Shown here: in pieces, positions 1 to 41,278 of the stretch
How positions within the stretch are numbered: the first letter of the stretch is position 1
How the letters are laid out: the number at the start of each line of letters is the position of its first letter
Assembly (NCBI GenBank): GCA_905250025.1
Contig: CAJNOJ010000059.1
Location: forward strand, 1 to 41,278
Reading direction: 5' to 3'
Source of the DNA: Adineta ricciae
Lineage: Eukaryota
DNA: 41,278 bases
Translations under genes and position numbers: made by a program
The notes under the pieces: generated by a model
The model's input: only the letters and a program-made list of their open reading frames with translations
What the model was told of the DNA's origin: nothing
Databases searched by the model: none

Positions 1-690
1 AAATTGAAAAAAGTAATCATCGTCTATCGGAAGAAAACTCCTTAATCGTTTTTCTCTTTTATCTTTACCTGAAGTATTGATTCCATTTTGTGCTTGTTTC
101 TTTTCTATTGATACTAAACTCCAAAGAAGAAGTAATCCATTCAATCCGAACAATTACCTCCGAGATAATACATTCGTTAATCAAAGAACTGAATTATTTA
201 GAATAAGAATACGTCATGAAATAGATTTTGAACAACATCTTAACCAACGTACATCTTCCCTATAATCTTGTCGGCAGTGTCTCGCGCTCCTGTTATTCTG
301 TTTTTATATAGTGTAATTCGCAATTAGATCTAAAGATAGACCAAAGGTACCTCGCGACTATCATACGCGATACTCGTGATCCCAAGTCGAATATCGGAAG
401 GGTGAAACTGAAGGGGACGATGGGTGTACGAGATGAAATAGATTTTACCTTTAATGCACGTTTTGATTGAATGTATGAAGTATTTGGTTGCTTCTTCGAG
501 CAACCAGTGATGATTATTACTAGACACAGAGAAAAAGAAGTTGCTTTTTCATCTTTTTATAGCAATTATTGAGCCCTGCAGTACATTATAATTATTTTTA
601 GTTATTGTATACCATATGCAGTCAAAATAGAATTCGTCTTTCAATTATCAATTATTTAAATGATTAGGAAAAGAAGGAGGCGTTCGCGCC

Positions 691-713
691 CGCACACACA
701 CATATATATATAT
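691..713. repeat. Short dinucleotide microsatellite (CA)n followed by (TA)n, preceded by a GC-rich cgcgcccg
   Basis: Seen directly: cgcacacacacatatatatatatt in an otherwise AT-rich noncoding stretch. Confidence 0.6.
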
Positions 714-1295
714 TATCTACTCCTTGGAAAACATATGGATGCTAGATCTTTCCCAACAAATAAAAACTACAGGAAAAACATTATTATTAGAAGTCTATAA
801 AATTTGAATGAGCTGAAACAGTGCAAGCTCTCGTAAACAAAGGTAGTCAAATTGATGGTGTACGTCTCTCTTATTACTTATTTATCTATCGATGAAATTG
901 AACTTCATATCAATTCTTCACTATGACTAATAGATATCGTTCCTTTTTTTTTGGAAAGTACAACCAATATTTTATCAATCATATCAGCAAAGAGAGTGCT
1001 TGAGATAATATCCATCTTAAACAGATGAGCAGAATACGCTGGTGTGAGTTTTTACCGGTTGGACTCTCTTTCATCTGTTGGTGAATAATTACGTTTTGTG
1101 CTCACGCGAAGGAGACGAATATTACTATGTTTTCCACAAATGTAATTCTAGTCGACTTGAAGCGATGCAAAACAACAATAACTCTTCATTTTCTGGTGTG
1201 ATATCACAGTAGATAATTAAAATCAAATCAAATCTTACTACAAAAGGCAGATTCTGCTCCTCTCCGTTACTGGATTAGAATATAAACTGACGCAA

Positions 1296-1511
1296 TTACA
1301 GTTCCTTCTTGGTTAAATTGATCCTCTTTGTATACTTTCCAATGTACCCGAACATATCGTTAGTTTCCATTTCAATTCTACTGGGAATATCATAATTTAT
1401 ATCGAATTTGTCTTCACGCGAGTGTAAGATGAAACCGATGATAGATGTCACTAGTTCACAAATTGCTAAAATCACAACAATTTCCATGGTGGATGTCGAA
1501 GGAATTTGCAT
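1296..1511 (-). CDS. Small hypothetical single-pass membrane protein (71 aa ORF; function unknown)
   Basis: Intact ORF MQIPSTSTMEIVVILAICELVTSIIGFILHSREDK... with one hydrophobic helix. A pyrimidine-rich ...actag sits just upstream of the ATG. There is no recognisable family motif, so this could be a spurious ORF. Confidence 0.2.
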   Translation of the reverse strand: MQIPSTSTMEIVVILAICELVTSIIGFILHSREDKFDINYDIPSRIEMETNDMFGYIGKYTKRINLTKKEL

Positions 1512-2776
1512 AAACTAGTCTGAACAATCGATGTCTTGATGATAACGAGAGTCTCGTCAAGAAGGTATATTTGACACAAATGAAACAAAGACTCGTATTT
1601 TCATTGGTTCTCTCGGTCTTTGTCCGTTCTTTCTTTTAGTGGTTAAAGAAAAATGAAACCAACAAAATTGACTTGCACTTACTGACTCGTAAAAAACAAG
1701 CTAAATAGACCAATTTTCAATCCTCCTGGAGCGATCTGAGGTTTGTATCAACTACTCCAAATCTGACAGTTCTCGAATATCCTGCTTTCTCCGCCAATGT
1801 TTTGCAATTCTTTGCACGTCTTTGTTTTTCATTCTATCTTATCTCTTGGCATCTCTTCATACTCCTCTCTCATTCTTCCTGTAAGTCAGAATAGTTGACA
1901 AGTCGTTCAGTAGAATATGCAAATGAGTAATTTCACTCAAGTTGAGAAACATCAATAACGCAATATGTGATCGTTTATTCATAGGTGTTTAACAGCTAAT
2001 GGACGAGAAAATTACAGATCGTATTCGAGCGTTTAATTTTAACTGCCTTCCCCTTTCTCCCTGTAAAACGTGTGATAATATTTGAAAAAGTACAAGTATA
2101 TCGCATTAGATCCGTTTCGATACGCTTCTCAAATCACCTTGATCGCCGTCAATTTCAATCAAACTGTTCCGCTTTTTTCATTTGCTTGTTAGTATTTAAT
2201 GTCATTAGTGAAGCCGCATGATGTCCTTCTGAAAACGAAGTGGAGTTCACATGTCTTACATTCTTTTCACCCATATAACGCTGCTTTTATCGTTCCATCC
2301 AATGATTTATTGTACATTATCATAAAATATTATTTACTACACGCCAAGGATGATTTGAAGTTTTCTATCTCAACAAAGATAATTAAGTTGACTTGATGAT
2401 TTTGAATCGTTTCTTTCTTTTTTTTCTCTTTCTTTTTCCTTTCATTCTTCAGCTTAGTGTCTGCCTGTTCGTACGTATGTATGTCTGTTTATTCTCTTGC
2501 GAGCATTCTTTGGGTGACCAGTGATACATAGAAAGATGGTCATGTAGAAAAGAGAGTGATTTTCGTTCTTTTCCGTCTGCTTGTTCTCTGGCGTGTCGCG
2601 AGCATAGCGGTCGTTCTTTGTCTATAGCGTTCACCGATGCTAACACATTACTATGTATGTGAACAGAAAAAGGAAATGGCAGAGAAAGAAGTTCAATGTC
2701 AGACGTGAAATTTTTTGTTTTTTTTTAGATTTGTTTTTTTTTTTAAAAATTAAGTACAGTTAGAACTAATTCTATA

Positions 2777-5355
2777 ATGACCGACACACTAATTGACGAT
2801 GAAACTGTCGATGTTCGAACGTCTTCACAAAGACCAGGAACAACGACGACTAGTTCTCAAATAACAACGACTACACGTCGACCAATGTATATCGAAACTG
2901 AAGTACGTACTGATACGGTAACAACACGCCGAATGGCATCGGCTGCTGCTAATCGAAGTTCTCAAGATGTGCTTGAGAGTACCAAATCCCCTATTCCGTA
3001 TGTATTTTTTTGCCAACTAAACTTCGTTTATTCAAGTGTTATTGTTTTAATTCCAGTGATCGACAATCGACAAACTATTCTTACGCTCAGAGGTGTGTAT
3101 TTAATCCTATGTTTCGGTTTAGAAATATTGCCTTAAGACAGAGATGACCCCAGTTTTGCACCTAACGGTACGATAGTTATTGAAAGTGATGCGAATCTTA
3201 AAGAACAGCGTCTTAGCAATTAATTCGTAAACAATGAGCTTTAAATTGAATCTTTGCAAGCCATAAAAATAATAGCTCGAGGATAAATGTATGAAATCAT
3301 TGAACTATCGTTTATCATCATATGTTCTTTAGCAATTCATATGCACCTGGGTCACGGTCTACTGCATATGACAATACTGTGACAGCTCGACGAAGTGTAC
3401 ATGGTGGCTATCAAAATGGTACGGAATCGAATGTTGCATCAGCGTTCTCGTCACCATCGCAATTCCTGTCAACGGTTCGAACGCAATTGGCGAACGGCTA
3501 TGACGCTCTCCGTGATCGTATAACACAATTTACTGGTAATCACGGTTTAGGACCCAATTCACTGTCACGTTCGGGTGGTGGTTCACGAAGCACGCGTACG
3601 TCATCTCAATCATCGGCAACAGGTGGTCGATCGAAAGGTTACAATTTGCGTTCAAGACCGGTTCATTCAACTCCACGCGACAATGATAGCGATCAAGGAA
3701 GTCAACGTAAAACAACGATTAAGCATCGTAAAGATCAGCAAGGCGAAATTGACGAAGAAGAAGATGATGATGGTGATGAAGAACACAAAGAGCCCCAAGA
3801 TTTTGTACGTAAAGTCATTCATTATGTGAAACGAGCTGTTCGTTCACCCCTTGACGTTTTCGATGCTGTTTGGAATAAGCTCAAAGCTTTACCATGGTGG
3901 GTGCTTATTCCAATTTTACTTCTTCTTGGTCTTTGGGCTCGTAAGTTCAGTTTTATCTTTAAATAGCTTCGAATATATCGTTCGTTCTCGTTATTTTAGT
4001 ACCTCCTTTCGTTTGTAAACCGTTCCAACATCTTCTCCATCCAAAAGTCAATGAAATATGTCGAGATACCCACCGATATACTAAGGATATAAGTGGTAAT
4101 GCTTATGATTTCACTCGCCGTCATACTTATGAACGTGGTGTTCGTAATCTGAAACAAGTTTACAACTCAGCTCAAGATGTTAAAAATTCAGTATTGAATT
4201 CGTTGAATGACGTTTATTATTCATTGAAACGGTCCTTACGTGGTTCAGTCGGTGGTGTCAAGAGTCGTGTTGCTGATGTAGTTGAAACCACTGCAGAGAA
4301 TGCGAAAGAATATTATGACGCTGGTATTCAAAAAGTAAATAATCTTATCGAAGAACTCAAACAAGAACGAGAAAAAATTCTTGGAGCGTAAGTAATTCGG
4401 ATGAGACAATTGATTTGTTCAATGAAGTTTTCTTCTAGTCGACATACGTTGAAACCTGATGAAGAAAAGGAATTATCAGCGGTACGTTGACTTCTAAGGA
4501 AGAATTGAATGAAGTTATTTAAAGTTTCGATCTTATAGATGATTCGTAAATTGATCGATGAATATGCAGCAGATGAAACAGGTCAAGCTGATTTTGCACT
4601 TGAAGCTAATGGTAAATAAAAATCAGTATGAACGACATGCCGAATAACTTCGTTGTATCGATTTGTAGGTGGCAAAGTTGTTGATACACGTTGCCAAGAA
4701 TATACAGATGAACCGCGACAAAACGTTGTTAAATTTCTTGGTATTCCCATTGTTCACATGTCAAAACAACCTGATATTCTAATCAAAGTATGATTAGTAC
4801 AACGAGTGAATTCTTTTCAAACAAATCTTGTTTAATTCTTTAGCATGGACGTATGCCGGGTCAATGTTTTCCATTCAAAGGTGATCACGGAAGCGTAGTC
4901 ATTCGATTAGCTGTGCCCGTTGTACCAACTGAATTCGTACTTGAACATTTATCGAAAAGTATTTCCATTGTTGGACACATCAATAGTGCGCCGAATAATT
5001 TTACTGTTTATGTATGTGAAAATCAGTCGAAGTTCAATTCATATGAATACTGTATCTTTTTCTACATAGGCTTTAAAAGACAAACATGATAAAGAAGGTA
5101 TTGTTCTTGGTCGATATTATTACGATGCTGAAAATGGTCCAGCTCTTCAAAGATTCAAACCTCAAGTATGCCTTCCTATATTAGAATATATGTGACCAGA
5201 TTTATTCTCTTGAATATCTTTAGATTGCGAATGTGCCTCTTGTCGAATATATTGAAGTTCAAGTGACATCGAATTGGGGCAACCCGAATTACACTTGTTT
5301 ATACCGATTTCGTGTACATGGCGACATGCAAACCGTCGCTCCAACAGCTGCGTAA
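2777..5355 (+). CDS. SUN (Sad1/UNC-84) domain nuclear-envelope protein
   Basis: Nine exons: approx 2777-2997, 3333-3940, 4000-4387, 4439-4481, 4539-4611, 4669-4787, 4844-5011, 5070-5165, 5224-5355. All introns are GT-AG and phases are consistent. The N-terminal half is low-complexity and Ser/Thr-rich, followed by a TM helix (WWVLIPILLLLGLWA). The C-terminal exons encode a canonical SUN domain (ADFALEANGGKVVDTRCQEYT...GQCFPFKGDHGSVVIRLAVPVVPTEFVLEHLSKSISIVGHINSAPNNFTVY...YYDAENGPALQRFKPQ...NWGNPNYTCLYRFRVHGD). Exon 1 and the 335-bp first intron are the least certain part. An alternative start at ATG 3322 gives the same downstream protein. Confidence 0.8.
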
Positions 5356-6496
5356 AAATAACAGCACTATTGCGTTGTTTTTCTTAGAAAAAGACTTTAT
5401 ACCATCATCATGATCATTCATATTGAATCGATTATTTTGATGTTTATGTATTATTAATCTTTGTTCGTTTGTAAAACATTCAAAAAAGTACTTAGTTTGT
5501 TTCTTGTATGATTATGTACTTAGCACAATGCATTAACATTCAAACACGCATATGAAAATCTCTAATCTAGACATTCTTTTTTCTGCTTCTCATTTCGTAT
5601 ATGTGTGCGTCTTGTATTTGTTCAAATCTCGTGGTTTTCATTGTTTTTTTTTGTCTATAACTTGTGTTCATATGTGTGTAATTGTCGGTGTGCTTCCTCT
5701 CTATTTCTCCTCTCGTCGTCTAACATATATTTGAAAATAAAAATCTAGACGTTTTGCAACTAACAGCAAATATATCAATCTCTGGTGTCATTCAACTAGG
5801 AAGAGTTCTTATAATTAGACATCTTGCAAAGACATATTGAGTTTGTCGTCTTTGATGGTATTAGATTGCGTAGAGTGTAATAAATCTTGCTGTAATGTTA
5901 TTACATATGGTTGAAATATTTGATTGATGTTCAGGTGGTAGGTAGATGGATGACAAGCGTGAAAAAGCCTTTGATGATGAATGAGTATTAGGCTGACAAA
6001 TGAATCGTTGTCGGTGAGATTTCGATTGGGTTTGTACGTGTTCTCGTTGGATTTTAACATTTGATTTGTTGAAAACCATCGCAAGGATGAGTGGCGAATG
6101 AATAGATTTATTGCAGGACTTTGTCTCCATTGATGAAATTAGGTTGAGTTGCATCTTTTCTTGAAATTAAGGATATTTCACTAGGGGAATGCAAGTCGAG
6201 TTACTTACAGATTCGTAAAGATTTTCACCACTATATGTAGATAACGTGAAATAAAAACAATTGTGCAAGACTCTCACCGAGGGAGAGAGTAAAATGTAGA
6301 TTATTTTGTCACAATTCTTTTCTTCCTTTCTCTCGTTCTCTATTTTTGCAACGGGGTAAACTTGCACAATGTTTTGAAAAAAACGATTTCACTATTCCAA
6401 ATGCAATTCTTTTCTAAGATTGTCTACAGTTTATAAAAGCTCGTTGTTTTTTGTTCTACATAGATCATTACTGACATATTCACAGTAGTCATCGCG

Positions 6497-9400
6497 ATGA
6501 GTAAAGCAACGAGTAGTACTGAAAACATAATTGGCGCTGGTCCAGTTTATCGTATTCCACCATATCATTATATCCATGTTTTGGATCAGAATACTAATGT
6601 CACACGATTAGAAATTGGTCCGAAAACATTTATTAAACAAGACAATGAAACGGTCATTCTCGGACCGGAAAAAATGATCACAGTTCCGTATGTATTGCTG
6701 TTAAAACATCGGTATGAATATGTTTGATGATGAAATTCGTTTAGACCACGTCACTATTGTGTTGTGGAATCACCAGTGGTACGTGATGATGCAGGAGAAG
6801 TTGTATTCGACGCAAACGGTCAAGCGAAATTGATTCACGCTGATTTGGACATTCGTCTTGCTCGACCTGATCAAGCTCCATTTCCTCTATATCCCGGTGA
6901 AGTTCTTCGACAAGTATAAATTTTGAAGGATGTAATCGATCAGAATAGAAAAACCTGTTTTCTGTTTTTCCTTGCAGCCTGTTACACCATTAAAAGTTGT
7001 TCCAGCTAATTCGGCACTACGACTAAAAGCGGTGCTCGATTTTCGAGACGAAACAACCGAAGAACAACGACGCGCCGGTGATGAATGGCTGTTTGAAGGT
7101 CCAGCCACTTATATTCCTCGCAAAGAGGTCAGCGTCGAAGAACAGATTCGTGCTACTGTTATCGGCTCTAATCAAGCTATTCGGCTTTGTGCGAAAAAAG
7201 AAATAACCGATCGAAATGGCGAACGACGTGTCACCGGGGAAGAATGGCTAGTCAAGAAAACCGGTGCCTATTTACCACTTGCCTATGTATGTTTGAAAAC
7301 GAGTTTTCCTTGTTTCTTTTTATTCATGATTGGCCATTTTTTAGGAAACAGTTGTATCAGTAGAAAATGCTTATGTATTAACTGATAAGAAAGCACTTCA
7401 TCTGCGTGCATTAAAAAGTTTCACCGATAATTTCGGTAAAGAACGTATGAATGGGGAAGAATGGCTTGTCACTCATGATGATACCGAAACGCATATTCTA
7501 AGTGTCTATGAACAGTTAGTTGCTGTTGTCGATGTGGTGACATTGAATTCTCGACAATATTGTGTTATCCTCGATCCAGTCGAAGATGGAAAACCGCAAT
7601 TAGGAAAAAAAGTTCGTGAGAAAAGTTGGACTTCGTTAATCTATGAATTTGTTTCGTTTCAATTAGAAATTAGTCGTTGGTGAAAAATCATTCTTTCTTC
7701 AACCTGGTGAAAAACTCGAGAATGGCATTCAAGATGTGTACATTCTAGGTGAAGATGAAGGTATTATTCTTAAATGTATTGAAGCGTTCGAAGATGAACA
7801 AGCCAAAGCGTCCCGAAATCCAGGCGATCGATGGATGATTCGTGGCCCGACGTAAGACTTCGATTCCTTCTTTGTTCTCCAATCGATATCTATTTGCTTT
7901 CTTTTAGTGAATACATTCCACCTACACAGGTCGAAGTCGTTACACGTCGTAAAGCAATGCCATTAGATGAAAACGAAGGTATCTATGTTCGTGACATTAA
8001 AACTGGCCGCGTACGATCTGTTATTGGTGAAACTTATATGCTAACACAAGACGAAGAACTTTGGCAAAAAGAACTACCTAAACAAGTTGAGGATTTGTTA
8101 ACGCGTGATGCACTAGCCGATCGAAATATTCCAACACGCAGTCAGACATCTGACAAAAATCAGTCTCAACAGACGACCGTATCGAAATCAACGAGTGCCA
8201 AACGCGATAAATCGAAAGTAGTCGTTTATCGTGTTGCACACAATGCCTGTGTTCAAATCTATGATTACAAAGCTAAAAAAGCACGAATCATCTTCGGTCC
8301 TGAACTCGTCATGCTCGGACCTGATGAACAATTTACATTGATTTCTTTGAGCGGTTGTGTTCCAAAGAAACCCAATCAAATTCAAACACTATGTTTACTC
8401 CTCGGACCTGACTTCTTCACCGACGTCATTGTCATTGAAACAGCAGATCATGCACGCTTATCATTACAGCTTTCATATAATTGGCATTTTCAAGTAGTTG
8501 ACAGAGCCGATGCGAAAGAGTCGGACAAATTGTTCTCTGTGCCTGACTTCGTTGGCGATGCAGCTAAGGCAATTGCTTCTCGTATTCGTGGAGCTGTTGC
8601 AGGAACACAATTTGACGACTTTCACAAAAACTCTGCTCAAATTATTCGTGCCGCTGTCTTTGGTTTCGACGCGCACCAGCATGTCCGTGATCAATTCATT
8701 TTCCCACAAAATAATCTTGTTATCACATCCATTGATATCCAAAGTGTTGAACCTGTCGATCAACGAACACGAGATGCTCTTCAAAAGAGTGTTCAACTAG
8801 CCATCGAAGTAGGTAGCTTGAGTATGCTTTATTCGGTGCTCAATTTGAATGATTTAGATTACCACAAATTCACAAGAAGCTGCCGCCAAACATGAAGCTT
8901 CTCGCCGTGAACAAGAAGCGAAAGGTTTATTAGAACGTCAACGTATCAAAGACGAAGCTGACGCAGAAGAAGTTCGAAAACAACTCTTAGAGTTACAAGC
9001 TCTATCAGCTGCTGTCGAATCGACCGGTCAAGCTAAGGCAGAAGCTCAAAGTCGTGCGGAATCCGCGCGTATCGAAGGCGAAGCTGCCGTCGAACAAGGT
9101 AAAAAACGACGCAAATCTCTCATTGATGAATCTACAGTTTACTTTTTACAGCTCGCCTCAAAGCTGAAGCTACTCGAATTGAAGCTGAAGCTGAATTGTT
9201 ACGTTTAAAACTGGCACGTGAAGCTGAAATCAAATTTTTGCACGATCAAAACGAATTAGAAATTACAAAGAAAAGTGAAATGTCAAGAATTGAAACTGAA
9301 AAATTCAAATTACAAGTGGAATCGATCGGTGCAGATACTATTCAATCGATTGCTACATCAGGCCCTGATACTCAGGTTAAACTTTTACAAGCACTCGGCC

Positions 9401-9552
9401 TTCAGTCAATGTTGGTCACTGATGGACATACACCGATTAATCTAATGGGCTTTGGGCAAGGCTTACTAGGTGGTTTAACGGGAAATACGAAGAACAAATC
9501 AAGAACGTCAACAAGCACCTCGAACAACTATTGCATTCGAGAAGATGATTAA
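6497..9552 (+). CDS. MVP: Major vault protein (MVP), paralog 1, about 886 aa
   Basis: Eight exons: approx 6497-6687, 6745-6913, 6978-7286, 7345-7615, 7674-7851, 7908-8808, 8858-9098, 9152-9552. Introns are 49-64 bp. It aligns to MVP along its whole length: [143 protein letters not shown], and the C-terminal cap helix [18 protein letters not shown]. Confidence 0.92.
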
Positions 9553-10365
9553 ATGTCCAATACGATTGCTGCTGAAGCCAAGACAGTATTGCAATCTGCC
9601 CCTTTCTTTGCTCTGTCTCGTTAATGAGTTCATCCTATTCTATGAAATGTAGTATGATTTTTTTGTAAAAGTATATATATAACTAAGTAATAAAACTGAA
9701 AGTACTTCGCCATAATCTGATGCTGCATGAGAAAATATGTACGAGTGTTTACGTTTACCACCACAAGCACAAACGTATCTTGTTAATGTAACAGATTTGC
9801 TTTCGTGCATTCTCTACGCACACTCTGAATTTCTAGGAAAGTTTACAGCATGCCTGACGTACAGAAAAGAATTGGTAAAACGATAGTTAGTAAAATCGTA
9901 TGCAACTAATCCATCGACAGATGGACTGACTAGTGTAATAATTGAAAGATAAATTATTATTCCGAGGCTAAACTTATAAGTACAGTCAAACCTGCCGATA
10001 GTGAACACTAACGGGACTGTTCAAAATGTGTTCACTATCTAGAGGTCTATTTACAGCAAAATCGATCGGGTGGATTGAATCATGCATTCAGAGGGAAGGA
10101 ATTCGCTGTGGAAAGTTTTACTCTAATTACATTTAGTTGTTTTTTAGATTATCTTGTTTACATATCGGTATTCTCGACTGTATGTAGTGCTCGAGAACAA
10201 AAGAATTAATGATTTAATTTGAACTCAGTTTCATAGAATGAGCCGATGGTCGTTTATTCTTCTGAATTGATAAAAGCAAATAGTACATATAGTTTTAAAA
10301 ATTTGACAAATCTCAGTTCTACGCAGTTATATGAAAATTTCAACTCAAAAGATTTTTTCTATTTC

Positions 10366-13300
10366 CTAGGAATTGTTTGATGATCCGATTAGATCCACTG
10401 CCGTATTGAAAAGATTGATTGGACTTCGTCCATCTGTGATCAACGTTGATTTTATACCCAGAGCTTGCAGAAGTTTAACCTAAACGAAGAGCACAGGCAT
10501 TAAACACTAAAAAAGTCAACTCTTTGTCAAAGTCTTACCTGATTATCTGGTCCGCTAGTGGCTATAGCTTGAATCGTTTTTGGTCCAATGGCAGTGACAT
10601 GTTGTTTGAATTCGTCAATTTCAATCTCAGCTAATCGTTTTGTTTTCTCGATTTCTAAATCCGCTGTCTGTTTCGAATAGGATAATTCTAATTCACGTGC
10701 TTGAGTTAATCGTAAAAGTTCAATATCAGCTTCGATTTTTGCTGCTTGAGCACGAAGAGTTGCTAAAAAGACAAGAGATACATTCGATCAAATTCTAGAT
10801 GGAAAGTGAACCAACCTTGTTCGACAGCAGCTTCGCCTTCAATCTTGGCTGCTTCAGCTCGTGATTGAGCTTCGGCACGTGATTGACCAGTAGATTCAAC
10901 AGCCGAGGAGAGTGCTTGCAGTTGTAATAAATGTCGACGTGCTTTCTCAGCTATTTCAAACAAAAAAAAACTATCCATATATACGGAATAGAAAGAAGAA
11001 CTTTATTTACCTTCGGCTTCGTCCGCGATTTTCTGCCGTTCCAAGTGACCTTTCGCTTCTTGTTCGGTTCGTGAGGCCATGTGTCTATAAAAGAAAAATG
11101 TCAACTGTTGCAGTTCCTATTCATATGATTCTGCCTACTTTGCTTGAGCTTCTTGCGAGTTTGTGGTAATCTAAATCATTCAAATTAAACACCAGAACAC
11201 ACTTACTCAAACTACTCACTTCAATAGCTAGTTGGACACTCTTCTGAAGAGCATCTCGTGTTCGTTGATCGACAGGTTCAACACTTTGGATATCAATGGA
11301 GGTAAGAACGAGATTGTTTTGTGGAAATACGAGATGATGGCTGATGCGTTTATCGTCTCCAAAACCAAAGACAGCTGTTCGGATAATCTTGGCAGAATTT
11401 TTATGAAAGTCGTCAAATGAAATACTGGCGACAGCGCCACGAATCTTTGCTGCAACTGCTTTACAAAAATCACCGACAAAGTCAGGTACAGAGAATAGTT
11501 TGGCAGTTTCTTTCTCATTTGCTCTGTCAGCCACTTGAAAATGCCAGTTGTAGGATAATCGAAGTGAAAGACGAGCATGATCACTGGATTCAATAGTTAC
11601 AAAATCACTTGAGAATTCTGGTCCCAATAGTAAACAAATCGCACGAATTTTGTTGGGCACTTTCGGTTTATCGCCAGATAAATTTAATACTGTAAATTGT
11701 TCATCAGGTCCGAGCATGACGAGTTCAGGACCGAAGATGATTCGTGCTTTTTTAGCTTTGTAATCATAGATTTGAACACAGGCATTGTGTGCAACACGAT
11801 AAACGACTACTTTCGATTTATCTCTTGCTGGTACATTTGTTGATGTAGATGATTTATCTTCGAGTGATCGAGGTTCTTGTAGTAGAAGTTGTTCAACTTG
11901 TTTGGGTAAATCTTTTTCCCACAGTTCTTCGTTTTCAGTTAAGAGATAAGTACTGCCTATAACCGAACGAATTTTACCAGTTTTGACATCTCGAACATAG
12001 ATGCCTTCATTGACATCCAGTGGAATTGCTTTTCGACGAAGTACAACAGAAGCTTCAATCGCTGGAATATAATCTTTTGGGCCACGAATCATCCAGCGAT
12101 CTCCAGGACTACGTAAGATTTTCTATTCAATAGAATTTTCCATATAGATTGGAGAAATATCAATGAGGATTGACTTACTTCATCCTCTTTAAATGTTTCA
12201 GTACAACGAAGAATTAAACCTTCATCTTCTTCCAGTACATAAACGTCTTGAATGCCATTTTCTAGTTTCTCACCAGGTTGAAGAAAAAATGATGTTTCTC
12301 CCTACAGACAAAATCCAATATAAATATTGAGCTGTACTCTACACTTTCGATTAATTTACTTTTATGAGTTTTCTTTTTCCTAGTTGTGGTTTGCCATCGG
12401 AGTCAACTGGATTTACAATGATACAATACTGACGTGAATTCAATACTGTAACAGAAACAATACCGACTACCTAAAAACCATCTCCTTAGATATTTTATTA
12501 AACTAAATTCATCTATCTGTACTTCTTCATAAACATCGGGGATGTGTGTTTCGGCATCGGTAACATAGATCAACCATTCTTCTCCGTGAAGACGTTTTCG
12601 TTTGAACGAATCAACGAATGTTCCCAACGCTCGAACATGCAATGCTTTCTACACAAGGATATCAATACATAGATGAACATGAAGTTGTGAATGAAAAATT
12701 ACTTTATCGGTTAAGACGTAAGCCTGAACAATTGAAACAACTTCTTCGTAAGCTAACGGTAAGTAGGAACCATTTGTACGATTAAGCCACTCTTCACCTG
12801 TTCGTCGTTCAATACCATTACGATCAGTCATTTCTTTTTTTGCACGTAAACGAACAGCTTCATTTGGTTTGAGAATAACTGCTTTGATTTGTTCTTCAAC
12901 ACTGACCTCTTTACGTGGAAAGTAGGTTCCTGAAAAACGAATCGGTTTCGAACGATATAATGGTATGAGCTTATTTTCTCTCACCTGGCCCACAAAATAG
13001 AAATTCATCTCCAGCACGTATCTGTTGACCTAGTTCATCAACAAAATCCAATACAGCACGAAGACGTAGTGCACAGTTCGGTTCGATCACTTTTAACGGT
13101 GTTACATTTTGTTTCAGGATCTCACCTGGATAAAGTGGAAAAGGTTCTTGAGCGAAACGTATATCAACATCTGAATGTAATAATTTGATTTGACCATTGG
13201 CATCGGTCATCACTTGACCATCTTTATCACGAACAGCTGGATTTTCGACAACACAATAATGGCGAGGTCTGTCAAAATTCAACAAACGGATTGATTGCGA

Positions 13301-13561
13301 GAAAAGTAAAAGAAATTGTACAAAGATGAACATACGGTATGATTATCATTCGTTCTGGCCCATAGATAACTGTCTCATGATCTTGTTTTACGAATGTTTT
13401 CGGGCCAACTTCAATCCGCGTTACATTGGCGTTTTGATCCAAAACATGGATATAATAAAATGGTGGAATGCGATAGACTAAAATTCACAAAGCATTCATA
13501 CGAATCAACTATGAACAAGTAGAATCTTGTTACCTCCGCCGGAATGTTTAGTGTTCGACAT
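10366..13561 (-). CDS. MVP: Major vault protein (MVP), paralog 2, about 840 aa, inverted and tail-to-tail with paralog 1
   Basis: Thirteen exons on the minus strand: approx 13534-13561, 13336-13477, 12985-13268, 12703-12929, 12523-12648, 12360-12470, 12179-12301, 11220-12122, 11139-11170, 11011-11084, 10816-10950, 10539-10762, 10366-10479. Introns are 52-67 bp. The sequence is [38 protein letters not shown]...[39 protein letters not shown]...[24 protein letters not shown]. Only the VP|PRHYC intron is clearly shared with paralog 1. The intron near GE(K/T)SFF is offset by a few codons. Confidence 0.9.
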
Positions 13562-14100
13562 GACTATTCTTTGTGATTGAATCAAGTCCGTGAATGAAAG
13601 CAAATTTGCGGGGCTTTTTATTTAGGAGACGGAATGTCGACACAAGTGTGACATATTGGGGCCGAGTAGGAGAACATCAGTTTCAGGTCAATGATGAAAT
13701 CTCAAAGGAGGAATTGCACGAGCATTTTAAGAAAACAAGAAATTCTTAGATAACAATCGCGGTTTGTTTTCTTTACTAAGCTTGAAGAACGAGTAAGAAG
13801 GGGTTGGCGAGAGAGTGAATAAGAGAAGAACGACAAAAAAAGAACTATTGTATTGCAACTGAATGGAGAAATATTTAGTTGTGAAACTTGTCTTTCATTG
13901 ATAAAAGCAGTTTGACAGGAATATGATGCAATTTAAGGTCATATCACTGAAATCGATCTAAGACAGTATTTTCTTTATATTAAATAATGATTTTATTCAA
14001 CAAATTGATTCACATAAATATAAAACAATTGTTTAACGATTAAAATATCAATGAAAGATTATTCGTTGTACACAAATACTCAAAAATTCTTCTTTGAAAT

Positions 14101-15471
14101 TCAAATATCACGCCATGTAATCAGCTTGGTTGTGTCCGTTAGATAATTTCCACTTTTGCCCTCGTCATTCCGTCCTTCATTATATAAAATAACTCCAATG
14201 ATAACCAATATTGTCCCAAAACCACTTAAGAATGTAATTGGATTGCCAAAGAGCAAGATCGACAACCAAATCAACAATCCACGTTTCACCGTATTGACCA
14301 CACTGAAAAATCCCTCGAATATACGATCAAATCACACTCATCTATCATATCTACCTATGTGTTATCGGTGATATATACGCCATAAGAGCAAACGCGCATA
14401 CGGATTGCATATGATAAAACAATCCATTGAAAGCATAGAGAATCATCAGATCATTTGACGTCGAATTGATTACGGACGGCAAATCGACGTAATAGTATAA
14501 CAAAGGTAGTTGAAAAACGCATGCGACAAGACTAGTCCATAGTTGCAATTCAATGGCTGTGTAACGATATTTTTCGCCGCTGAGCAACAATTTCGAATAG
14601 ACGTTTTGTAAACTATAGAAATCAAAATTACTTATAGTCATCGATGGAAGAAAGTCATACCAATCGAAAATGTTTGTACCTAGTGCGCATAAAAATCCGA
14701 ACATGTCAAAACTCAGTTCGAATGAACTGCATAAACAGAGACCAGTTGTAATTGGAATCATCGACACCTTTGTTCCATAACCTAAGACAAATTTCAATGA
14801 CTCGTATTGGAATTGGTCAAAAAAAGTCGTTCAAAACTACTTTCTCTCTCGATGCGAAACTTCGAAAAGGAATTTTAGAGATTAGTCGAAACCCGACGAA
14901 TTTGTTTGTAACTTCAATGATTAAAAACTCATTTACTTGTTCTTTCTCCAAGTAAAATTCGGCTGATAACAACCGTAAATAATGGAGAAGACGATTTGAT
15001 CGTGGCGAGAAATGATACTGCTATATATTTCATCGCAAACAATCCGAAAATGACAGTCGCAGATCGAAATGCACCAATAAACAACATATCACGATATAAA
15101 TTCTTCATAACAGTTGAACTTTTTTGAGCTGGAACATGAAACTTATTCGTAAATCCCATTTGGATATAACTACTAATCACAGAAATTAAAAGTTGAGTTA
15201 TGCCTAGATTAGAATTAAGTCAAAATCAATAAAAAATAAGCATCGATTATACTGTGATTAACATACCTAATATAAACGCGTCACCATGTAAATGACTTAA
15301 GATATATTTATTAAGAAACAATGTTGCACCTGATGCAACATACCAAATGACCAAAATTATTATTGCCATGGTATGGCGTAAACCTTGTGGAACATCGAGT
15401 AGAACTCGTTCCGGCGAAATATGTACATCTGTTCTATCCGAGACGACTTCTACTAAACTTGTTATTGGCAT
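14101..15471 (-). CDS. SLC35 / triose-phosphate-translocator-family nucleotide-sugar-type transporter (multi-pass membrane protein)
   Basis: Multi-exon gene on the minus strand; exons were not all mapped. Family motifs: SFLATIKSSSPLFTVVISRILLGE, CLQNVYSKLLLSGEKYR (spliced across a 48-bp intron), AYISPITHSVVNTVKRGLLIWLSILLFGNPIT. The start is MPITSLVEVV (ATG approx 15469-15471) and the stop is at 14101. Confidence 0.75.
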
Positions 15472-18400
15472 GAATAAATTTACAATAATAAAATAACTGC
15501 ATAGATATTCCACAGAATATTATTCGGGATACAAAACTGTATCGCAAAGATTAGATATGGCAATAATGGCAACAATCAGTTTTGTTTGATGTTATTTTGT
15601 TGTATGTACAGACAGATGCAGACAGACATAGTTAGCATAGCATATTAAAAAGAACGGTTTCCATTGGCTCTTGAATATGAGCAGTGACTGTGAAATGGAT
15701 AGATGGTGTGCTGTATTAATCTGCTCATTCGGTCGGTATGAACATGAAGAATGAAGCAAGATTTGTTACAATCTATTGCACACAAACATCAAATTGACAA
15801 AATGTCAATAGATTTCCGTTGTGAAATGTTTTTGAACGATAGTTGAGTTGACATTTATTCTAAATGCACACTTCATTAGTAAAACTAGTCCATTGCATTC
15901 TTTTTCTGATGAGGTCAAGTCTGTCCCGGAAATGTTTCGCTGTAATAGATCTGTTGATTTATAAAACATGTTAACATGGATGTTTCTGAGGATCTGATAA
16001 TGACAAGCACTCTGCTATCAAAGAGCAGTTCAACTGAAAAGTAGAATTACGTTGTTTTTTTTTCATCTAACTTACGTAAATATACAGTGATGTATCCTAG
16101 AAATATCAAATAGAACGACATATTCGTGTCTTGGGTGAACAAGTACTGTTTCCCATTTCCGCTATAAGAAAGTTAATTCTAATTTATAAAAAGAAATTTT
16201 CTTAATCGTATATGGCGCAACCGTTTATTGACAAGGCGATTATATGGTAGACTTAGTTATTGACTGATGTCATACGAGAAATTAAACACCCATGCAATTT
16301 GCATGGAAGACATTGGCACAGATGTGCCTGAAGAATACAAATCACATAATAAAATGATTATCAGCTAGATTTTTCACTGTCAATGGCAATTGGTATACAT
16401 ATTTATTGGTAGATCAAGCAGGACAGGAAGTAAGCGAGGTCTAAATTTCCTTTGATGGAAAACTGTCGCTTTGAAAAATTAGTACTGACTGTTTACTTTA
16501 GTCAGAAGTTTTGGGTCATATTTTTCTGCTCGCGTGACGCGTACACATTGGTAAACGTTTGTTCAGAGTAAATCTTATTCGGAAAAAGATTTCTATTTAT
16601 TTAAGAGATGAGTTCATGAGAGCAGTCTATATAATCGTGAATATTTGAATAAGAGGTCTGCTGATTTTTATGGAAATCTTTGTTGAGGACACGCTATTTC
16701 CGATAAAAATAGAACTTCGGCGCCCAGAATGTTAGAGAAATGGTGCCAATCATACCTTGTTCTTATCACATCCAGATTTTCCATTTTTAATTAGATAAAA
16801 AGTTTGTAGTTTGCCAGACGGAATTTGTTTATTCATTCCATTAGTTTTTTATGAATGACCGTATTTTTAGGCATTACAAAATTTTCCTTTTTCTGTCTTG
16901 TACTCGGATTTGGATCACAAATCTATACAAAAGATCTGAATCTTTATTAACAACTTCGGCGATAGTTAAGCGTGAATCTGCCATACGAGTAAATTCAAAT
17001 AAAGCCCTACCGTACTTCCAGGCTCTCTAATTTCATGAACCGATGATCTAATCGAATAGTTATCTTCCCAGAATGCTATTTTCAGAATACAGAAGAAATC
17101 TTTTTCTTTTACGAGCATGAAAATTACAGAAGAGTACATTCAACCCACAATCCGCTTTTATTTAATGAAATACCGACGTCAATTCAAGGAAAATTAGTAA
17201 TTCTAGAAAGTACCACATGATGTGTCGTCTGTTATGAGACTATGTGTTTCTTTCTAAATACGCATAGAAAAAAAAACTAAGTAGCTTGATAATTTTTCGA
17301 GTCGTGCTGCGATTAGCGTGTAATGGTTGTAACTCACGTAACAAGTAAGATGGTTGCTGATTTAAGTAATCTTTCTGAACGCTAAGTCCAATATAATGTT
17401 CGGAAAAGCAACCTTCTCTTGCATAAACTATTTAATTATTTTCAGAACTAATCTTCAGCACCTTTAGTATGCAGTTAATACTCTCATGAAATGACGACAT
17501 AAAACTATTAGTGAAAATCAAGTGAACTTTATAAAACGCATATATGAACTATTCCAGATATAACTACGACTTGCTAAACAAAGGCTAGCAGTTCAAAGGT
17601 ACTACTTCGTTATATAAGACCTTTTTTCATGTTGATCAAGATTCATTAGAATTATATGGAATGCTTTTAAGACCACCAGCGGGTTACAGAGTTCAAACAT
17701 TTCCGAGGCTAATGAATGGCTTTGGTGTAGTTTTATTTGTCATAATCTCGCAGAACCCTGCTATTTGAATGGATCATTTTGTCTAGAATTACGAGAAGGT
17801 CTTAATTAACTAAATAATGCGAAGTTCTGCGTAGAGTTATTCAATGACTTGCAGATTTGCGTTTGCCTTCTAAATTTTGTCATAAATAATTGATGGAAGA
17901 AAATTTGTTATTCTCATCATTATAAAAACCAGAATTAAATGTGTTCATCTTCACATAGCCGAGCGACAAGATTTGAAAGTTTTTTAATAAGAAAGAAAAT
18001 AGCACAAAAACAGAGCTAAATAATGTTCTCTTCAAACTATGGACGTTCTTTTTTCCTCTATTAATTACAAAGTGCCATTAGGTAGTATTCGTGTTGATTA
18101 GAAATATTCCAAGAACTTTAGCAAAATTGGCACAACATTCCATACGGCAAACTATCCAGGTATAGTTCCGTTCGGAGCGATTTACTGTAGAATATTTTGT
18201 CGTTTAGCACGCAATATGAAGAACTATTGTTACACAACTCACTTACGTCTTCGGACTCATTATAGTTAGAAATTCTAATGAACATGAAGTGTCAAAATAA
18301 AACATGGTCCTCAGATAGACATGGAGACGTGACAAAACGACGCTGTCGATCTACGTCTAATAAAATTTAGATATGTTTTTAATGATAAATTTTCTGAGAA

Positions 18401-19947
18401 TTGTACTTCACGAGGAAAATGACATTGAAATTGTAGTCAACATATCCGGTTATGTTACAGGGGAGTTTATGCAGAAGATGCACTTTTACCAAAGACGAAA
18501 CATTTTCTGATTTAATACCTCAATGTGCAATGCTATCGAGTGCGCGAGACGTTAGAAATTTGCATAGTATACATTCTATTCATTGGATGAGAGCAATCTT
18601 CAAGTGGAAGAAATCGTACTTTAAAACTATTTGAAACAACACGATGTTTGCCAATAAATTACTGAGCTGTTTTGTTTGATATTGCGCAGCATCGTTCTTC
18701 TAAATTTCTCGACGATTGTCAATGTTTTGTATCTAAGAATAGGCTGTAAAATTTTGCCAGATTTAGTTTCTGCTTTTTCTTTATTAGTAATCAAATAGTT
18801 CGTTTAAGAACGTTAAACTCAATTCTATCATTCTTTTACATGTTCTGTAAGGATGAAAACATCGTCGTTTCTCTCACTATAAATAGAGCACAGGAAGTAG
18901 CAGACTTTTGGAAAATCTTTAGGTAGAAAATTTCACATAAGCGCAGCGTATCTAATTAAAAAGTTTTCTTGGAAAATCTTTTAAATACATTGAGAAATTG
19001 TTAGTTTGTCCTGCAGTCAGGTTTGTAATTTAACAGATTTCTAACGATTAGCTTGTTAGCTTCTGTTAACAGGCAGTATAGATAGAAGATTGAATCAACT
19101 TGTTTGCATATGCAAAGTGCAGTTTTCTAAACATACCGACGACTTTATCTTTAGAACAGAATGTGAAGTGTGTTGGAATTCAATTCCGTCGTAGATTTGT
19201 CGGACGAACATTTGTTCTCGTTTTCAACTTTTTTAATAAGTCGTACGATTCAGATAAGGAAATGCAAAAGTTTTCTTTTCTTCGTTGTAAAAGCACAACA
19301 TTAGTTGAATCGACGTCGAGATCTCTGCACTTGTCAGAAGTGAAATAGTGAGAGCAACTTCGTAGAAAACCGAACGTGTTGTACTTATCATTTAGTTCCT
19401 TGAACCTGCTAACATTTCCGAGGTATATTTCCTCTTCAAGAATGATTAGGCGGAATAGATATCATCCAATTAATTCACATGACTAGCTACACTCTATCAG
19501 CTAGGACGGAATAGACATTGTAATACACTTTAGTCCTCATTTTTGAAAGCAGAAAGCATGCCATTTGACGTTTAATAATAAGTTCAAGACAGTCCCATTA
19601 GTAATAATTATTATCATAAAGTAATCTGTCAGAGGTTAGCTCAGAGCTGTTAGCAATTGGAAACACCTTCGGTTTTACTGGAAGTGTAGTTCAGCGGATA
19701 CGACTAGGAAAATATATGAATAGATTTTTTTCTTCGGCATTTAAAACGAGCCAGAAAAAAAAGAAAGAAAGGTTTAGTTTTTGTACTGATACTTTTGCGA
19801 AATATTGATGAAAGTATATCCGGATAGATTATGACGCTTATTTTAATTAGTTCAAGTCATTATTATCGTCTGCAGTAACTCTTGTGGGTTGTATTGATGA
19901 GGAAGAAAAAGAAAAAGAAATTCGCACCAACTTTTTTCTAGATTATT

Positions 19948-21141
19948 TTGATATTCTTCACCATGACTGAAGTCATCAATGGTTCATTGAATAATTCAAC
20001 CAGTTTATCAACTCAACATTCTCCAGATACACTGAAATTTTTCTTCAAACATATTTATTTACTACTAGTTGTCATCATCGGTGGTATTGGCAATGTCTTC
20101 GTTATTATCATCTTCGGCCAACGCGCAGTTCGTACCACAGTTCGATATTCAGGATCGAGTATGTCGGTTTATCCCTTTCTCTTTTACATGGCGATATCAG
20201 ATACAATCTATTTAATTATCATCTTTTGCTTATGGTTATCAAATTATATCAATGTTTTATATCGACCAGGTATTTGCCAAGTGACACTGTATTTGACATA
20301 TGTATGTAACTTTATCAATGCTTATTATACGATTGCATTCACAGCTCAACGCTTATTTGCGGTGATCAATCCATTTCGTGTCTCGCATTTTCTCTCGTGG
20401 TACCGTTCACGATGTTTGGCTTTGTCAATAATCAGTTTTGCTTGTTTATTTTATTCGTATCTACTGGGGACAATTCACATAAAAAATAATACATGTTTCT
20501 CTCGCAAGAGTTGGCATTGGTTCAATAAATACATGGATGTGATTGATAGCATTATTGTTTTTCTTATTCCATATGTGGTTATAATTACAATGAATGCGAT
20601 CATTGTCATCTCGTTACGCCGAATGAAACAAAATCAACACGAATTTCTCTTTCAAAATCATTCCCAATTGAATAAAATTCGCGAAGTTACCCGTCGAAGT
20701 GCATCAAGAAAAATGACGAAATTACTTTTAACTGTTTCAACATCCTATCTGATCATCTGTGCACCGTATGCATGTATTCACACATGGCGTTTATCGCTCA
20801 TCGACGAGAAAACACATGTCAACTTGCAGCTAATTAAAAGTTTAGAATATTATTCACATCAGATTTATCATATCTCGTTTGCCATGAACTTCTACATATA
20901 TATCGTGTTCGGTTCGAAGTTTCGCCGTGAATTGAAGCGATTTTTCACGAAATCCAAACAGAATCTTTATCACCTTGTTCATCAGCAACAAATCTTTGAA
21001 AATGATAACCACATCGAAGTGGAATTATCGGAAAAGAACTCGACCTTAACACACGAATATACTATACATGCGACTCTACATCCGATGAGTCAGAAACTTC
21101 ATCTCCCAAGAAACTATTTTTGTTGTCAGTCTCAAGAGTAA
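19948..21141 (+). CDS. Rhodopsin-like (class A) G-protein-coupled receptor, intronless, 397 aa
   Basis: Single ORF with seven hydrophobic segments. It has a DRY-position variant AQRLFAV after TM3, an NPxxY-like NFYIY in TM7, and a helix-8 FGSKFRRELKRFF. The profile is peptide-receptor-like. Confidence 0.8.
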   Translation: MIFFTMTEVINGSLNNSTSLSTQHSPDTLKFFFKHIYLLLVVIIGGIGNVFVIIIFGQRAVRTTVRYSGSSMSVYPFLFYMAISDTIYLIIIFCLWLSNYINVLYRPGICQVTLYLTYVCNFINAYYTIAFTAQRLFAVINPFRVSHFLSWYRSRCLALSIISFACLFYSYLLGTIHIKNNTCFSRKSWHWFNKYMDVIDSIIVFLIPYVVIITMNAIIVISLRRMKQNQHEFLFQNHSQLNKIREVTRRSASRKMTKLLLTVSTSYLIICAPYACIHTWRLSLIDEKTHVNLQLIKSLEYYSHQIYHISFAMNFYIYIVFGSKFRRELKRFFTKSKQNLYHLVHQQQIFENDNHIEVELSEKNSTLTHEYTIHATLHPMSQKLHLPRNYFCCQSQE

Positions 21142-21374
21142 ATTGTATTTAAAAGAAAAAAAGAAAATGAAACTCATAGATGAATAAATTATATTCACAC
21201 CAACGAGTAGTTATCTTTTACTTTCGATATCTTCAAACGAAGAGAAGTCTTATCATGTCGTATTTATTTTCTTTCATTTGCGAAAGGTGTGCATAAGATT
21301 TTAGCTCGGTGTTTTACAGTCTCTTCAATAGGCACATTTGTCTCTTTTTGTAACTAAAGAAAACGAGCTAAACA

Positions 21375-23012
21375 ATGTCGGACGCGGCGGCAACAACAAA
21401 TGGTTTGATTTCAGAGAAATTTACGAAAATCGTTTTTTGATTTTGTTGTTCATTTTTATAGGAGTAAAGAATAAGTTTGATGGCGATGGCGTGGTATTTA
21501 AAGGCAAACTCATCGGTAGGAAGAAGAATAGATTTCTAATGCAACAAATATATTGTTCTTTTTTTGCGTTTGCTTTGCTCAATCAAGGAATGGAAGATTT
21601 ATCCATGGATCGTGACGAGAAAGTTTGTCTTGATTCAATGTTTAAGTTGAAAGCGGTAGTACGCGCTCGTGGAGAACATAAACAAAGAATTCAATTAAAT
21701 CTAACGATGAATGGAGTGAAAGTTTATGATGACACGTCGAAAGTAGGTGAATAAGAACCATTCATTATTGATAGAGATATTTTGTTTCTGTCTCAGACTT
21801 TAATTGCGTCTCATGAAGTTGAACGAGTCTCGTTCGTGGTTTTAGATCCACGTGACCAACGAGCATTTGGATATGTCTACAATACCAGCGACGATCGACA
21901 TCAATTCTGGGCAATTAAAACCGAACGACAAGCCGCTACAACTGTACTTGCCTTGAAAGAACTTTTTGAAACGGCATTTGAGGAATTTACTAAAGCAGAA
22001 AAAGAAAAAGTAAAAGCTACTTCAGAAGTAACACCTGCACCAACTCCAGTAGCAGAAGTAATTATATTCAGATGCATCTAAATTGATGAGATTCTTCAGT
22101 AACGCGCATAATATTATTGTTTCAGCAATCGACTTTGATATCTACGTCATCACCCACGACACCATCTCCTCAAGTAACAACACCACGAGTATGTATAGTC
22201 TTTCGTTATTTTTCCAATACGACCATGCGAATCTGTAGGCACCTGAAACCGATTCCATATGGGGAGATCTCACTTCGCCTGCAGCTCCAAGTGTAGCACC
22301 AGCACCTCAACAGGTACAACAACAACAACAATCAACACCTAATATCGATCTATGGGATGCAGGTGAACCCAATCTTATGGGAGGTCAGGCTGCTCAAAGT
22401 GTAAGTTCTTTTCAAATGTCATATTAGTATCATTGAGACGAAAATTTATTACATTGACAGTCTTCTGATGATATGTTTGGTTTACTTGGATCACCAACAC
22501 CATCGATACCAGCAGTCAATCAATCAATCCCGGCTGCCACTTCTCCCGCAGACGATCTATTTTCCATGTTTGCACCTGCTGCACCTGCTGCACCAGCGCC
22601 TGTCATTAGTAATACTGCCATTGCTCGACCACCACCACCACCACAACCAGCTATTATTCCCCAACAACCAAATTTACCCTTTGCTACACCCTTCGCAGGC
22701 ATTGTTCCTCAACAACAAAACTTACTCTTTTCCCAACCCGCACCTGCTGTTCCCCGACAACCGCCACCACCGCTACCACAACAGAACTTACTCTTTGCTG
22801 CACCTACGCCATTTGCCGCTCCTCAACAACTACCTCAGCAGAACTTACTCTTTTCCCAACCCGCACCTGTTGTTCCTCAACAACCATCACTACCACAACA
22901 ACAACAACAACAGCAGCCGAGCTTACTCTTAGCTACACCCGCACCTGCTACCGTTCCACCACCAGCTACCAAAGCAGTTGATGAATTCGATTTACTCGGT
23001 GACTTTGCCTAA
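21375..23012 (+). CDS. DAB: Disabled (Dab) family PTB-domain endocytic/signalling adaptor
   Basis: Seven exons: approx 21375-21402, 21462-21515, 21588-21742, 21797-22057, 22126-22188, 22239-22400, 22461-23012. The PTB domain aligns to Dab1/Dab2: VVFKGKLIG, DEKVCLDSMFKLKAVVRARGEHKQRIQLNLTMNGVKVYDD, TLIASHEVERVSFVVLDPRDQRAFGYVY...HQFWAIKTERQAATTVLALKELFE. The C-terminus is Pro/Gln-rich with repeated QQNLLFSQPAP motifs and ends DEFDLLGDFA. Confidence 0.85.
22700..22960 (+). repeat. Imperfect direct repeats of about 40-60 nt within the Dab C-terminal exon (four copies of a PQQNLLF(S/A)xPAPxVP peptide motif) plus CAA/CAG poly-Q runs
   Basis: Seen directly: aacttactcttttcccaacccgcacctg(c/t)tgttcc recurs at approx 22716 and 22842, with partial copies at approx 22785 and 22920. 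CAA runs are at approx 22316-22333 and 22896-22916. Confidence 0.65.
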
Positions 23013-24037
23013 TCGTCTTCACATAACTACCGAACATTTCCAATCTATATTAATTATTATTTCTAATATTCTATTTTTCATCTATGTTTGTACTTAAAAT
23101 GCTATTCGTGTTATTCTTCTTGTGTCGAATAGTTCATATTCATGACTTCAATTCATATCAATAAATTTCAAACCATTTATTCTAGGCCAAACATGGCACA
23201 CCAATACTAAAAACAGTTTGATTCCTAATTCAATTTATTCTTGTTGTCAATATACTTAATTTCTCCTGGCACTTTTCATTTCAACTTTGACAGATCTGTC
23301 ATCTGTTCGTTTTTCGACCACAAGACATCAACATCTTTAGTAATACTTTTTCATGCAATGATAAGACTAGTCAACAGGTTCCTAAACTATTCCTATTTAT
23401 CATATCTCGATTCTTATCTATCTATCTCAAATAGAATAACACAAGAATTTTACAAAATGAATTTCTGCTATGCGTATATTTCGTTCTATTATTACCGACC
23501 AATAATAAACTCGAATGGATGATTTATTCTGACTGGATAAATACGTCAATTATTATATGTGTCCTAGGATATACACATATTTGTGAGAGAACGCTTTCTG
23601 CATACAGAACACGCATAGGCGAAAGAACAGAACAATATGACGTATATTTGCCATGCCGATGTAATGCTTTCAGACAACCTCCGTATATTCGATCAATCAT
23701 AAATATGTACAGAAAAAGAAGTACTAAAGGAAAGGAAATATACGCCCAACACAAACGTTTACTCAATAAAATGAGTAAGAAACCCTTTTTTTCTCACCAG
23801 TAAGTAATCCAAACGATGACCTAAACTTATGGTATTTCTACATGATAAGTTGAAAAACTAAAATAACGAACGATAGCATTGATTACTGATCAGTATTATG
23901 TGTAACAGAAAAAAACAGATTCACGCATGAATGCTCACTATGATATTGACATAAAATGTACAGAAAAATACAAATAGGTGATTGTATAGTTTTCTTTGCA
24001 GCAGCATCAAAGAAATGTTTTCGTTTAACTATTTTAG

Positions 24038-26298
24038 ATGATATTTCGATGGATTTATTTATTTTTACTTATATTGTGGTTACAATCCGGAATTGTAGCT
24101 CGAAAATATTCGAAATACCATGAGCGAGCTGATAATTTCGAACATGAAATACTTGATATGCTCAACAAGCGATACTCTACAAATTTCCATTCAATTTCTG
24201 ATATACTAGAACTCGACGAACGTGAAGAAGTTGATCCTAACGACCATGCCGATGTTGAACTTTGGAATAAATTAAATGATGAAGATATAGCGAATATGCC
24301 AAAGACCGATGATTATTCCAGCGAAAAGGATGCGTTACGTTGGCTTGAATGGTATTCGAAAATATCACTACGAAACTATCAAGTATGTAAGACGATGAAT
24401 ACGATTCTTTATTGAATGTTTTATTCTTCTAGGTCAGTGCGTTTCTTGGATGGAATCATCGAACTAATTTAACAAAAGAAAACCAAGCAGCCGTATCTGC
24501 ACAGAGTGTTCGAACAGCGCCTTTCAATCGCATGGCTTTGCCCATTGCGAAAAAATTTAATGAATACATGAAAAACTCGAACAATGAAGACTTGAAACGT
24601 ATTTACGGTCGTTTAGCTCAAGGTACAATTAGCCACAACGATGAAGATGTCAAGACACGTTCTAAACTACACTCGAAACTGGAAAAAATCTATTCCACAG
24701 CTGAAGTTTGTGAATTAAATGATACGAAGAAGTGTTATACACTTTCACCAACATTGGAACAGCTGATGCAAGTCGAAAAAGATTATGATCGTTTACTATG
24801 GGCATGGAAAGGTTGGCACAATCAATGTGGCAATAAGATTCGTCCAGTTTATCTACCTTTCATTCACCTATTGAATAAAAGTTCGAAAGAGAACGGATAT
24901 AAAGACTTAGCGGTAAGTCAAAGATATCCGTGGGACACTTGTTCTCATTGTTCTTTTGTGTTTTACAGCAAGAATGGATTCAGGATTACGAAATGGGTGA
25001 TGACATCGAATTTGAACGCATGTTTGACGACAATTTGAGAGCGATAATGCCACTCTACGAACAACTACATGCGTATGTGCGCGGCCGTTTGTGTCAACTC
25101 TATCCCAACCGTTTCGATTGCGATGGTCCCATTCCCGCTCATCTACTCGGTATGCGTCTGTTGTTCTCATTAATTTAAATACACAATTGCAATCTATGTA
25201 TAGGTAACATGTGGGCACAACAATGGCAGGATCGCCTTGATGATTTTATGCCATATCCTGATGCTCCGCTTGTTGATATTACAGAAATGTTACACAAGAA
25301 AAAGTACACAATTCATCGAATGTACACAACTGCTGAAGAATTTTTCACTTCGATCAATCTTTATCCAATGACGCCAAAATTCTGGGCGCGTAGTTTGTTT
25401 TCCAAACCAAAAGATCGCGAAGTTGTATGCCATCCTTCAGCATCCGATTTCAAATATCACGATGATTATCGAGTTAAAATCTGTACAGTTATAAATGATG
25501 ATTATTTTTATACTGCTCATCATGAAATGGGCCATGTAGAATACTATATGTCCTATGCGAAAATGCCGTTTGTTTACCAAGATGGCGCGAACTCCGGTTT
25601 TCACGAAGCCATTGGAGATACAATCGGCATGTATGCAAGTGAGTTTGTGATATGAAATGGTATTCATGTTCTATGAAATAATTGTGCTCTTAACATTTTT
25701 AGTCTCAATTCCACATTTAATCAAATTAGGTTTTGTCGATGAGAAGACCGTTACTTTGCATTACGAAATGAATTCTTTGATGCGTATGGCTTTACAAAAG
25801 GTAGCCTTCTTGCCTTTTGGTTACGTTATGGATAAATATCGTTTTCAACTATTTCGTGGCCAAATCAAAGAAGAGACAGAATTAAATGCAAGATGGTGGG
25901 AGTTACGTAAAAAGTACAGCGGACTTATGCCACCTGTGCCTCGAAGCGATCCCGAAAACTTTGATCCCGGTGCGAAATATCATATACCATCAAACACTCC
26001 ATATGCAAGATATTTTATTGCTCATATCTTACAGTTTCAATTCTATCGTGCAATGTGTCGATTACAAGGTCAAACGGAACGCCTCCATATGTGTGACATC
26101 TATGGAAACAAGGATGTCGGAACCAGATTTCGGCAAATGTTGGCAATGGGAAGTTCCAAACCATGGTCAGAAGTCTTAGAAAGTTTAACGGGAGAAACTA
26201 AATTAGAGCCACAGGCAATGATGGACTATTTTGAGCCATTGTATAAATGGTTGAAAATGGAAAATCTTGCTCGAGGTTATCCTGTTGGTTGGATGTGA
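24038..26298 (+). CDS. ACE: Angiotensin-converting-enzyme-like M2 zinc dipeptidyl carboxypeptidase, secreted
   Basis: Five exons: approx 24038-24382, 24433-24912, 24969-25149, 25204-25638, 25703-26298. Signal peptide MIFRWIYLFLLILWLQSGIVA. M2 hallmarks: GPIPAHLLGNMWAQQW, HHEMGHVEYYMSY (HEXXH zinc site), GANSGFHEAIGD (third zinc ligand Glu), MPPVPRSDPENFDPGAKYHIPSNTPYARYF. Confidence 0.9.
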
Positions 26299-26520
26299 TA
26301 GCAAGAAAGGAAGTACAGGCTTCGATTTTCGACAGTGTACATCTATGATATTTTTATCTAATAAATATCTGATGTTTACAAGCTATTTTGTAAACTTTAT
26401 GACAGTATTATTTTTTTCTTCAAAGAAATATTTCTTAGATTTCATTTCGGATTTATTATTCGTTACTTGAGAGTACAAAAAATGGACGGATAGAATTGGA
26501 GAATACTTTTCAAATGAGAT

Positions 26521-26952
26521 TTAAACTTTCATTTTATCTGTTGATTGTTGTTGAAGATCATGAATCATATAATTAACTGGGTCCGCAGGTCGAGTCAAAA
26601 CAACTTTCGCTGTCAGTGTCTACAAAGCATACACAGATAAAAAATACTCTTCTATTGATCGAACATTTACTTTGAGATATTCGTACATTCCATGTCGCAT
26701 CATATATTTATCAGCGAGAACATCTGGATTCTCATTCTGATAGGTTTTGTGTAGCATAACATCGATTTCTTCATCGGTAGCTTCTTGTTGTTCGCCATTG
26801 TCATTAATTTTGAGTAAACCAAGCATTTGCAAACGTCGTTGAGCTTCAGGATGTATACGTTCGAGTTCAAATTTCAATTTAGTTGCTACAACGAAACTGT
26901 CCACATCCAACGATTGTAAAGTCGACCATTCTGCTGGATGTTCATTCATCAT
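26521..26952 (-). CDS. Hypothetical protein with a C-terminal DPY-30 / RIIa-like dimerisation-docking motif (about 127 aa)
   Basis: Two exons: approx 26671-26952 and 26521-26619, with a 51-bp intron. The C-terminus YMMRHGMYEYLKTLTAKVVLTRPADPVNYMIHDLQQ matches the DPY-30 motif pattern (Y..L...L...RP.DP..Y....L). The N-terminal about 95 aa has no recognisable family. An upstream in-frame ATG at 26976 is also possible. Confidence 0.5.
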
Positions 26953-27064
26953 GGTATAAATCTTAAACAAAAACAAAAGCTAAAATCTAACCGAATCAAT
27001 AACTATGAAACAAAAATCACAATCAATTTCTTAAAATTAGAAAAATGAAAATGAGTTTCTTCGG

Positions 27065-27733
<669 letters not shown>

Positions 27734-27847
27734 TGTTCGGTGAGATCTTGTCTACAATACAAACAGATTCAGTAAGTTAGAACATCAAGAAAAAACGAGA
27801 CTTGTTTATTGACAGCGAAACAAAAAGACAATGTCACAAAAAAATGT

Positions 27848-28420
27848 TCTAAACAGCCGATTGACGATAATTTTTTGTTTGCAAAATCTTCACTCCACAC
27901 ATGCCACATATGCCCAATTTGTAGGCACAACCTAGACGAACTCAAATCGAAAAAACGCTAAACGCATCGGAAAAAAAACAAACCTTGACAATAAGAACTT
28001 CCCGGTTGATGAATAGTACCTTTGCACACTTTACATTTGCTAAATTTAGTCGTATACGGACTATACCTAGACATAGACTGATTATAGGCAATTTACACGG
28101 TTCGAGATGAAGAACAAACCGTGTTGATTTTCCGCTTAATAATTTATTCTCATTTAGTTTTCGACCACCACTTTCTAAGAACGATTTACACAAACGTGAA
28201 CCAAGACAGTTTATTACAAATACATACCCACTGTATTACGAGAACCACCTAGAAGAGAGACGCGTGCAAAGCCTTCAACCATTTTTTAATATCAACAACA
28301 AACATACTTTTCCAAGTCTCTTGTGTTGCAACTGTGCCAACTTTCTTTTTACCTGACAAACAGACAATTTTTGATCTCCAAACGGAAAACTTCAATGAAC
28401 TTACAATTGTCGCAAACCAT
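27848..28420 (-). CDS. CRIPT: Cysteine-rich PDZ-binding protein CRIPT, 100 aa
   Basis: Six exons including 16-nt and 21-nt microexons: approx 28405-28420, 28308-28352, 28228-28248, 28120-28174, 27983-28065, 27848-27930. The spliced protein is MVCDNCKKKVGTVATQETWKSGSRNTVESGGRKLNENKLLSGKSTRYSPYTTKFSKCKVCKGTIHQPGSSYCQGCAYKLGICGMCGVKILQTKNYRQSAV, collinear with vertebrate CRIPT. Confidence 0.85.
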
Positions 28421-28475
28421 GATAATCTATGTACACAGTTATTCTATATCTACAACAAATGAACTGTATATTTAT

Positions 28476-29113
28476 CTAATCAGCTAGTGGATTGGCATGA
28501 ATAGTAGCACGTTGTATTCGAATGTCTGTTTCTGGTCGATATGTTTTTTCGTTCACCGAGACTTTTTCTAATTCATCGAGAGTTTCAAATCCATCAATAA
28601 CTTTGCCAAATACAGTGTATTTTCCGTCAAGATTCGCTTGTTTACTATAGGTTATAAAAAATTGCGAGCCATTCGTATCTGCACCTCGACTGGCCATCGA
28701 AACGATTCCTCGTTGACTATGCTAAACGAATCAATTAAGTTTAATTGATTGAAAAAAAGTGCAAGAGTACTTTCAAAAGAGGATCAATTTCATCCTAAAT
28801 AAACGAAAAATACAAGTGAATAGTTTAATGAATAATGTAGATGTATTACTGGAAAATATTCACCCCAAATACTCTGTCCACCTTTGCCAGTTCCCGTTGG
28901 ATCACCAGTTTGAATCATATAACCTTTTACATTTCGATGGAATAAACAATTATCGTAGTAATTACTTGCACACAAGGCCAAGAAATTCTAGATTTATTAT
29001 ATACTTTCTCGATGAAATATTCATCTCATCGTTGAATTCCTTACCTCACAAGCTTTCGGACATTGATCACAGTAGAGTTCGATTTTGATATCACCTAAAT
29101 CCGTGTGTAGTGT
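28476..29113 (-). CDS. PPIL3: Peptidyl-prolyl cis-trans isomerase-like 3 (PPIL3 cyclophilin), 161 aa
   Basis: Four exons: approx 29036-29113, 28850-28987, 28771-28794, 28476-28721. [68 protein letters not shown]...[48 protein letters not shown] is near-collinear with human PPIL3, which is also 161 aa. Confidence 0.9.
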
Positions 29114-29260
29114 AACAGACATCTAGAACGCAGAAGAATCAAGGAAATGAAAATAATCTCGTAGATTTTGTTTTTTTACACAATCAAAGGCAAAAAAAGT
29201 AAATAGATGTATAAAAAAGAAAAGTATTGTACAAGAATCGCAAACGTTCTTTTTCATTGT

Positions 29261-31211
29261 TTATGCTGACTCGCCTTCCGTGTTCACAACGACAGTATTG
29301 TGTTCGATCTCATCCTTTTTCTGTCGACGATATTCACAATGGAAAAAACAGATAAAACAAATGACTAGAACCACCGAAAACGCAGCCAGAATATATACAG
29401 GAACTAAACAACGAGACATGAAACATAGGAAAAGCAATTGTGCAGTGTTTTACTCGAATAATCACGAATATCATCGAGTTGTCCATCTTGAATGTCACAT
29501 TTCTGAATACTCATTTGATGAGGTGAGGGTGACATTGTAAAATGTGGTAAGATGATAATCGCAAGTATACTTCCCACTTGACTAGAAACAGATTGGATGT
29601 AAACTTACATATGTTATTTGTAATTTTCTTACCTTGCCACCATGAAAATTCCCACTACAGTAGCTTCAGGAACTGGATGCGTACTAAATAAAAGTGTCAG
29701 TAAATGTTTAGATAAAGTCTGTCGCATCGAATTACATACGTTTCAATACTCAGATCTAAACTTAGTGGAAGTATAGGCGCATTTGATAATCCAGCGATAG
29801 CAAAGATCAGATAAAGCCAATACGATTTGACTTCGTTAACAATGAACTATTGATACATATGTATGAAATAGATAGTAATCAGAATGTTTACTTACTAATC
29901 CAATACACATCAATGAAATAACTCCAATGGAATACAGAATCTTTGTTAACTCTTCTAATTTTTTTGTTTTATCGGCAATGTAGCCCATGACAATACATCC
30001 GATCAAGCCAAATATAATAAAAGAACCGATACATAATCCCACTGCAATGTTGTCATAGCCAAATGGACACATAATCTGTTGTAACAATGTCGAAAGTGTA
30101 TTGTTATTCGATAGACCAATACCAATCGTAGCGAAGAGAATTAAATACGATTTCGATGTAATAAGCTGAATAATAAACATTGTTAATCAATCGATTTATC
30201 AGAGTTAAATTTCATACTTTTTTGAAAACTAATCGATAAGGAGTTTTGACATCAAGTGCTGCTAAACACGATGGTGTTGGTGGTTGTGATGATCGAACAG
30301 TTAAGGACAAAGCAGCTGCAAGAATTGCTGGAATTAATGTGAGATAAAGCTAAATGAATGAATAAAACAATCAATAGAAAGAGATGTTTTCGTTTGCATT
30401 GCATAGCACATACTAATAGAGGTATTTTATGTTCATTAGGAACGATCAATGGTGGTGTCACAGTACCAATGAAAACACCGAGAAAGTTAGCTTGAAAGAT
30501 ACATATGTAAAGATACGTTCTGACAGTGTTTAAATCTTACTAGCAAAACAGAGACTATTTGCTAATGTTCGTTGGTGTTCTGGAAACCACGCAAAAGCAA
30601 ATTTAGTTGGTAAAAACAGTGTAAATGTTTGAGCGAATGAGCAAATCAATTGACCTACAGAAATCAATCAAATAATTAATATGATTACTAAAAATATGTC
30701 TTACCGGTGAAAACAATTGGATAACGGCCATGCACCGAAACGAATCCCCATGTGCTAATCACTCGAAACGATCCACCGATTAGATTCAACCAAACACCTG
30801 TTAAAATCTGTCGAAAGAAATTCTATCCTTGCTGAATTTGATCATCTTTCGAGAACTTACTCCAAATCGAATACCGAAGCGATCAATGGCCCAGGTCGAT
30901 GGTAATGTAAATATACCACAGACGACCATAAATATAAGTGAAAGCCAGTTGACAGCTGCATAGGAAACGTCGAAATATACTTTAGCATAATTAGCGATTG
31001 AAGCAAAATTTATCCATAACTATACGAACGCGTGTTATTATTTTCAATGAAGTAACAAAAAAAGTTTACTCACAATTGAATTTGACAAATTTGCCAGACA
31101 GATACAGAGTAGATAAAGCCATCGTCGTCTGTATACTTTGAATTCTAGTGGAGTCACCAAAGGTGTTGGTGACGATGGACGAGAATCATCATTATCGATA
31201 GAGCCGTACAT
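29261..31211 (-). CDS. MFS transporter, FLVCR / SLC49-like, paralog A
   Basis: Multi-exon gene on the minus strand; exons only partly mapped. Start MYGSIDNDDSRPSSPTPLVTPLEFKVYRRRWLYLLCICLANLSNSI (the YRRRW.L..C.L block resembles FLVCR N-termini). Internal exons encode LYLTLIPAILAAALSLTVRSSQPPTPSCLAALDVK and QQIMCPFGYDNIAVGLCIGSFIIFGLIGCIVMGYIADKTKKLEE. It ends ...HCEYRRQKKDEIEHNTVVVNTEGESA with the stop at 29261-29263. Confidence 0.7.
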
Positions 31212-31286
31212 CTAGAAATTACGCAATCACATGAAATAACATCGAATGACATGTTATGACTATCGAGTTGGTGTCATTCGCTAACT
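31212..31286. promoter_or_regulatory. About 75-bp head-to-head intergenic spacer between MFS paralog A (minus) and the NMNAT-kinase gene (plus): putative bidirectional promoter or twin trans-splice acceptor region
   Basis: The ATG of the minus-strand MFS gene is at 31209-31211 and the ATG of the plus-strand ORF is at 31287. On the minus strand aatttctag directly precedes ATG. Confidence 0.4.
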
Positions 31287-32774
31287 ATGATCGACACCGA
31301 CAAACTACTCTTGCCTCTATCCGATGCAAAAAAGAATATTGTCTTACTGTTAAATGGATGTTTCAATCCAATACACAACAATCACATTCGTCTCTTAGAA
31401 GTCGCACGCGAACATCTAAATACGTTGGATACATATCATATCGTTGGTGGATATGTTTCTCCAACTCATGATGCCGCTATTCAACGGAAAATATCGACTA
31501 TTCATGCAACATGGCAAAATCGTCTCGAAATGTGTCGACTAGCTGTTCGAGATTCATCATGGATTATGGTAGATGGATGGTTAGTCTCGCAAGAGAGAAA
31601 TATCGGTGCTCAACAATCTAAACAGCATTTAAAAGATTTCCTGTGTAAATCTTATCCTTCGATTGAAGTTGTATCGGTATGTGGTGGTGATGCTTTACCA
31701 AAATTGAAAGTAACATTTAAAAAAGAATTGGTAATATGCGTAAATAATCGACCGATTGAAGATTTCGACTTTGACGAATGGTTTCATTCACCAGCCATCG
31801 AACAATTTCATCATAATATCATTCTCATACATGATAATCAATGTAGTAAATACATAAGTAGTACGAATATTCGTCGACGAATCAGTGAAAATCGTTTTGA
31901 TTTATTGATTGATGATCTTCATCCATCAGTGCTCGATTACCATCGTGAACAAGAAATCACTTATCGTTCGGCAGATGAAACTGTTCTTTGGTCTGAACTC
32001 GGCGGAAATGACGGTGTTGTACTTGGACAAGGTCGATGTGCGACGGTTTATCAGAAAGAATATAAACATCGACATGTTGCTGTAAAAGTTATACGGGAGC
32101 GTAGACAATTTGTGAACGAATTGAAAGTTTTAACACTATTGGCTAATGAAACATCATATCATGTAAATCTCATTGAAATATATGGCATAGGTGATCAGTT
32201 TTGTGTCATGGAAAAATGTGATATAGATCTTCTTTCATACATTGAGAAGAATCGAATGGTAAAAAGCCAGACAATAACAACAATTTTCCCAAATTCACAG
32301 TGGTTAAGTTTCATCAAACAAATGTTGACTGGATTTGTTCATTTGATTTCACTTGGCATTCTTCATCGTGATATAAAGACAGATAATATTCTCCTATCCA
32401 ATATGATTGTTAAAATATCTGATTTCAGTGTGTCAGTCAATTTGAGTTCCATGACTAAAATGCCAGTGCGAGGTTCGATGCGTCATTACCCACCGGAATC
32501 TATCAATGATAAGCAAATTTACACCGAAAAATCGGATGTTTTCATGTTTGGATGCTTACTTTATGAAATTGTTCATGGTGGACAACGCGTTTGGCATGAA
32601 GTCGACACATCTGAAGTTGTCAAGCGACGATTAAACGGTGAAAAACCATTATTTTCCGTGCAATGTGAACCATGGTATTTGGACGCGGTGACACACGATT
32701 GTTGGGCATTCAATAGTGACCAACGACCAACATTTGAACAACTATTACAGAATACATTTATACGAAATAATTAA
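31287..32774 (+). CDS. Bifunctional-looking fusion protein: N-terminal NMNAT-like (nicotinamide/nicotinate mononucleotide adenylyltransferase) nucleotidyltransferase domain fused to a C-terminal protein kinase domain; intronless, 495 aa
   Basis: Single uninterrupted ORF. Residues about 10-235 carry both nucleotidyltransferase signatures of the NMNAT family: the (H/T)xxH motif in LLNGCFNPIHNNHIRLLE and the C-terminal ISSTNIRRRI motif (compare ISSTKIRRAL in NMNAT1). Intermediate blocks are collinear (VSVCGGDALPKL, ELVICVNNRPIED, NIILIHDNQ). Residues about 240-495 are a eukaryotic protein kinase: a Gly-loop-like LGQGRCATVY, VAVKVI (beta3 Lys), HRDIKTDNILL (catalytic loop), KISDFSVS (DFG to DFS), YPPE, and a TKL-like C-lobe CWAFNSDQRPTF. 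Confidence 0.8.
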   Translation: MIDTDKLLLPLSDAKKNIVLLLNGCFNPIHNNHIRLLEVAREHLNTLDTYHIVGGYVSPTHDAAIQRKISTIHATWQNRLEMCRLAVRDSSWIMVDGWLVSQERNIGAQQSKQHLKDFLCKSYPSIEVVSVCGGDALPKLKVTFKKELVICVNNRPIEDFDFDEWFHSPAIEQFHHNIILIHDNQCSKYISSTNIRRRISENRFDLLIDDLHPSVLDYHREQEITYRSADETVLWSELGGNDGVVLGQGRCATVYQKEYKHRHVAVKVIRERRQFVNELKVLTLLANETSYHVNLIEIYGIGDQFCVMEKCDIDLLSYIEKNRMVKSQTITTIFPNSQWLSFIKQMLTGFVHLISLGILHRDIKTDNILLSNMIVKISDFSVSVNLSSMTKMPVRGSMRHYPPESINDKQIYTEKSDVFMFGCLLYEIVHGGQRVWHEVDTSEVVKRRLNGEKPLFSVQCEPWYLDAVTHDCWAFNSDQRPTFEQLLQNTFIRNN

Positions 32775-33198
32775 AAGAAAGAAATCAGCAGGTTAAGCTT
32801 ATAATAAACTACCAATGACAGAATATGAAATAAGAAATGTAGAAACCAGCGACATCTGTGTGAATGATCGATTCGAAACAGGCGTTGTCAGTTGTAACTC
32901 AATACTTTGAAGATCGATACACTAATTGAGAACTTCTTCGAATAGAAGTATGTCGAGGTGAAATTTATTTCGAGAAATAGATGAATATGTATAAAATTGC
33001 AAGTCAGCTTTAGTTGACTCATTATGATTATTATTCATTGAATTACAATACAACAACGAAAAGAATTAAATCACAATATACATCGTTTGAAAGCTGAAGT
33101 GTGATGTAAAGCATACCAAGTTACCGAAAGAATGTCCTTCGATAATAAAACAACTTTTGTGCGGATAAATTGTGGATTGTCATAATTCGTATGTGCAA

Positions 33199-34322
33199 CT
33201 AAAATGAAAATAGATGCAAAAATACTTCTTTTTTTATCAGTGCAATTTTCGTACTTTGTCCAATACCCTCGTAGGAAAGAGGAGAATCGGATTCCACTTC
33301 GATAGGACGTATAGCAGCAAACGATATTTTCCCATGTGGTACATTTCGATCACCGGAAATCTTGCGTGCTACTAAAGCATCCGAAATAGTTTCTTCATTT
33401 GTCGACGTATCATCACTAACAGAAGGACAAGTGAATTCGTGAAAGAATTCGAGATGAAGGAGTTCTAGACCATGACCACCATACGATCCAACCCAGAGTC
33501 CATTCAAACGCGACAATGGATGATCATGTTCACTGGTAGTTGGCTGAACAATCGACAATGGATAATAGTAGATAGTCTCATGTTCATAACAACATTTTAT
33601 AAAATGAATATCACGTTCTCTGGGATGAGCATCGTCGCGATGATCATTTAAAATTAATGATGATCGTTCACTGATTGGCAGAGCTTCTTGTGATAAACCA
33701 AAGTATGGTTCGTTATTATCGAAAGTTTTGACCCATTTTAGTTCTGGGTGTGGCAAATTACAATCGTAGCAAAAGATTTGATTCGTTTGCGTATCAATAT
33801 TGAATATTTTTGTTTGTATGTAAATGGGTTCAAAAGATGATTCATCGTCATCCATGTCGAATTGGTCATGTTCGGATTGTGCAGGATAAGGTGCGATTTT
33901 TTCTCCAATGATGTTCCCATCGGACAGATTTAGATGAACATTGATAAGACCACCGAAAAACATCTCATCCGATTTCCAATAGCCGAGATATCGACCGTAG
34001 GGCACAAGAATCTTTGTGAATATTCTATAAAAAAAATGTTGGAGCATACTTCTTCGTTTTTTCGAACATTTCAATCTTCTTACTCATAAAAACTTTGTTT
34101 TATCGTATTCACTGGCGGTTTAACATTGTACAATTGATAACATAGTCGTTTCCATAAGCGGTCATCGCGTGAAACAGTGGAGAACAGAGAACAAACACGA
34201 GAAAATGAACACAGATCTCTCGGTGAATCTATACGGCTAGCTACTTCAAAGAGAACTTCATATGGAAGTTGATCCATCTGAAAATAAACATAAACTAAAA
34301 AGATTTCATTTAAAAGATTCAT
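33199..34322 (-). CDS. FBXO31: F-box only protein 31 (FBXO31)-like F-box protein
   Basis: Two exons: approx 34084-34322 and 33199-34024, with a 59-bp intron of phase 2. F-box: LPYEVLFEVASRIDSPRDLCSFSRVCSLFSTVSRDDRLWKRLC. The C-terminal domain is collinear with FBXO31: YWKSDEMFFGGLINVHLN compared with WQPDIGPYGGLLNVVVD, and GLWVGSYGGHGLELLHLEF compared with GLFKGTYGSHGLEIVMLSF. The start could instead be the second ATG at 34275-34277 (MDQLPYEV), which sits directly behind a ttattttcag acceptor. Confidence 0.8.
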
Positions 34323-36143
34323 CTAATGTTCGCAACGACGTCTGTATTTGCATTTGAAAGATCGAAAGTAAAAAATTGTGACAACAATCATGATAAATGC
34401 CATCGCGTAAAGTGATGCTGAAACAACAAGGATCTAGAACTTCAAACAGAAGATCTTAGATGTTTACTTGAATAATTTAGTATTGCCAGTCCATGTTTGA
34501 CATCTTTCGAACAAGTCTCAATCGACATTTCATGCTCATTCAACGGACGAGCGAACTTTGGGAAAACCGTCACCATCAGGATTCCAATGACTTGACTACA
34601 TAGTAAAAATTCATAAAAGTCGATTCGATTTGCTCGTCTCTACCTTGACATAACACTAACACCGATTGCTGTTGCCTCAGGTATTGGATAAACGCATTCA
34701 AGCGTCAAATCCATCGAGATAGGCGACAAAGACAACGATACAAGTCCAACCAAAGCAAATGCGAAATAGATCAAATACCTTTCCATTCGACAAACAATGA
34801 ACTAAACGAAAGGTTCAGACTAGCAAACTTTATTTGATGATTCGGATCTATACTATGGCAAGAAGAACATACGCAATTGAACTTGCAATATATAAACCTT
34901 TCGAAATTTCGTTTAATTTTCCCGTTCGATCAGCAACATAACCAAATAATAACGAACCCAAACTACCCATTCCAATAAACCATCCTAGACAGAATCCAAT
35001 TGTCCTATTATCGTAGCCATACGTACACATGATCTGTTCAATTAATGTTGACAATGCGTTAAAGCATCCAATAGCAAATCCACAAGCAAGAAATAAAACA
35101 ACGAATGATTTCGATTGGAAAAGCTAAAGAAAATTCTCAGAAAAGATCAAATTTTCAAATGTCCGAACACGATTTCATACTCGTTTCAATGCACAAGTAA
35201 ACGATTGTTGCACACGAACGACTGCTTTACACGATGGTGTCGGCGGTTCAGCTGATCGCATGGCCAAACAAAGTAAAGCAGCACAGGAAGCAGGCATAAC
35301 ATTGACATACAACTTAATGTGAGAAAGATTACGATAAAATGTCAACTCTTCAACTCACTAATAACGGAATTCTGTCGATAGTCGATGCAATCAGGGGCGA
35401 AAGAATACTGCCAAGTAAGATACCAAAGAATCCGCCTAAAAATGTGCAAAAGTAATCAATGACTATTGAGAAGAATGAACCTACTCCCAATAGCAATTGA
35501 ATTAGCGAATGAGCGTTGTTTTTCCGAAAACCATAAAAAGCAAAATTTCGTGGGAATAAACAGAATAAAAGTTTGTGCTAGAGCACAAAAAGTTTGTCCT
35601 AAAACACAAGAATGTTCTGTTAAAAAAATACGTTTTCATTTCAAACTTTACCTATCATCAACACACCAAATTTTCGATTTCGATCAAATATTGACAACAC
35701 ACTCAAACACCGAATCAAACTTCCAATGGCATTCGTCCAGGTTCCAATCAGTAACTATAAACTGCACACGATCTACTTTTACACAACATTCTATCAATCA
35801 AACCCCGGAACGAACACCGAGCCTATCGATTAACCATGTCGATGGCAATGTAAACGGTACTGTTATAAGCATGTAAATTAAACTCAGCCAATTGATCGCA
35901 TTGTAACCGACTTGATAGTATTCCGAAGCTAAATTAGCAATCGGTGAGAAATTTATCCAGATCTATATGGAAATATCTAATTAACCGTACGAAATCAATT
36001 TGATTTACCATTGCATTGGAAATTTGAGCTAAACAAACGATAAATAAATAAAACCACCGGCGTTTATATGTGATATATACATCGAGAGTAATCTCCTGTG
36101 TCTCCTCGTCTTCATTCTGACGGAGTCGTTGATAATCAGTCAT
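34323..36143 (-). CDS. MFS transporter, FLVCR / SLC49-like, paralog B
   Basis: Multi-exon gene on the minus strand. Start MTDYQRLRQNEDEETQEITLDVYITYKRRWFYLFIVCLAQISNAM, homologous to the paralog A N-terminus. An internal exon reads STLIEQIMCTYGYDNRTIGFCLGWFIGMGSLGSLLFGYVADRTGKLNE. Terminal exons encode ...ECVYPIPEATAIGVSVMSR, ...CSKDVKHGLAILNYS and ...FKCKYRRRCEH. The stop TAG is at 34323-34325, immediately abutting the FBXO31 ATG. About 45% identical to paralog A. Confidence 0.7.
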
Positions 36144-36312
36144 CTAAAACAGTTTTGTTTTGATGTAAATCAATTGATCTTTCACAAAAATATGTTAGTT
36201 AAAACGGAGTTCTTGATATTCTCGTTCTTAAAAGTTTCAATCGCATCTTTGTACAAGAAACACTTTTCTCTGGGAAAATATTTGAAAATGTAAAGCAGCT
36301 GTCCACTCATGA

Positions 36313-36973
36313 TCAATAATGTTCTTCAATCGGATTTCCATCATCGACAAGTCCATGTTCAACCATTGCCTTTTGTCGAAGTTTTTCAATTCGCTCTTTC
36401 TTTTCTAAATCTTCTTTTTGTAATTTCAGAATTTCTTCAATTGAAACTTCAAACAGCGGAACGCGTAATGGTTTACGATAATCTAATTCACCTATGAGTA
36501 ACACATTCTCTCCTCGAATTACGAACAAACCACGGGGAATATCTGCGTATTGCTGACCAACACAAATGCGTTCGAATGCTTGATGAAGAACAAGATTCCC
36601 TTTGAAAAGAAAAAACAACAAGCATATTATGAATCATTCGATTTCTCAATGTAAATATTTAACAAATTTTCAATTATTTCAATTAAATACATGTTTAATC
36701 CATCGGTTAGAATTTCATTCGGTAAAAAGATCGTATCGAATGACATCGATCTAGATTGTGTCTCTTGATACCTACCAAACTGATCGAGACTTCGTAGGAA
36801 AGCAATTAAGGTTCGACCATCACGTAGAATAACCATTAATTGTTCTAAATATACATCGACTTCGGTTTTAGATCGGACTATTCTTTGATATTTTTCTTCT
36901 TACTGTCAATATCATCGACTAGCGTTGCGATACCGGATAAATAAAAGTCATTATTGACTATACTTATATCCAT
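36313..36973 (-). CDS. LSM1: U6 snRNA-associated Sm-like protein LSm1
   Basis: Three exons: approx 36904-36973, 36776-36844, 36313-36599. ...[62 protein letters not shown]...VSIEEILKLQKEDLEKKE is near-collinear with human LSM1 ([61 protein letters not shown]). Confidence 0.88.
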
Positions 36974-37311
36974 GATGTAGAAGAAAAGATCAAAATCTGA
37001 AAGAGAAGATTTTTAATGAACATTGTACTTTTTCTTTCGTGTGTACATTTCAAAGATTTCTTTTTCTCTTCTCGATACATCATTATTCAATCACGTCTAT
37101 AACCCTCTCCTATAGTGTCAATTAGGTTAAACATAAAACGAAAAAAACGACGAAGAAAGAGACAGACGTTCTGTGTCTTCTTCGTTAGTGCGTCGAGTCT
37201 TTTTTTTTGTGTGTTATACGTAGGCGAAAGATGTACATATAAAAAAAAAGACGACGCAAAAAAAAGTGTTAATAATATAAATTTCAATCGACAATTTGCA
37301 CTCATTCGATC
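36974..37311. promoter_or_regulatory. About 340-bp divergent intergenic region between LSM1 (minus) and the downstream plus-strand gene: putative bidirectional promoter with poly(A)/poly(T) tracts and a repeated gacgacg motif
   Basis: Seen directly: aaaaaaacgacgaagaaagagacagacg, gtctttttttttgtgtg, aaaaaaaaagacgacgcaaaaaaaagtg. The 104-aa ORF at 37115-37429 here is a low-complexity K/R-rich artefact. Confidence 0.35.
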
Positions 37312-38358
37312 ATGGGCAATTCAAGAAGTAACTACGAACGACATGAAGATGACGAACAACAACAACGAATGGTTATCGGCAAAGAATTTCGTCTTCTTCT
37401 CGGCCAACTTCGCTTATCATCGGATTTAATTAAACGACATAAGATTTTGTTTCGCAACAAACAACAGTACCATCGAGATCCGTCGTTCTCGTCATCAAAT
37501 TCAACCATAGCATCGTCGGCATCGTTTGATCAACCGAATTCAGCTGTATCATTCATTCAACTCGATATTCCGACATCGCCGCTCGATGCAAAAGAATTCG
37601 ATACTCATGCATTCATGCAGTATCTTCTTCAACAAGAATCCTATGGTAAAGAACTTTCGCATGTCTTTCGAATTCCAATTAATATAACAAAAACTCATAA
37701 GATTCGCACGAAAACATTGCCAACAATGAAAATTGCCGCTGTTTATTATGAACAGTCATGTTCAACACATGACTTGAATATTGAAATGCTCTCATTAGAT
37801 TATGAAACTGAACTGGAGCGAAAAATCGAACAGTTCAATGACAAAAATATCCTATCTATTTATATTTCAAGTAAGTTTTTAATAAACGAATTCTTTCACA
37901 ATCTATTCTTCTGTCAATTCCATTCAGAATCATCAGCCTATGTAATTTATACGAAAAGTTCATCCCTACACAGTAAATATAAACTCATACGCTCGACAAC
38001 AATGTCTAAAACAGCACTTGACAATTTTGAATGGCTTCATCCTTTTATCGACTACTCAAACTTAGGGTATCGCTTGTGCGGAATAATTCCCTTCGCGAAT
38101 TGTCCAATGGAAAACTCTCTAACTATCTATTGGATATTCGAACAAGTGGATACCAATGAAACGATTCAGTATGACTATTCTCTTATCGAATGTCAATTGA
38201 AAGTATCTTCGACTCCTAATTGGTATTCGTTACTGAATCTAATGGTCAAACAAGAATGGAAATTGGTGGCAACGTTGGATTATAATCAAAAGAAAAAGAC
38301 TAATGAACAAACCTATTTCTTATTGTTCTTTCAAAGATTGAAACATTTGCGAGGTTAG
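37312..38358 (+). CDS. Hypothetical protein with an N-terminal MGNSRS N-myristoylation-type motif; family not recognised
   Basis: ORF of 348 aa starting MGNSRSNYERHEDDEQQQ (Gly2 and Ser6 fit the myristoylation consensus). A probable 57-nt in-frame intron lies at approx 37871-37927 (gtaagt...cattcag). Removing it replaces the odd hydrophobic SKFLINEFFHNLFFCQFHSE with a single K. No known domain recognised. Confidence 0.5.
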   Translation: MGNSRSNYERHEDDEQQQRMVIGKEFRLLLGQLRLSSDLIKRHKILFRNKQQYHRDPSFSSSNSTIASSASFDQPNSAVSFIQLDIPTSPLDAKEFDTHAFMQYLLQQESYGKELSHVFRIPINITKTHKIRTKTLPTMKIAAVYYEQSCSTHDLNIEMLSLDYETELERKIEQFNDKNILSIYISSKFLINEFFHNLFFCQFHSESSAYVIYTKSSSLHSKYKLIRSTTMSKTALDNFEWLHPFIDYSNLGYRLCGIIPFANCPMENSLTIYWIFEQVDTNETIQYDYSLIECQLKVSSTPNWYSLLNLMVKQEWKLVATLDYNQKKKTNEQTYFLLFFQRLKHLRG

Positions 38359-38499
38359 AAAAAAAAAGACTTCGTTTATTATTATTATTATTATTACTTT
38401 TTCTGGAATGGTATTCGTATCAATAAAAGAAAAGAAAACAGAAAGTCAACTCGATTTTGAAAGATGAATAGACTACGGTAGTTATGTTCTGTGTTACTC

Positions 38500-40781
38500 T
38501 TAATATCGACTAATATCTCGACCGAATATATGCGTACGAACCCAATCAAACGCGAGTAATGTTTTCGTGCGTCCAGTAAACATTTCCGTGAAATAGAATG
38601 ATTTCCACAGGTAAACAGCACTACGACCTGATAATGGTTTCAAATCGAAATAATCAAGGAGCGGTTTCGAGCCAGTAAAATCGACTACAGCTTCATCACC
38701 GCCAACGTATGCTAATGAACCCATATGTTTATATTGAAATGGTGTTAAATTCTGTTGTTGAAAGTCGGTAGAATGAACATTAGAGGCTTGATTGAGAAGT
38801 TTTGCAACGTAACGACCTTCCTGAGATGCAACTTGAGCAGTTGCGGGTAATGCACGAATTTTCTGGTCAGCTTTTTCGAGAATGGAACGAAGAGTAGAAA
38901 GAGTTAAATAACCTGATTTGTTCTTATCAACTTCTGCAAAAGCATCTTCGATCTTTTTCGAAAATACTTCTAACTAGAAAGCAAACTTTCAACACTCATA
39001 AACGAGTTCTTCCTGAGAATCCTTTACCTGTGGATATTCGGCAACTTTTTTCTCCACTAAAGTTCGAAATTGTTGAATATCAAGCGCTCCTCGGTTTTGT
39101 GTATCCGCTTCTTCAAAGAGTGCTTCAATTCGATCAGCTAATTTAGCTGGCTGAATCGTAGCACAATCACCAATAGCAAATATTGATCCATCGTCGACAC
39201 CTTTTACACGTAAATATCGATCAGTGAGAAGACCCATACGATTGCTTTGAATGTTTAAACCGATGATTTCTCGGATTCTGTTTGTCAATGGTCGTGCTTT
39301 GATACCAGTTGCCCAAACTACCATAGAACATGGTATAGATTTTAGTTCGGTTGAGCCTTTGTATTGAACAACAACTTCCCGTTGTTTGACTTCTTTGACG
39401 AATGTATTCATCAACACCTCGATGTTTTCACGACGAAAATGACGTTCGGTATAATCGCTAATTTTCTTATCCTGACAAAAAAAGCAGAAGTAGATTAATA
39501 GTAATGATACGATCACAACGTATGTACGAACCATCATGGATAAGACATGATCAAGTGCTTCGATTAATGTTATTTTAACATCATTTGCGACCAAACGTGG
39601 AAAATAATGTTGAAGATCTTCGCGAACAAGATCAGCAAGCTATCATTCAATAGAACGAAGAAATAGATTATTCAAAAGAAAACATTCCAATAGACATACT
39701 TCCGCTGCAAATTCAACGCCTGTTGGTCCACCTCCAACAACAACAAAATGTAGAAGACGTTTTTTCTCCTCGACTGTTTGTGTTGGCGTCATTGCTGATT
39801 CAAATGCATCGCTAATCGCAGAACGAATACGTCGAGCATCAAGAAGTTCTTTCAGAAAATGTGCGTGCTCTTCAACTCCAGGCGTGTTAAATGTGTTATT
39901 TTCTGAACCAATCGCAACGACAAGTATATCGTATTTCATATCAAATTGTGGCCGTGTTCGAGCTGAACAAATAACATCGATCGATCTTTGTCTTTACAAA
40001 TTCAAGACCATTGTCATACCTGAATCCTTGATAATTCTTGATGAAGCACCACCTTCCCGTTTCGAAATTGGTAATATTGCTTTAACATCATCGCCACGAG
40101 ATACGTTCGAATCGCCATCTGTATTGCATGTGATTACTTTTGCTTTTGGATCGATATTAACACAATGTGCTTCGATATATTTGACTCGGGGACCAATAAG
40201 TGAACGAACCGATTCAATCACTGTTCGAGTTTCGACTGTACCAACACTTACCGAAGGTAGTAATGGCGTCATTAGAAAATAATTTCGTGGAGACACGCAA
40301 ATAACTTCGTATTTACTCGTATCGATATGTTTTAACAACGGTACAGCGCCCCAACCTAACAAAAGAAGATATTCACTCAAAATCAGATTAACAAATTCAA
40401 TCGTAACCTGTTCCAAGAACAACAATACGTTGTTTAGTTCCAAGCGTCTTATCCGAATCGCTCATTTCATGGAACCATTTATATCGTTGATACGCACGGT
40501 AAGCATAAAACGTACCGAAACCAACAACAGTCACAATAAATACATTTTTTAAACGTCGTTTTAATCGTCCGCCTGAAAATGCACAAAGGTTTTATGTGAA
40601 ACAACGCGTTTCTAGTGACACTGTTCAACATACCGAACGTTTCCTTCCCTGGTTGGTTGGAAAACCATGCCAGATTTCGTTTGATTATCGGCTTGATATC
40701 ATGAAGTTGTTTTATAGATAAATTTCGTCGTGAATTAACTGTCGATAATTGTTGTACAAATAAAGCCGAACGTGAGAACAT
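38500..40781 (-). CDS. Type II (alternative, rotenone-insensitive) NADH dehydrogenase NDH-2 with EF-hand insertion and mitochondrial presequence, about 645 aa
   Basis: Seven exons: approx 40634-40781, 40408-40572, 40020-40355, 39700-39962, 39532-39639, 39028-39471, 38500-38973. Presequence MFSRSALFVQQLSTVNSRRNL. First dinucleotide fold RIVVLGTGWGAV (spliced). Second NAD(P)H fold HFVVVGGGPTGVEFAAE. FLMTPLLPSVSVGTVETRTVIESVR. VVWATGIKARPL. GSIFAIGDCATIQ. An EF-hand-like DKNKSGYLTLSTL is inserted in the C-terminal part as in plant NDB and fungal NDE enzymes. C-terminus FDWVRTHIFGRDISRY. Confidence 0.85.
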
Positions 40782-41278
40782 GTTGTTTCCCTGAAAAAAT
40801 CAAAGTCTCTCACCTTAATCTATCAGATTCATTATTTTATATTTATATAACATAAAGGGAAGATAAAAAACACACACAATAATTAACCATTCTATTTGTC
40901 ATGCTATACATCAATCAAATGAAAATTCGACTGACATCTTTCGAGAAGCTGTTTTTCCTTATGAATGGTCAATTATATCGATTCGTTTGCTTTAGTCGAT
41001 GAACTTCGAACATTCGGAATGGCAAAATATAGTCAAGTCGGTTAGAGTACGGCACAGATAAATCGAAACTCGTTCGAAACTACCTGCTGGCACTTGTTAC
41101 TCAATGATGATTTGATTCTATTTGAACAATTCATGAAATAATACCAAAAATCATCTGCCTTTCTTGGACTGAGAGTAACAGCAAAAAATATCGATTTATT
41201 TTTAATTTGTATTTATTCAGTTCAGTAACACCGTACATGTATTTGCTATGATTGAAGTTCAATGGTTATATTAGAAAA

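Follow-up and report, generated by a model that had tools for sequence, protein, structure and literature searches.

Evidence for recent gene conversion between ancient, inverted major vault protein paralogs in Adineta ricciae

The major vault protein (MVP) genes MVP-A and MVP-B lie tail to tail in the 41,278-nt stretch of Adineta ricciae DNA analysed here (the window), and share a coding tract of 132 nt that is identical at every position. Gene conversion very probably accounts for this identity, with a recent 132-nt patch, probably copied from B to A, and an earlier patch spanning an intron. Recent conversion between the inverted copies had been proposed in a first-pass annotation of the same DNA, and was supported by pS, by the A/B differences in other genomes and by the grouping of sequences in distance matrices.

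Gene models were built by hand. MVP-A (6497-9552, + strand) has 8 exons (6497-6687, 6745-6913, 6978-7286, 7345-7611, 7667-7851, 7908-8808, 8858-9098 and 9152-9552) and encodes 887 amino acids in a single open frame. MVP-B (10366-13561, - strand) has 13 exons (13561-13534, 13477-13336, 13268-12985, 12929-12703, 12648-12523, 12470-12360, 12301-12179, 12122-11220, 11170-11139, 11084-11011, 10950-10816, 10762-10539 and 10479-10366) and encodes 840 amino acids. All introns of both models are GT-AG and 49-67 nt in length. The stop codons of MVP-A and MVP-B end at 9552 and 10366, and the convergent genes are separated by a spacer of 813 nt (9553-10365) in which the repeat scan found no internal repeat and Rfam no match. 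The exon counts of 8 and 13 and the spacer of roughly 0.8 kb in the first-pass annotation were thus right.

Both open reading frames are intact, with a dN/dS of ∼0.14 (dN 0.29, dS ∼2.15). The two products share one Pfam architecture, with Vault (4 stretches), Vault_2, Vault_3, Vault_4 and MVP_shoulder above cut-off in each. Exon 6 of MVP-A aligned end to end with MVP chains in the PDB (human/rat MVP residues 364-663, E = 5e-122). Both products have the vault repeats and shoulder that mark the MVP family, whose members combine N-terminal vault repeats, a shoulder and a C-terminal coiled-coil region in one polypeptide of ∼850-890 amino acids. The closest named homolog was Adineta steineri CAF4350788.1 (partial, 83-87% identity). 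The gene order SUN-domain gene, A, B, TPT transporter was seen again in several related genomes, which are probably those of bdelloid rotifers; in three of the related loci (L010, L087 and L089) the same tail-to-tail arrangement of A and B was found, with a spacer of similar size. MVP-A and MVP-B are ancient paralogs maintained as a convergent pair.

The proteins are 68% identical over 839 aligned codons, not ∼80% as first annotated, and nucleotide identity is also 68%. Synonymous sites are saturated between A and B (pS ∼0.71, dS ∼2, Nei-Gojobori), and A stands roughly as far from B as from a brachiopod MVP (71% vs 68%). The earlier description of an old duplication with diverged flanks stands, the pair being even more diverged than claimed. 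Dips in pS at 7600-7911 and 9062-9345 and runs of 8-9 identical codons were considered as further tracts and rejected, the runs being no longer than expected by permutation (mean longest run 9.9). The introns at shared positions A1/B2, A4/B6 and A7/B11 showed no sequence similarity, and thus gave no evidence of conversion at those sites.

The tract occupies 8206-8337 (+ strand, amino acids 474-517) in MVP-A, the probable recipient, and 11691-11822 (- strand, amino acids 448-491) in MVP-B, the probable donor. The earlier reading of 132 nt at 100% identity was confirmed for 8206-8337; its B coordinates, 11694-11825, were 3 nt off. An inverted-repeat scan returned the two copies as arms of 132 nt, 100% complementary and 3353 nt apart, and this pair is the sole long exact repeat in the window. 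In each gene the tract is wholly exonic and lies within one exon; the A copy encodes 44 residues, mostly inside Vault_3 (amino acids 478-539). Directly 5′ of it in A is an indel-rich, poorly conserved linker (8110-8205, + strand), with 15 more codons in A than in B, and at its 3′ edge divergence climbs sharply. No signal of GC-biased conversion was seen, tract GC3 being 0.30 in the window against 0.23-0.39 in most relatives (0.05-0.61 overall).

Within the tract there are 0 differences at 29 synonymous sites and 0 at 103 nonsynonymous sites (Nei-Gojobori), whereas pS over the remainder of the gene is 0.69-0.71. The sliding-window dS check proposed with the original annotation was run, and the tract was an extreme outlier (pS 0 vs ∼0.7). 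Degenerate codons for the same amino acid are identical in 43 of 43 cases in the tract and in 52% outside it (p^n x N = 3.5e-10). In 100,000 permutations the longest codon run was 27, against 43 observed, and none reached 43. That the identity arose by chance, as a run of matching codons in a conserved stretch, is of negligible probability given these figures and the absence of any synonymous difference where the background pS is 0.7; nothing apart from the amino-acid conservation of the segment speaks for it.

Sequences of orthologs and paralogs at 17 related loci served to test for constraint. Over the same 132 positions the A/B pair shows 21 differences in L010, 24 in L087 and 23 in L089. 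Between species, pS within the tract was 0.57-0.65 for A-A, 0.48-0.56 for B-B and 0.58-0.64 for A-B comparisons, equal to the background elsewhere in the exon. The loci L001, with only an A gene, and L004, with only a B gene, may stem from different genomes, and their low tract distance (11/132) was left out as evidence. Distance matrices were calculated for the tract and both flanks with 14 sequences, and for the tract alone with a set widened to 19. Flank distances cluster the sequences according to paralog type; tract distances place window A with window B. Flank p-distances were 0.28-0.53 from A to B and mostly 0.02-0.28 within type, the latter excluding the frameshifted L013 and the intron-containing L041. 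Both window copies encode Ala at a position where Pro is invariant (58 of 58 homologs with the motif, 17 of 17 related rotifer-type sequences). As judged from these sequences, identity of the tract is limited to the lineage of the window.

The same data bear on whether the copies are held identical by selection at the nucleotide level, acting for instance on an RNA element or splicing enhancer within the tract or through an extreme preference for certain codons. The tract does code for a highly conserved protein segment, and the neighbouring 8698-8808 is fairly similar in nucleotides in many comparisons. Nucleotide constraint was nevertheless rejected on the 17 related loci, since pS between species lies at background (0.48-0.65) and the three other A/B pairs show 21-24 differences in 132 positions. 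An embedded structured RNA was rejected likewise, with no Rfam family at gathering score and no tRNA anywhere in the window. Coding constraint, moreover, cannot account for the homogenised intron described below, and selection of this kind is extremely unlikely to be the explanation.

On either side of the tract each gene retains its own type. Paralog-diagnostic sites are A-type in MVP-A at 18 of 19 positions 5′ of the tract and 17 of 18 positions 3′ of it, and MVP-B shows the B-type state at 32 of 37 flanking diagnostic sites. As the parental types have survived on both sides, the exchange took place without crossover. Inside the tract the site at 8218 (+ strand) is G in both window copies; the codon is Leu (T or C) in 11 of 11 other A-type genes and Val (G) in 6 of 6 other B-type genes. 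Window A also has DEQ, as do all B-types, where 9 of 11 A-types have DEH. Conversion probably ran from B to A with B as donor, as suggested by these one fully and one partly diagnostic sites.

An assembly or polishing artefact, in which reads of one paralog overwrote the other or a chimera formed at the repeat, was weighed against the same observations. Exact repeats within paralogs are a known cause of polishing errors. The patch is, however, just 132 nt long, and with flanks 30-50% diverged B reads would not be expected to map to A. With each gene's own type retained on both sides, no mis-join or inversion is present, and both genes are in frame. The older patch, with a diverged yet clearly related intron, shows real exchange at the locus, and the same kind of homogenisation was found in independent assemblies. 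An artefact is very unlikely.

The older patch lies at 8690-8881 in MVP-A (+ strand; 3′ end of exon 6, intron 6 at 8809-8857 and the first 24 nt of exon 7) and at 11147-11338 in MVP-B (- strand; 3′ end of exon 8, intron 8 at 11219-11171 and most of the 32-nt exon 9). The copies are 85% identical over 192 ungapped nt, giving a patch size of at least 192 nt, and pS is 0.38 against a background of 0.71. Its identical core of 56 nt (8728-8783 in A, 11245-11300 in B) is followed by 27 bases of which 23 match, as the first-pass annotation described. The 56-nt tract was rejected as stand-alone evidence of conversion: the 12 differences between the window copies over the 111 positions of 8698-8808 are no outlier among all pairs, and the segment around it shows a fair likeness across genomes as well. 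Over 8698-8808 pS is 0.33 within the genome and 0.63 between species, and the case for the older patch is based on this pS comparison and on the intron rather than on raw counts.

Introns A6 and B8 (49 nt) are 80% identical, with an alignment score of 28 against a mean of 1.2 (sd 5.1) over all 84 A x B intron pairs; no other pair among the 84 showed similarity. Homogenisation of non-coding sequence was thus found in the older patch and not in the exonic 132-nt tract. The shared intron is homogenised in three genomes including that of the window, with A/B identities within a genome of 0.80, 0.79 and 0.93 against 0.47-0.72 between genomes. As identity within genomes exceeds that between them, conversion has been recurrent. 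The intron at LAIE|ITT is present in both copies or lacking from both in every linked pair seen. A B-specific intron, intron 9 (11085-11138, - strand), lies 32 nt downstream of the shared intron, and the A/B-diagnostic residues, AAAK versus AQAK, are kept in every genome examined.

The homogenised intron also bears on the nature of the template. The 132-nt patch could have been templated by a transcript or cDNA of B instead of its chromosomal DNA, as the tract falls within one exon in both genes and an intronless template would give the same product. Intron numbers differ greatly between orthologs, a sign of heavy intron turnover for which loss mediated by reverse transcripts may be one cause. 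The intron in the neighbouring older patch, on the other hand, requires a DNA template, and the location of the copies 3.3 kb apart on one chromosome would favour direct intrachromosomal repair. An RNA or cDNA template is very unlikely.

Under gene conversion from chromosomal DNA, a lesion in exon 6 of MVP-A in the lineage of the window would have been repaired by homologous recombination, with the inverted copy B, 3.3 kb off on the same chromosome, as template and without crossover. The likeliest route would be synthesis-dependent strand annealing, or heteroduplex formation followed by mismatch correction. Sequence of A would thereby have been replaced by exactly 132 nt of B, recently enough for no difference to have built up since. 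The heterology of the linker at 8110-8205 may have ended this tract, as that of B intron 9 may have ended the older patch. An earlier event would have homogenised at least 192 nt over the exon 6/intron 6/exon 7 junction, which has since diverged by ∼15-20%. Counted against this course of events is that the converted segment was probably ∼83% identical beforehand, judged from the other genomes; recombination between sequences ∼83% identical is normally strongly suppressed.

A broader reading takes the A/B pair as a long-lived, position-specific conversion hotspot, in which the R9 repeat and the shoulder/cap-helix junction with its intron would have been re-homogenised independently in several lineages. 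It draws on the saturation of the remainder of the genes and on tract ends that would lie always at the same heterologies, and is unlikely. If true, it could reflect selection for segment compatibility in mixed A/B vault shells, and conversion could move the presence or absence of introns between paralogs.

Interlocus conversion has occurred in Drosophila Hsp70Aa/Ab and between the arms of human Y palindromes, among other cases. The MVP pair is a clear but ordinary instance of conversion between neighbouring duplicates, a well-known phenomenon, and reveals no new mechanism. For adjacent inverted paralogs, interlocus conversion has been described in the hsp16 inverted modules and hsp70-7/hsp70-8 of C. 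elegans (PMC3966223), and it is also reported for Drosophila duplicates (PMC3924832). As in the inverted cases, the MVP genes are diverged, opposite-oriented neighbours with short patches identical at silent sites too, the flanks are retained without crossover, and events recur over time. Unlike most reported converting pairs, the MVP partners are far more diverged (68%, saturated dS), and exchange, in a further difference from the inverted paralogs, is limited to two short segments, each edged by indel or intron heterology.

In bdelloid rotifers, identity tracts between collinear homologous copies have been ascribed to conversion during double-strand-break repair (PMC3464624). The MVP pair resembles these in its fully identical patches within diverged copies, the host group is probably shared, and the same cause, homologous repair of breaks, is proposed. 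The published bdelloid cases involve alleles or copies on homologous chromosomes that differ by a few percent, whereas the MVP genes are ancient paralogs, inverted and 3.3 kb apart on the same chromosome. MVP genes are multi-copy in bdelloids; in Adineta vaga, five of them show over-expression following irradiation (PMC10809525). A and B carry the full domain set of that family, and exon 6 matches its solved structures from end to end.

Patches of this kind can mislead the assignment of MVP paralogs and orthologs, dating based on dS, and the mapping of short reads. Both conversion tracts are short, the recent one 132 nt and the older one at least 192 nt; they end where an indel or an intron makes A and B heterologous, and the locus has been struck repeatedly in different genomes. 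It would provide a clean, datable case of homologous repair from a paralog ∼68% identical overall and probably ∼83% identical locally. Such repair may be tied to the frequent double-strand-break repair of bdelloids, and both gene conversion and the repair of double-strand breaks figure centrally in the debate over the survival of these animals without conventional sex.

MVP-A (6497-9552, plus strand) was modelled with 8 exons encoding 887 aa, and MVP-B (13561-10366, minus strand) with 13 exons encoding 840 aa. Both models were read directly from the DNA, with a vertebrate major vault protein (MVP) sequence used as a guide only, and both gave an open frame. All introns are GT-AG, with lengths of 49-67 nt; the facing stop codons are separated by 813 nt. 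Both products contain the full MVP domain set (Pfam), and exon 6 of MVP-A aligned end-to-end with solved MVP structures. Protein identity between the copies was measured at 68% over 839 aligned codons, rather than the ~80% given in the first-pass annotation, and coding DNA identity was likewise 68%. Only 3-4 intron positions are common to MVP-A (7 introns) and MVP-B (12 introns). Intron turnover is heavy in this gene family; the MVP-A orthologs (A-type genes) of L001 and L010, two related loci from other genomes, apparently have only 1-3 introns, as judged from tblastn HSP breaks. The splice choice for MVP-A intron 4 is ambiguous between 7612-7666, giving QLGKK|KLVVGEKS, and 7625-7673, giving an alternative reading of 15 residues. 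The corresponding MVP-B intron lies 4 codons further 3', an offset that could reflect intron sliding or independent origin.

An inverted-repeat scan of 6000-14000 located two 132-nt arms, 8206-8337 and 11691-11822, that are 100% complementary and 3353 nt apart; weaker arms followed the remainder of the two homologous genes. The identity of this tract had been reported correctly in the first-pass annotation, but the MVP-B copy had been placed 3 nt off, at 11694-11825. Identity ended abruptly at both sides of the tract by direct alignment, and no other long exact repeats were found in a scan of the whole window. Among degenerate codon pairs encoding the same amino acid (n = 564), 52% were identical outside the tract compared with 43/43 inside. 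The chance of such a 43-codon identical run anywhere in the gene was ∼3.5e-10, and the longest run of identical codons in 100,000 permutations was 27. Nei-Gojobori counts gave 0/29 synonymous and 0/103 nonsynonymous differences within the tract, against a pS of 0.71 (dS ∼2, saturated) and dN of 0.29 outside it. The sliding-window profile proposed earlier as a check had its deepest trough at the tract (pS of 0) and a second trough at 8650-8930.

Protein searches returned no exact match and a single named close match, a partial Adineta steineri protein, which makes a bdelloid rotifer the likely source. Relatives fell into two series, one 80-88% identical to MVP-A and ∼64% to MVP-B, the other ∼85% identical to MVP-B and ∼67% to MVP-A; the A/B split is therefore older than the divergence of all these lineages. 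Its depth is similar to the distance from MVP-A to a brachiopod MVP. Comparison DNA comprised 11 other A-type and 6 other B-type genes (orthologs of MVP-B), obtained from look-ups and one metagenome scan. Three contigs, L010, L087 and L089, repeat the gene order seen here (SUN-domain gene, A forward, B reverse, TPT transporter). L041 carries B and a partial A, tail to tail. L088 (9540-10306) is without B and its A adjoins the TPT gene directly; L001 has the left flank and A only, and L004 the right flank and B only. The state of these three loci suggests that sequence was deleted, with a break in the spacer, or that duplicated regions lost genes reciprocally.

Over the 132 nt, the A and B copies differ at 21 (L010), 24 (L087) and 23 (L089) positions, compared with 0 in the window. 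Mean between-species pS for windows covering the tract was 0.57-0.65 (A-A), 0.48-0.56 (B-B) and 0.58-0.64 (A-B), not below the rest of the exon. A conserved nucleotide element as the cause of the identity was ruled out by the differences in other pairs and by this background-level pS. In both flanks the A-to-B p-distance was 0.28-0.53 and within-type distances were mostly 0.02-0.28, leaving aside L013 (frameshifted) and L041 (intron-containing). Within the tract this structure by type disappears and the two window copies coincide. Together these results show that the identity is specific to the window lineage, and the statistics and comparative loci support the first-pass reading of an identical tract within diverged inverted copies as gene conversion. 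Across the whole of exon 6, A/B pS was 0.3-0.5 in L010 and 0.65-0.97 in the window; the low L010 values could reflect wider homogenisation or common codon usage within that genome.

The type and direction of the event were assessed at 38 diagnostic sites in the exon, each with one base throughout the other A-types and another throughout the other B-types. MVP-A is in the A state at 18/19 sites 5' of the tract and 17/18 sites 3' of it, and MVP-B is in the B state at 32/37 flanking sites. As a crossover between inverted repeats would exchange the 3' halves of the genes, and no such exchange was seen, the event was of non-crossover type. At 8218, the only diagnostic position within the tract (Leu in 11/11 other A-types, Val in 6/6 other B-types), both window copies are B-type. 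The last residues of the tract, DEQFT, are those of every B-type, but 9/11 A-types have DEHFT. From these residues the donor was probably MVP-B. Both window copies also read YRVAHN (8239-8241 and 11787-11789), with Ala replacing the Pro of YRVPHN, which was kept in 17/17 related sequences and in 58/58 wider homologs with the motif. Copying of one gene from the other would leave Ala in both, and conversion apparently spread this otherwise rare change at a conserved position.

The 56-nt identity at 8728-8783 noted at first pass is real; the surrounding exon segment is fairly similar in many comparisons, and its raw difference counts are no outlier. Firmer evidence comes from non-coding sequence. 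The two copies share 80% identity in the 49-nt intron that follows (MVP-A intron 6, 8809-8857; MVP-B intron 8, 11219-11171). Their alignment scores 28, whereas the full set of 84 A x B intron pairs averages 1.2 (sd 5.1), and no sequence relation was found for other introns at shared positions. Given this related intron, the ungapped 192-nt match of 8690-8881 with 11147-11338 (85%) represents an older conversion patch that runs from one exon through the intron into the next exon. Conversion has occurred at least twice in the window lineage. The intron is also present in several other genomes. Within single genomes, the A and B versions of this intron have an identity of 0.80 (window), 0.79 (L087) and 0.93 (L089), compared with 0.47-0.72 between genomes; an exception is the L041 B-type intron, which matches the A-type intron from a related lineage at 0.80. 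In L010 the intron is missing from both copies, and pS over the exon segment near the junction is 0.32 within the genome versus 0.63 for between-species A-to-B comparisons. Homogenisation within several genomes therefore indicates that conversion at this junction is recurrent across lineages. In every linked A/B pair the two genes agree in having or lacking this intron, located at LAIE|ITT (both present in the window, L087 and L089, both absent in L010), as would be expected if conversion moves intron gain or loss between paralogs.

The 132-nt tract starts directly after an indel-rich linker with 15 extra codons in MVP-A. The older patch stops somewhere in the 32 nt between the shared intron and B-specific intron 9, and the residues that distinguish A (AAAK) from B (AQAK) were kept in every genome examined. 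These ends suggest that heterologies limit conversion tracts. An assembly or polishing artefact could also yield the identical 132-nt copies, but is unlikely, as parental flanks and intact frames are retained in both genes and exchange at the locus is independently supported. In the best-supported account, a lesion in MVP-A would have been repaired through homologous recombination, with the inverted paralog at a distance of 3.3 kb as template, and resolved without crossover.

Elsewhere in the window, a Pro/Gln/Ala-rich low-complexity ORF (22473-23012) accounts for a local rise in GC to 0.45 and a GC skew of -0.35. A 71-nt direct repeat (22713-22783 and 22836-22906, 85% identical) lies within it, and no Pfam family matched the ORF. 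At 31287-32774, one ORF of 495 aa encodes both a cytidylyltransferase-like domain (PF01467) at residues 22-198 and a protein kinase domain (PF07714/PF00069) at residues 244-492; such a fusion is unusual and may merit attention.

There is good documentation of conversion between paralogs that lie side by side in inverted orientation, including examples from C. elegans (the hsp16 and hsp70 pairs; PMC3966223) and Drosophila (PMC3924832), and bdelloid genomes are recognised to carry identity tracts between homologous copies (PMC3464624). The MVP locus is an unusually clean case of a known kind of conversion, and its novelty is low. Break repair is frequent in bdelloids (PMC3464624) and MVP expression is radiation-induced in Adineta vaga (PMC10809525); the conversion seen here may be linked to the former and connected with the latter. 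What is notable is the deep divergence of the partners and the recurrence of conversion at the same junction in several genomes.

What the first reader, a model, noticed from the sequence alone, without database searches (positions are those of the whole stretch)
31287..32774. Intronless single-ORF fusion of an NMNAT-like NAD-biosynthesis adenylyltransferase domain with a protein kinase domain
The N-terminal about 235 aa carry both diagnostic NMNAT motifs: GCFNPIHNNH, matching GxFxP(H/T)xxH, and ISSTNIRRRI, matching the SxTxxR ATP-binding motif. The collinear blocks in between are also present, so this is a plausibly active nucleotidyltransferase rather than a remnant. With no stop and no intron it runs directly into a complete eukaryotic protein kinase domain (VAVKVI, HRDIKTDNILL, DFS, TKL-like C-lobe). 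I am not aware of a described architecture coupling NAD(+) synthesis to a kinase in one polypeptide. It would physically link NAD(+) metabolism to phospho-signalling, which brings NAD-based stress and immune signalling to mind. It is also the only sizeable intron-free gene here apart from the GPCR, and it sits head-to-head with a FLVCR-like transporter at only about 75 bp. The fusion reading is inference from motifs only.
Basis: partly seen in the sequence, partly recalled or inferred. Interest (0 to 1): 0.85.

Follow-up and report, generated by a model that had tools for sequence, protein, structure and literature searches.

The report
NMNAT-like domain fused to protein kinase
A bdelloid-rotifer gene really does encode one protein joining an NAD-synthesis-type (NMNAT-like) domain to a protein kinase; the fusion is conserved and also found in protists, but the NMNAT-like half lacks a loop that ordinary NAD synthases need, so what it does is unknown.

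Summary

It is a real gene. It is single-exon and in conserved synteny in Adineta, Rotaria and Didymodactylos. dN/dS is ~0.23 in both halves.

It is not unique to this genome. The same architecture occurs in Willaertia, Paratrimastix and unnamed environmental eukaryotes, and in no other animal found. This suggests an ancient transfer into bdelloids.

The "plausibly active NMNAT" reading is only partly supported. Both ATP motifs are invariant. However, the whole fusion clade lacks the ~10-residue loop carrying the nicotinamide-stacking Trp (human NMNAT1 W169; W169A is the standard dead mutant). It also replaces the W92/T95 element with a clade-specific N-x-G, and it scores below the NMNAT equivalog cutoff.

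Most likely it is an active kinase packed against a divergent NMNAT-derived nucleotide-binding or adenylyltransferase module with a rebuilt acceptor pocket. No paper describing it was found. No link to immunity was found.

The parts
31287..32774 (+). Complete single-exon ORF (495 aa plus stop) encoding the NMNAT-like/kinase fusion
   Evidence: Orthologues are called as single exons in A. ricciae (L001), A. vaga (L006), Rotaria (L007/L008) and Didymodactylos (L009). dN/dS against the second A. ricciae copy is 0.23.
31326..31967 (+). NMNAT-like HIGH-superfamily nucleotidyltransferase domain (res ~14-227)
31356..31385 (+). GCFNPIHNNH, the (H/T)xxH ATP-binding/catalytic motif
   Evidence: G24, F26, P28, H30 and H33 are invariant in 34 orthologues and in the 13-sequence rotifer+protist alignment.
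31599..31607 (+). N105-I-G107, a clade-specific N-x-G element where canonical NMNATs have aromatic-x-x-Thr (hNMNAT1 W92..T95)
   Evidence: N105 and G107 are at least 90% conserved across rotifer and protist fusions.
31680..31718 (+). CGGDAL followed by the short helix PKLKVTF. This is the site of the ~10-residue deletion that removes the canonical 'SFxxPxxW' loop (hNMNAT1 W169).
   Evidence: HMMER alignments to 5z9r and 9rpk. L-INS-i alignment with canonical NMNATs. The models show a single helix at 134-144.
31764..31781 (+). FDFDEW, a clade-specific conserved loop after strand VICVNNR that is a candidate replacement wall of the acceptor pocket (inference)
   Evidence: F160 is invariant, and D161 and W165 are nearly invariant, in the 34 orthologues (33 bdelloid plus Willaertia). 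The majority pattern across the clade is 'FDxxxW'.
31854..31877 (+). ISSTNIRR, the SxxxxR ATP-phosphate-binding motif. R196/R197 together with R67/K68 (31485-31490) match the basic patch K55/K56/R205/K206 of mouse NMNAT3.
   Evidence: S192 and R196 are invariant. The patch is defined in PMC7136026.
31965..32015 (+). Short interdomain linker (res 227-243)
   Evidence: W235 and S236 are nearly invariant in the 34 orthologues. pLDDT here is 82-89 in the full-length model but 41 when the N-domain is modelled alone.
32016..32762 (+). Protein kinase domain (res 244-492), TK/TKL-like
   Evidence: Pfam PK_Tyr_Ser-Thr E 4.5e-37 and Pkinase E 5.5e-32. Foldseek finds FGFR2, RET, KIT and Src at E ~1e-18.
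32076..32087 (+). VAVK, the beta3 lysine K267. The alphaC glutamate E278 is at 32118-32120.
   Evidence: K267 is invariant and E278 nearly invariant.
32364..32387 (+). HRDIKTDN catalytic loop
   Evidence: H360, R361, D362 and N367 are invariant. The Lys at position 364 is bdelloid-specific.
32421..32429 (+). DFS, a variant of DFG
   Evidence: D379 and F380 are invariant. The third position is Ser or Thr in bdelloids, His in Willaertia and Gly in the other protist fusions.
32469..32498 (+). RGSMRHYPPE, the activation-segment/P+1 signature 'RGSxRHYxPE' specific to kinases of the NMNAT-first fusions
   Evidence: It is absent from the reverse-order fusion P0041.
31212..31286 (.). 75-bp divergent intergenic region shared with the FLVCR-like MFS gene (first exon 31044-31211, minus strand)
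   Evidence: The same head-to-head arrangement at ~75-85 bp occurs in L001, L003, L006, L007 and L008.
32803..32808 (+). AATAAA, a candidate polyadenylation signal 29 nt after the stop codon
   Evidence: It is conserved in the second A. ricciae copy.

Best explanation
This is a real, conserved, single-exon bdelloid-rotifer gene. It belongs to an uncharacterised family of two-domain eukaryotic proteins. The C-terminal half is a catalytically competent TK/TKL-type protein kinase. The N-terminal half descends from eukaryotic NMNAT. It keeps the ATP-binding and catalytic apparatus (HxxH, SxxxxR, the basic patch), but its second-substrate pocket is rebuilt: the Trp-bearing loop is deleted, and new conserved N-x-G and FDxxxW elements appear. 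I therefore read it as a paralogous NMNAT-like adenylyltransferase or adenine/pyridine-nucleotide-binding module with altered acceptor specificity, not as the housekeeping NAD+ synthase. The module is held against the kinase by a short ordered linker, so that nucleotide binding or turnover and kinase output are coupled. Shown: the ORF, the domains, motif conservation, the loop deletion, purifying selection on both halves, conservation of the architecture, and its distribution. Inferred: kinase activity, altered specificity, coupling between the domains, and acquisition of the gene by the bdelloid ancestor from a microbial eukaryote.
Against: There is no biochemical or transcript evidence. I could not inspect model coordinates or PAE, so interdomain coupling rests on pTM and linker pLDDT only. 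Another aromatic residue (F144, F160, W165) might restore nicotinamide stacking, in which case it could still make NAD+. I could not establish whether bdelloids have a separate canonical NMNAT. If they do not, this protein would have to be the NAD+ synthase. Tree support is weak: NJ bootstrap is 42% for the fusion clade and 63% for the bdelloid clade without Didymodactylos. The DFG glycine is Ser here. This is tolerated in some kinases according to general knowledge, but I did not test it.
Confidence: 0.5

Rival explanations
1. This is the first reader's view: a true bifunctional enzyme whose N-domain is a fully active NMN/NaMN adenylyltransferase that makes NAD+, fused to a protein kinase so that NAD+ synthesis and phospho-signalling are physically linked.
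For: Both diagnostic motifs are invariant. The best sequence and structure matches are authentic NMNATs. TIGR00482 is the best NCBIfam hit, at E 7e-21. No canonical rotifer NMNAT was seen among the hits I could list, though that test is weak.
Against: The loop with the nicotinamide-stacking Trp is deleted, and the W92/T95 element is replaced, in the whole clade. W169A abolishes human NMNAT1 activity. The TIGR00482 score of 75 bits is well below the cutoff of 112. Naegleria, a heterolobosean like the fusion-bearing Willaertia, has a separate canonical NMNAT, P0126. This suggests the fused copy is an extra paralogue.
Confidence: 0.25
2. The NMNAT-like domain is a non-catalytic phosphate or phospho-protein 'reader', or a chaperone-like docking module. 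It would use the retained basic pocket to bind phosphorylated sites on substrates or on the kinase's own activation segment, possibly in competition with ATP, NMN or NAD.
For: Mouse NMNAT3 binds phospho-Ser sites of tau in its ATP/NMN pocket through K55/K56/R205/K206, in competition with ATP and NMN (PMC7136026). The equivalent basic residues R67/K68/R196/R197 are kept here, and K68 and R196 are invariant. Yeast Nma1 modulates PHO signalling independently of catalysis (PMC13519963 abstract). The nicotinamide-specific elements are lost while the phosphate-binding elements are kept.
Against: The strict invariance of both catalytic histidines (H30, H33) across rotifers and distant protists is more than phosphate binding alone should require. 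A standalone member of the clade exists. There is no direct evidence.
Confidence: 0.15
3. Artefact: a mis-assembly, a contaminant, or two adjacent genes read as one.
For: None was found. The only gap is the absence of transcript data.
Against: The same uninterrupted ORF occurs in independent assemblies of at least 8 bdelloid species and in many metagenome contigs. These include a chromosome-scale A. vaga assembly, where it is flanked by ordinary animal genes (ACE, HIT, Cript, cyclophilin, LSM). ORF GC is 0.364 against 0.361 for the window. The linker is conserved. Protist homologues have the same order of domains.
Confidence: 0.02

Closest known systems
Eukaryotic NMN/NaMN adenylyltransferases (human NMNAT1-3, mouse NMNAT3 5z9r, fungal Nma1/9iw1, plant 9rpk)
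   Different: The ~10-residue 'SFxxPxxW' loop with the nicotinamide-stacking Trp is missing. The aromatic-x-x-Thr element is replaced by N-x-G. The first motif has His rather than Thr. There is a clade-specific FDxxxW loop. The score is below the TIGR00482 cutoff. The domain is covalently fused to a protein kinase.
TK/TKL-group eukaryotic protein kinases (best solved matches FAK, FGFR2, RET, KIT, BTK)
   Same: A complete bilobal kinase domain with the beta3 Lys, alphaC Glu, HRD, catalytic Asn, DF(G) Asp, (A)PE Glu, and the subdomain IX Asp and XI Arg. Pfam PK_Tyr_Ser-Thr is the best model.
   Different: The catalytic loop HRDIKTDN is Ser/Thr-like in bdelloids but variable in the protist members. 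DFG is DFS. The activation segment carries the unusual signature RGSxRHYxPE. The N-terminal partner domain is NMNAT-like, and I found no paper describing this.
Bacterial NadR (NMNAT + ribosylnicotinamide kinase) and other HIGH-nucleotidyltransferase/kinase fusions (RibF, HldE, PAPS synthase, CoA synthase)
   Different: In those enzymes the kinase is a small-molecule kinase (P-loop or ribokinase type) catalysing the adjacent pathway step. Here it is a protein kinase of the eukaryotic TK/TKL type, and the transferase domain is of the eukaryotic NMNAT lineage, not the NadR/NadM lineage. The description of the partner kinases comes from general knowledge.
NMNAT as a phospho-tau-binding chaperone (Ma et al. 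2020, eLife, PMC7136026)
   Same: The basic patch used to bind phospho-Ser, ATP and NMN is retained (R67/K68/R196/R197 here against K55/K56/R205/K206 in mouse NMNAT3).
   Different: That activity is a moonlighting function of a fully canonical enzyme acting in trans. Here the domain is divergent and fused in cis to a kinase. No binding data exist.

Membership tests
NMNAT (NMN/NaMN adenylyltransferase, EC 2.7.7.1/18) | N-terminal GxFxPx(H/T)xxH nucleotidyltransferase motif | tested here: met
   GCFNPIHNNH at residues 24-33. G, F, P, H and H are invariant in 34 orthologues and in the rotifer+protist alignment.
NMNAT (NMN/NaMN adenylyltransferase, EC 2.7.7.1/18) | C-terminal ISSTxxR (SxxxxR) ATP-binding motif | tested here: met
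   ISSTNIR at residues 190-196. S192 and R196 are invariant.
NMNAT (NMN/NaMN adenylyltransferase, EC 2.7.7.1/18) | Score above the curated equivalog cutoff of the family model (TIGR00482, 112.45 bits) | tested here: not met
   75.1 bits, E 7.3e-21. Only the superfamily-level Pfam CTP_transf_like passes its cutoff, at 54.8 bits against 21.
NMNAT (NMN/NaMN adenylyltransferase, EC 2.7.7.1/18) | NMNAT three-dimensional fold | tested here: met
NMNAT (NMN/NaMN adenylyltransferase, EC 2.7.7.1/18) | Nicotinamide-ring pocket: stacking Trp on the loop after GxDxL (hNMNAT1 W169) and the W92/T95 element | tested here: not met
   The loop is deleted by ~10 residues, and W92..T95 is replaced by N105-I-G107-A108, in two independent alignments.
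NMNAT (NMN/NaMN adenylyltransferase, EC 2.7.7.1/18) | Catalyses NMN/NaMN + ATP -> NAD+/NaAD + PPi | not testable with these tools
   This needs an enzyme assay or genetic complementation.
Eukaryotic protein kinase superfamily (TK/TKL-like) | Pfam Pkinase / PK_Tyr_Ser-Thr above the gathering score over a full-length domain | tested here: met
   128.2 and 111.6 bits against cutoffs of 23.1 and 31.7, covering profile positions 6-256 of 258.
Eukaryotic protein kinase superfamily (TK/TKL-like) | Catalytic residues: beta3 Lys, alphaC Glu, HRD Asp, catalytic-loop Asn, DFG Asp | tested here: met
   K267, D362, N367 and D379 are invariant and E278 is nearly invariant. The DFG Gly is Ser in bdelloids.
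Eukaryotic protein kinase superfamily (TK/TKL-like) | Phosphotransfer to protein substrates, and residue specificity | not testable with these tools
   HRDIKTDN suggests Ser/Thr specificity, but the best structural matches are tyrosine kinases. An assay is needed.
NadR-type bifunctional NAD enzymes | NMNAT domain fused to a small-molecule (ribosylnicotinamide) kinase of the P-loop type | tested here: not met
NAD-centred immune or anti-phage defence systems | A match to a defence-specific component, or defence gene context | tested here: not met
   PADLOC matches cover only the generic kinase domain (mad6, PD-T4-6) and none covers the N-domain. The neighbours are ACE, HIT, Cript, cyclophilin, MFS and LSM genes.

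The most novel reading that the evidence does not exclude
The fusion is a previously unrecognised class of metabolite-coupled protein kinase, in which an NMNAT-derived module acts in one of three ways. It may sense NAD+/NMN/ATP status. It may make a non-canonical adenylylated product. It may read phospho-sites in a nucleotide-competitive way. In each case this directly gates a TK/TKL-type kinase. The recurrent, independent pairing of this short-loop NMNAT-like domain with kinase-fold domains (NMNAT-TKL, TKL-NMNAT, FN3K-NMNAT) would then reflect a general functional partnership. Bdelloids would have captured it from protists by horizontal transfer.
Probability: 0.3. Interest if true: 0.8.

Novelty: new variant of a known kind. 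Interest (0 to 1): 0.55.

Why it matters
NMNAT activity and kinase signalling are known to interact in trans. One example, from general knowledge, is the NMNAT2/SARM1/MAPK axis in axon degeneration. Another is NMNAT binding to phospho-tau. I found no description of a protein that joins the two in cis. A conserved, selected fusion offers a natural experiment on how adenine/pyridine-nucleotide chemistry can be wired to protein phosphorylation. The rebuilt acceptor pocket also raises the possibility of a new substrate or ligand for an NMNAT-type fold. Finally, it is a probable case of eukaryote-to-bdelloid gene transfer retained in all bdelloid genera sampled. The practical caveat is that automated annotation as 'NMN adenylyltransferase' (seen in the JGI names) may be wrong for this clade.

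Tried and rejected
1. Transcript evidence. I fetched short contigs (L003, L004) hoping they were cDNA, and searched all loci for the bdelloid spliced leader as I recalled it. Both contigs are genomic and there was no leader match.

2. A canonical NMNAT in bdelloids. I searched with P0163, a canonical-type NMNAT that turned out to be sponge-like. No rotifer sequence appeared among the 120 listed hits, but the k-mer prefilter admitted only 443 candidates, so this is inconclusive. Screening the 150 representatives for W-loop sequences gave 9 candidates, none attributable to rotifers.

3. A profile search with the whole fusion family. It returned no new named taxa and did not even recover some of the query's own members, so it says little about distribution.

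4. A full-length fold search against the PDB returned only kinases. The AFDB library was unavailable.

5. The NJ bootstrap gave only weak support for the clades. The single-origin argument therefore rests on the shared indel and on signatures in both domains.

6. The immunity/defence idea. PADLOC gave only generic kinase hits.

7. Literature. Nine full-text searches were run. Those aimed at the fusion itself (NMNAT + kinase + rotifer or fusion, Adineta + adenylyltransferase, NMNAT + FN3K) found no description of it.

8. The idea that the kinase domain phosphorylates NAD (an NADK-like role) was considered and set aside. The domain has all the protein-kinase C-lobe features and its best matches are TK/TKL kinases.
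Full report
**The observation**

Window 31287..32774 (+) is a single 495-aa ORF with an ATG start and no internal stop.

Pfam finds CTP_transf_like at residues 22-198 (E 1.5e-14). It finds PK_Tyr_Ser-Thr (E 4.5e-37) and Pkinase (E 5.5e-32) at residues 244-492. The best NCBIfam model for the N-terminal half is TIGR00482, NMN/NaMN adenylyltransferase. Its E-value is 7e-21, but its 75 bits fall below the curated cutoff of 112.

Against solved structures, the N-terminal half matches mouse and human NMNAT3 and a plant NMNAT (E 7e-19 to 3e-17). The C-terminal half matches FAK, BTK, KIT and EGFR.

An FLVCR-like MFS gene starts 75 bp away on the other strand.

**Whether it is a real gene**

The window comes from a bdelloid rotifer. 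The closest protein is an Adineta ricciae entry at 94% identity, and it lies in the same gene neighbourhood.

Between the window copy and that second copy, dS is ~0.10. dN/dS is 0.22 for the NMNAT-like half and 0.24 for the kinase half. Residue conservation across 34 orthologues is the same in both halves, 0.77 and 0.78.

The gene is called as a single exon in A. ricciae, A. vaga, Rotaria and Didymodactylos. The A. vaga copy lies 8.2 Mb into a 13.9-Mb chromosome. In Adineta and Rotaria the synteny is conserved: HIT, Cript, cyclophilin, MFS on the minus strand, a gap of ~80 bp, then this gene.

The MFS neighbour has introns. In L001 its gene call spans 1955 nt for 473 aa.

ORF composition equals that of the window, GC 0.364 against 0.361. 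An AATAAA follows the stop codon by 29 nt. Mis-assembly, contamination and a two-gene artefact are effectively excluded. I could not obtain transcript evidence.

**The kinase half**

The following are invariant or nearly invariant across bdelloids and the protist homologues: the beta3 Lys (K267), the alphaC Glu (E278), H360-R361-D362, N367, D379-F380, the (A)PE Glu (E404), D417 and R480.

The DFG glycine is Ser or Thr in bdelloids, His in Willaertia and Gly in the other protist members. Some active kinases tolerate changes at this position; this is general knowledge and was not tested here.

The catalytic loop HRDIKTDN looks Ser/Thr-like, whereas the best structural matches are tyrosine kinases. 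I call the domain TK/TKL-like and probably active.

**The NMNAT-like half**

Both ATP-binding motifs are invariant, with H30, H33, S192 and R196 unchanged in every sequence examined.

Two independent alignments show that the domain differs from canonical NMNATs in the pocket for the second substrate:
- It lacks the ~10-residue loop 'SFxxPxxW' that follows GxDxL in canonical NMNATs.
- It replaces the canonical aromatic-x-x-Thr element with a clade-specific N-x-G (N105, G107).

That loop carries human NMNAT1 W169. Ser16, Thr95 and Trp169 are described as the NMN site, and W169A is used as the standard catalytically dead mutant. The models show one helix (134-144) where canonical enzymes have a helix, the loop and a second helix.

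The pocket does not look decayed, however. The replacement elements, N-x-G and an FDxxxW loop after the central strand, are themselves conserved. This suggests a rebuilt pocket rather than a lost one.

**Distribution and origin**

I ran an exhaustive HMMER search with the N-domain against 1.84 billion cluster representatives. I then scored the hits with a kinase profile and with Pfam. This found further proteins with NMNAT-like followed by kinase: P0059, P0060, P0061, P0063, P0068, P0073, P0083 and P0194.

The named sources are Willaertia magna (Heterolobosea) and Paratrimastix pyriformis (Metamonada). A Bolivina (Foraminifera) sequence also falls in the same clade.

In an NJ tree all the fused N-domains fall in one clade, with the bdelloids as one sub-clade, but support is weak. 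Bootstrap is 42% for the fusion clade and 63% for the bdelloids without Didymodactylos. In the median replicate, all fused sequences lie within a 31-member clade out of 118.

Independent support for a single origin comes from the shared loop deletion and N-x-G element. It also comes from a kinase signature, RGSxRHYxPE, that is private to these fusions.

No other animal carries the fusion in any search. Taken together, four things make an ancient transfer from a microbial eukaryote into the bdelloid ancestor the most economical reading:
- the absence of introns;
- the presence of the gene in all bdelloid genera sampled;
- the fixed syntenic position;
- the protist relatives.

This is an inference, not a demonstration.

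**Clues to function**

- The full-length model has pTM 0.79. The linker has pLDDT 82-89 in the full-length model but 41 when the N-domain is modelled alone. This is consistent with a fixed interface between the domains.
- A member of the clade without a kinase exists. P0057 lies on a 5.9-kb contig that has no kinase-coding sequence in any frame, and an AATAAA follows its stop codon. The domain therefore has a function of its own.
- The short-loop NMNAT-like domain is paired with kinase-fold domains in two further, independent architectures. P0041 has the kinase first and lacks the signature. P0102, P0137 and P0334 join a fructosamine-3-kinase domain to an NMNAT-like domain.
- Naegleria has a separate canonical NMNAT. 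Like the fusion-bearing Willaertia it is a heterolobosean. This suggests the fused copy is an extra paralogue.
- Mouse NMNAT3 binds phospho-Ser sites of tau in its ATP/NMN pocket through K55/K56/R205/K206, in competition with substrates (PMC7136026). The rotifer domain keeps the equivalent residues R67/K68/R196/R197.

**Verdict on mechanism**

My best reading, with confidence ~0.5, is an active TK/TKL-type kinase rigidly joined to a divergent NMNAT-derived module. That module still binds, and probably still transfers from, ATP, but it has an altered acceptor or ligand pocket. Nucleotide chemistry or status would thereby be coupled to kinase output.

The rivals are:
- a plain bifunctional NAD+ synthase plus kinase (0.25);
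- a non-catalytic phospho-site or nucleotide reader or docking domain (0.15);
- an artefact (0.02).

The decisive unknowns are the enzymatic activity of the N-domain and whether bdelloids have another NMNAT. My attempts on the second point were inconclusive.

**Comparison with known systems, and novelty**

The domain is related to eukaryotic NMNATs in fold, but it fails two membership tests: the equivalog cutoff and the nicotinamide pocket. The kinase passes all sequence tests for an ePK.

The nearest conceptual precedents are NadR, RibF, HldE, PAPS synthase and CoA synthase. These pair a HIGH-superfamily transferase with a small-molecule kinase, not with a protein kinase.

PADLOC gives only generic kinase matches, and the gene context is housekeeping, so the immune-signalling association is unsupported.

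The full-text searches aimed at the fusion found no description of it. The proteins are present in public databases only with automatic names.

I rate it a new variant of a known kind. It is an uncharacterised but widespread domain architecture built from two well-known families. It is of moderate-to-good interest, mainly because the rebuilt pocket and the recurrent pairing with kinases make a concrete, testable hypothesis.

Noticed in passing
window 31044-31286; also L001 ~9925-10000, L003 1-106, L006 5915-6000, L007/L008 5922-6000: The head-to-head arrangement with an FLVCR-like MFS transporter gene, with start codons only ~75-85 bp apart, is conserved across Adineta and Rotaria. This implies a shared bidirectional promoter and possible co-regulation.
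   Followed up: partly
window 31256-31471 (+): An out-of-frame ATG lies 31 nt upstream of the main start codon, inside the 75-bp intergenic region, and opens a 71-aa overlapping ORF. Whether it is in the mRNA depends on the unknown transcription start or trans-splice site.
   Followed up: no
window 7831-8895 (+) and 11121-12092 (-): Two long ORFs in opposite orientation both encode the same part of major vault protein (Vault_4, Vault_3, MVP_shoulder). This looks like an inverted pair of MVP genes or gene fragments ~2 kb apart.
   Followed up: no
window 21782-23012 (+): The compositional outlier at 22-23 kb (GC 0.45, GC skew -0.35) is a Pro/Gln/Ala-rich low-complexity coding stretch ending in DEFDLLGDF. 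It lies downstream of an ORF whose sequence looked PTB/PID-like by eye (not scanned). The syntenic gene in L001 has a weak PID hit.
   Followed up: partly
window 37312-38358 (+): A 348-aa uninterrupted ORF has no Pfam match. The corresponding gene is called as a 329-aa protein without Pfam hits in the second A. ricciae copy and in A. vaga. It is a conserved unknown gene, and another sizeable apparently intron-poor gene in the window.
   Followed up: no
P0102, P0137, P0334 (environmental eukaryotes; no locus fetched): These proteins join a fructosamine-3-kinase domain to a C-terminal short-loop NMNAT-like domain. One of them also has an N-terminal chromodomain. I found no description of this architecture.
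   Followed up: partly
P0041 (728 aa, Logan assemblies): This is a reverse-order fusion, with a typical TKL kinase at the N-terminus and an NMNAT-like domain at the C-terminus. It lacks the RGSxRHYxPE signature, so it is an independent fusion event.
   Followed up: partly
P0071, P0086 (WD40 + NMNAT-like); P0104, P0192 (NAD synthase, with 2OG-Fe(II) oxygenase in P0104, + NMNAT-like, ~1200-1375 aa): Other multi-domain proteins carry NMNAT-like domains. One of them links two NAD-pathway enzymes with an oxygenase domain.
   Followed up: no
L010 1685-2383 (P0057): A standalone 232-aa member of the fusion clade sits sister to the Didymodactylos fusion protein in the tree. Its AT-rich 5.9-kb contig has no kinase-coding sequence. 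It is either a kinase-less paralogue or the result of domain loss.
   Followed up: yes
window 32016-32762 (kinase domain): The PADLOC 'mad6' model matches the kinase domain more strongly (162 bits) than either Pfam kinase model does (112-128 bits). The NCBIfam MADS6 model scores only 47 bits against a cutoff of 460, so this probably reflects the make-up of the PADLOC model rather than homology to a defence system.
   Followed up: partly

What the first reader, a model, noticed from the sequence alone, without database searches (positions are those of the whole stretch)
38500..40781. Alternative (type II) NADH dehydrogenase with EF-hand in an animal-like intron-rich genome
NDH-2 enzymes are standard in fungi, plants, protists and bacteria but are absent from most metazoan lineages. 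Here a complete seven-exon gene encodes one with a mitochondrial presequence, both GxGxxG folds and a calcium-binding-type EF-hand insert of the external NDE/NDB type. Its introns match the host style, 50-60 bp GT-AG, so it is a resident nuclear gene rather than contamination. It implies a rotenone-insensitive, possibly Ca-regulated bypass of complex I.
Basis: partly seen in the sequence, partly recalled or inferred. Interest (0 to 1): 0.6.

Follow-up and report, generated by a model that had tools for sequence, protein, structure and literature searches.

The report
Alga-derived alternative NADH dehydrogenase in rotifer
The window holds an intact, intron-bearing gene of the bdelloid rotifer Adineta ricciae for a mitochondrial alternative (type II) NADH dehydrogenase; its closest relatives are algal rather than animal, so it was most likely captured from an alga long ago, and its calcium-sensing motif has decayed.

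Summary
A seven-exon gene lies on the minus strand at 38500-40781, with six GT-AG introns of 52-61 bp. It encodes a 645-aa type II NAD(P)H:quinone oxidoreductase (NDH-2), not an AIF/FSP1 protein (yeast Ndi1 E=8e-81; FSP1 E=3e-8). All catalytic motifs and the C-terminal membrane domain are intact.

The window is Adineta ricciae, a bdelloid rotifer, and the protein is already in public databases.

1. It is not the animal type. Bdelloid copies group at 100% bootstrap with red-algal, cryptophyte and prasinophyte sequences, apart from a sponge+cnidarian clade. They share an insertion found in 25/25 algal-side and 0/24 other sequences, and share no introns with a cnidarian gene. Ancient alga-to-bdelloid transfer, followed by intron gain, is the best explanation.

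2. Both EF-hand loops lack the position-12 glutamate, so calcium control is unlikely for this copy.

3. As an external-type enzyme it would oxidise cytosolic NADH, which is not strictly a complex I bypass.

dN/dS is about 0.09, and synteny with a duplicated segment shows an old, functional resident gene. This is a new member of known kinds, of moderate interest.

The parts
38500..40781 (-). Complete NDH-2 gene: CDS from ATG (40781) to TAA (38502-38500), 7 exons, 645 aa
   Evidence: Manual splice model gives a clean ORF. The product is 100% identical to the A. ricciae protein P0001. The exact exon finder reproduces the same structure on public contig L001.
40573..40633 (-). Intron 1 (61 bp, GT-AG, after aa 49, phase 1); separates the presequence exon from the rest
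   Evidence: Same position in the A. ricciae ohnolog P0012.
40356..40407 (-). Intron 2 (52 bp, after aa 104, phase 1); splits the FAD-binding motif
   Evidence: Shared with P0012 and with paralog P0023.
39963..40019 (-). Intron 3 (57 bp, after aa 216, phase 1); lies inside the algal-type insertion
   Evidence: Shared with P0012. Absent from P0023, which also lacks the insertion.
39640..39699 (-). Intron 4 (60 bp, after aa 304, phase 0)
   Evidence: Shared with P0012 and P0023.
39472..39531 (-). Intron 5 (60 bp, after aa 340, phase 0)
   Evidence: Shared with P0012 and P0023. The nearest cnidarian intron is 3 codons away, so it is not the same site.
38974..39027 (-). Intron 6 (54 bp, after aa 488, phase 0); lies between the two EF-hand units
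   Evidence: Shared with P0012 and P0023.
40635..40781 (-). Presequence-like N-terminus (aa 1-49): 7 basic, 1 acidic and 7 Ser/Thr residues in the first 45; conserved R-x-[LIF]-S (R19-N-L-S22), which looks like an R-3 processing site
   Evidence: Composition and N-terminal comparison across bdelloids. AF2 pLDDT is below 50, i.e. disordered. Targeting itself is inferred; no predictor was available.
40490..40567 (-). Basic cluster plus hydrophobic segment (aa 52-77, RLKRRLKN-VFIVTVVGFGTFYAY-RAY); candidate inner-membrane stop-transfer anchor
   Evidence: One of the top Kyte-Doolittle windows (about 1.0). An equivalent segment is present in red-algal, cnidarian and plant homologs. It is modelled as part of a long helix 49-91.
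40345..40414 (-). FAD-binding dinucleotide motif G103-T-G-W-G-A108 (interrupted by intron 2)
   Evidence: Alignment. G103, G105 and W106 are invariant in 44 sequences.
39946..40122 (-). Algal-type insertion (aa 183-222, conserved core GASSRIIKDSARTRPQF 207-223); the marker of the subfamily
   Evidence: Present in 25/25 algal-side and 13/15 bdelloid sequences, and in 0/24 sponge, cnidarian, plant, fungal and amoebozoan sequences. The variable part 185-213 has low pLDDT.
39718..39735 (-). NAD(P)H-binding motif G293-G-G-P-T-G298
39559..39561 (-). Glu331 in 'LIEAL' at the end of the second strand of the NAD(P)H fold; the acidic residue predicts NADH preference
   Evidence: Alignment. It aligns with the Glu of Ndi1 'LVEAL'. 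Paralog P0023 has Gln here. The specificity rule comes from the plant NDB literature (Michalecka et al. 2004, as cited in PMC4587368).
38863..39141 (-). EF-hand pair insert (aa 451-525), interrupted by intron 6
   Evidence: Pfam EF-hand_1/6/7. Calmodulin and troponin C match 452-527. Four helices form two helix-loop-helix units, pLDDT about 80-89.
39070..39105 (-). EF loop 1, DTQNRGALDIQQ: non-canonical (Q at position 3, R at position 5, Q at position 12)
38893..38928 (-). EF loop 2, DKNKSGYLTLST: canonical except Thr at position 12, where the bidentate Glu/Asp ligand should be
   Evidence: Glu is retained in Didymodactylos, two Rotaria copies and all red algae.
38821..38838 (-). Quinone-site motif AQVASQ (AQxAxQ), aa 534-539
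   Evidence: V536, A537 and Q539 are invariant.
38515..38727 (-). NDH2_C C-terminal membrane-association domain (aa 571-641)
   Evidence: Pfam PF22366, 64 bits, profile positions 1-62 of 62. It aligns to the Ndi1 C-terminus.

Best explanation
This is a functional nuclear gene of the bdelloid rotifer Adineta ricciae. It encodes a single-subunit, non-proton-pumping mitochondrial type II NAD(P)H:quinone oxidoreductase of the EF-hand-bearing 'external' (plant NDB / fungal NDE) architecture.

Shown: the gene model, family membership, intact FAD, NAD(P)H and quinone motifs, the NDH-2 fold, purifying selection, and membership of an algal-type subfamily distinct from the sponge/cnidarian animal type.

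Inferred origin: one eukaryote-to-eukaryote horizontal transfer from an alga (red-algal-like lineage; the exact donor is unresolved) into the bdelloid stem. This happened before the Adineta/Rotaria/Didymodactylos split and before the genome duplication that produced the ohnolog. The gene then gained six host-style introns, shifted to host base composition and duplicated into at least three lineages per genome.

Inferred mechanism: a cleavable presequence plus a hydrophobic stop-transfer segment place the enzyme on the outer face of the inner membrane. There FAD accepts a hydride from cytosolic or intermembrane-space NADH (Glu331 predicts NADH over NADPH) and passes electrons to ubiquinone. This step is rotenone-insensitive and pumps no protons. 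Because both EF loops have lost the position-12 acidic ligand, this copy is probably constitutive, i.e. Ca2+-independent like Arabidopsis NDB4.
For: Gene model: reproduced on the public contig.

Family: Pfam Pyr_redox_2 + NDH2_C + EF-hand; Ndi1 8e-81, PfNDH2 1.6e-75 and bacterial NDH-2 1e-24 to 1e-30, against AIFM2/FSP1 3e-8 or weaker; AF2 model pLDDT 83 / pTM 0.80, with best PDB matches PfNDH2 (TM 0.91) and Ndi1 (0.85-0.88); motifs.

Organism and residency: 100% identical to an A. ricciae protein. GPCR, Ig-domain, LSM, ACE-like and MVP genes are its neighbours. There is a colinear ohnologous segment carrying NDH2, LSM, Cript, HIT, M2-peptidase and PID. GC3 is 0.26, like host genes.

Selection: dN 0.13 and dS 1.5 against the ohnolog.

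Algal ancestry: identity is 57-62% to red algae and cryptophytes but 38-46% to cnidarians. Alien index is 174 and the bit-score gap is 698 against 437. In NJ bootstraps, bdelloids are monophyletic at 100%, bdelloids plus the algal side split from the rest at 100% (also 100% on 402 core columns without inserts, under two distance models), and bdelloids plus the animal type group at 0%. The sponge+cnidarian clade has 84-97% support. The window protein scores 911 bits against the algal profile HMM and 614 bits against the animal one. The shared insertion is found in 25/25 algal-side, 13/15 bdelloid and 0/24 other sequences. The Porphyridium gene is intronless, and 0 of 6 rotifer introns coincide with the 6 Dendronephthya introns.

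EF decay: with the AtNDB4 precedent in PMC4587368.
Against: The trees are neighbour-joining only; no ML or Bayesian program was available. The exact sister group is weakly supported (bdelloids + Porphyridium/Erythrolobus 31-55%).

One holozoan, the choanoflagellate Salpingoeca macrocollata, carries an algal-type copy. That leaves room for an old holozoan paralog, although it never groups with the bdelloids (0-1%).

Absence from monogonont rotifers and other bilaterians rests on their not appearing in capped top-120 lists. It is not based on direct genome searches.

Ciona NDX could not be retrieved for the tree.

Localisation, orientation, substrate preference and Ca2+ independence are sequence inferences. 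No expression or enzymatic data were examined.
Confidence: 0.8

Rival explanations
1. Vertical inheritance of an ancient eukaryotic or holozoan NDH-2 paralog. On this view the 'algal-type' subfamily existed in the ancestor of animals, was lost in nearly all animals, and survived in bdelloids and in at least one choanoflagellate.
For: The choanoflagellate Salpingoeca macrocollata has an algal-type sequence carrying the insertion. The branching order inside the algal-side clade is poorly resolved. The gene is old in bdelloids, fully adapted to host composition and in a core syntenic region.
Against: Bdelloids never group with the choanoflagellate (0-1% of bootstraps), which instead pairs with an unnamed sequence at 91%. 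No fungus, amoebozoan, sponge, cnidarian or other named animal carries the insertion (0/24). No other named animal appears among the top hits of the window protein. The scenario needs many independent losses. No intron positions are shared with the cnidarian gene. About 10% of expressed A. ricciae genes are foreign, some from algae (PMC3499245), so transfer is the simpler process in this lineage.
Confidence: 0.12
2. One reading: an animal NDX-like NDH-2 whose EF-hand makes it a Ca2+-regulated bypass of complex I.
For: The EF-hand pair is significant by Pfam, sits at the NDB/NDE position and is modelled as two helix-loop-helix units. Loop 2 keeps five of six ligand positions. Some bdelloid copies (Didymodactylos, two Rotaria) keep a canonical loop. 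Plant NDB1 and NDB2 are Ca2+-activated (PMC4587368).
Against: Position 12 is Thr (loop 2) or Gln (loop 1), and PS00018 gives no match in this protein or in 13 of 15 bdelloid copies. AtNDB4, which has a degenerate EF domain, is Ca2+-independent. The protein is not in the animal-type clade. External-type architecture implies oxidation of cytosolic rather than matrix NADH.
Confidence: 0.07
3. Contaminant algal DNA or an assembly chimera rather than a rotifer gene.
For: The best non-rotifer hits are algae, which rotifers eat.
Against: The gene has six 52-61 bp GT-AG introns where the algal gene has none. GC3 is 0.26 against 0.67 in Porphyridium. It sits on one contig with GPCR, Ig, LSM and ACE-like genes. 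The protein is recorded on two contigs, one of 461,578 bp and one of 45,133 bp, and the window is 100% identical to the latter over the 12.8 kb they share. There is a colinear ohnolog in the same genome. Orthologs exist in at least eight bdelloid species.
Confidence: 0.005
4. An AIF/AMID/FSP1-type flavoprotein rather than a respiratory NDH-2.
For: It belongs to the same Pyr_redox_2 superfamily, and weak matches to AIFM2/FSP1 exist.
Against: Those matches are more than 70 orders of magnitude weaker than the match to Ndi1. A full-length NDH2_C domain and the AQxAxQ motif are present. The top 28 structural matches are NDH-2s or NDH-2-like (YjlD/YutJ) proteins.
Confidence: 0.005

Closest known systems
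Red-algal, cryptophyte and prasinophyte NDB-like NDH-2 (e.g. Porphyridium purpureum 'External alternative NAD(P)H-ubiquinone oxidoreductase B1', Erythrolobus, Rhodosorus, Guillardia, Tetraselmis)
   Same: Closest non-rotifer relatives (54-63% identity). Same domain order, the same subfamily-specific insertion (SSSRxIxDSxRxRPxF), an N-terminal hydrophobic segment and an EF-hand pair at the same site.
   Different: The algal gene examined has no introns and is GC-rich; the rotifer gene has six introns and host composition. Red algae keep a canonical EF loop 2, which the window protein has lost. The N-terminal presequence exon has no alignable algal counterpart.
Plant NDB1-4 and fungal NDE external NAD(P)H dehydrogenases (AtNDB4 in particular)
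   Same: Same architecture: an NDH-2 core with an EF-hand domain inserted before the AQxAxQ motif. Like AtNDB2-4 it has the acidic NADH-type residue, and like AtNDB4 it has a degenerate EF domain, which predicts Ca2+-independent NADH oxidation.
   Different: Only 41-46% identity. It falls on the other side of a 100%-supported split, and plant and fungal proteins lack the insertion. In plants the first EF loop is the canonical one, whereas in the red-algal/bdelloid lineage it is the second.
Animal-type NDH-2 of sponges and cnidarians (Oscarella, Dendronephthya, Rhopilema, Hydra, Clytia, Hydractinia), and Ciona NDX as reported in the literature
   Same: An NDH-2 encoded in an animal nuclear genome, with introns, an N-terminal targeting region and (in the sponge and cnidarian proteins) an EF-hand pair.
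   Different: A separate clade (84-97% support), 38-46% identity, no insertion, usually two canonical EF loops, and 0 of 6 introns shared. Ciona NDX was not among the best 120 hits of any of three searches, so it is more distant than plant NDB and could not be compared directly.
Yeast Ndi1 and Plasmodium PfNDH2 (solved NDH-2 structures)
   Same: Same fold and catalytic motifs (TM-score 0.85-0.91 on the target).
   Different: Neither has the EF-hand insert or the algal-type insertion. Ndi1 faces the matrix (internal).
Foreign (horizontally acquired) genes of bdelloid rotifers (Boschetti et al. 2012, PMC3499245)
   Same: It meets the usual criteria: far better non-metazoan than metazoan matches, a phylogeny nested among non-animals, linkage to metazoan genes, and an enzyme function.
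   Different: The donor is a eukaryote, which is the minority class (about 6% from algae or plants). The acquisition is ancient: pan-bdelloid, intron-rich and duplicated. This enzyme is not mentioned in that paper or in its supplements held as text.

Membership tests
NDH-2 (type II NAD(P)H:quinone oxidoreductase) | Two Rossmann-type dinucleotide-binding motifs (FAD and NAD(P)H) | tested here: met
   G103TGWGA108 and G293GGPTG298. The glycines are invariant across 44 homologs.
NDH-2 (type II NAD(P)H:quinone oxidoreductase) | C-terminal membrane-association domain and the AQxAxQ quinone-site motif | tested here: met
   Pfam NDH2_C, 64 bits, full profile coverage. AQVASQ at 534-539.
NDH-2 (type II NAD(P)H:quinone oxidoreductase) | Overall fold matches solved NDH-2 structures better than other two-dinucleotide-binding-domain flavoproteins | tested here: met
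   AF2 pLDDT 83. PfNDH2 TM 0.91 and Ndi1 TM 0.85-0.88 rank first; SQR and CoADR rank far lower.
NDH-2 (type II NAD(P)H:quinone oxidoreductase) | Rotenone-insensitive, non-electrogenic NAD(P)H:quinone oxidoreductase activity | not testable with these tools
   Requires enzymology.
External EF-hand NDH-2 (plant NDB / fungal NDE type) | EF-hand domain inserted between the GD motif and the AQxAxQ motif | tested here: met
   Pfam EF-hand_1/6/7 at 494-523. The insert at 451-525 aligns with the NDB/NDE inserts.
External EF-hand NDH-2 (plant NDB / fungal NDE type) | At least one canonical Ca2+-binding loop (PS00018; Asp/Glu at position 12) | tested here: not met
   Loop 1 is DTQNRGALDIQQ and loop 2 is DKNKSGYLTLST; there are 0 PS00018 matches. 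The protein therefore has the architecture of this family, but Ca2+ regulation is not expected (as in AtNDB4).
External EF-hand NDH-2 (plant NDB / fungal NDE type) | Catalytic domain on the outer face of the inner mitochondrial membrane | not testable with these tools
   Only indirect support: a presequence-like N-terminus followed by a basic and hydrophobic segment, as in homologs.
Animal-type NDH-2 (sponge/cnidarian clade; 'NDX') | Groups phylogenetically with other animal NDH-2 sequences | tested here: not met
   0% bootstrap for bdelloid + animal type; 100% for bdelloid + algal side. The HMM score is 614 bits against 911 for the algal profile. Ciona NDX itself could not be retrieved.
Animal-type NDH-2 (sponge/cnidarian clade; 'NDX') | Shared gene structure and indel characters with animal homologs | tested here: not met
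   0 of 6 intron positions are shared with Dendronephthya. The window protein carries the insertion that all 11 animal-type sequences lack.
Horizontally acquired bdelloid gene (criteria of Gladyshev 2008 and Boschetti 2012) | Much better match to non-metazoans than to non-rotifer metazoans (AI > 45; bit-score difference >= 30) | tested here: met
   AI = 174. Best non-metazoan full-length hit 698 bits (Erythrolobus) against best metazoan hit 437 bits (Dendronephthya).
Horizontally acquired bdelloid gene (criteria of Gladyshev 2008 and Boschetti 2012) | Phylogeny nests the gene among non-metazoan sequences | tested here: met
   (NJ only), plus the shared insertion.
Horizontally acquired bdelloid gene (criteria of Gladyshev 2008 and Boschetti 2012) | Physical linkage to bona fide metazoan genes (not contamination) | tested here: met
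   GPCR, Ig-domain, LSM, ACE-like and MVP genes lie on the same contig or window. An ohnologous colinear segment exists.
Horizontally acquired bdelloid gene (criteria of Gladyshev 2008 and Boschetti 2012) | Absent from the closest non-bdelloid relatives (monogononts, acanthocephalans) | tested here: inconclusive
   None appear in the top-120 lists, but those genomes could not be searched directly.
AIF / AMID / FSP1 | Closest sequence and structural relatives are AIF-family proteins | tested here: not met
   AIFM2 3e-8 and FSP1 1e-6 against Ndi1 8e-81. None appear among the top 50 structural matches.

The most novel reading that the evidence does not exclude
Bdelloid rotifers rebuilt a plant- or alga-like branched respiratory chain partly from foreign parts. 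On this reading, an algal external NDH-2 was captured in the bdelloid stem and then diversified into an NADH-type lineage (Glu331, this gene and its ohnolog) and a putative NADPH-type paralog (Gln at the same site, P0023/P0021). Most copies lost Ca2+ control. Together with the alternative oxidase reported in Adineta vaga, the family would give a proton-pump-free route that keeps cytosolic NAD(P)H oxidised and limits ROS during desiccation and rehydration. That would make it a horizontally acquired contributor to anhydrobiosis, and the only EF-hand-type NDH-2 found here in a named bilaterian.
Probability: 0.25. Interest if true: 0.6.

Novelty: new member of a known kind. Interest (0 to 1): 0.37.

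Why it matters
NDH-2 and alternative oxidase are being studied as single-polypeptide bypass therapies for respiratory-chain defects and as stress-tolerance factors in invertebrates. Knowing which animals have them, and where the genes came from, shapes that comparative picture.

This case shows that finding an NDH-2 in an animal genome, even with perfect host-style introns, does not establish animal ancestry. The bdelloid enzyme is an alga-derived, long-domesticated gene family, distinct from the sponge/cnidarian type.

It adds a core bioenergetic enzyme of eukaryotic (algal) origin to the catalogue of bdelloid foreign genes, and a clean example of post-transfer intron gain, from zero to six. 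It also offers a natural series of EF-hand decay, from canonical in Didymodactylos and some Rotaria to degenerate in most Adineta and Rotaria copies, for testing how Ca2+ control of external NADH oxidation is lost.

It is not a new kind of system.

Tried and rejected
1. NCBIfam scan: only sub-threshold matches to generic flavoprotein families; uninformative for a eukaryotic enzyme.

2. Rfam scan of the whole window: nothing found.

3. Literature. No held paper mentions both 'rotifer' and 'type II NADH dehydrogenase'. Two broader rotifer/bdelloid + NDH2 searches listed nothing relevant among their top hits. The 2012 A. ricciae HGT paper and its 8 text supplements do not mention NDH-2 or AOX. 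The two key reviews on animal NDH-2 (Matus-Ortega 2011; McDonald & Gospodaryov 2019) are not held.

4. Retrieving Ciona or other bilaterian NDX with a sponge+cnidarian profile: only cnidarians, a sponge and unnamed sequences ranked above plants.

5. AOX co-occurrence. It could not be tested in A. ricciae because the top-120 cap would be filled by non-rotifer sequences and I had no rotifer AOX query. The only evidence is the literature report for A. vaga (PMC7730656).

6. First support read-out after midpoint rooting mislabelled the branch supports; they were recomputed from bipartitions.

7. A first regex for the insertion was too strict; it was replaced by column occupancy.

8. No ML tree program was installed, so I used NJ with two distance corrections, a core-columns-only data set, profile-HMM scoring and the indel and intron characters as independent lines.

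9. Unnamed Logan contigs near the rotifer clade (P0031, P0033) were inspected in case they came from animals. Both genes are intronless on short contigs of unknown origin.
Full report
OBSERVATION. Reading the minus strand of 38400-40900 and splicing seven exons at GT-AG boundaries gives an uninterrupted 1938-nt CDS of 645 codons plus TAA. The exons are 40781-40634, 40572-40408, 40355-40020, 39962-39700, 39639-39532, 39471-39028 and 38973-38500. The introns are 61, 52, 57, 60, 60 and 54 bp. An independent exact-match exon finder recovers the same structure on the public contig.

WHAT THE PROTEIN IS. Pfam gives Pyr_redox_2 (98-449, 1e-47), NDH2_C (571-641, full profile, 1e-17) and EF-hand_1/6/7 (494-523, above cut-off). 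Against PDB sequences the best matches are yeast Ndi1 (8e-81), Plasmodium NDH2 (1.6e-75) and bacterial NDH-2s. AIFM2/FSP1 reach only 3e-8 to 1e-5. An AlphaFold2 model built on 44 homologs (pLDDT 83, pTM 0.80) matches PfNDH2 (target TM 0.91) and Ndi1 (0.85-0.88) first, and no AIF-family protein appears in the top 50. The FAD motif G103TGWGA108, the NAD(P)H motif G293GGPTG298, the quinone-site motif A534QVASQ539 and Glu331 (aligned with the Glu of Ndi1 'LVEAL') are all present.

WHOSE GENE IT IS. The protein is 100% identical to an 'unnamed protein product / EF-hand domain-containing protein' of Adineta ricciae, a bdelloid rotifer. Orthologs at 77-83% identity occur in A. steineri, A. vaga and four Rotaria species, together with a more divergent paralog lineage (65-69% identity) and homologs in Didymodactylos. 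The window is 100% identical to the overlapping part of contig CAJNOR010000351.1. Neighbouring genes are typical animal genes: a 7TM GPCR, an Ig-domain protein, LSM, an ACE-like M2 peptidase, MFS transporters, cyclophilin and major vault protein. A second A. ricciae contig carries the 80%-identical copy P0012 in a colinear block of NDH2, LSM, Cript, HIT, M2 peptidase and PID at about 68-89% nucleotide identity. That is the pattern expected for the ohnologous halves of the degenerate-tetraploid bdelloid genome. dN/dS between the two copies is about 0.09 (dN 0.13; dS 1.5, near saturation). Contamination and pseudogene status are excluded.

WHERE IT CAME FROM. After the rotifers, the best hits are red algae (Erythrolobus 59%, Porphyridium 55%, Rhodosorus 54%), cryptophytes (Guillardia 63% over part of the protein, Baffinella) and the green alga Tetraselmis. 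The best non-rotifer animal, the octocoral Dendronephthya, is at 41%, no better than land plants. The alien index is 174 and the bit-score gap is 698 against 437.

Searching with the coral protein and with a sponge+cnidarian profile returned cnidarians and the sponge Oscarella, then plants. No rotifer and no named bilaterian appeared.

I built a neighbour-joining tree of 64 sequences on 530 trimmed columns with 100 bootstraps. It gives bdelloid monophyly at 100% and a 100% split of {bdelloids + red algae + cryptophytes + Tetraselmis + unnamed relatives} from {cnidarians + sponge + plants + fungi + Amoebozoa + Acrasis}. The sponge+cnidarian 'animal-type' clade has 97% support. I repeated the analysis on 402 core catalytic columns only, removing the N-terminus and both inserts and excluding partial sequences, under Kimura and gamma distances. 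The split again has 100% support, and bdelloids + animal type 0%.

Three tree-independent lines agree:
- Profile HMMs built without rotifers score the window protein at 911 bits (algal side), 614 bits (sponge+cnidarian) and 687 bits (plant/fungal/amoebozoan).
- An insertion with a conserved core (window G207ASSRIIKDSARTRPQF223; for example Porphyridium KSSSRAIADSTRTRPSF) is present in 25/25 algal-side sequences and 13/15 bdelloid sequences. It is absent from all 24 others; the two bdelloid exceptions are the divergent paralog.
- The Porphyridium gene is intronless. All six rotifer introns are shared with the A. ricciae ohnolog, and at least four, probably five, with the divergent paralog. None coincides with the six introns of the Dendronephthya gene.

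The rotifer CDS has host composition (GC3 0.26, against 0.27-0.37 for neighbouring genes and 0.67 for Porphyridium).

The simplest reading is a single ancient transfer from an alga into the bdelloid stem. It predates the Adineta/Rotaria/Didymodactylos divergence and the genome duplication, and was followed by intron gain, compositional amelioration and duplication. This fits the known biology of A. ricciae, in which about 10% of transcripts are foreign and about 6% of those come from algae or plants (PMC3499245).

CAVEATS ON ORIGIN. The exact donor is unresolved: bdelloids + Porphyridium/Erythrolobus has 31-55% support. One unnamed member of the algal-side clade turned out to be the choanoflagellate Salpingoeca macrocollata. 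This keeps alive a rival in which the subfamily is an old holozoan paralog. However, that sequence pairs with another unnamed sequence at 91% and groups with bdelloids in 0-1% of replicates. The vertical scenario also needs losses in all other sampled animals, fungi and amoebozoans. I give it about 0.12. Only NJ trees could be built, monogonont and acanthocephalan genomes could not be searched directly, and Ciona NDX never surfaced.

HOW IT PROBABLY WORKS. The first 45 residues have 7 basic, 1 acidic and 7 hydroxylated residues. They include an R-x-[LIF]-S motif conserved across bdelloid orthologs (R19-N-L-S22), which looks like an R-3 processing site. Next comes a basic cluster and a hydrophobic stretch (RLKRRLKN-VFIVTVVGFGTFYAY, aa 52-74) that has counterparts in red-algal, cnidarian and plant homologs. 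Combined with the EF-hand-bearing NDB/NDE architecture, this suggests import by a bipartite signal and anchoring on the outer face of the inner membrane. This is inference; no targeting predictor or experiment was available. There the enzyme would pass electrons from cytosolic or intermembrane-space NADH through FAD to ubiquinone without pumping protons. Glu331 predicts NADH rather than NADPH use, following the rule derived for plant NDB proteins (cited in PMC4587368). The divergent paralog P0023 has Gln at this site, as do the NADPH-type plant enzymes. Strictly, an external enzyme substitutes for NADH shuttles and relieves cytosolic reductant pressure; it does not bypass complex I for matrix NADH.

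CALCIUM. The insert at 451-525 is a genuine EF-hand pair by homology and in the model. Loop 1 is DTQNRGALDIQQ and loop 2 is DKNKSGYLTLST, so the position-12 bidentate Glu/Asp is Gln and Thr respectively. Neither loop matches PROSITE PS00018. Across the family, cnidarian, fungal and amoebozoan proteins usually have two canonical loops and all red algae have one (loop 2). Didymodactylos and two Rotaria copies keep Glu at position 12 of loop 2, and two of these four sequences still match PS00018. The other 13 of 15 bdelloid copies have no matching loop. The precedent is Arabidopsis NDB4, which has a degenerate EF domain and is Ca2+-independent, unlike NDB1 and NDB2 (PMC4587368). I therefore rate Ca2+ regulation of this particular copy as unlikely, roughly 0.15-0.2.

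AOX. AOX genes are reported in the A. vaga genome (PMC7730656). I could not test A. ricciae directly.

NOVELTY AND VERDICT. The protein is already in public databases, and UniRef names several Rotaria orthologs 'NADH:ubiquinone reductase (non-electrogenic)'. NDH-2 in some animals is known, and so is massive HGT into bdelloids. I did not find any description of the algal ancestry of the bdelloid NDH-2 family, its separation from the sponge/cnidarian type, its intron gain or its EF-hand decay. No held paper mentions both 'rotifer' and 'type II NADH dehydrogenase'; two broader rotifer/bdelloid + NDH2 searches listed nothing relevant among their top hits. It is a new member of known kinds: a well-supported, tidy case of moderate interest rather than a surprise.

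Noticed in passing
window 7831-8895 (+) and 11121-12092 (-): Two long ORFs in convergent orientation both encode major-vault-protein pieces (Vault_4, Vault_3 and MVP_shoulder; E down to 1e-52) and are clearly paralogous. This looks like a local inverted duplication of an MVP gene.
   Followed up: partly
window 22160-23012 (+): The GC spike (0.45) with strong negative GC skew (-0.35) at 22-23 kb is a Pro/Gln/Ala-rich coding tail. It has repeated 'QQNLLF(S/A)QPAP' units and lies at the 3' end of a gene whose counterpart on the ohnologous contig is annotated with a PID/PTB domain. It is low-complexity coding sequence, not a foreign island.
   Followed up: partly
window 31287-32774 (+): A single-exon 495-aa ORF fuses an N-terminal cytidylyltransferase-like (nucleotidyltransferase) domain to a C-terminal protein kinase domain. 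This is an unusual domain combination.
   Followed up: no
window 37312-38358 (+): A 348-aa intronless ORF lies tail-to-tail with the NDH-2 gene across a 141-bp gap. It has no Pfam match. It is annotated as a gene on the public contig, but no counterpart was detected in the colinear ohnologous segment L005.
   Followed up: partly
L004 6001-8251 (A. ricciae paralog P0023) and P0021 (A. vaga): The divergent bdelloid paralog has Gln instead of Glu at the NAD(P)H-specificity site ('LIQST'). It lacks the algal-type insertion and intron 3 within one continuous exon, and its annotated first exon is only 7 nt before a 336-bp intron, so the 5' end is probably mis-annotated. It may be an NADPH-using isoform.
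   Followed up: partly
P0059 / P0062 (Didymodactylos carnosus): The two Didymodactylos models have a disrupted FAD motif region and missing segments, which suggests faulty gene models. This explains their long branch. They nevertheless keep Glu at position 12 of EF loop 2, and one of the two still matches PS00018.
   Followed up: no
P0036 (EukProt EP00052, Salpingoeca macrocollata): A choanoflagellate transcriptome contains an algal-type NDH-2 with the same insertion, in a lineage that is a close relative of animals. This is either an independent algal transfer or a hint of an older holozoan paralog.
   Followed up: partly
L005 (A. ricciae CAJNOR010001244.1) vs window 21587-40561: The second NDH-2 copy lies in a colinear block (NDH2, LSM, Cript, HIT, M2 peptidase, PID) at about 68-89% nucleotide identity, with several genes present in only one of the two segments. 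This is a textbook bdelloid ohnolog pair with differential gene loss.
   Followed up: partly
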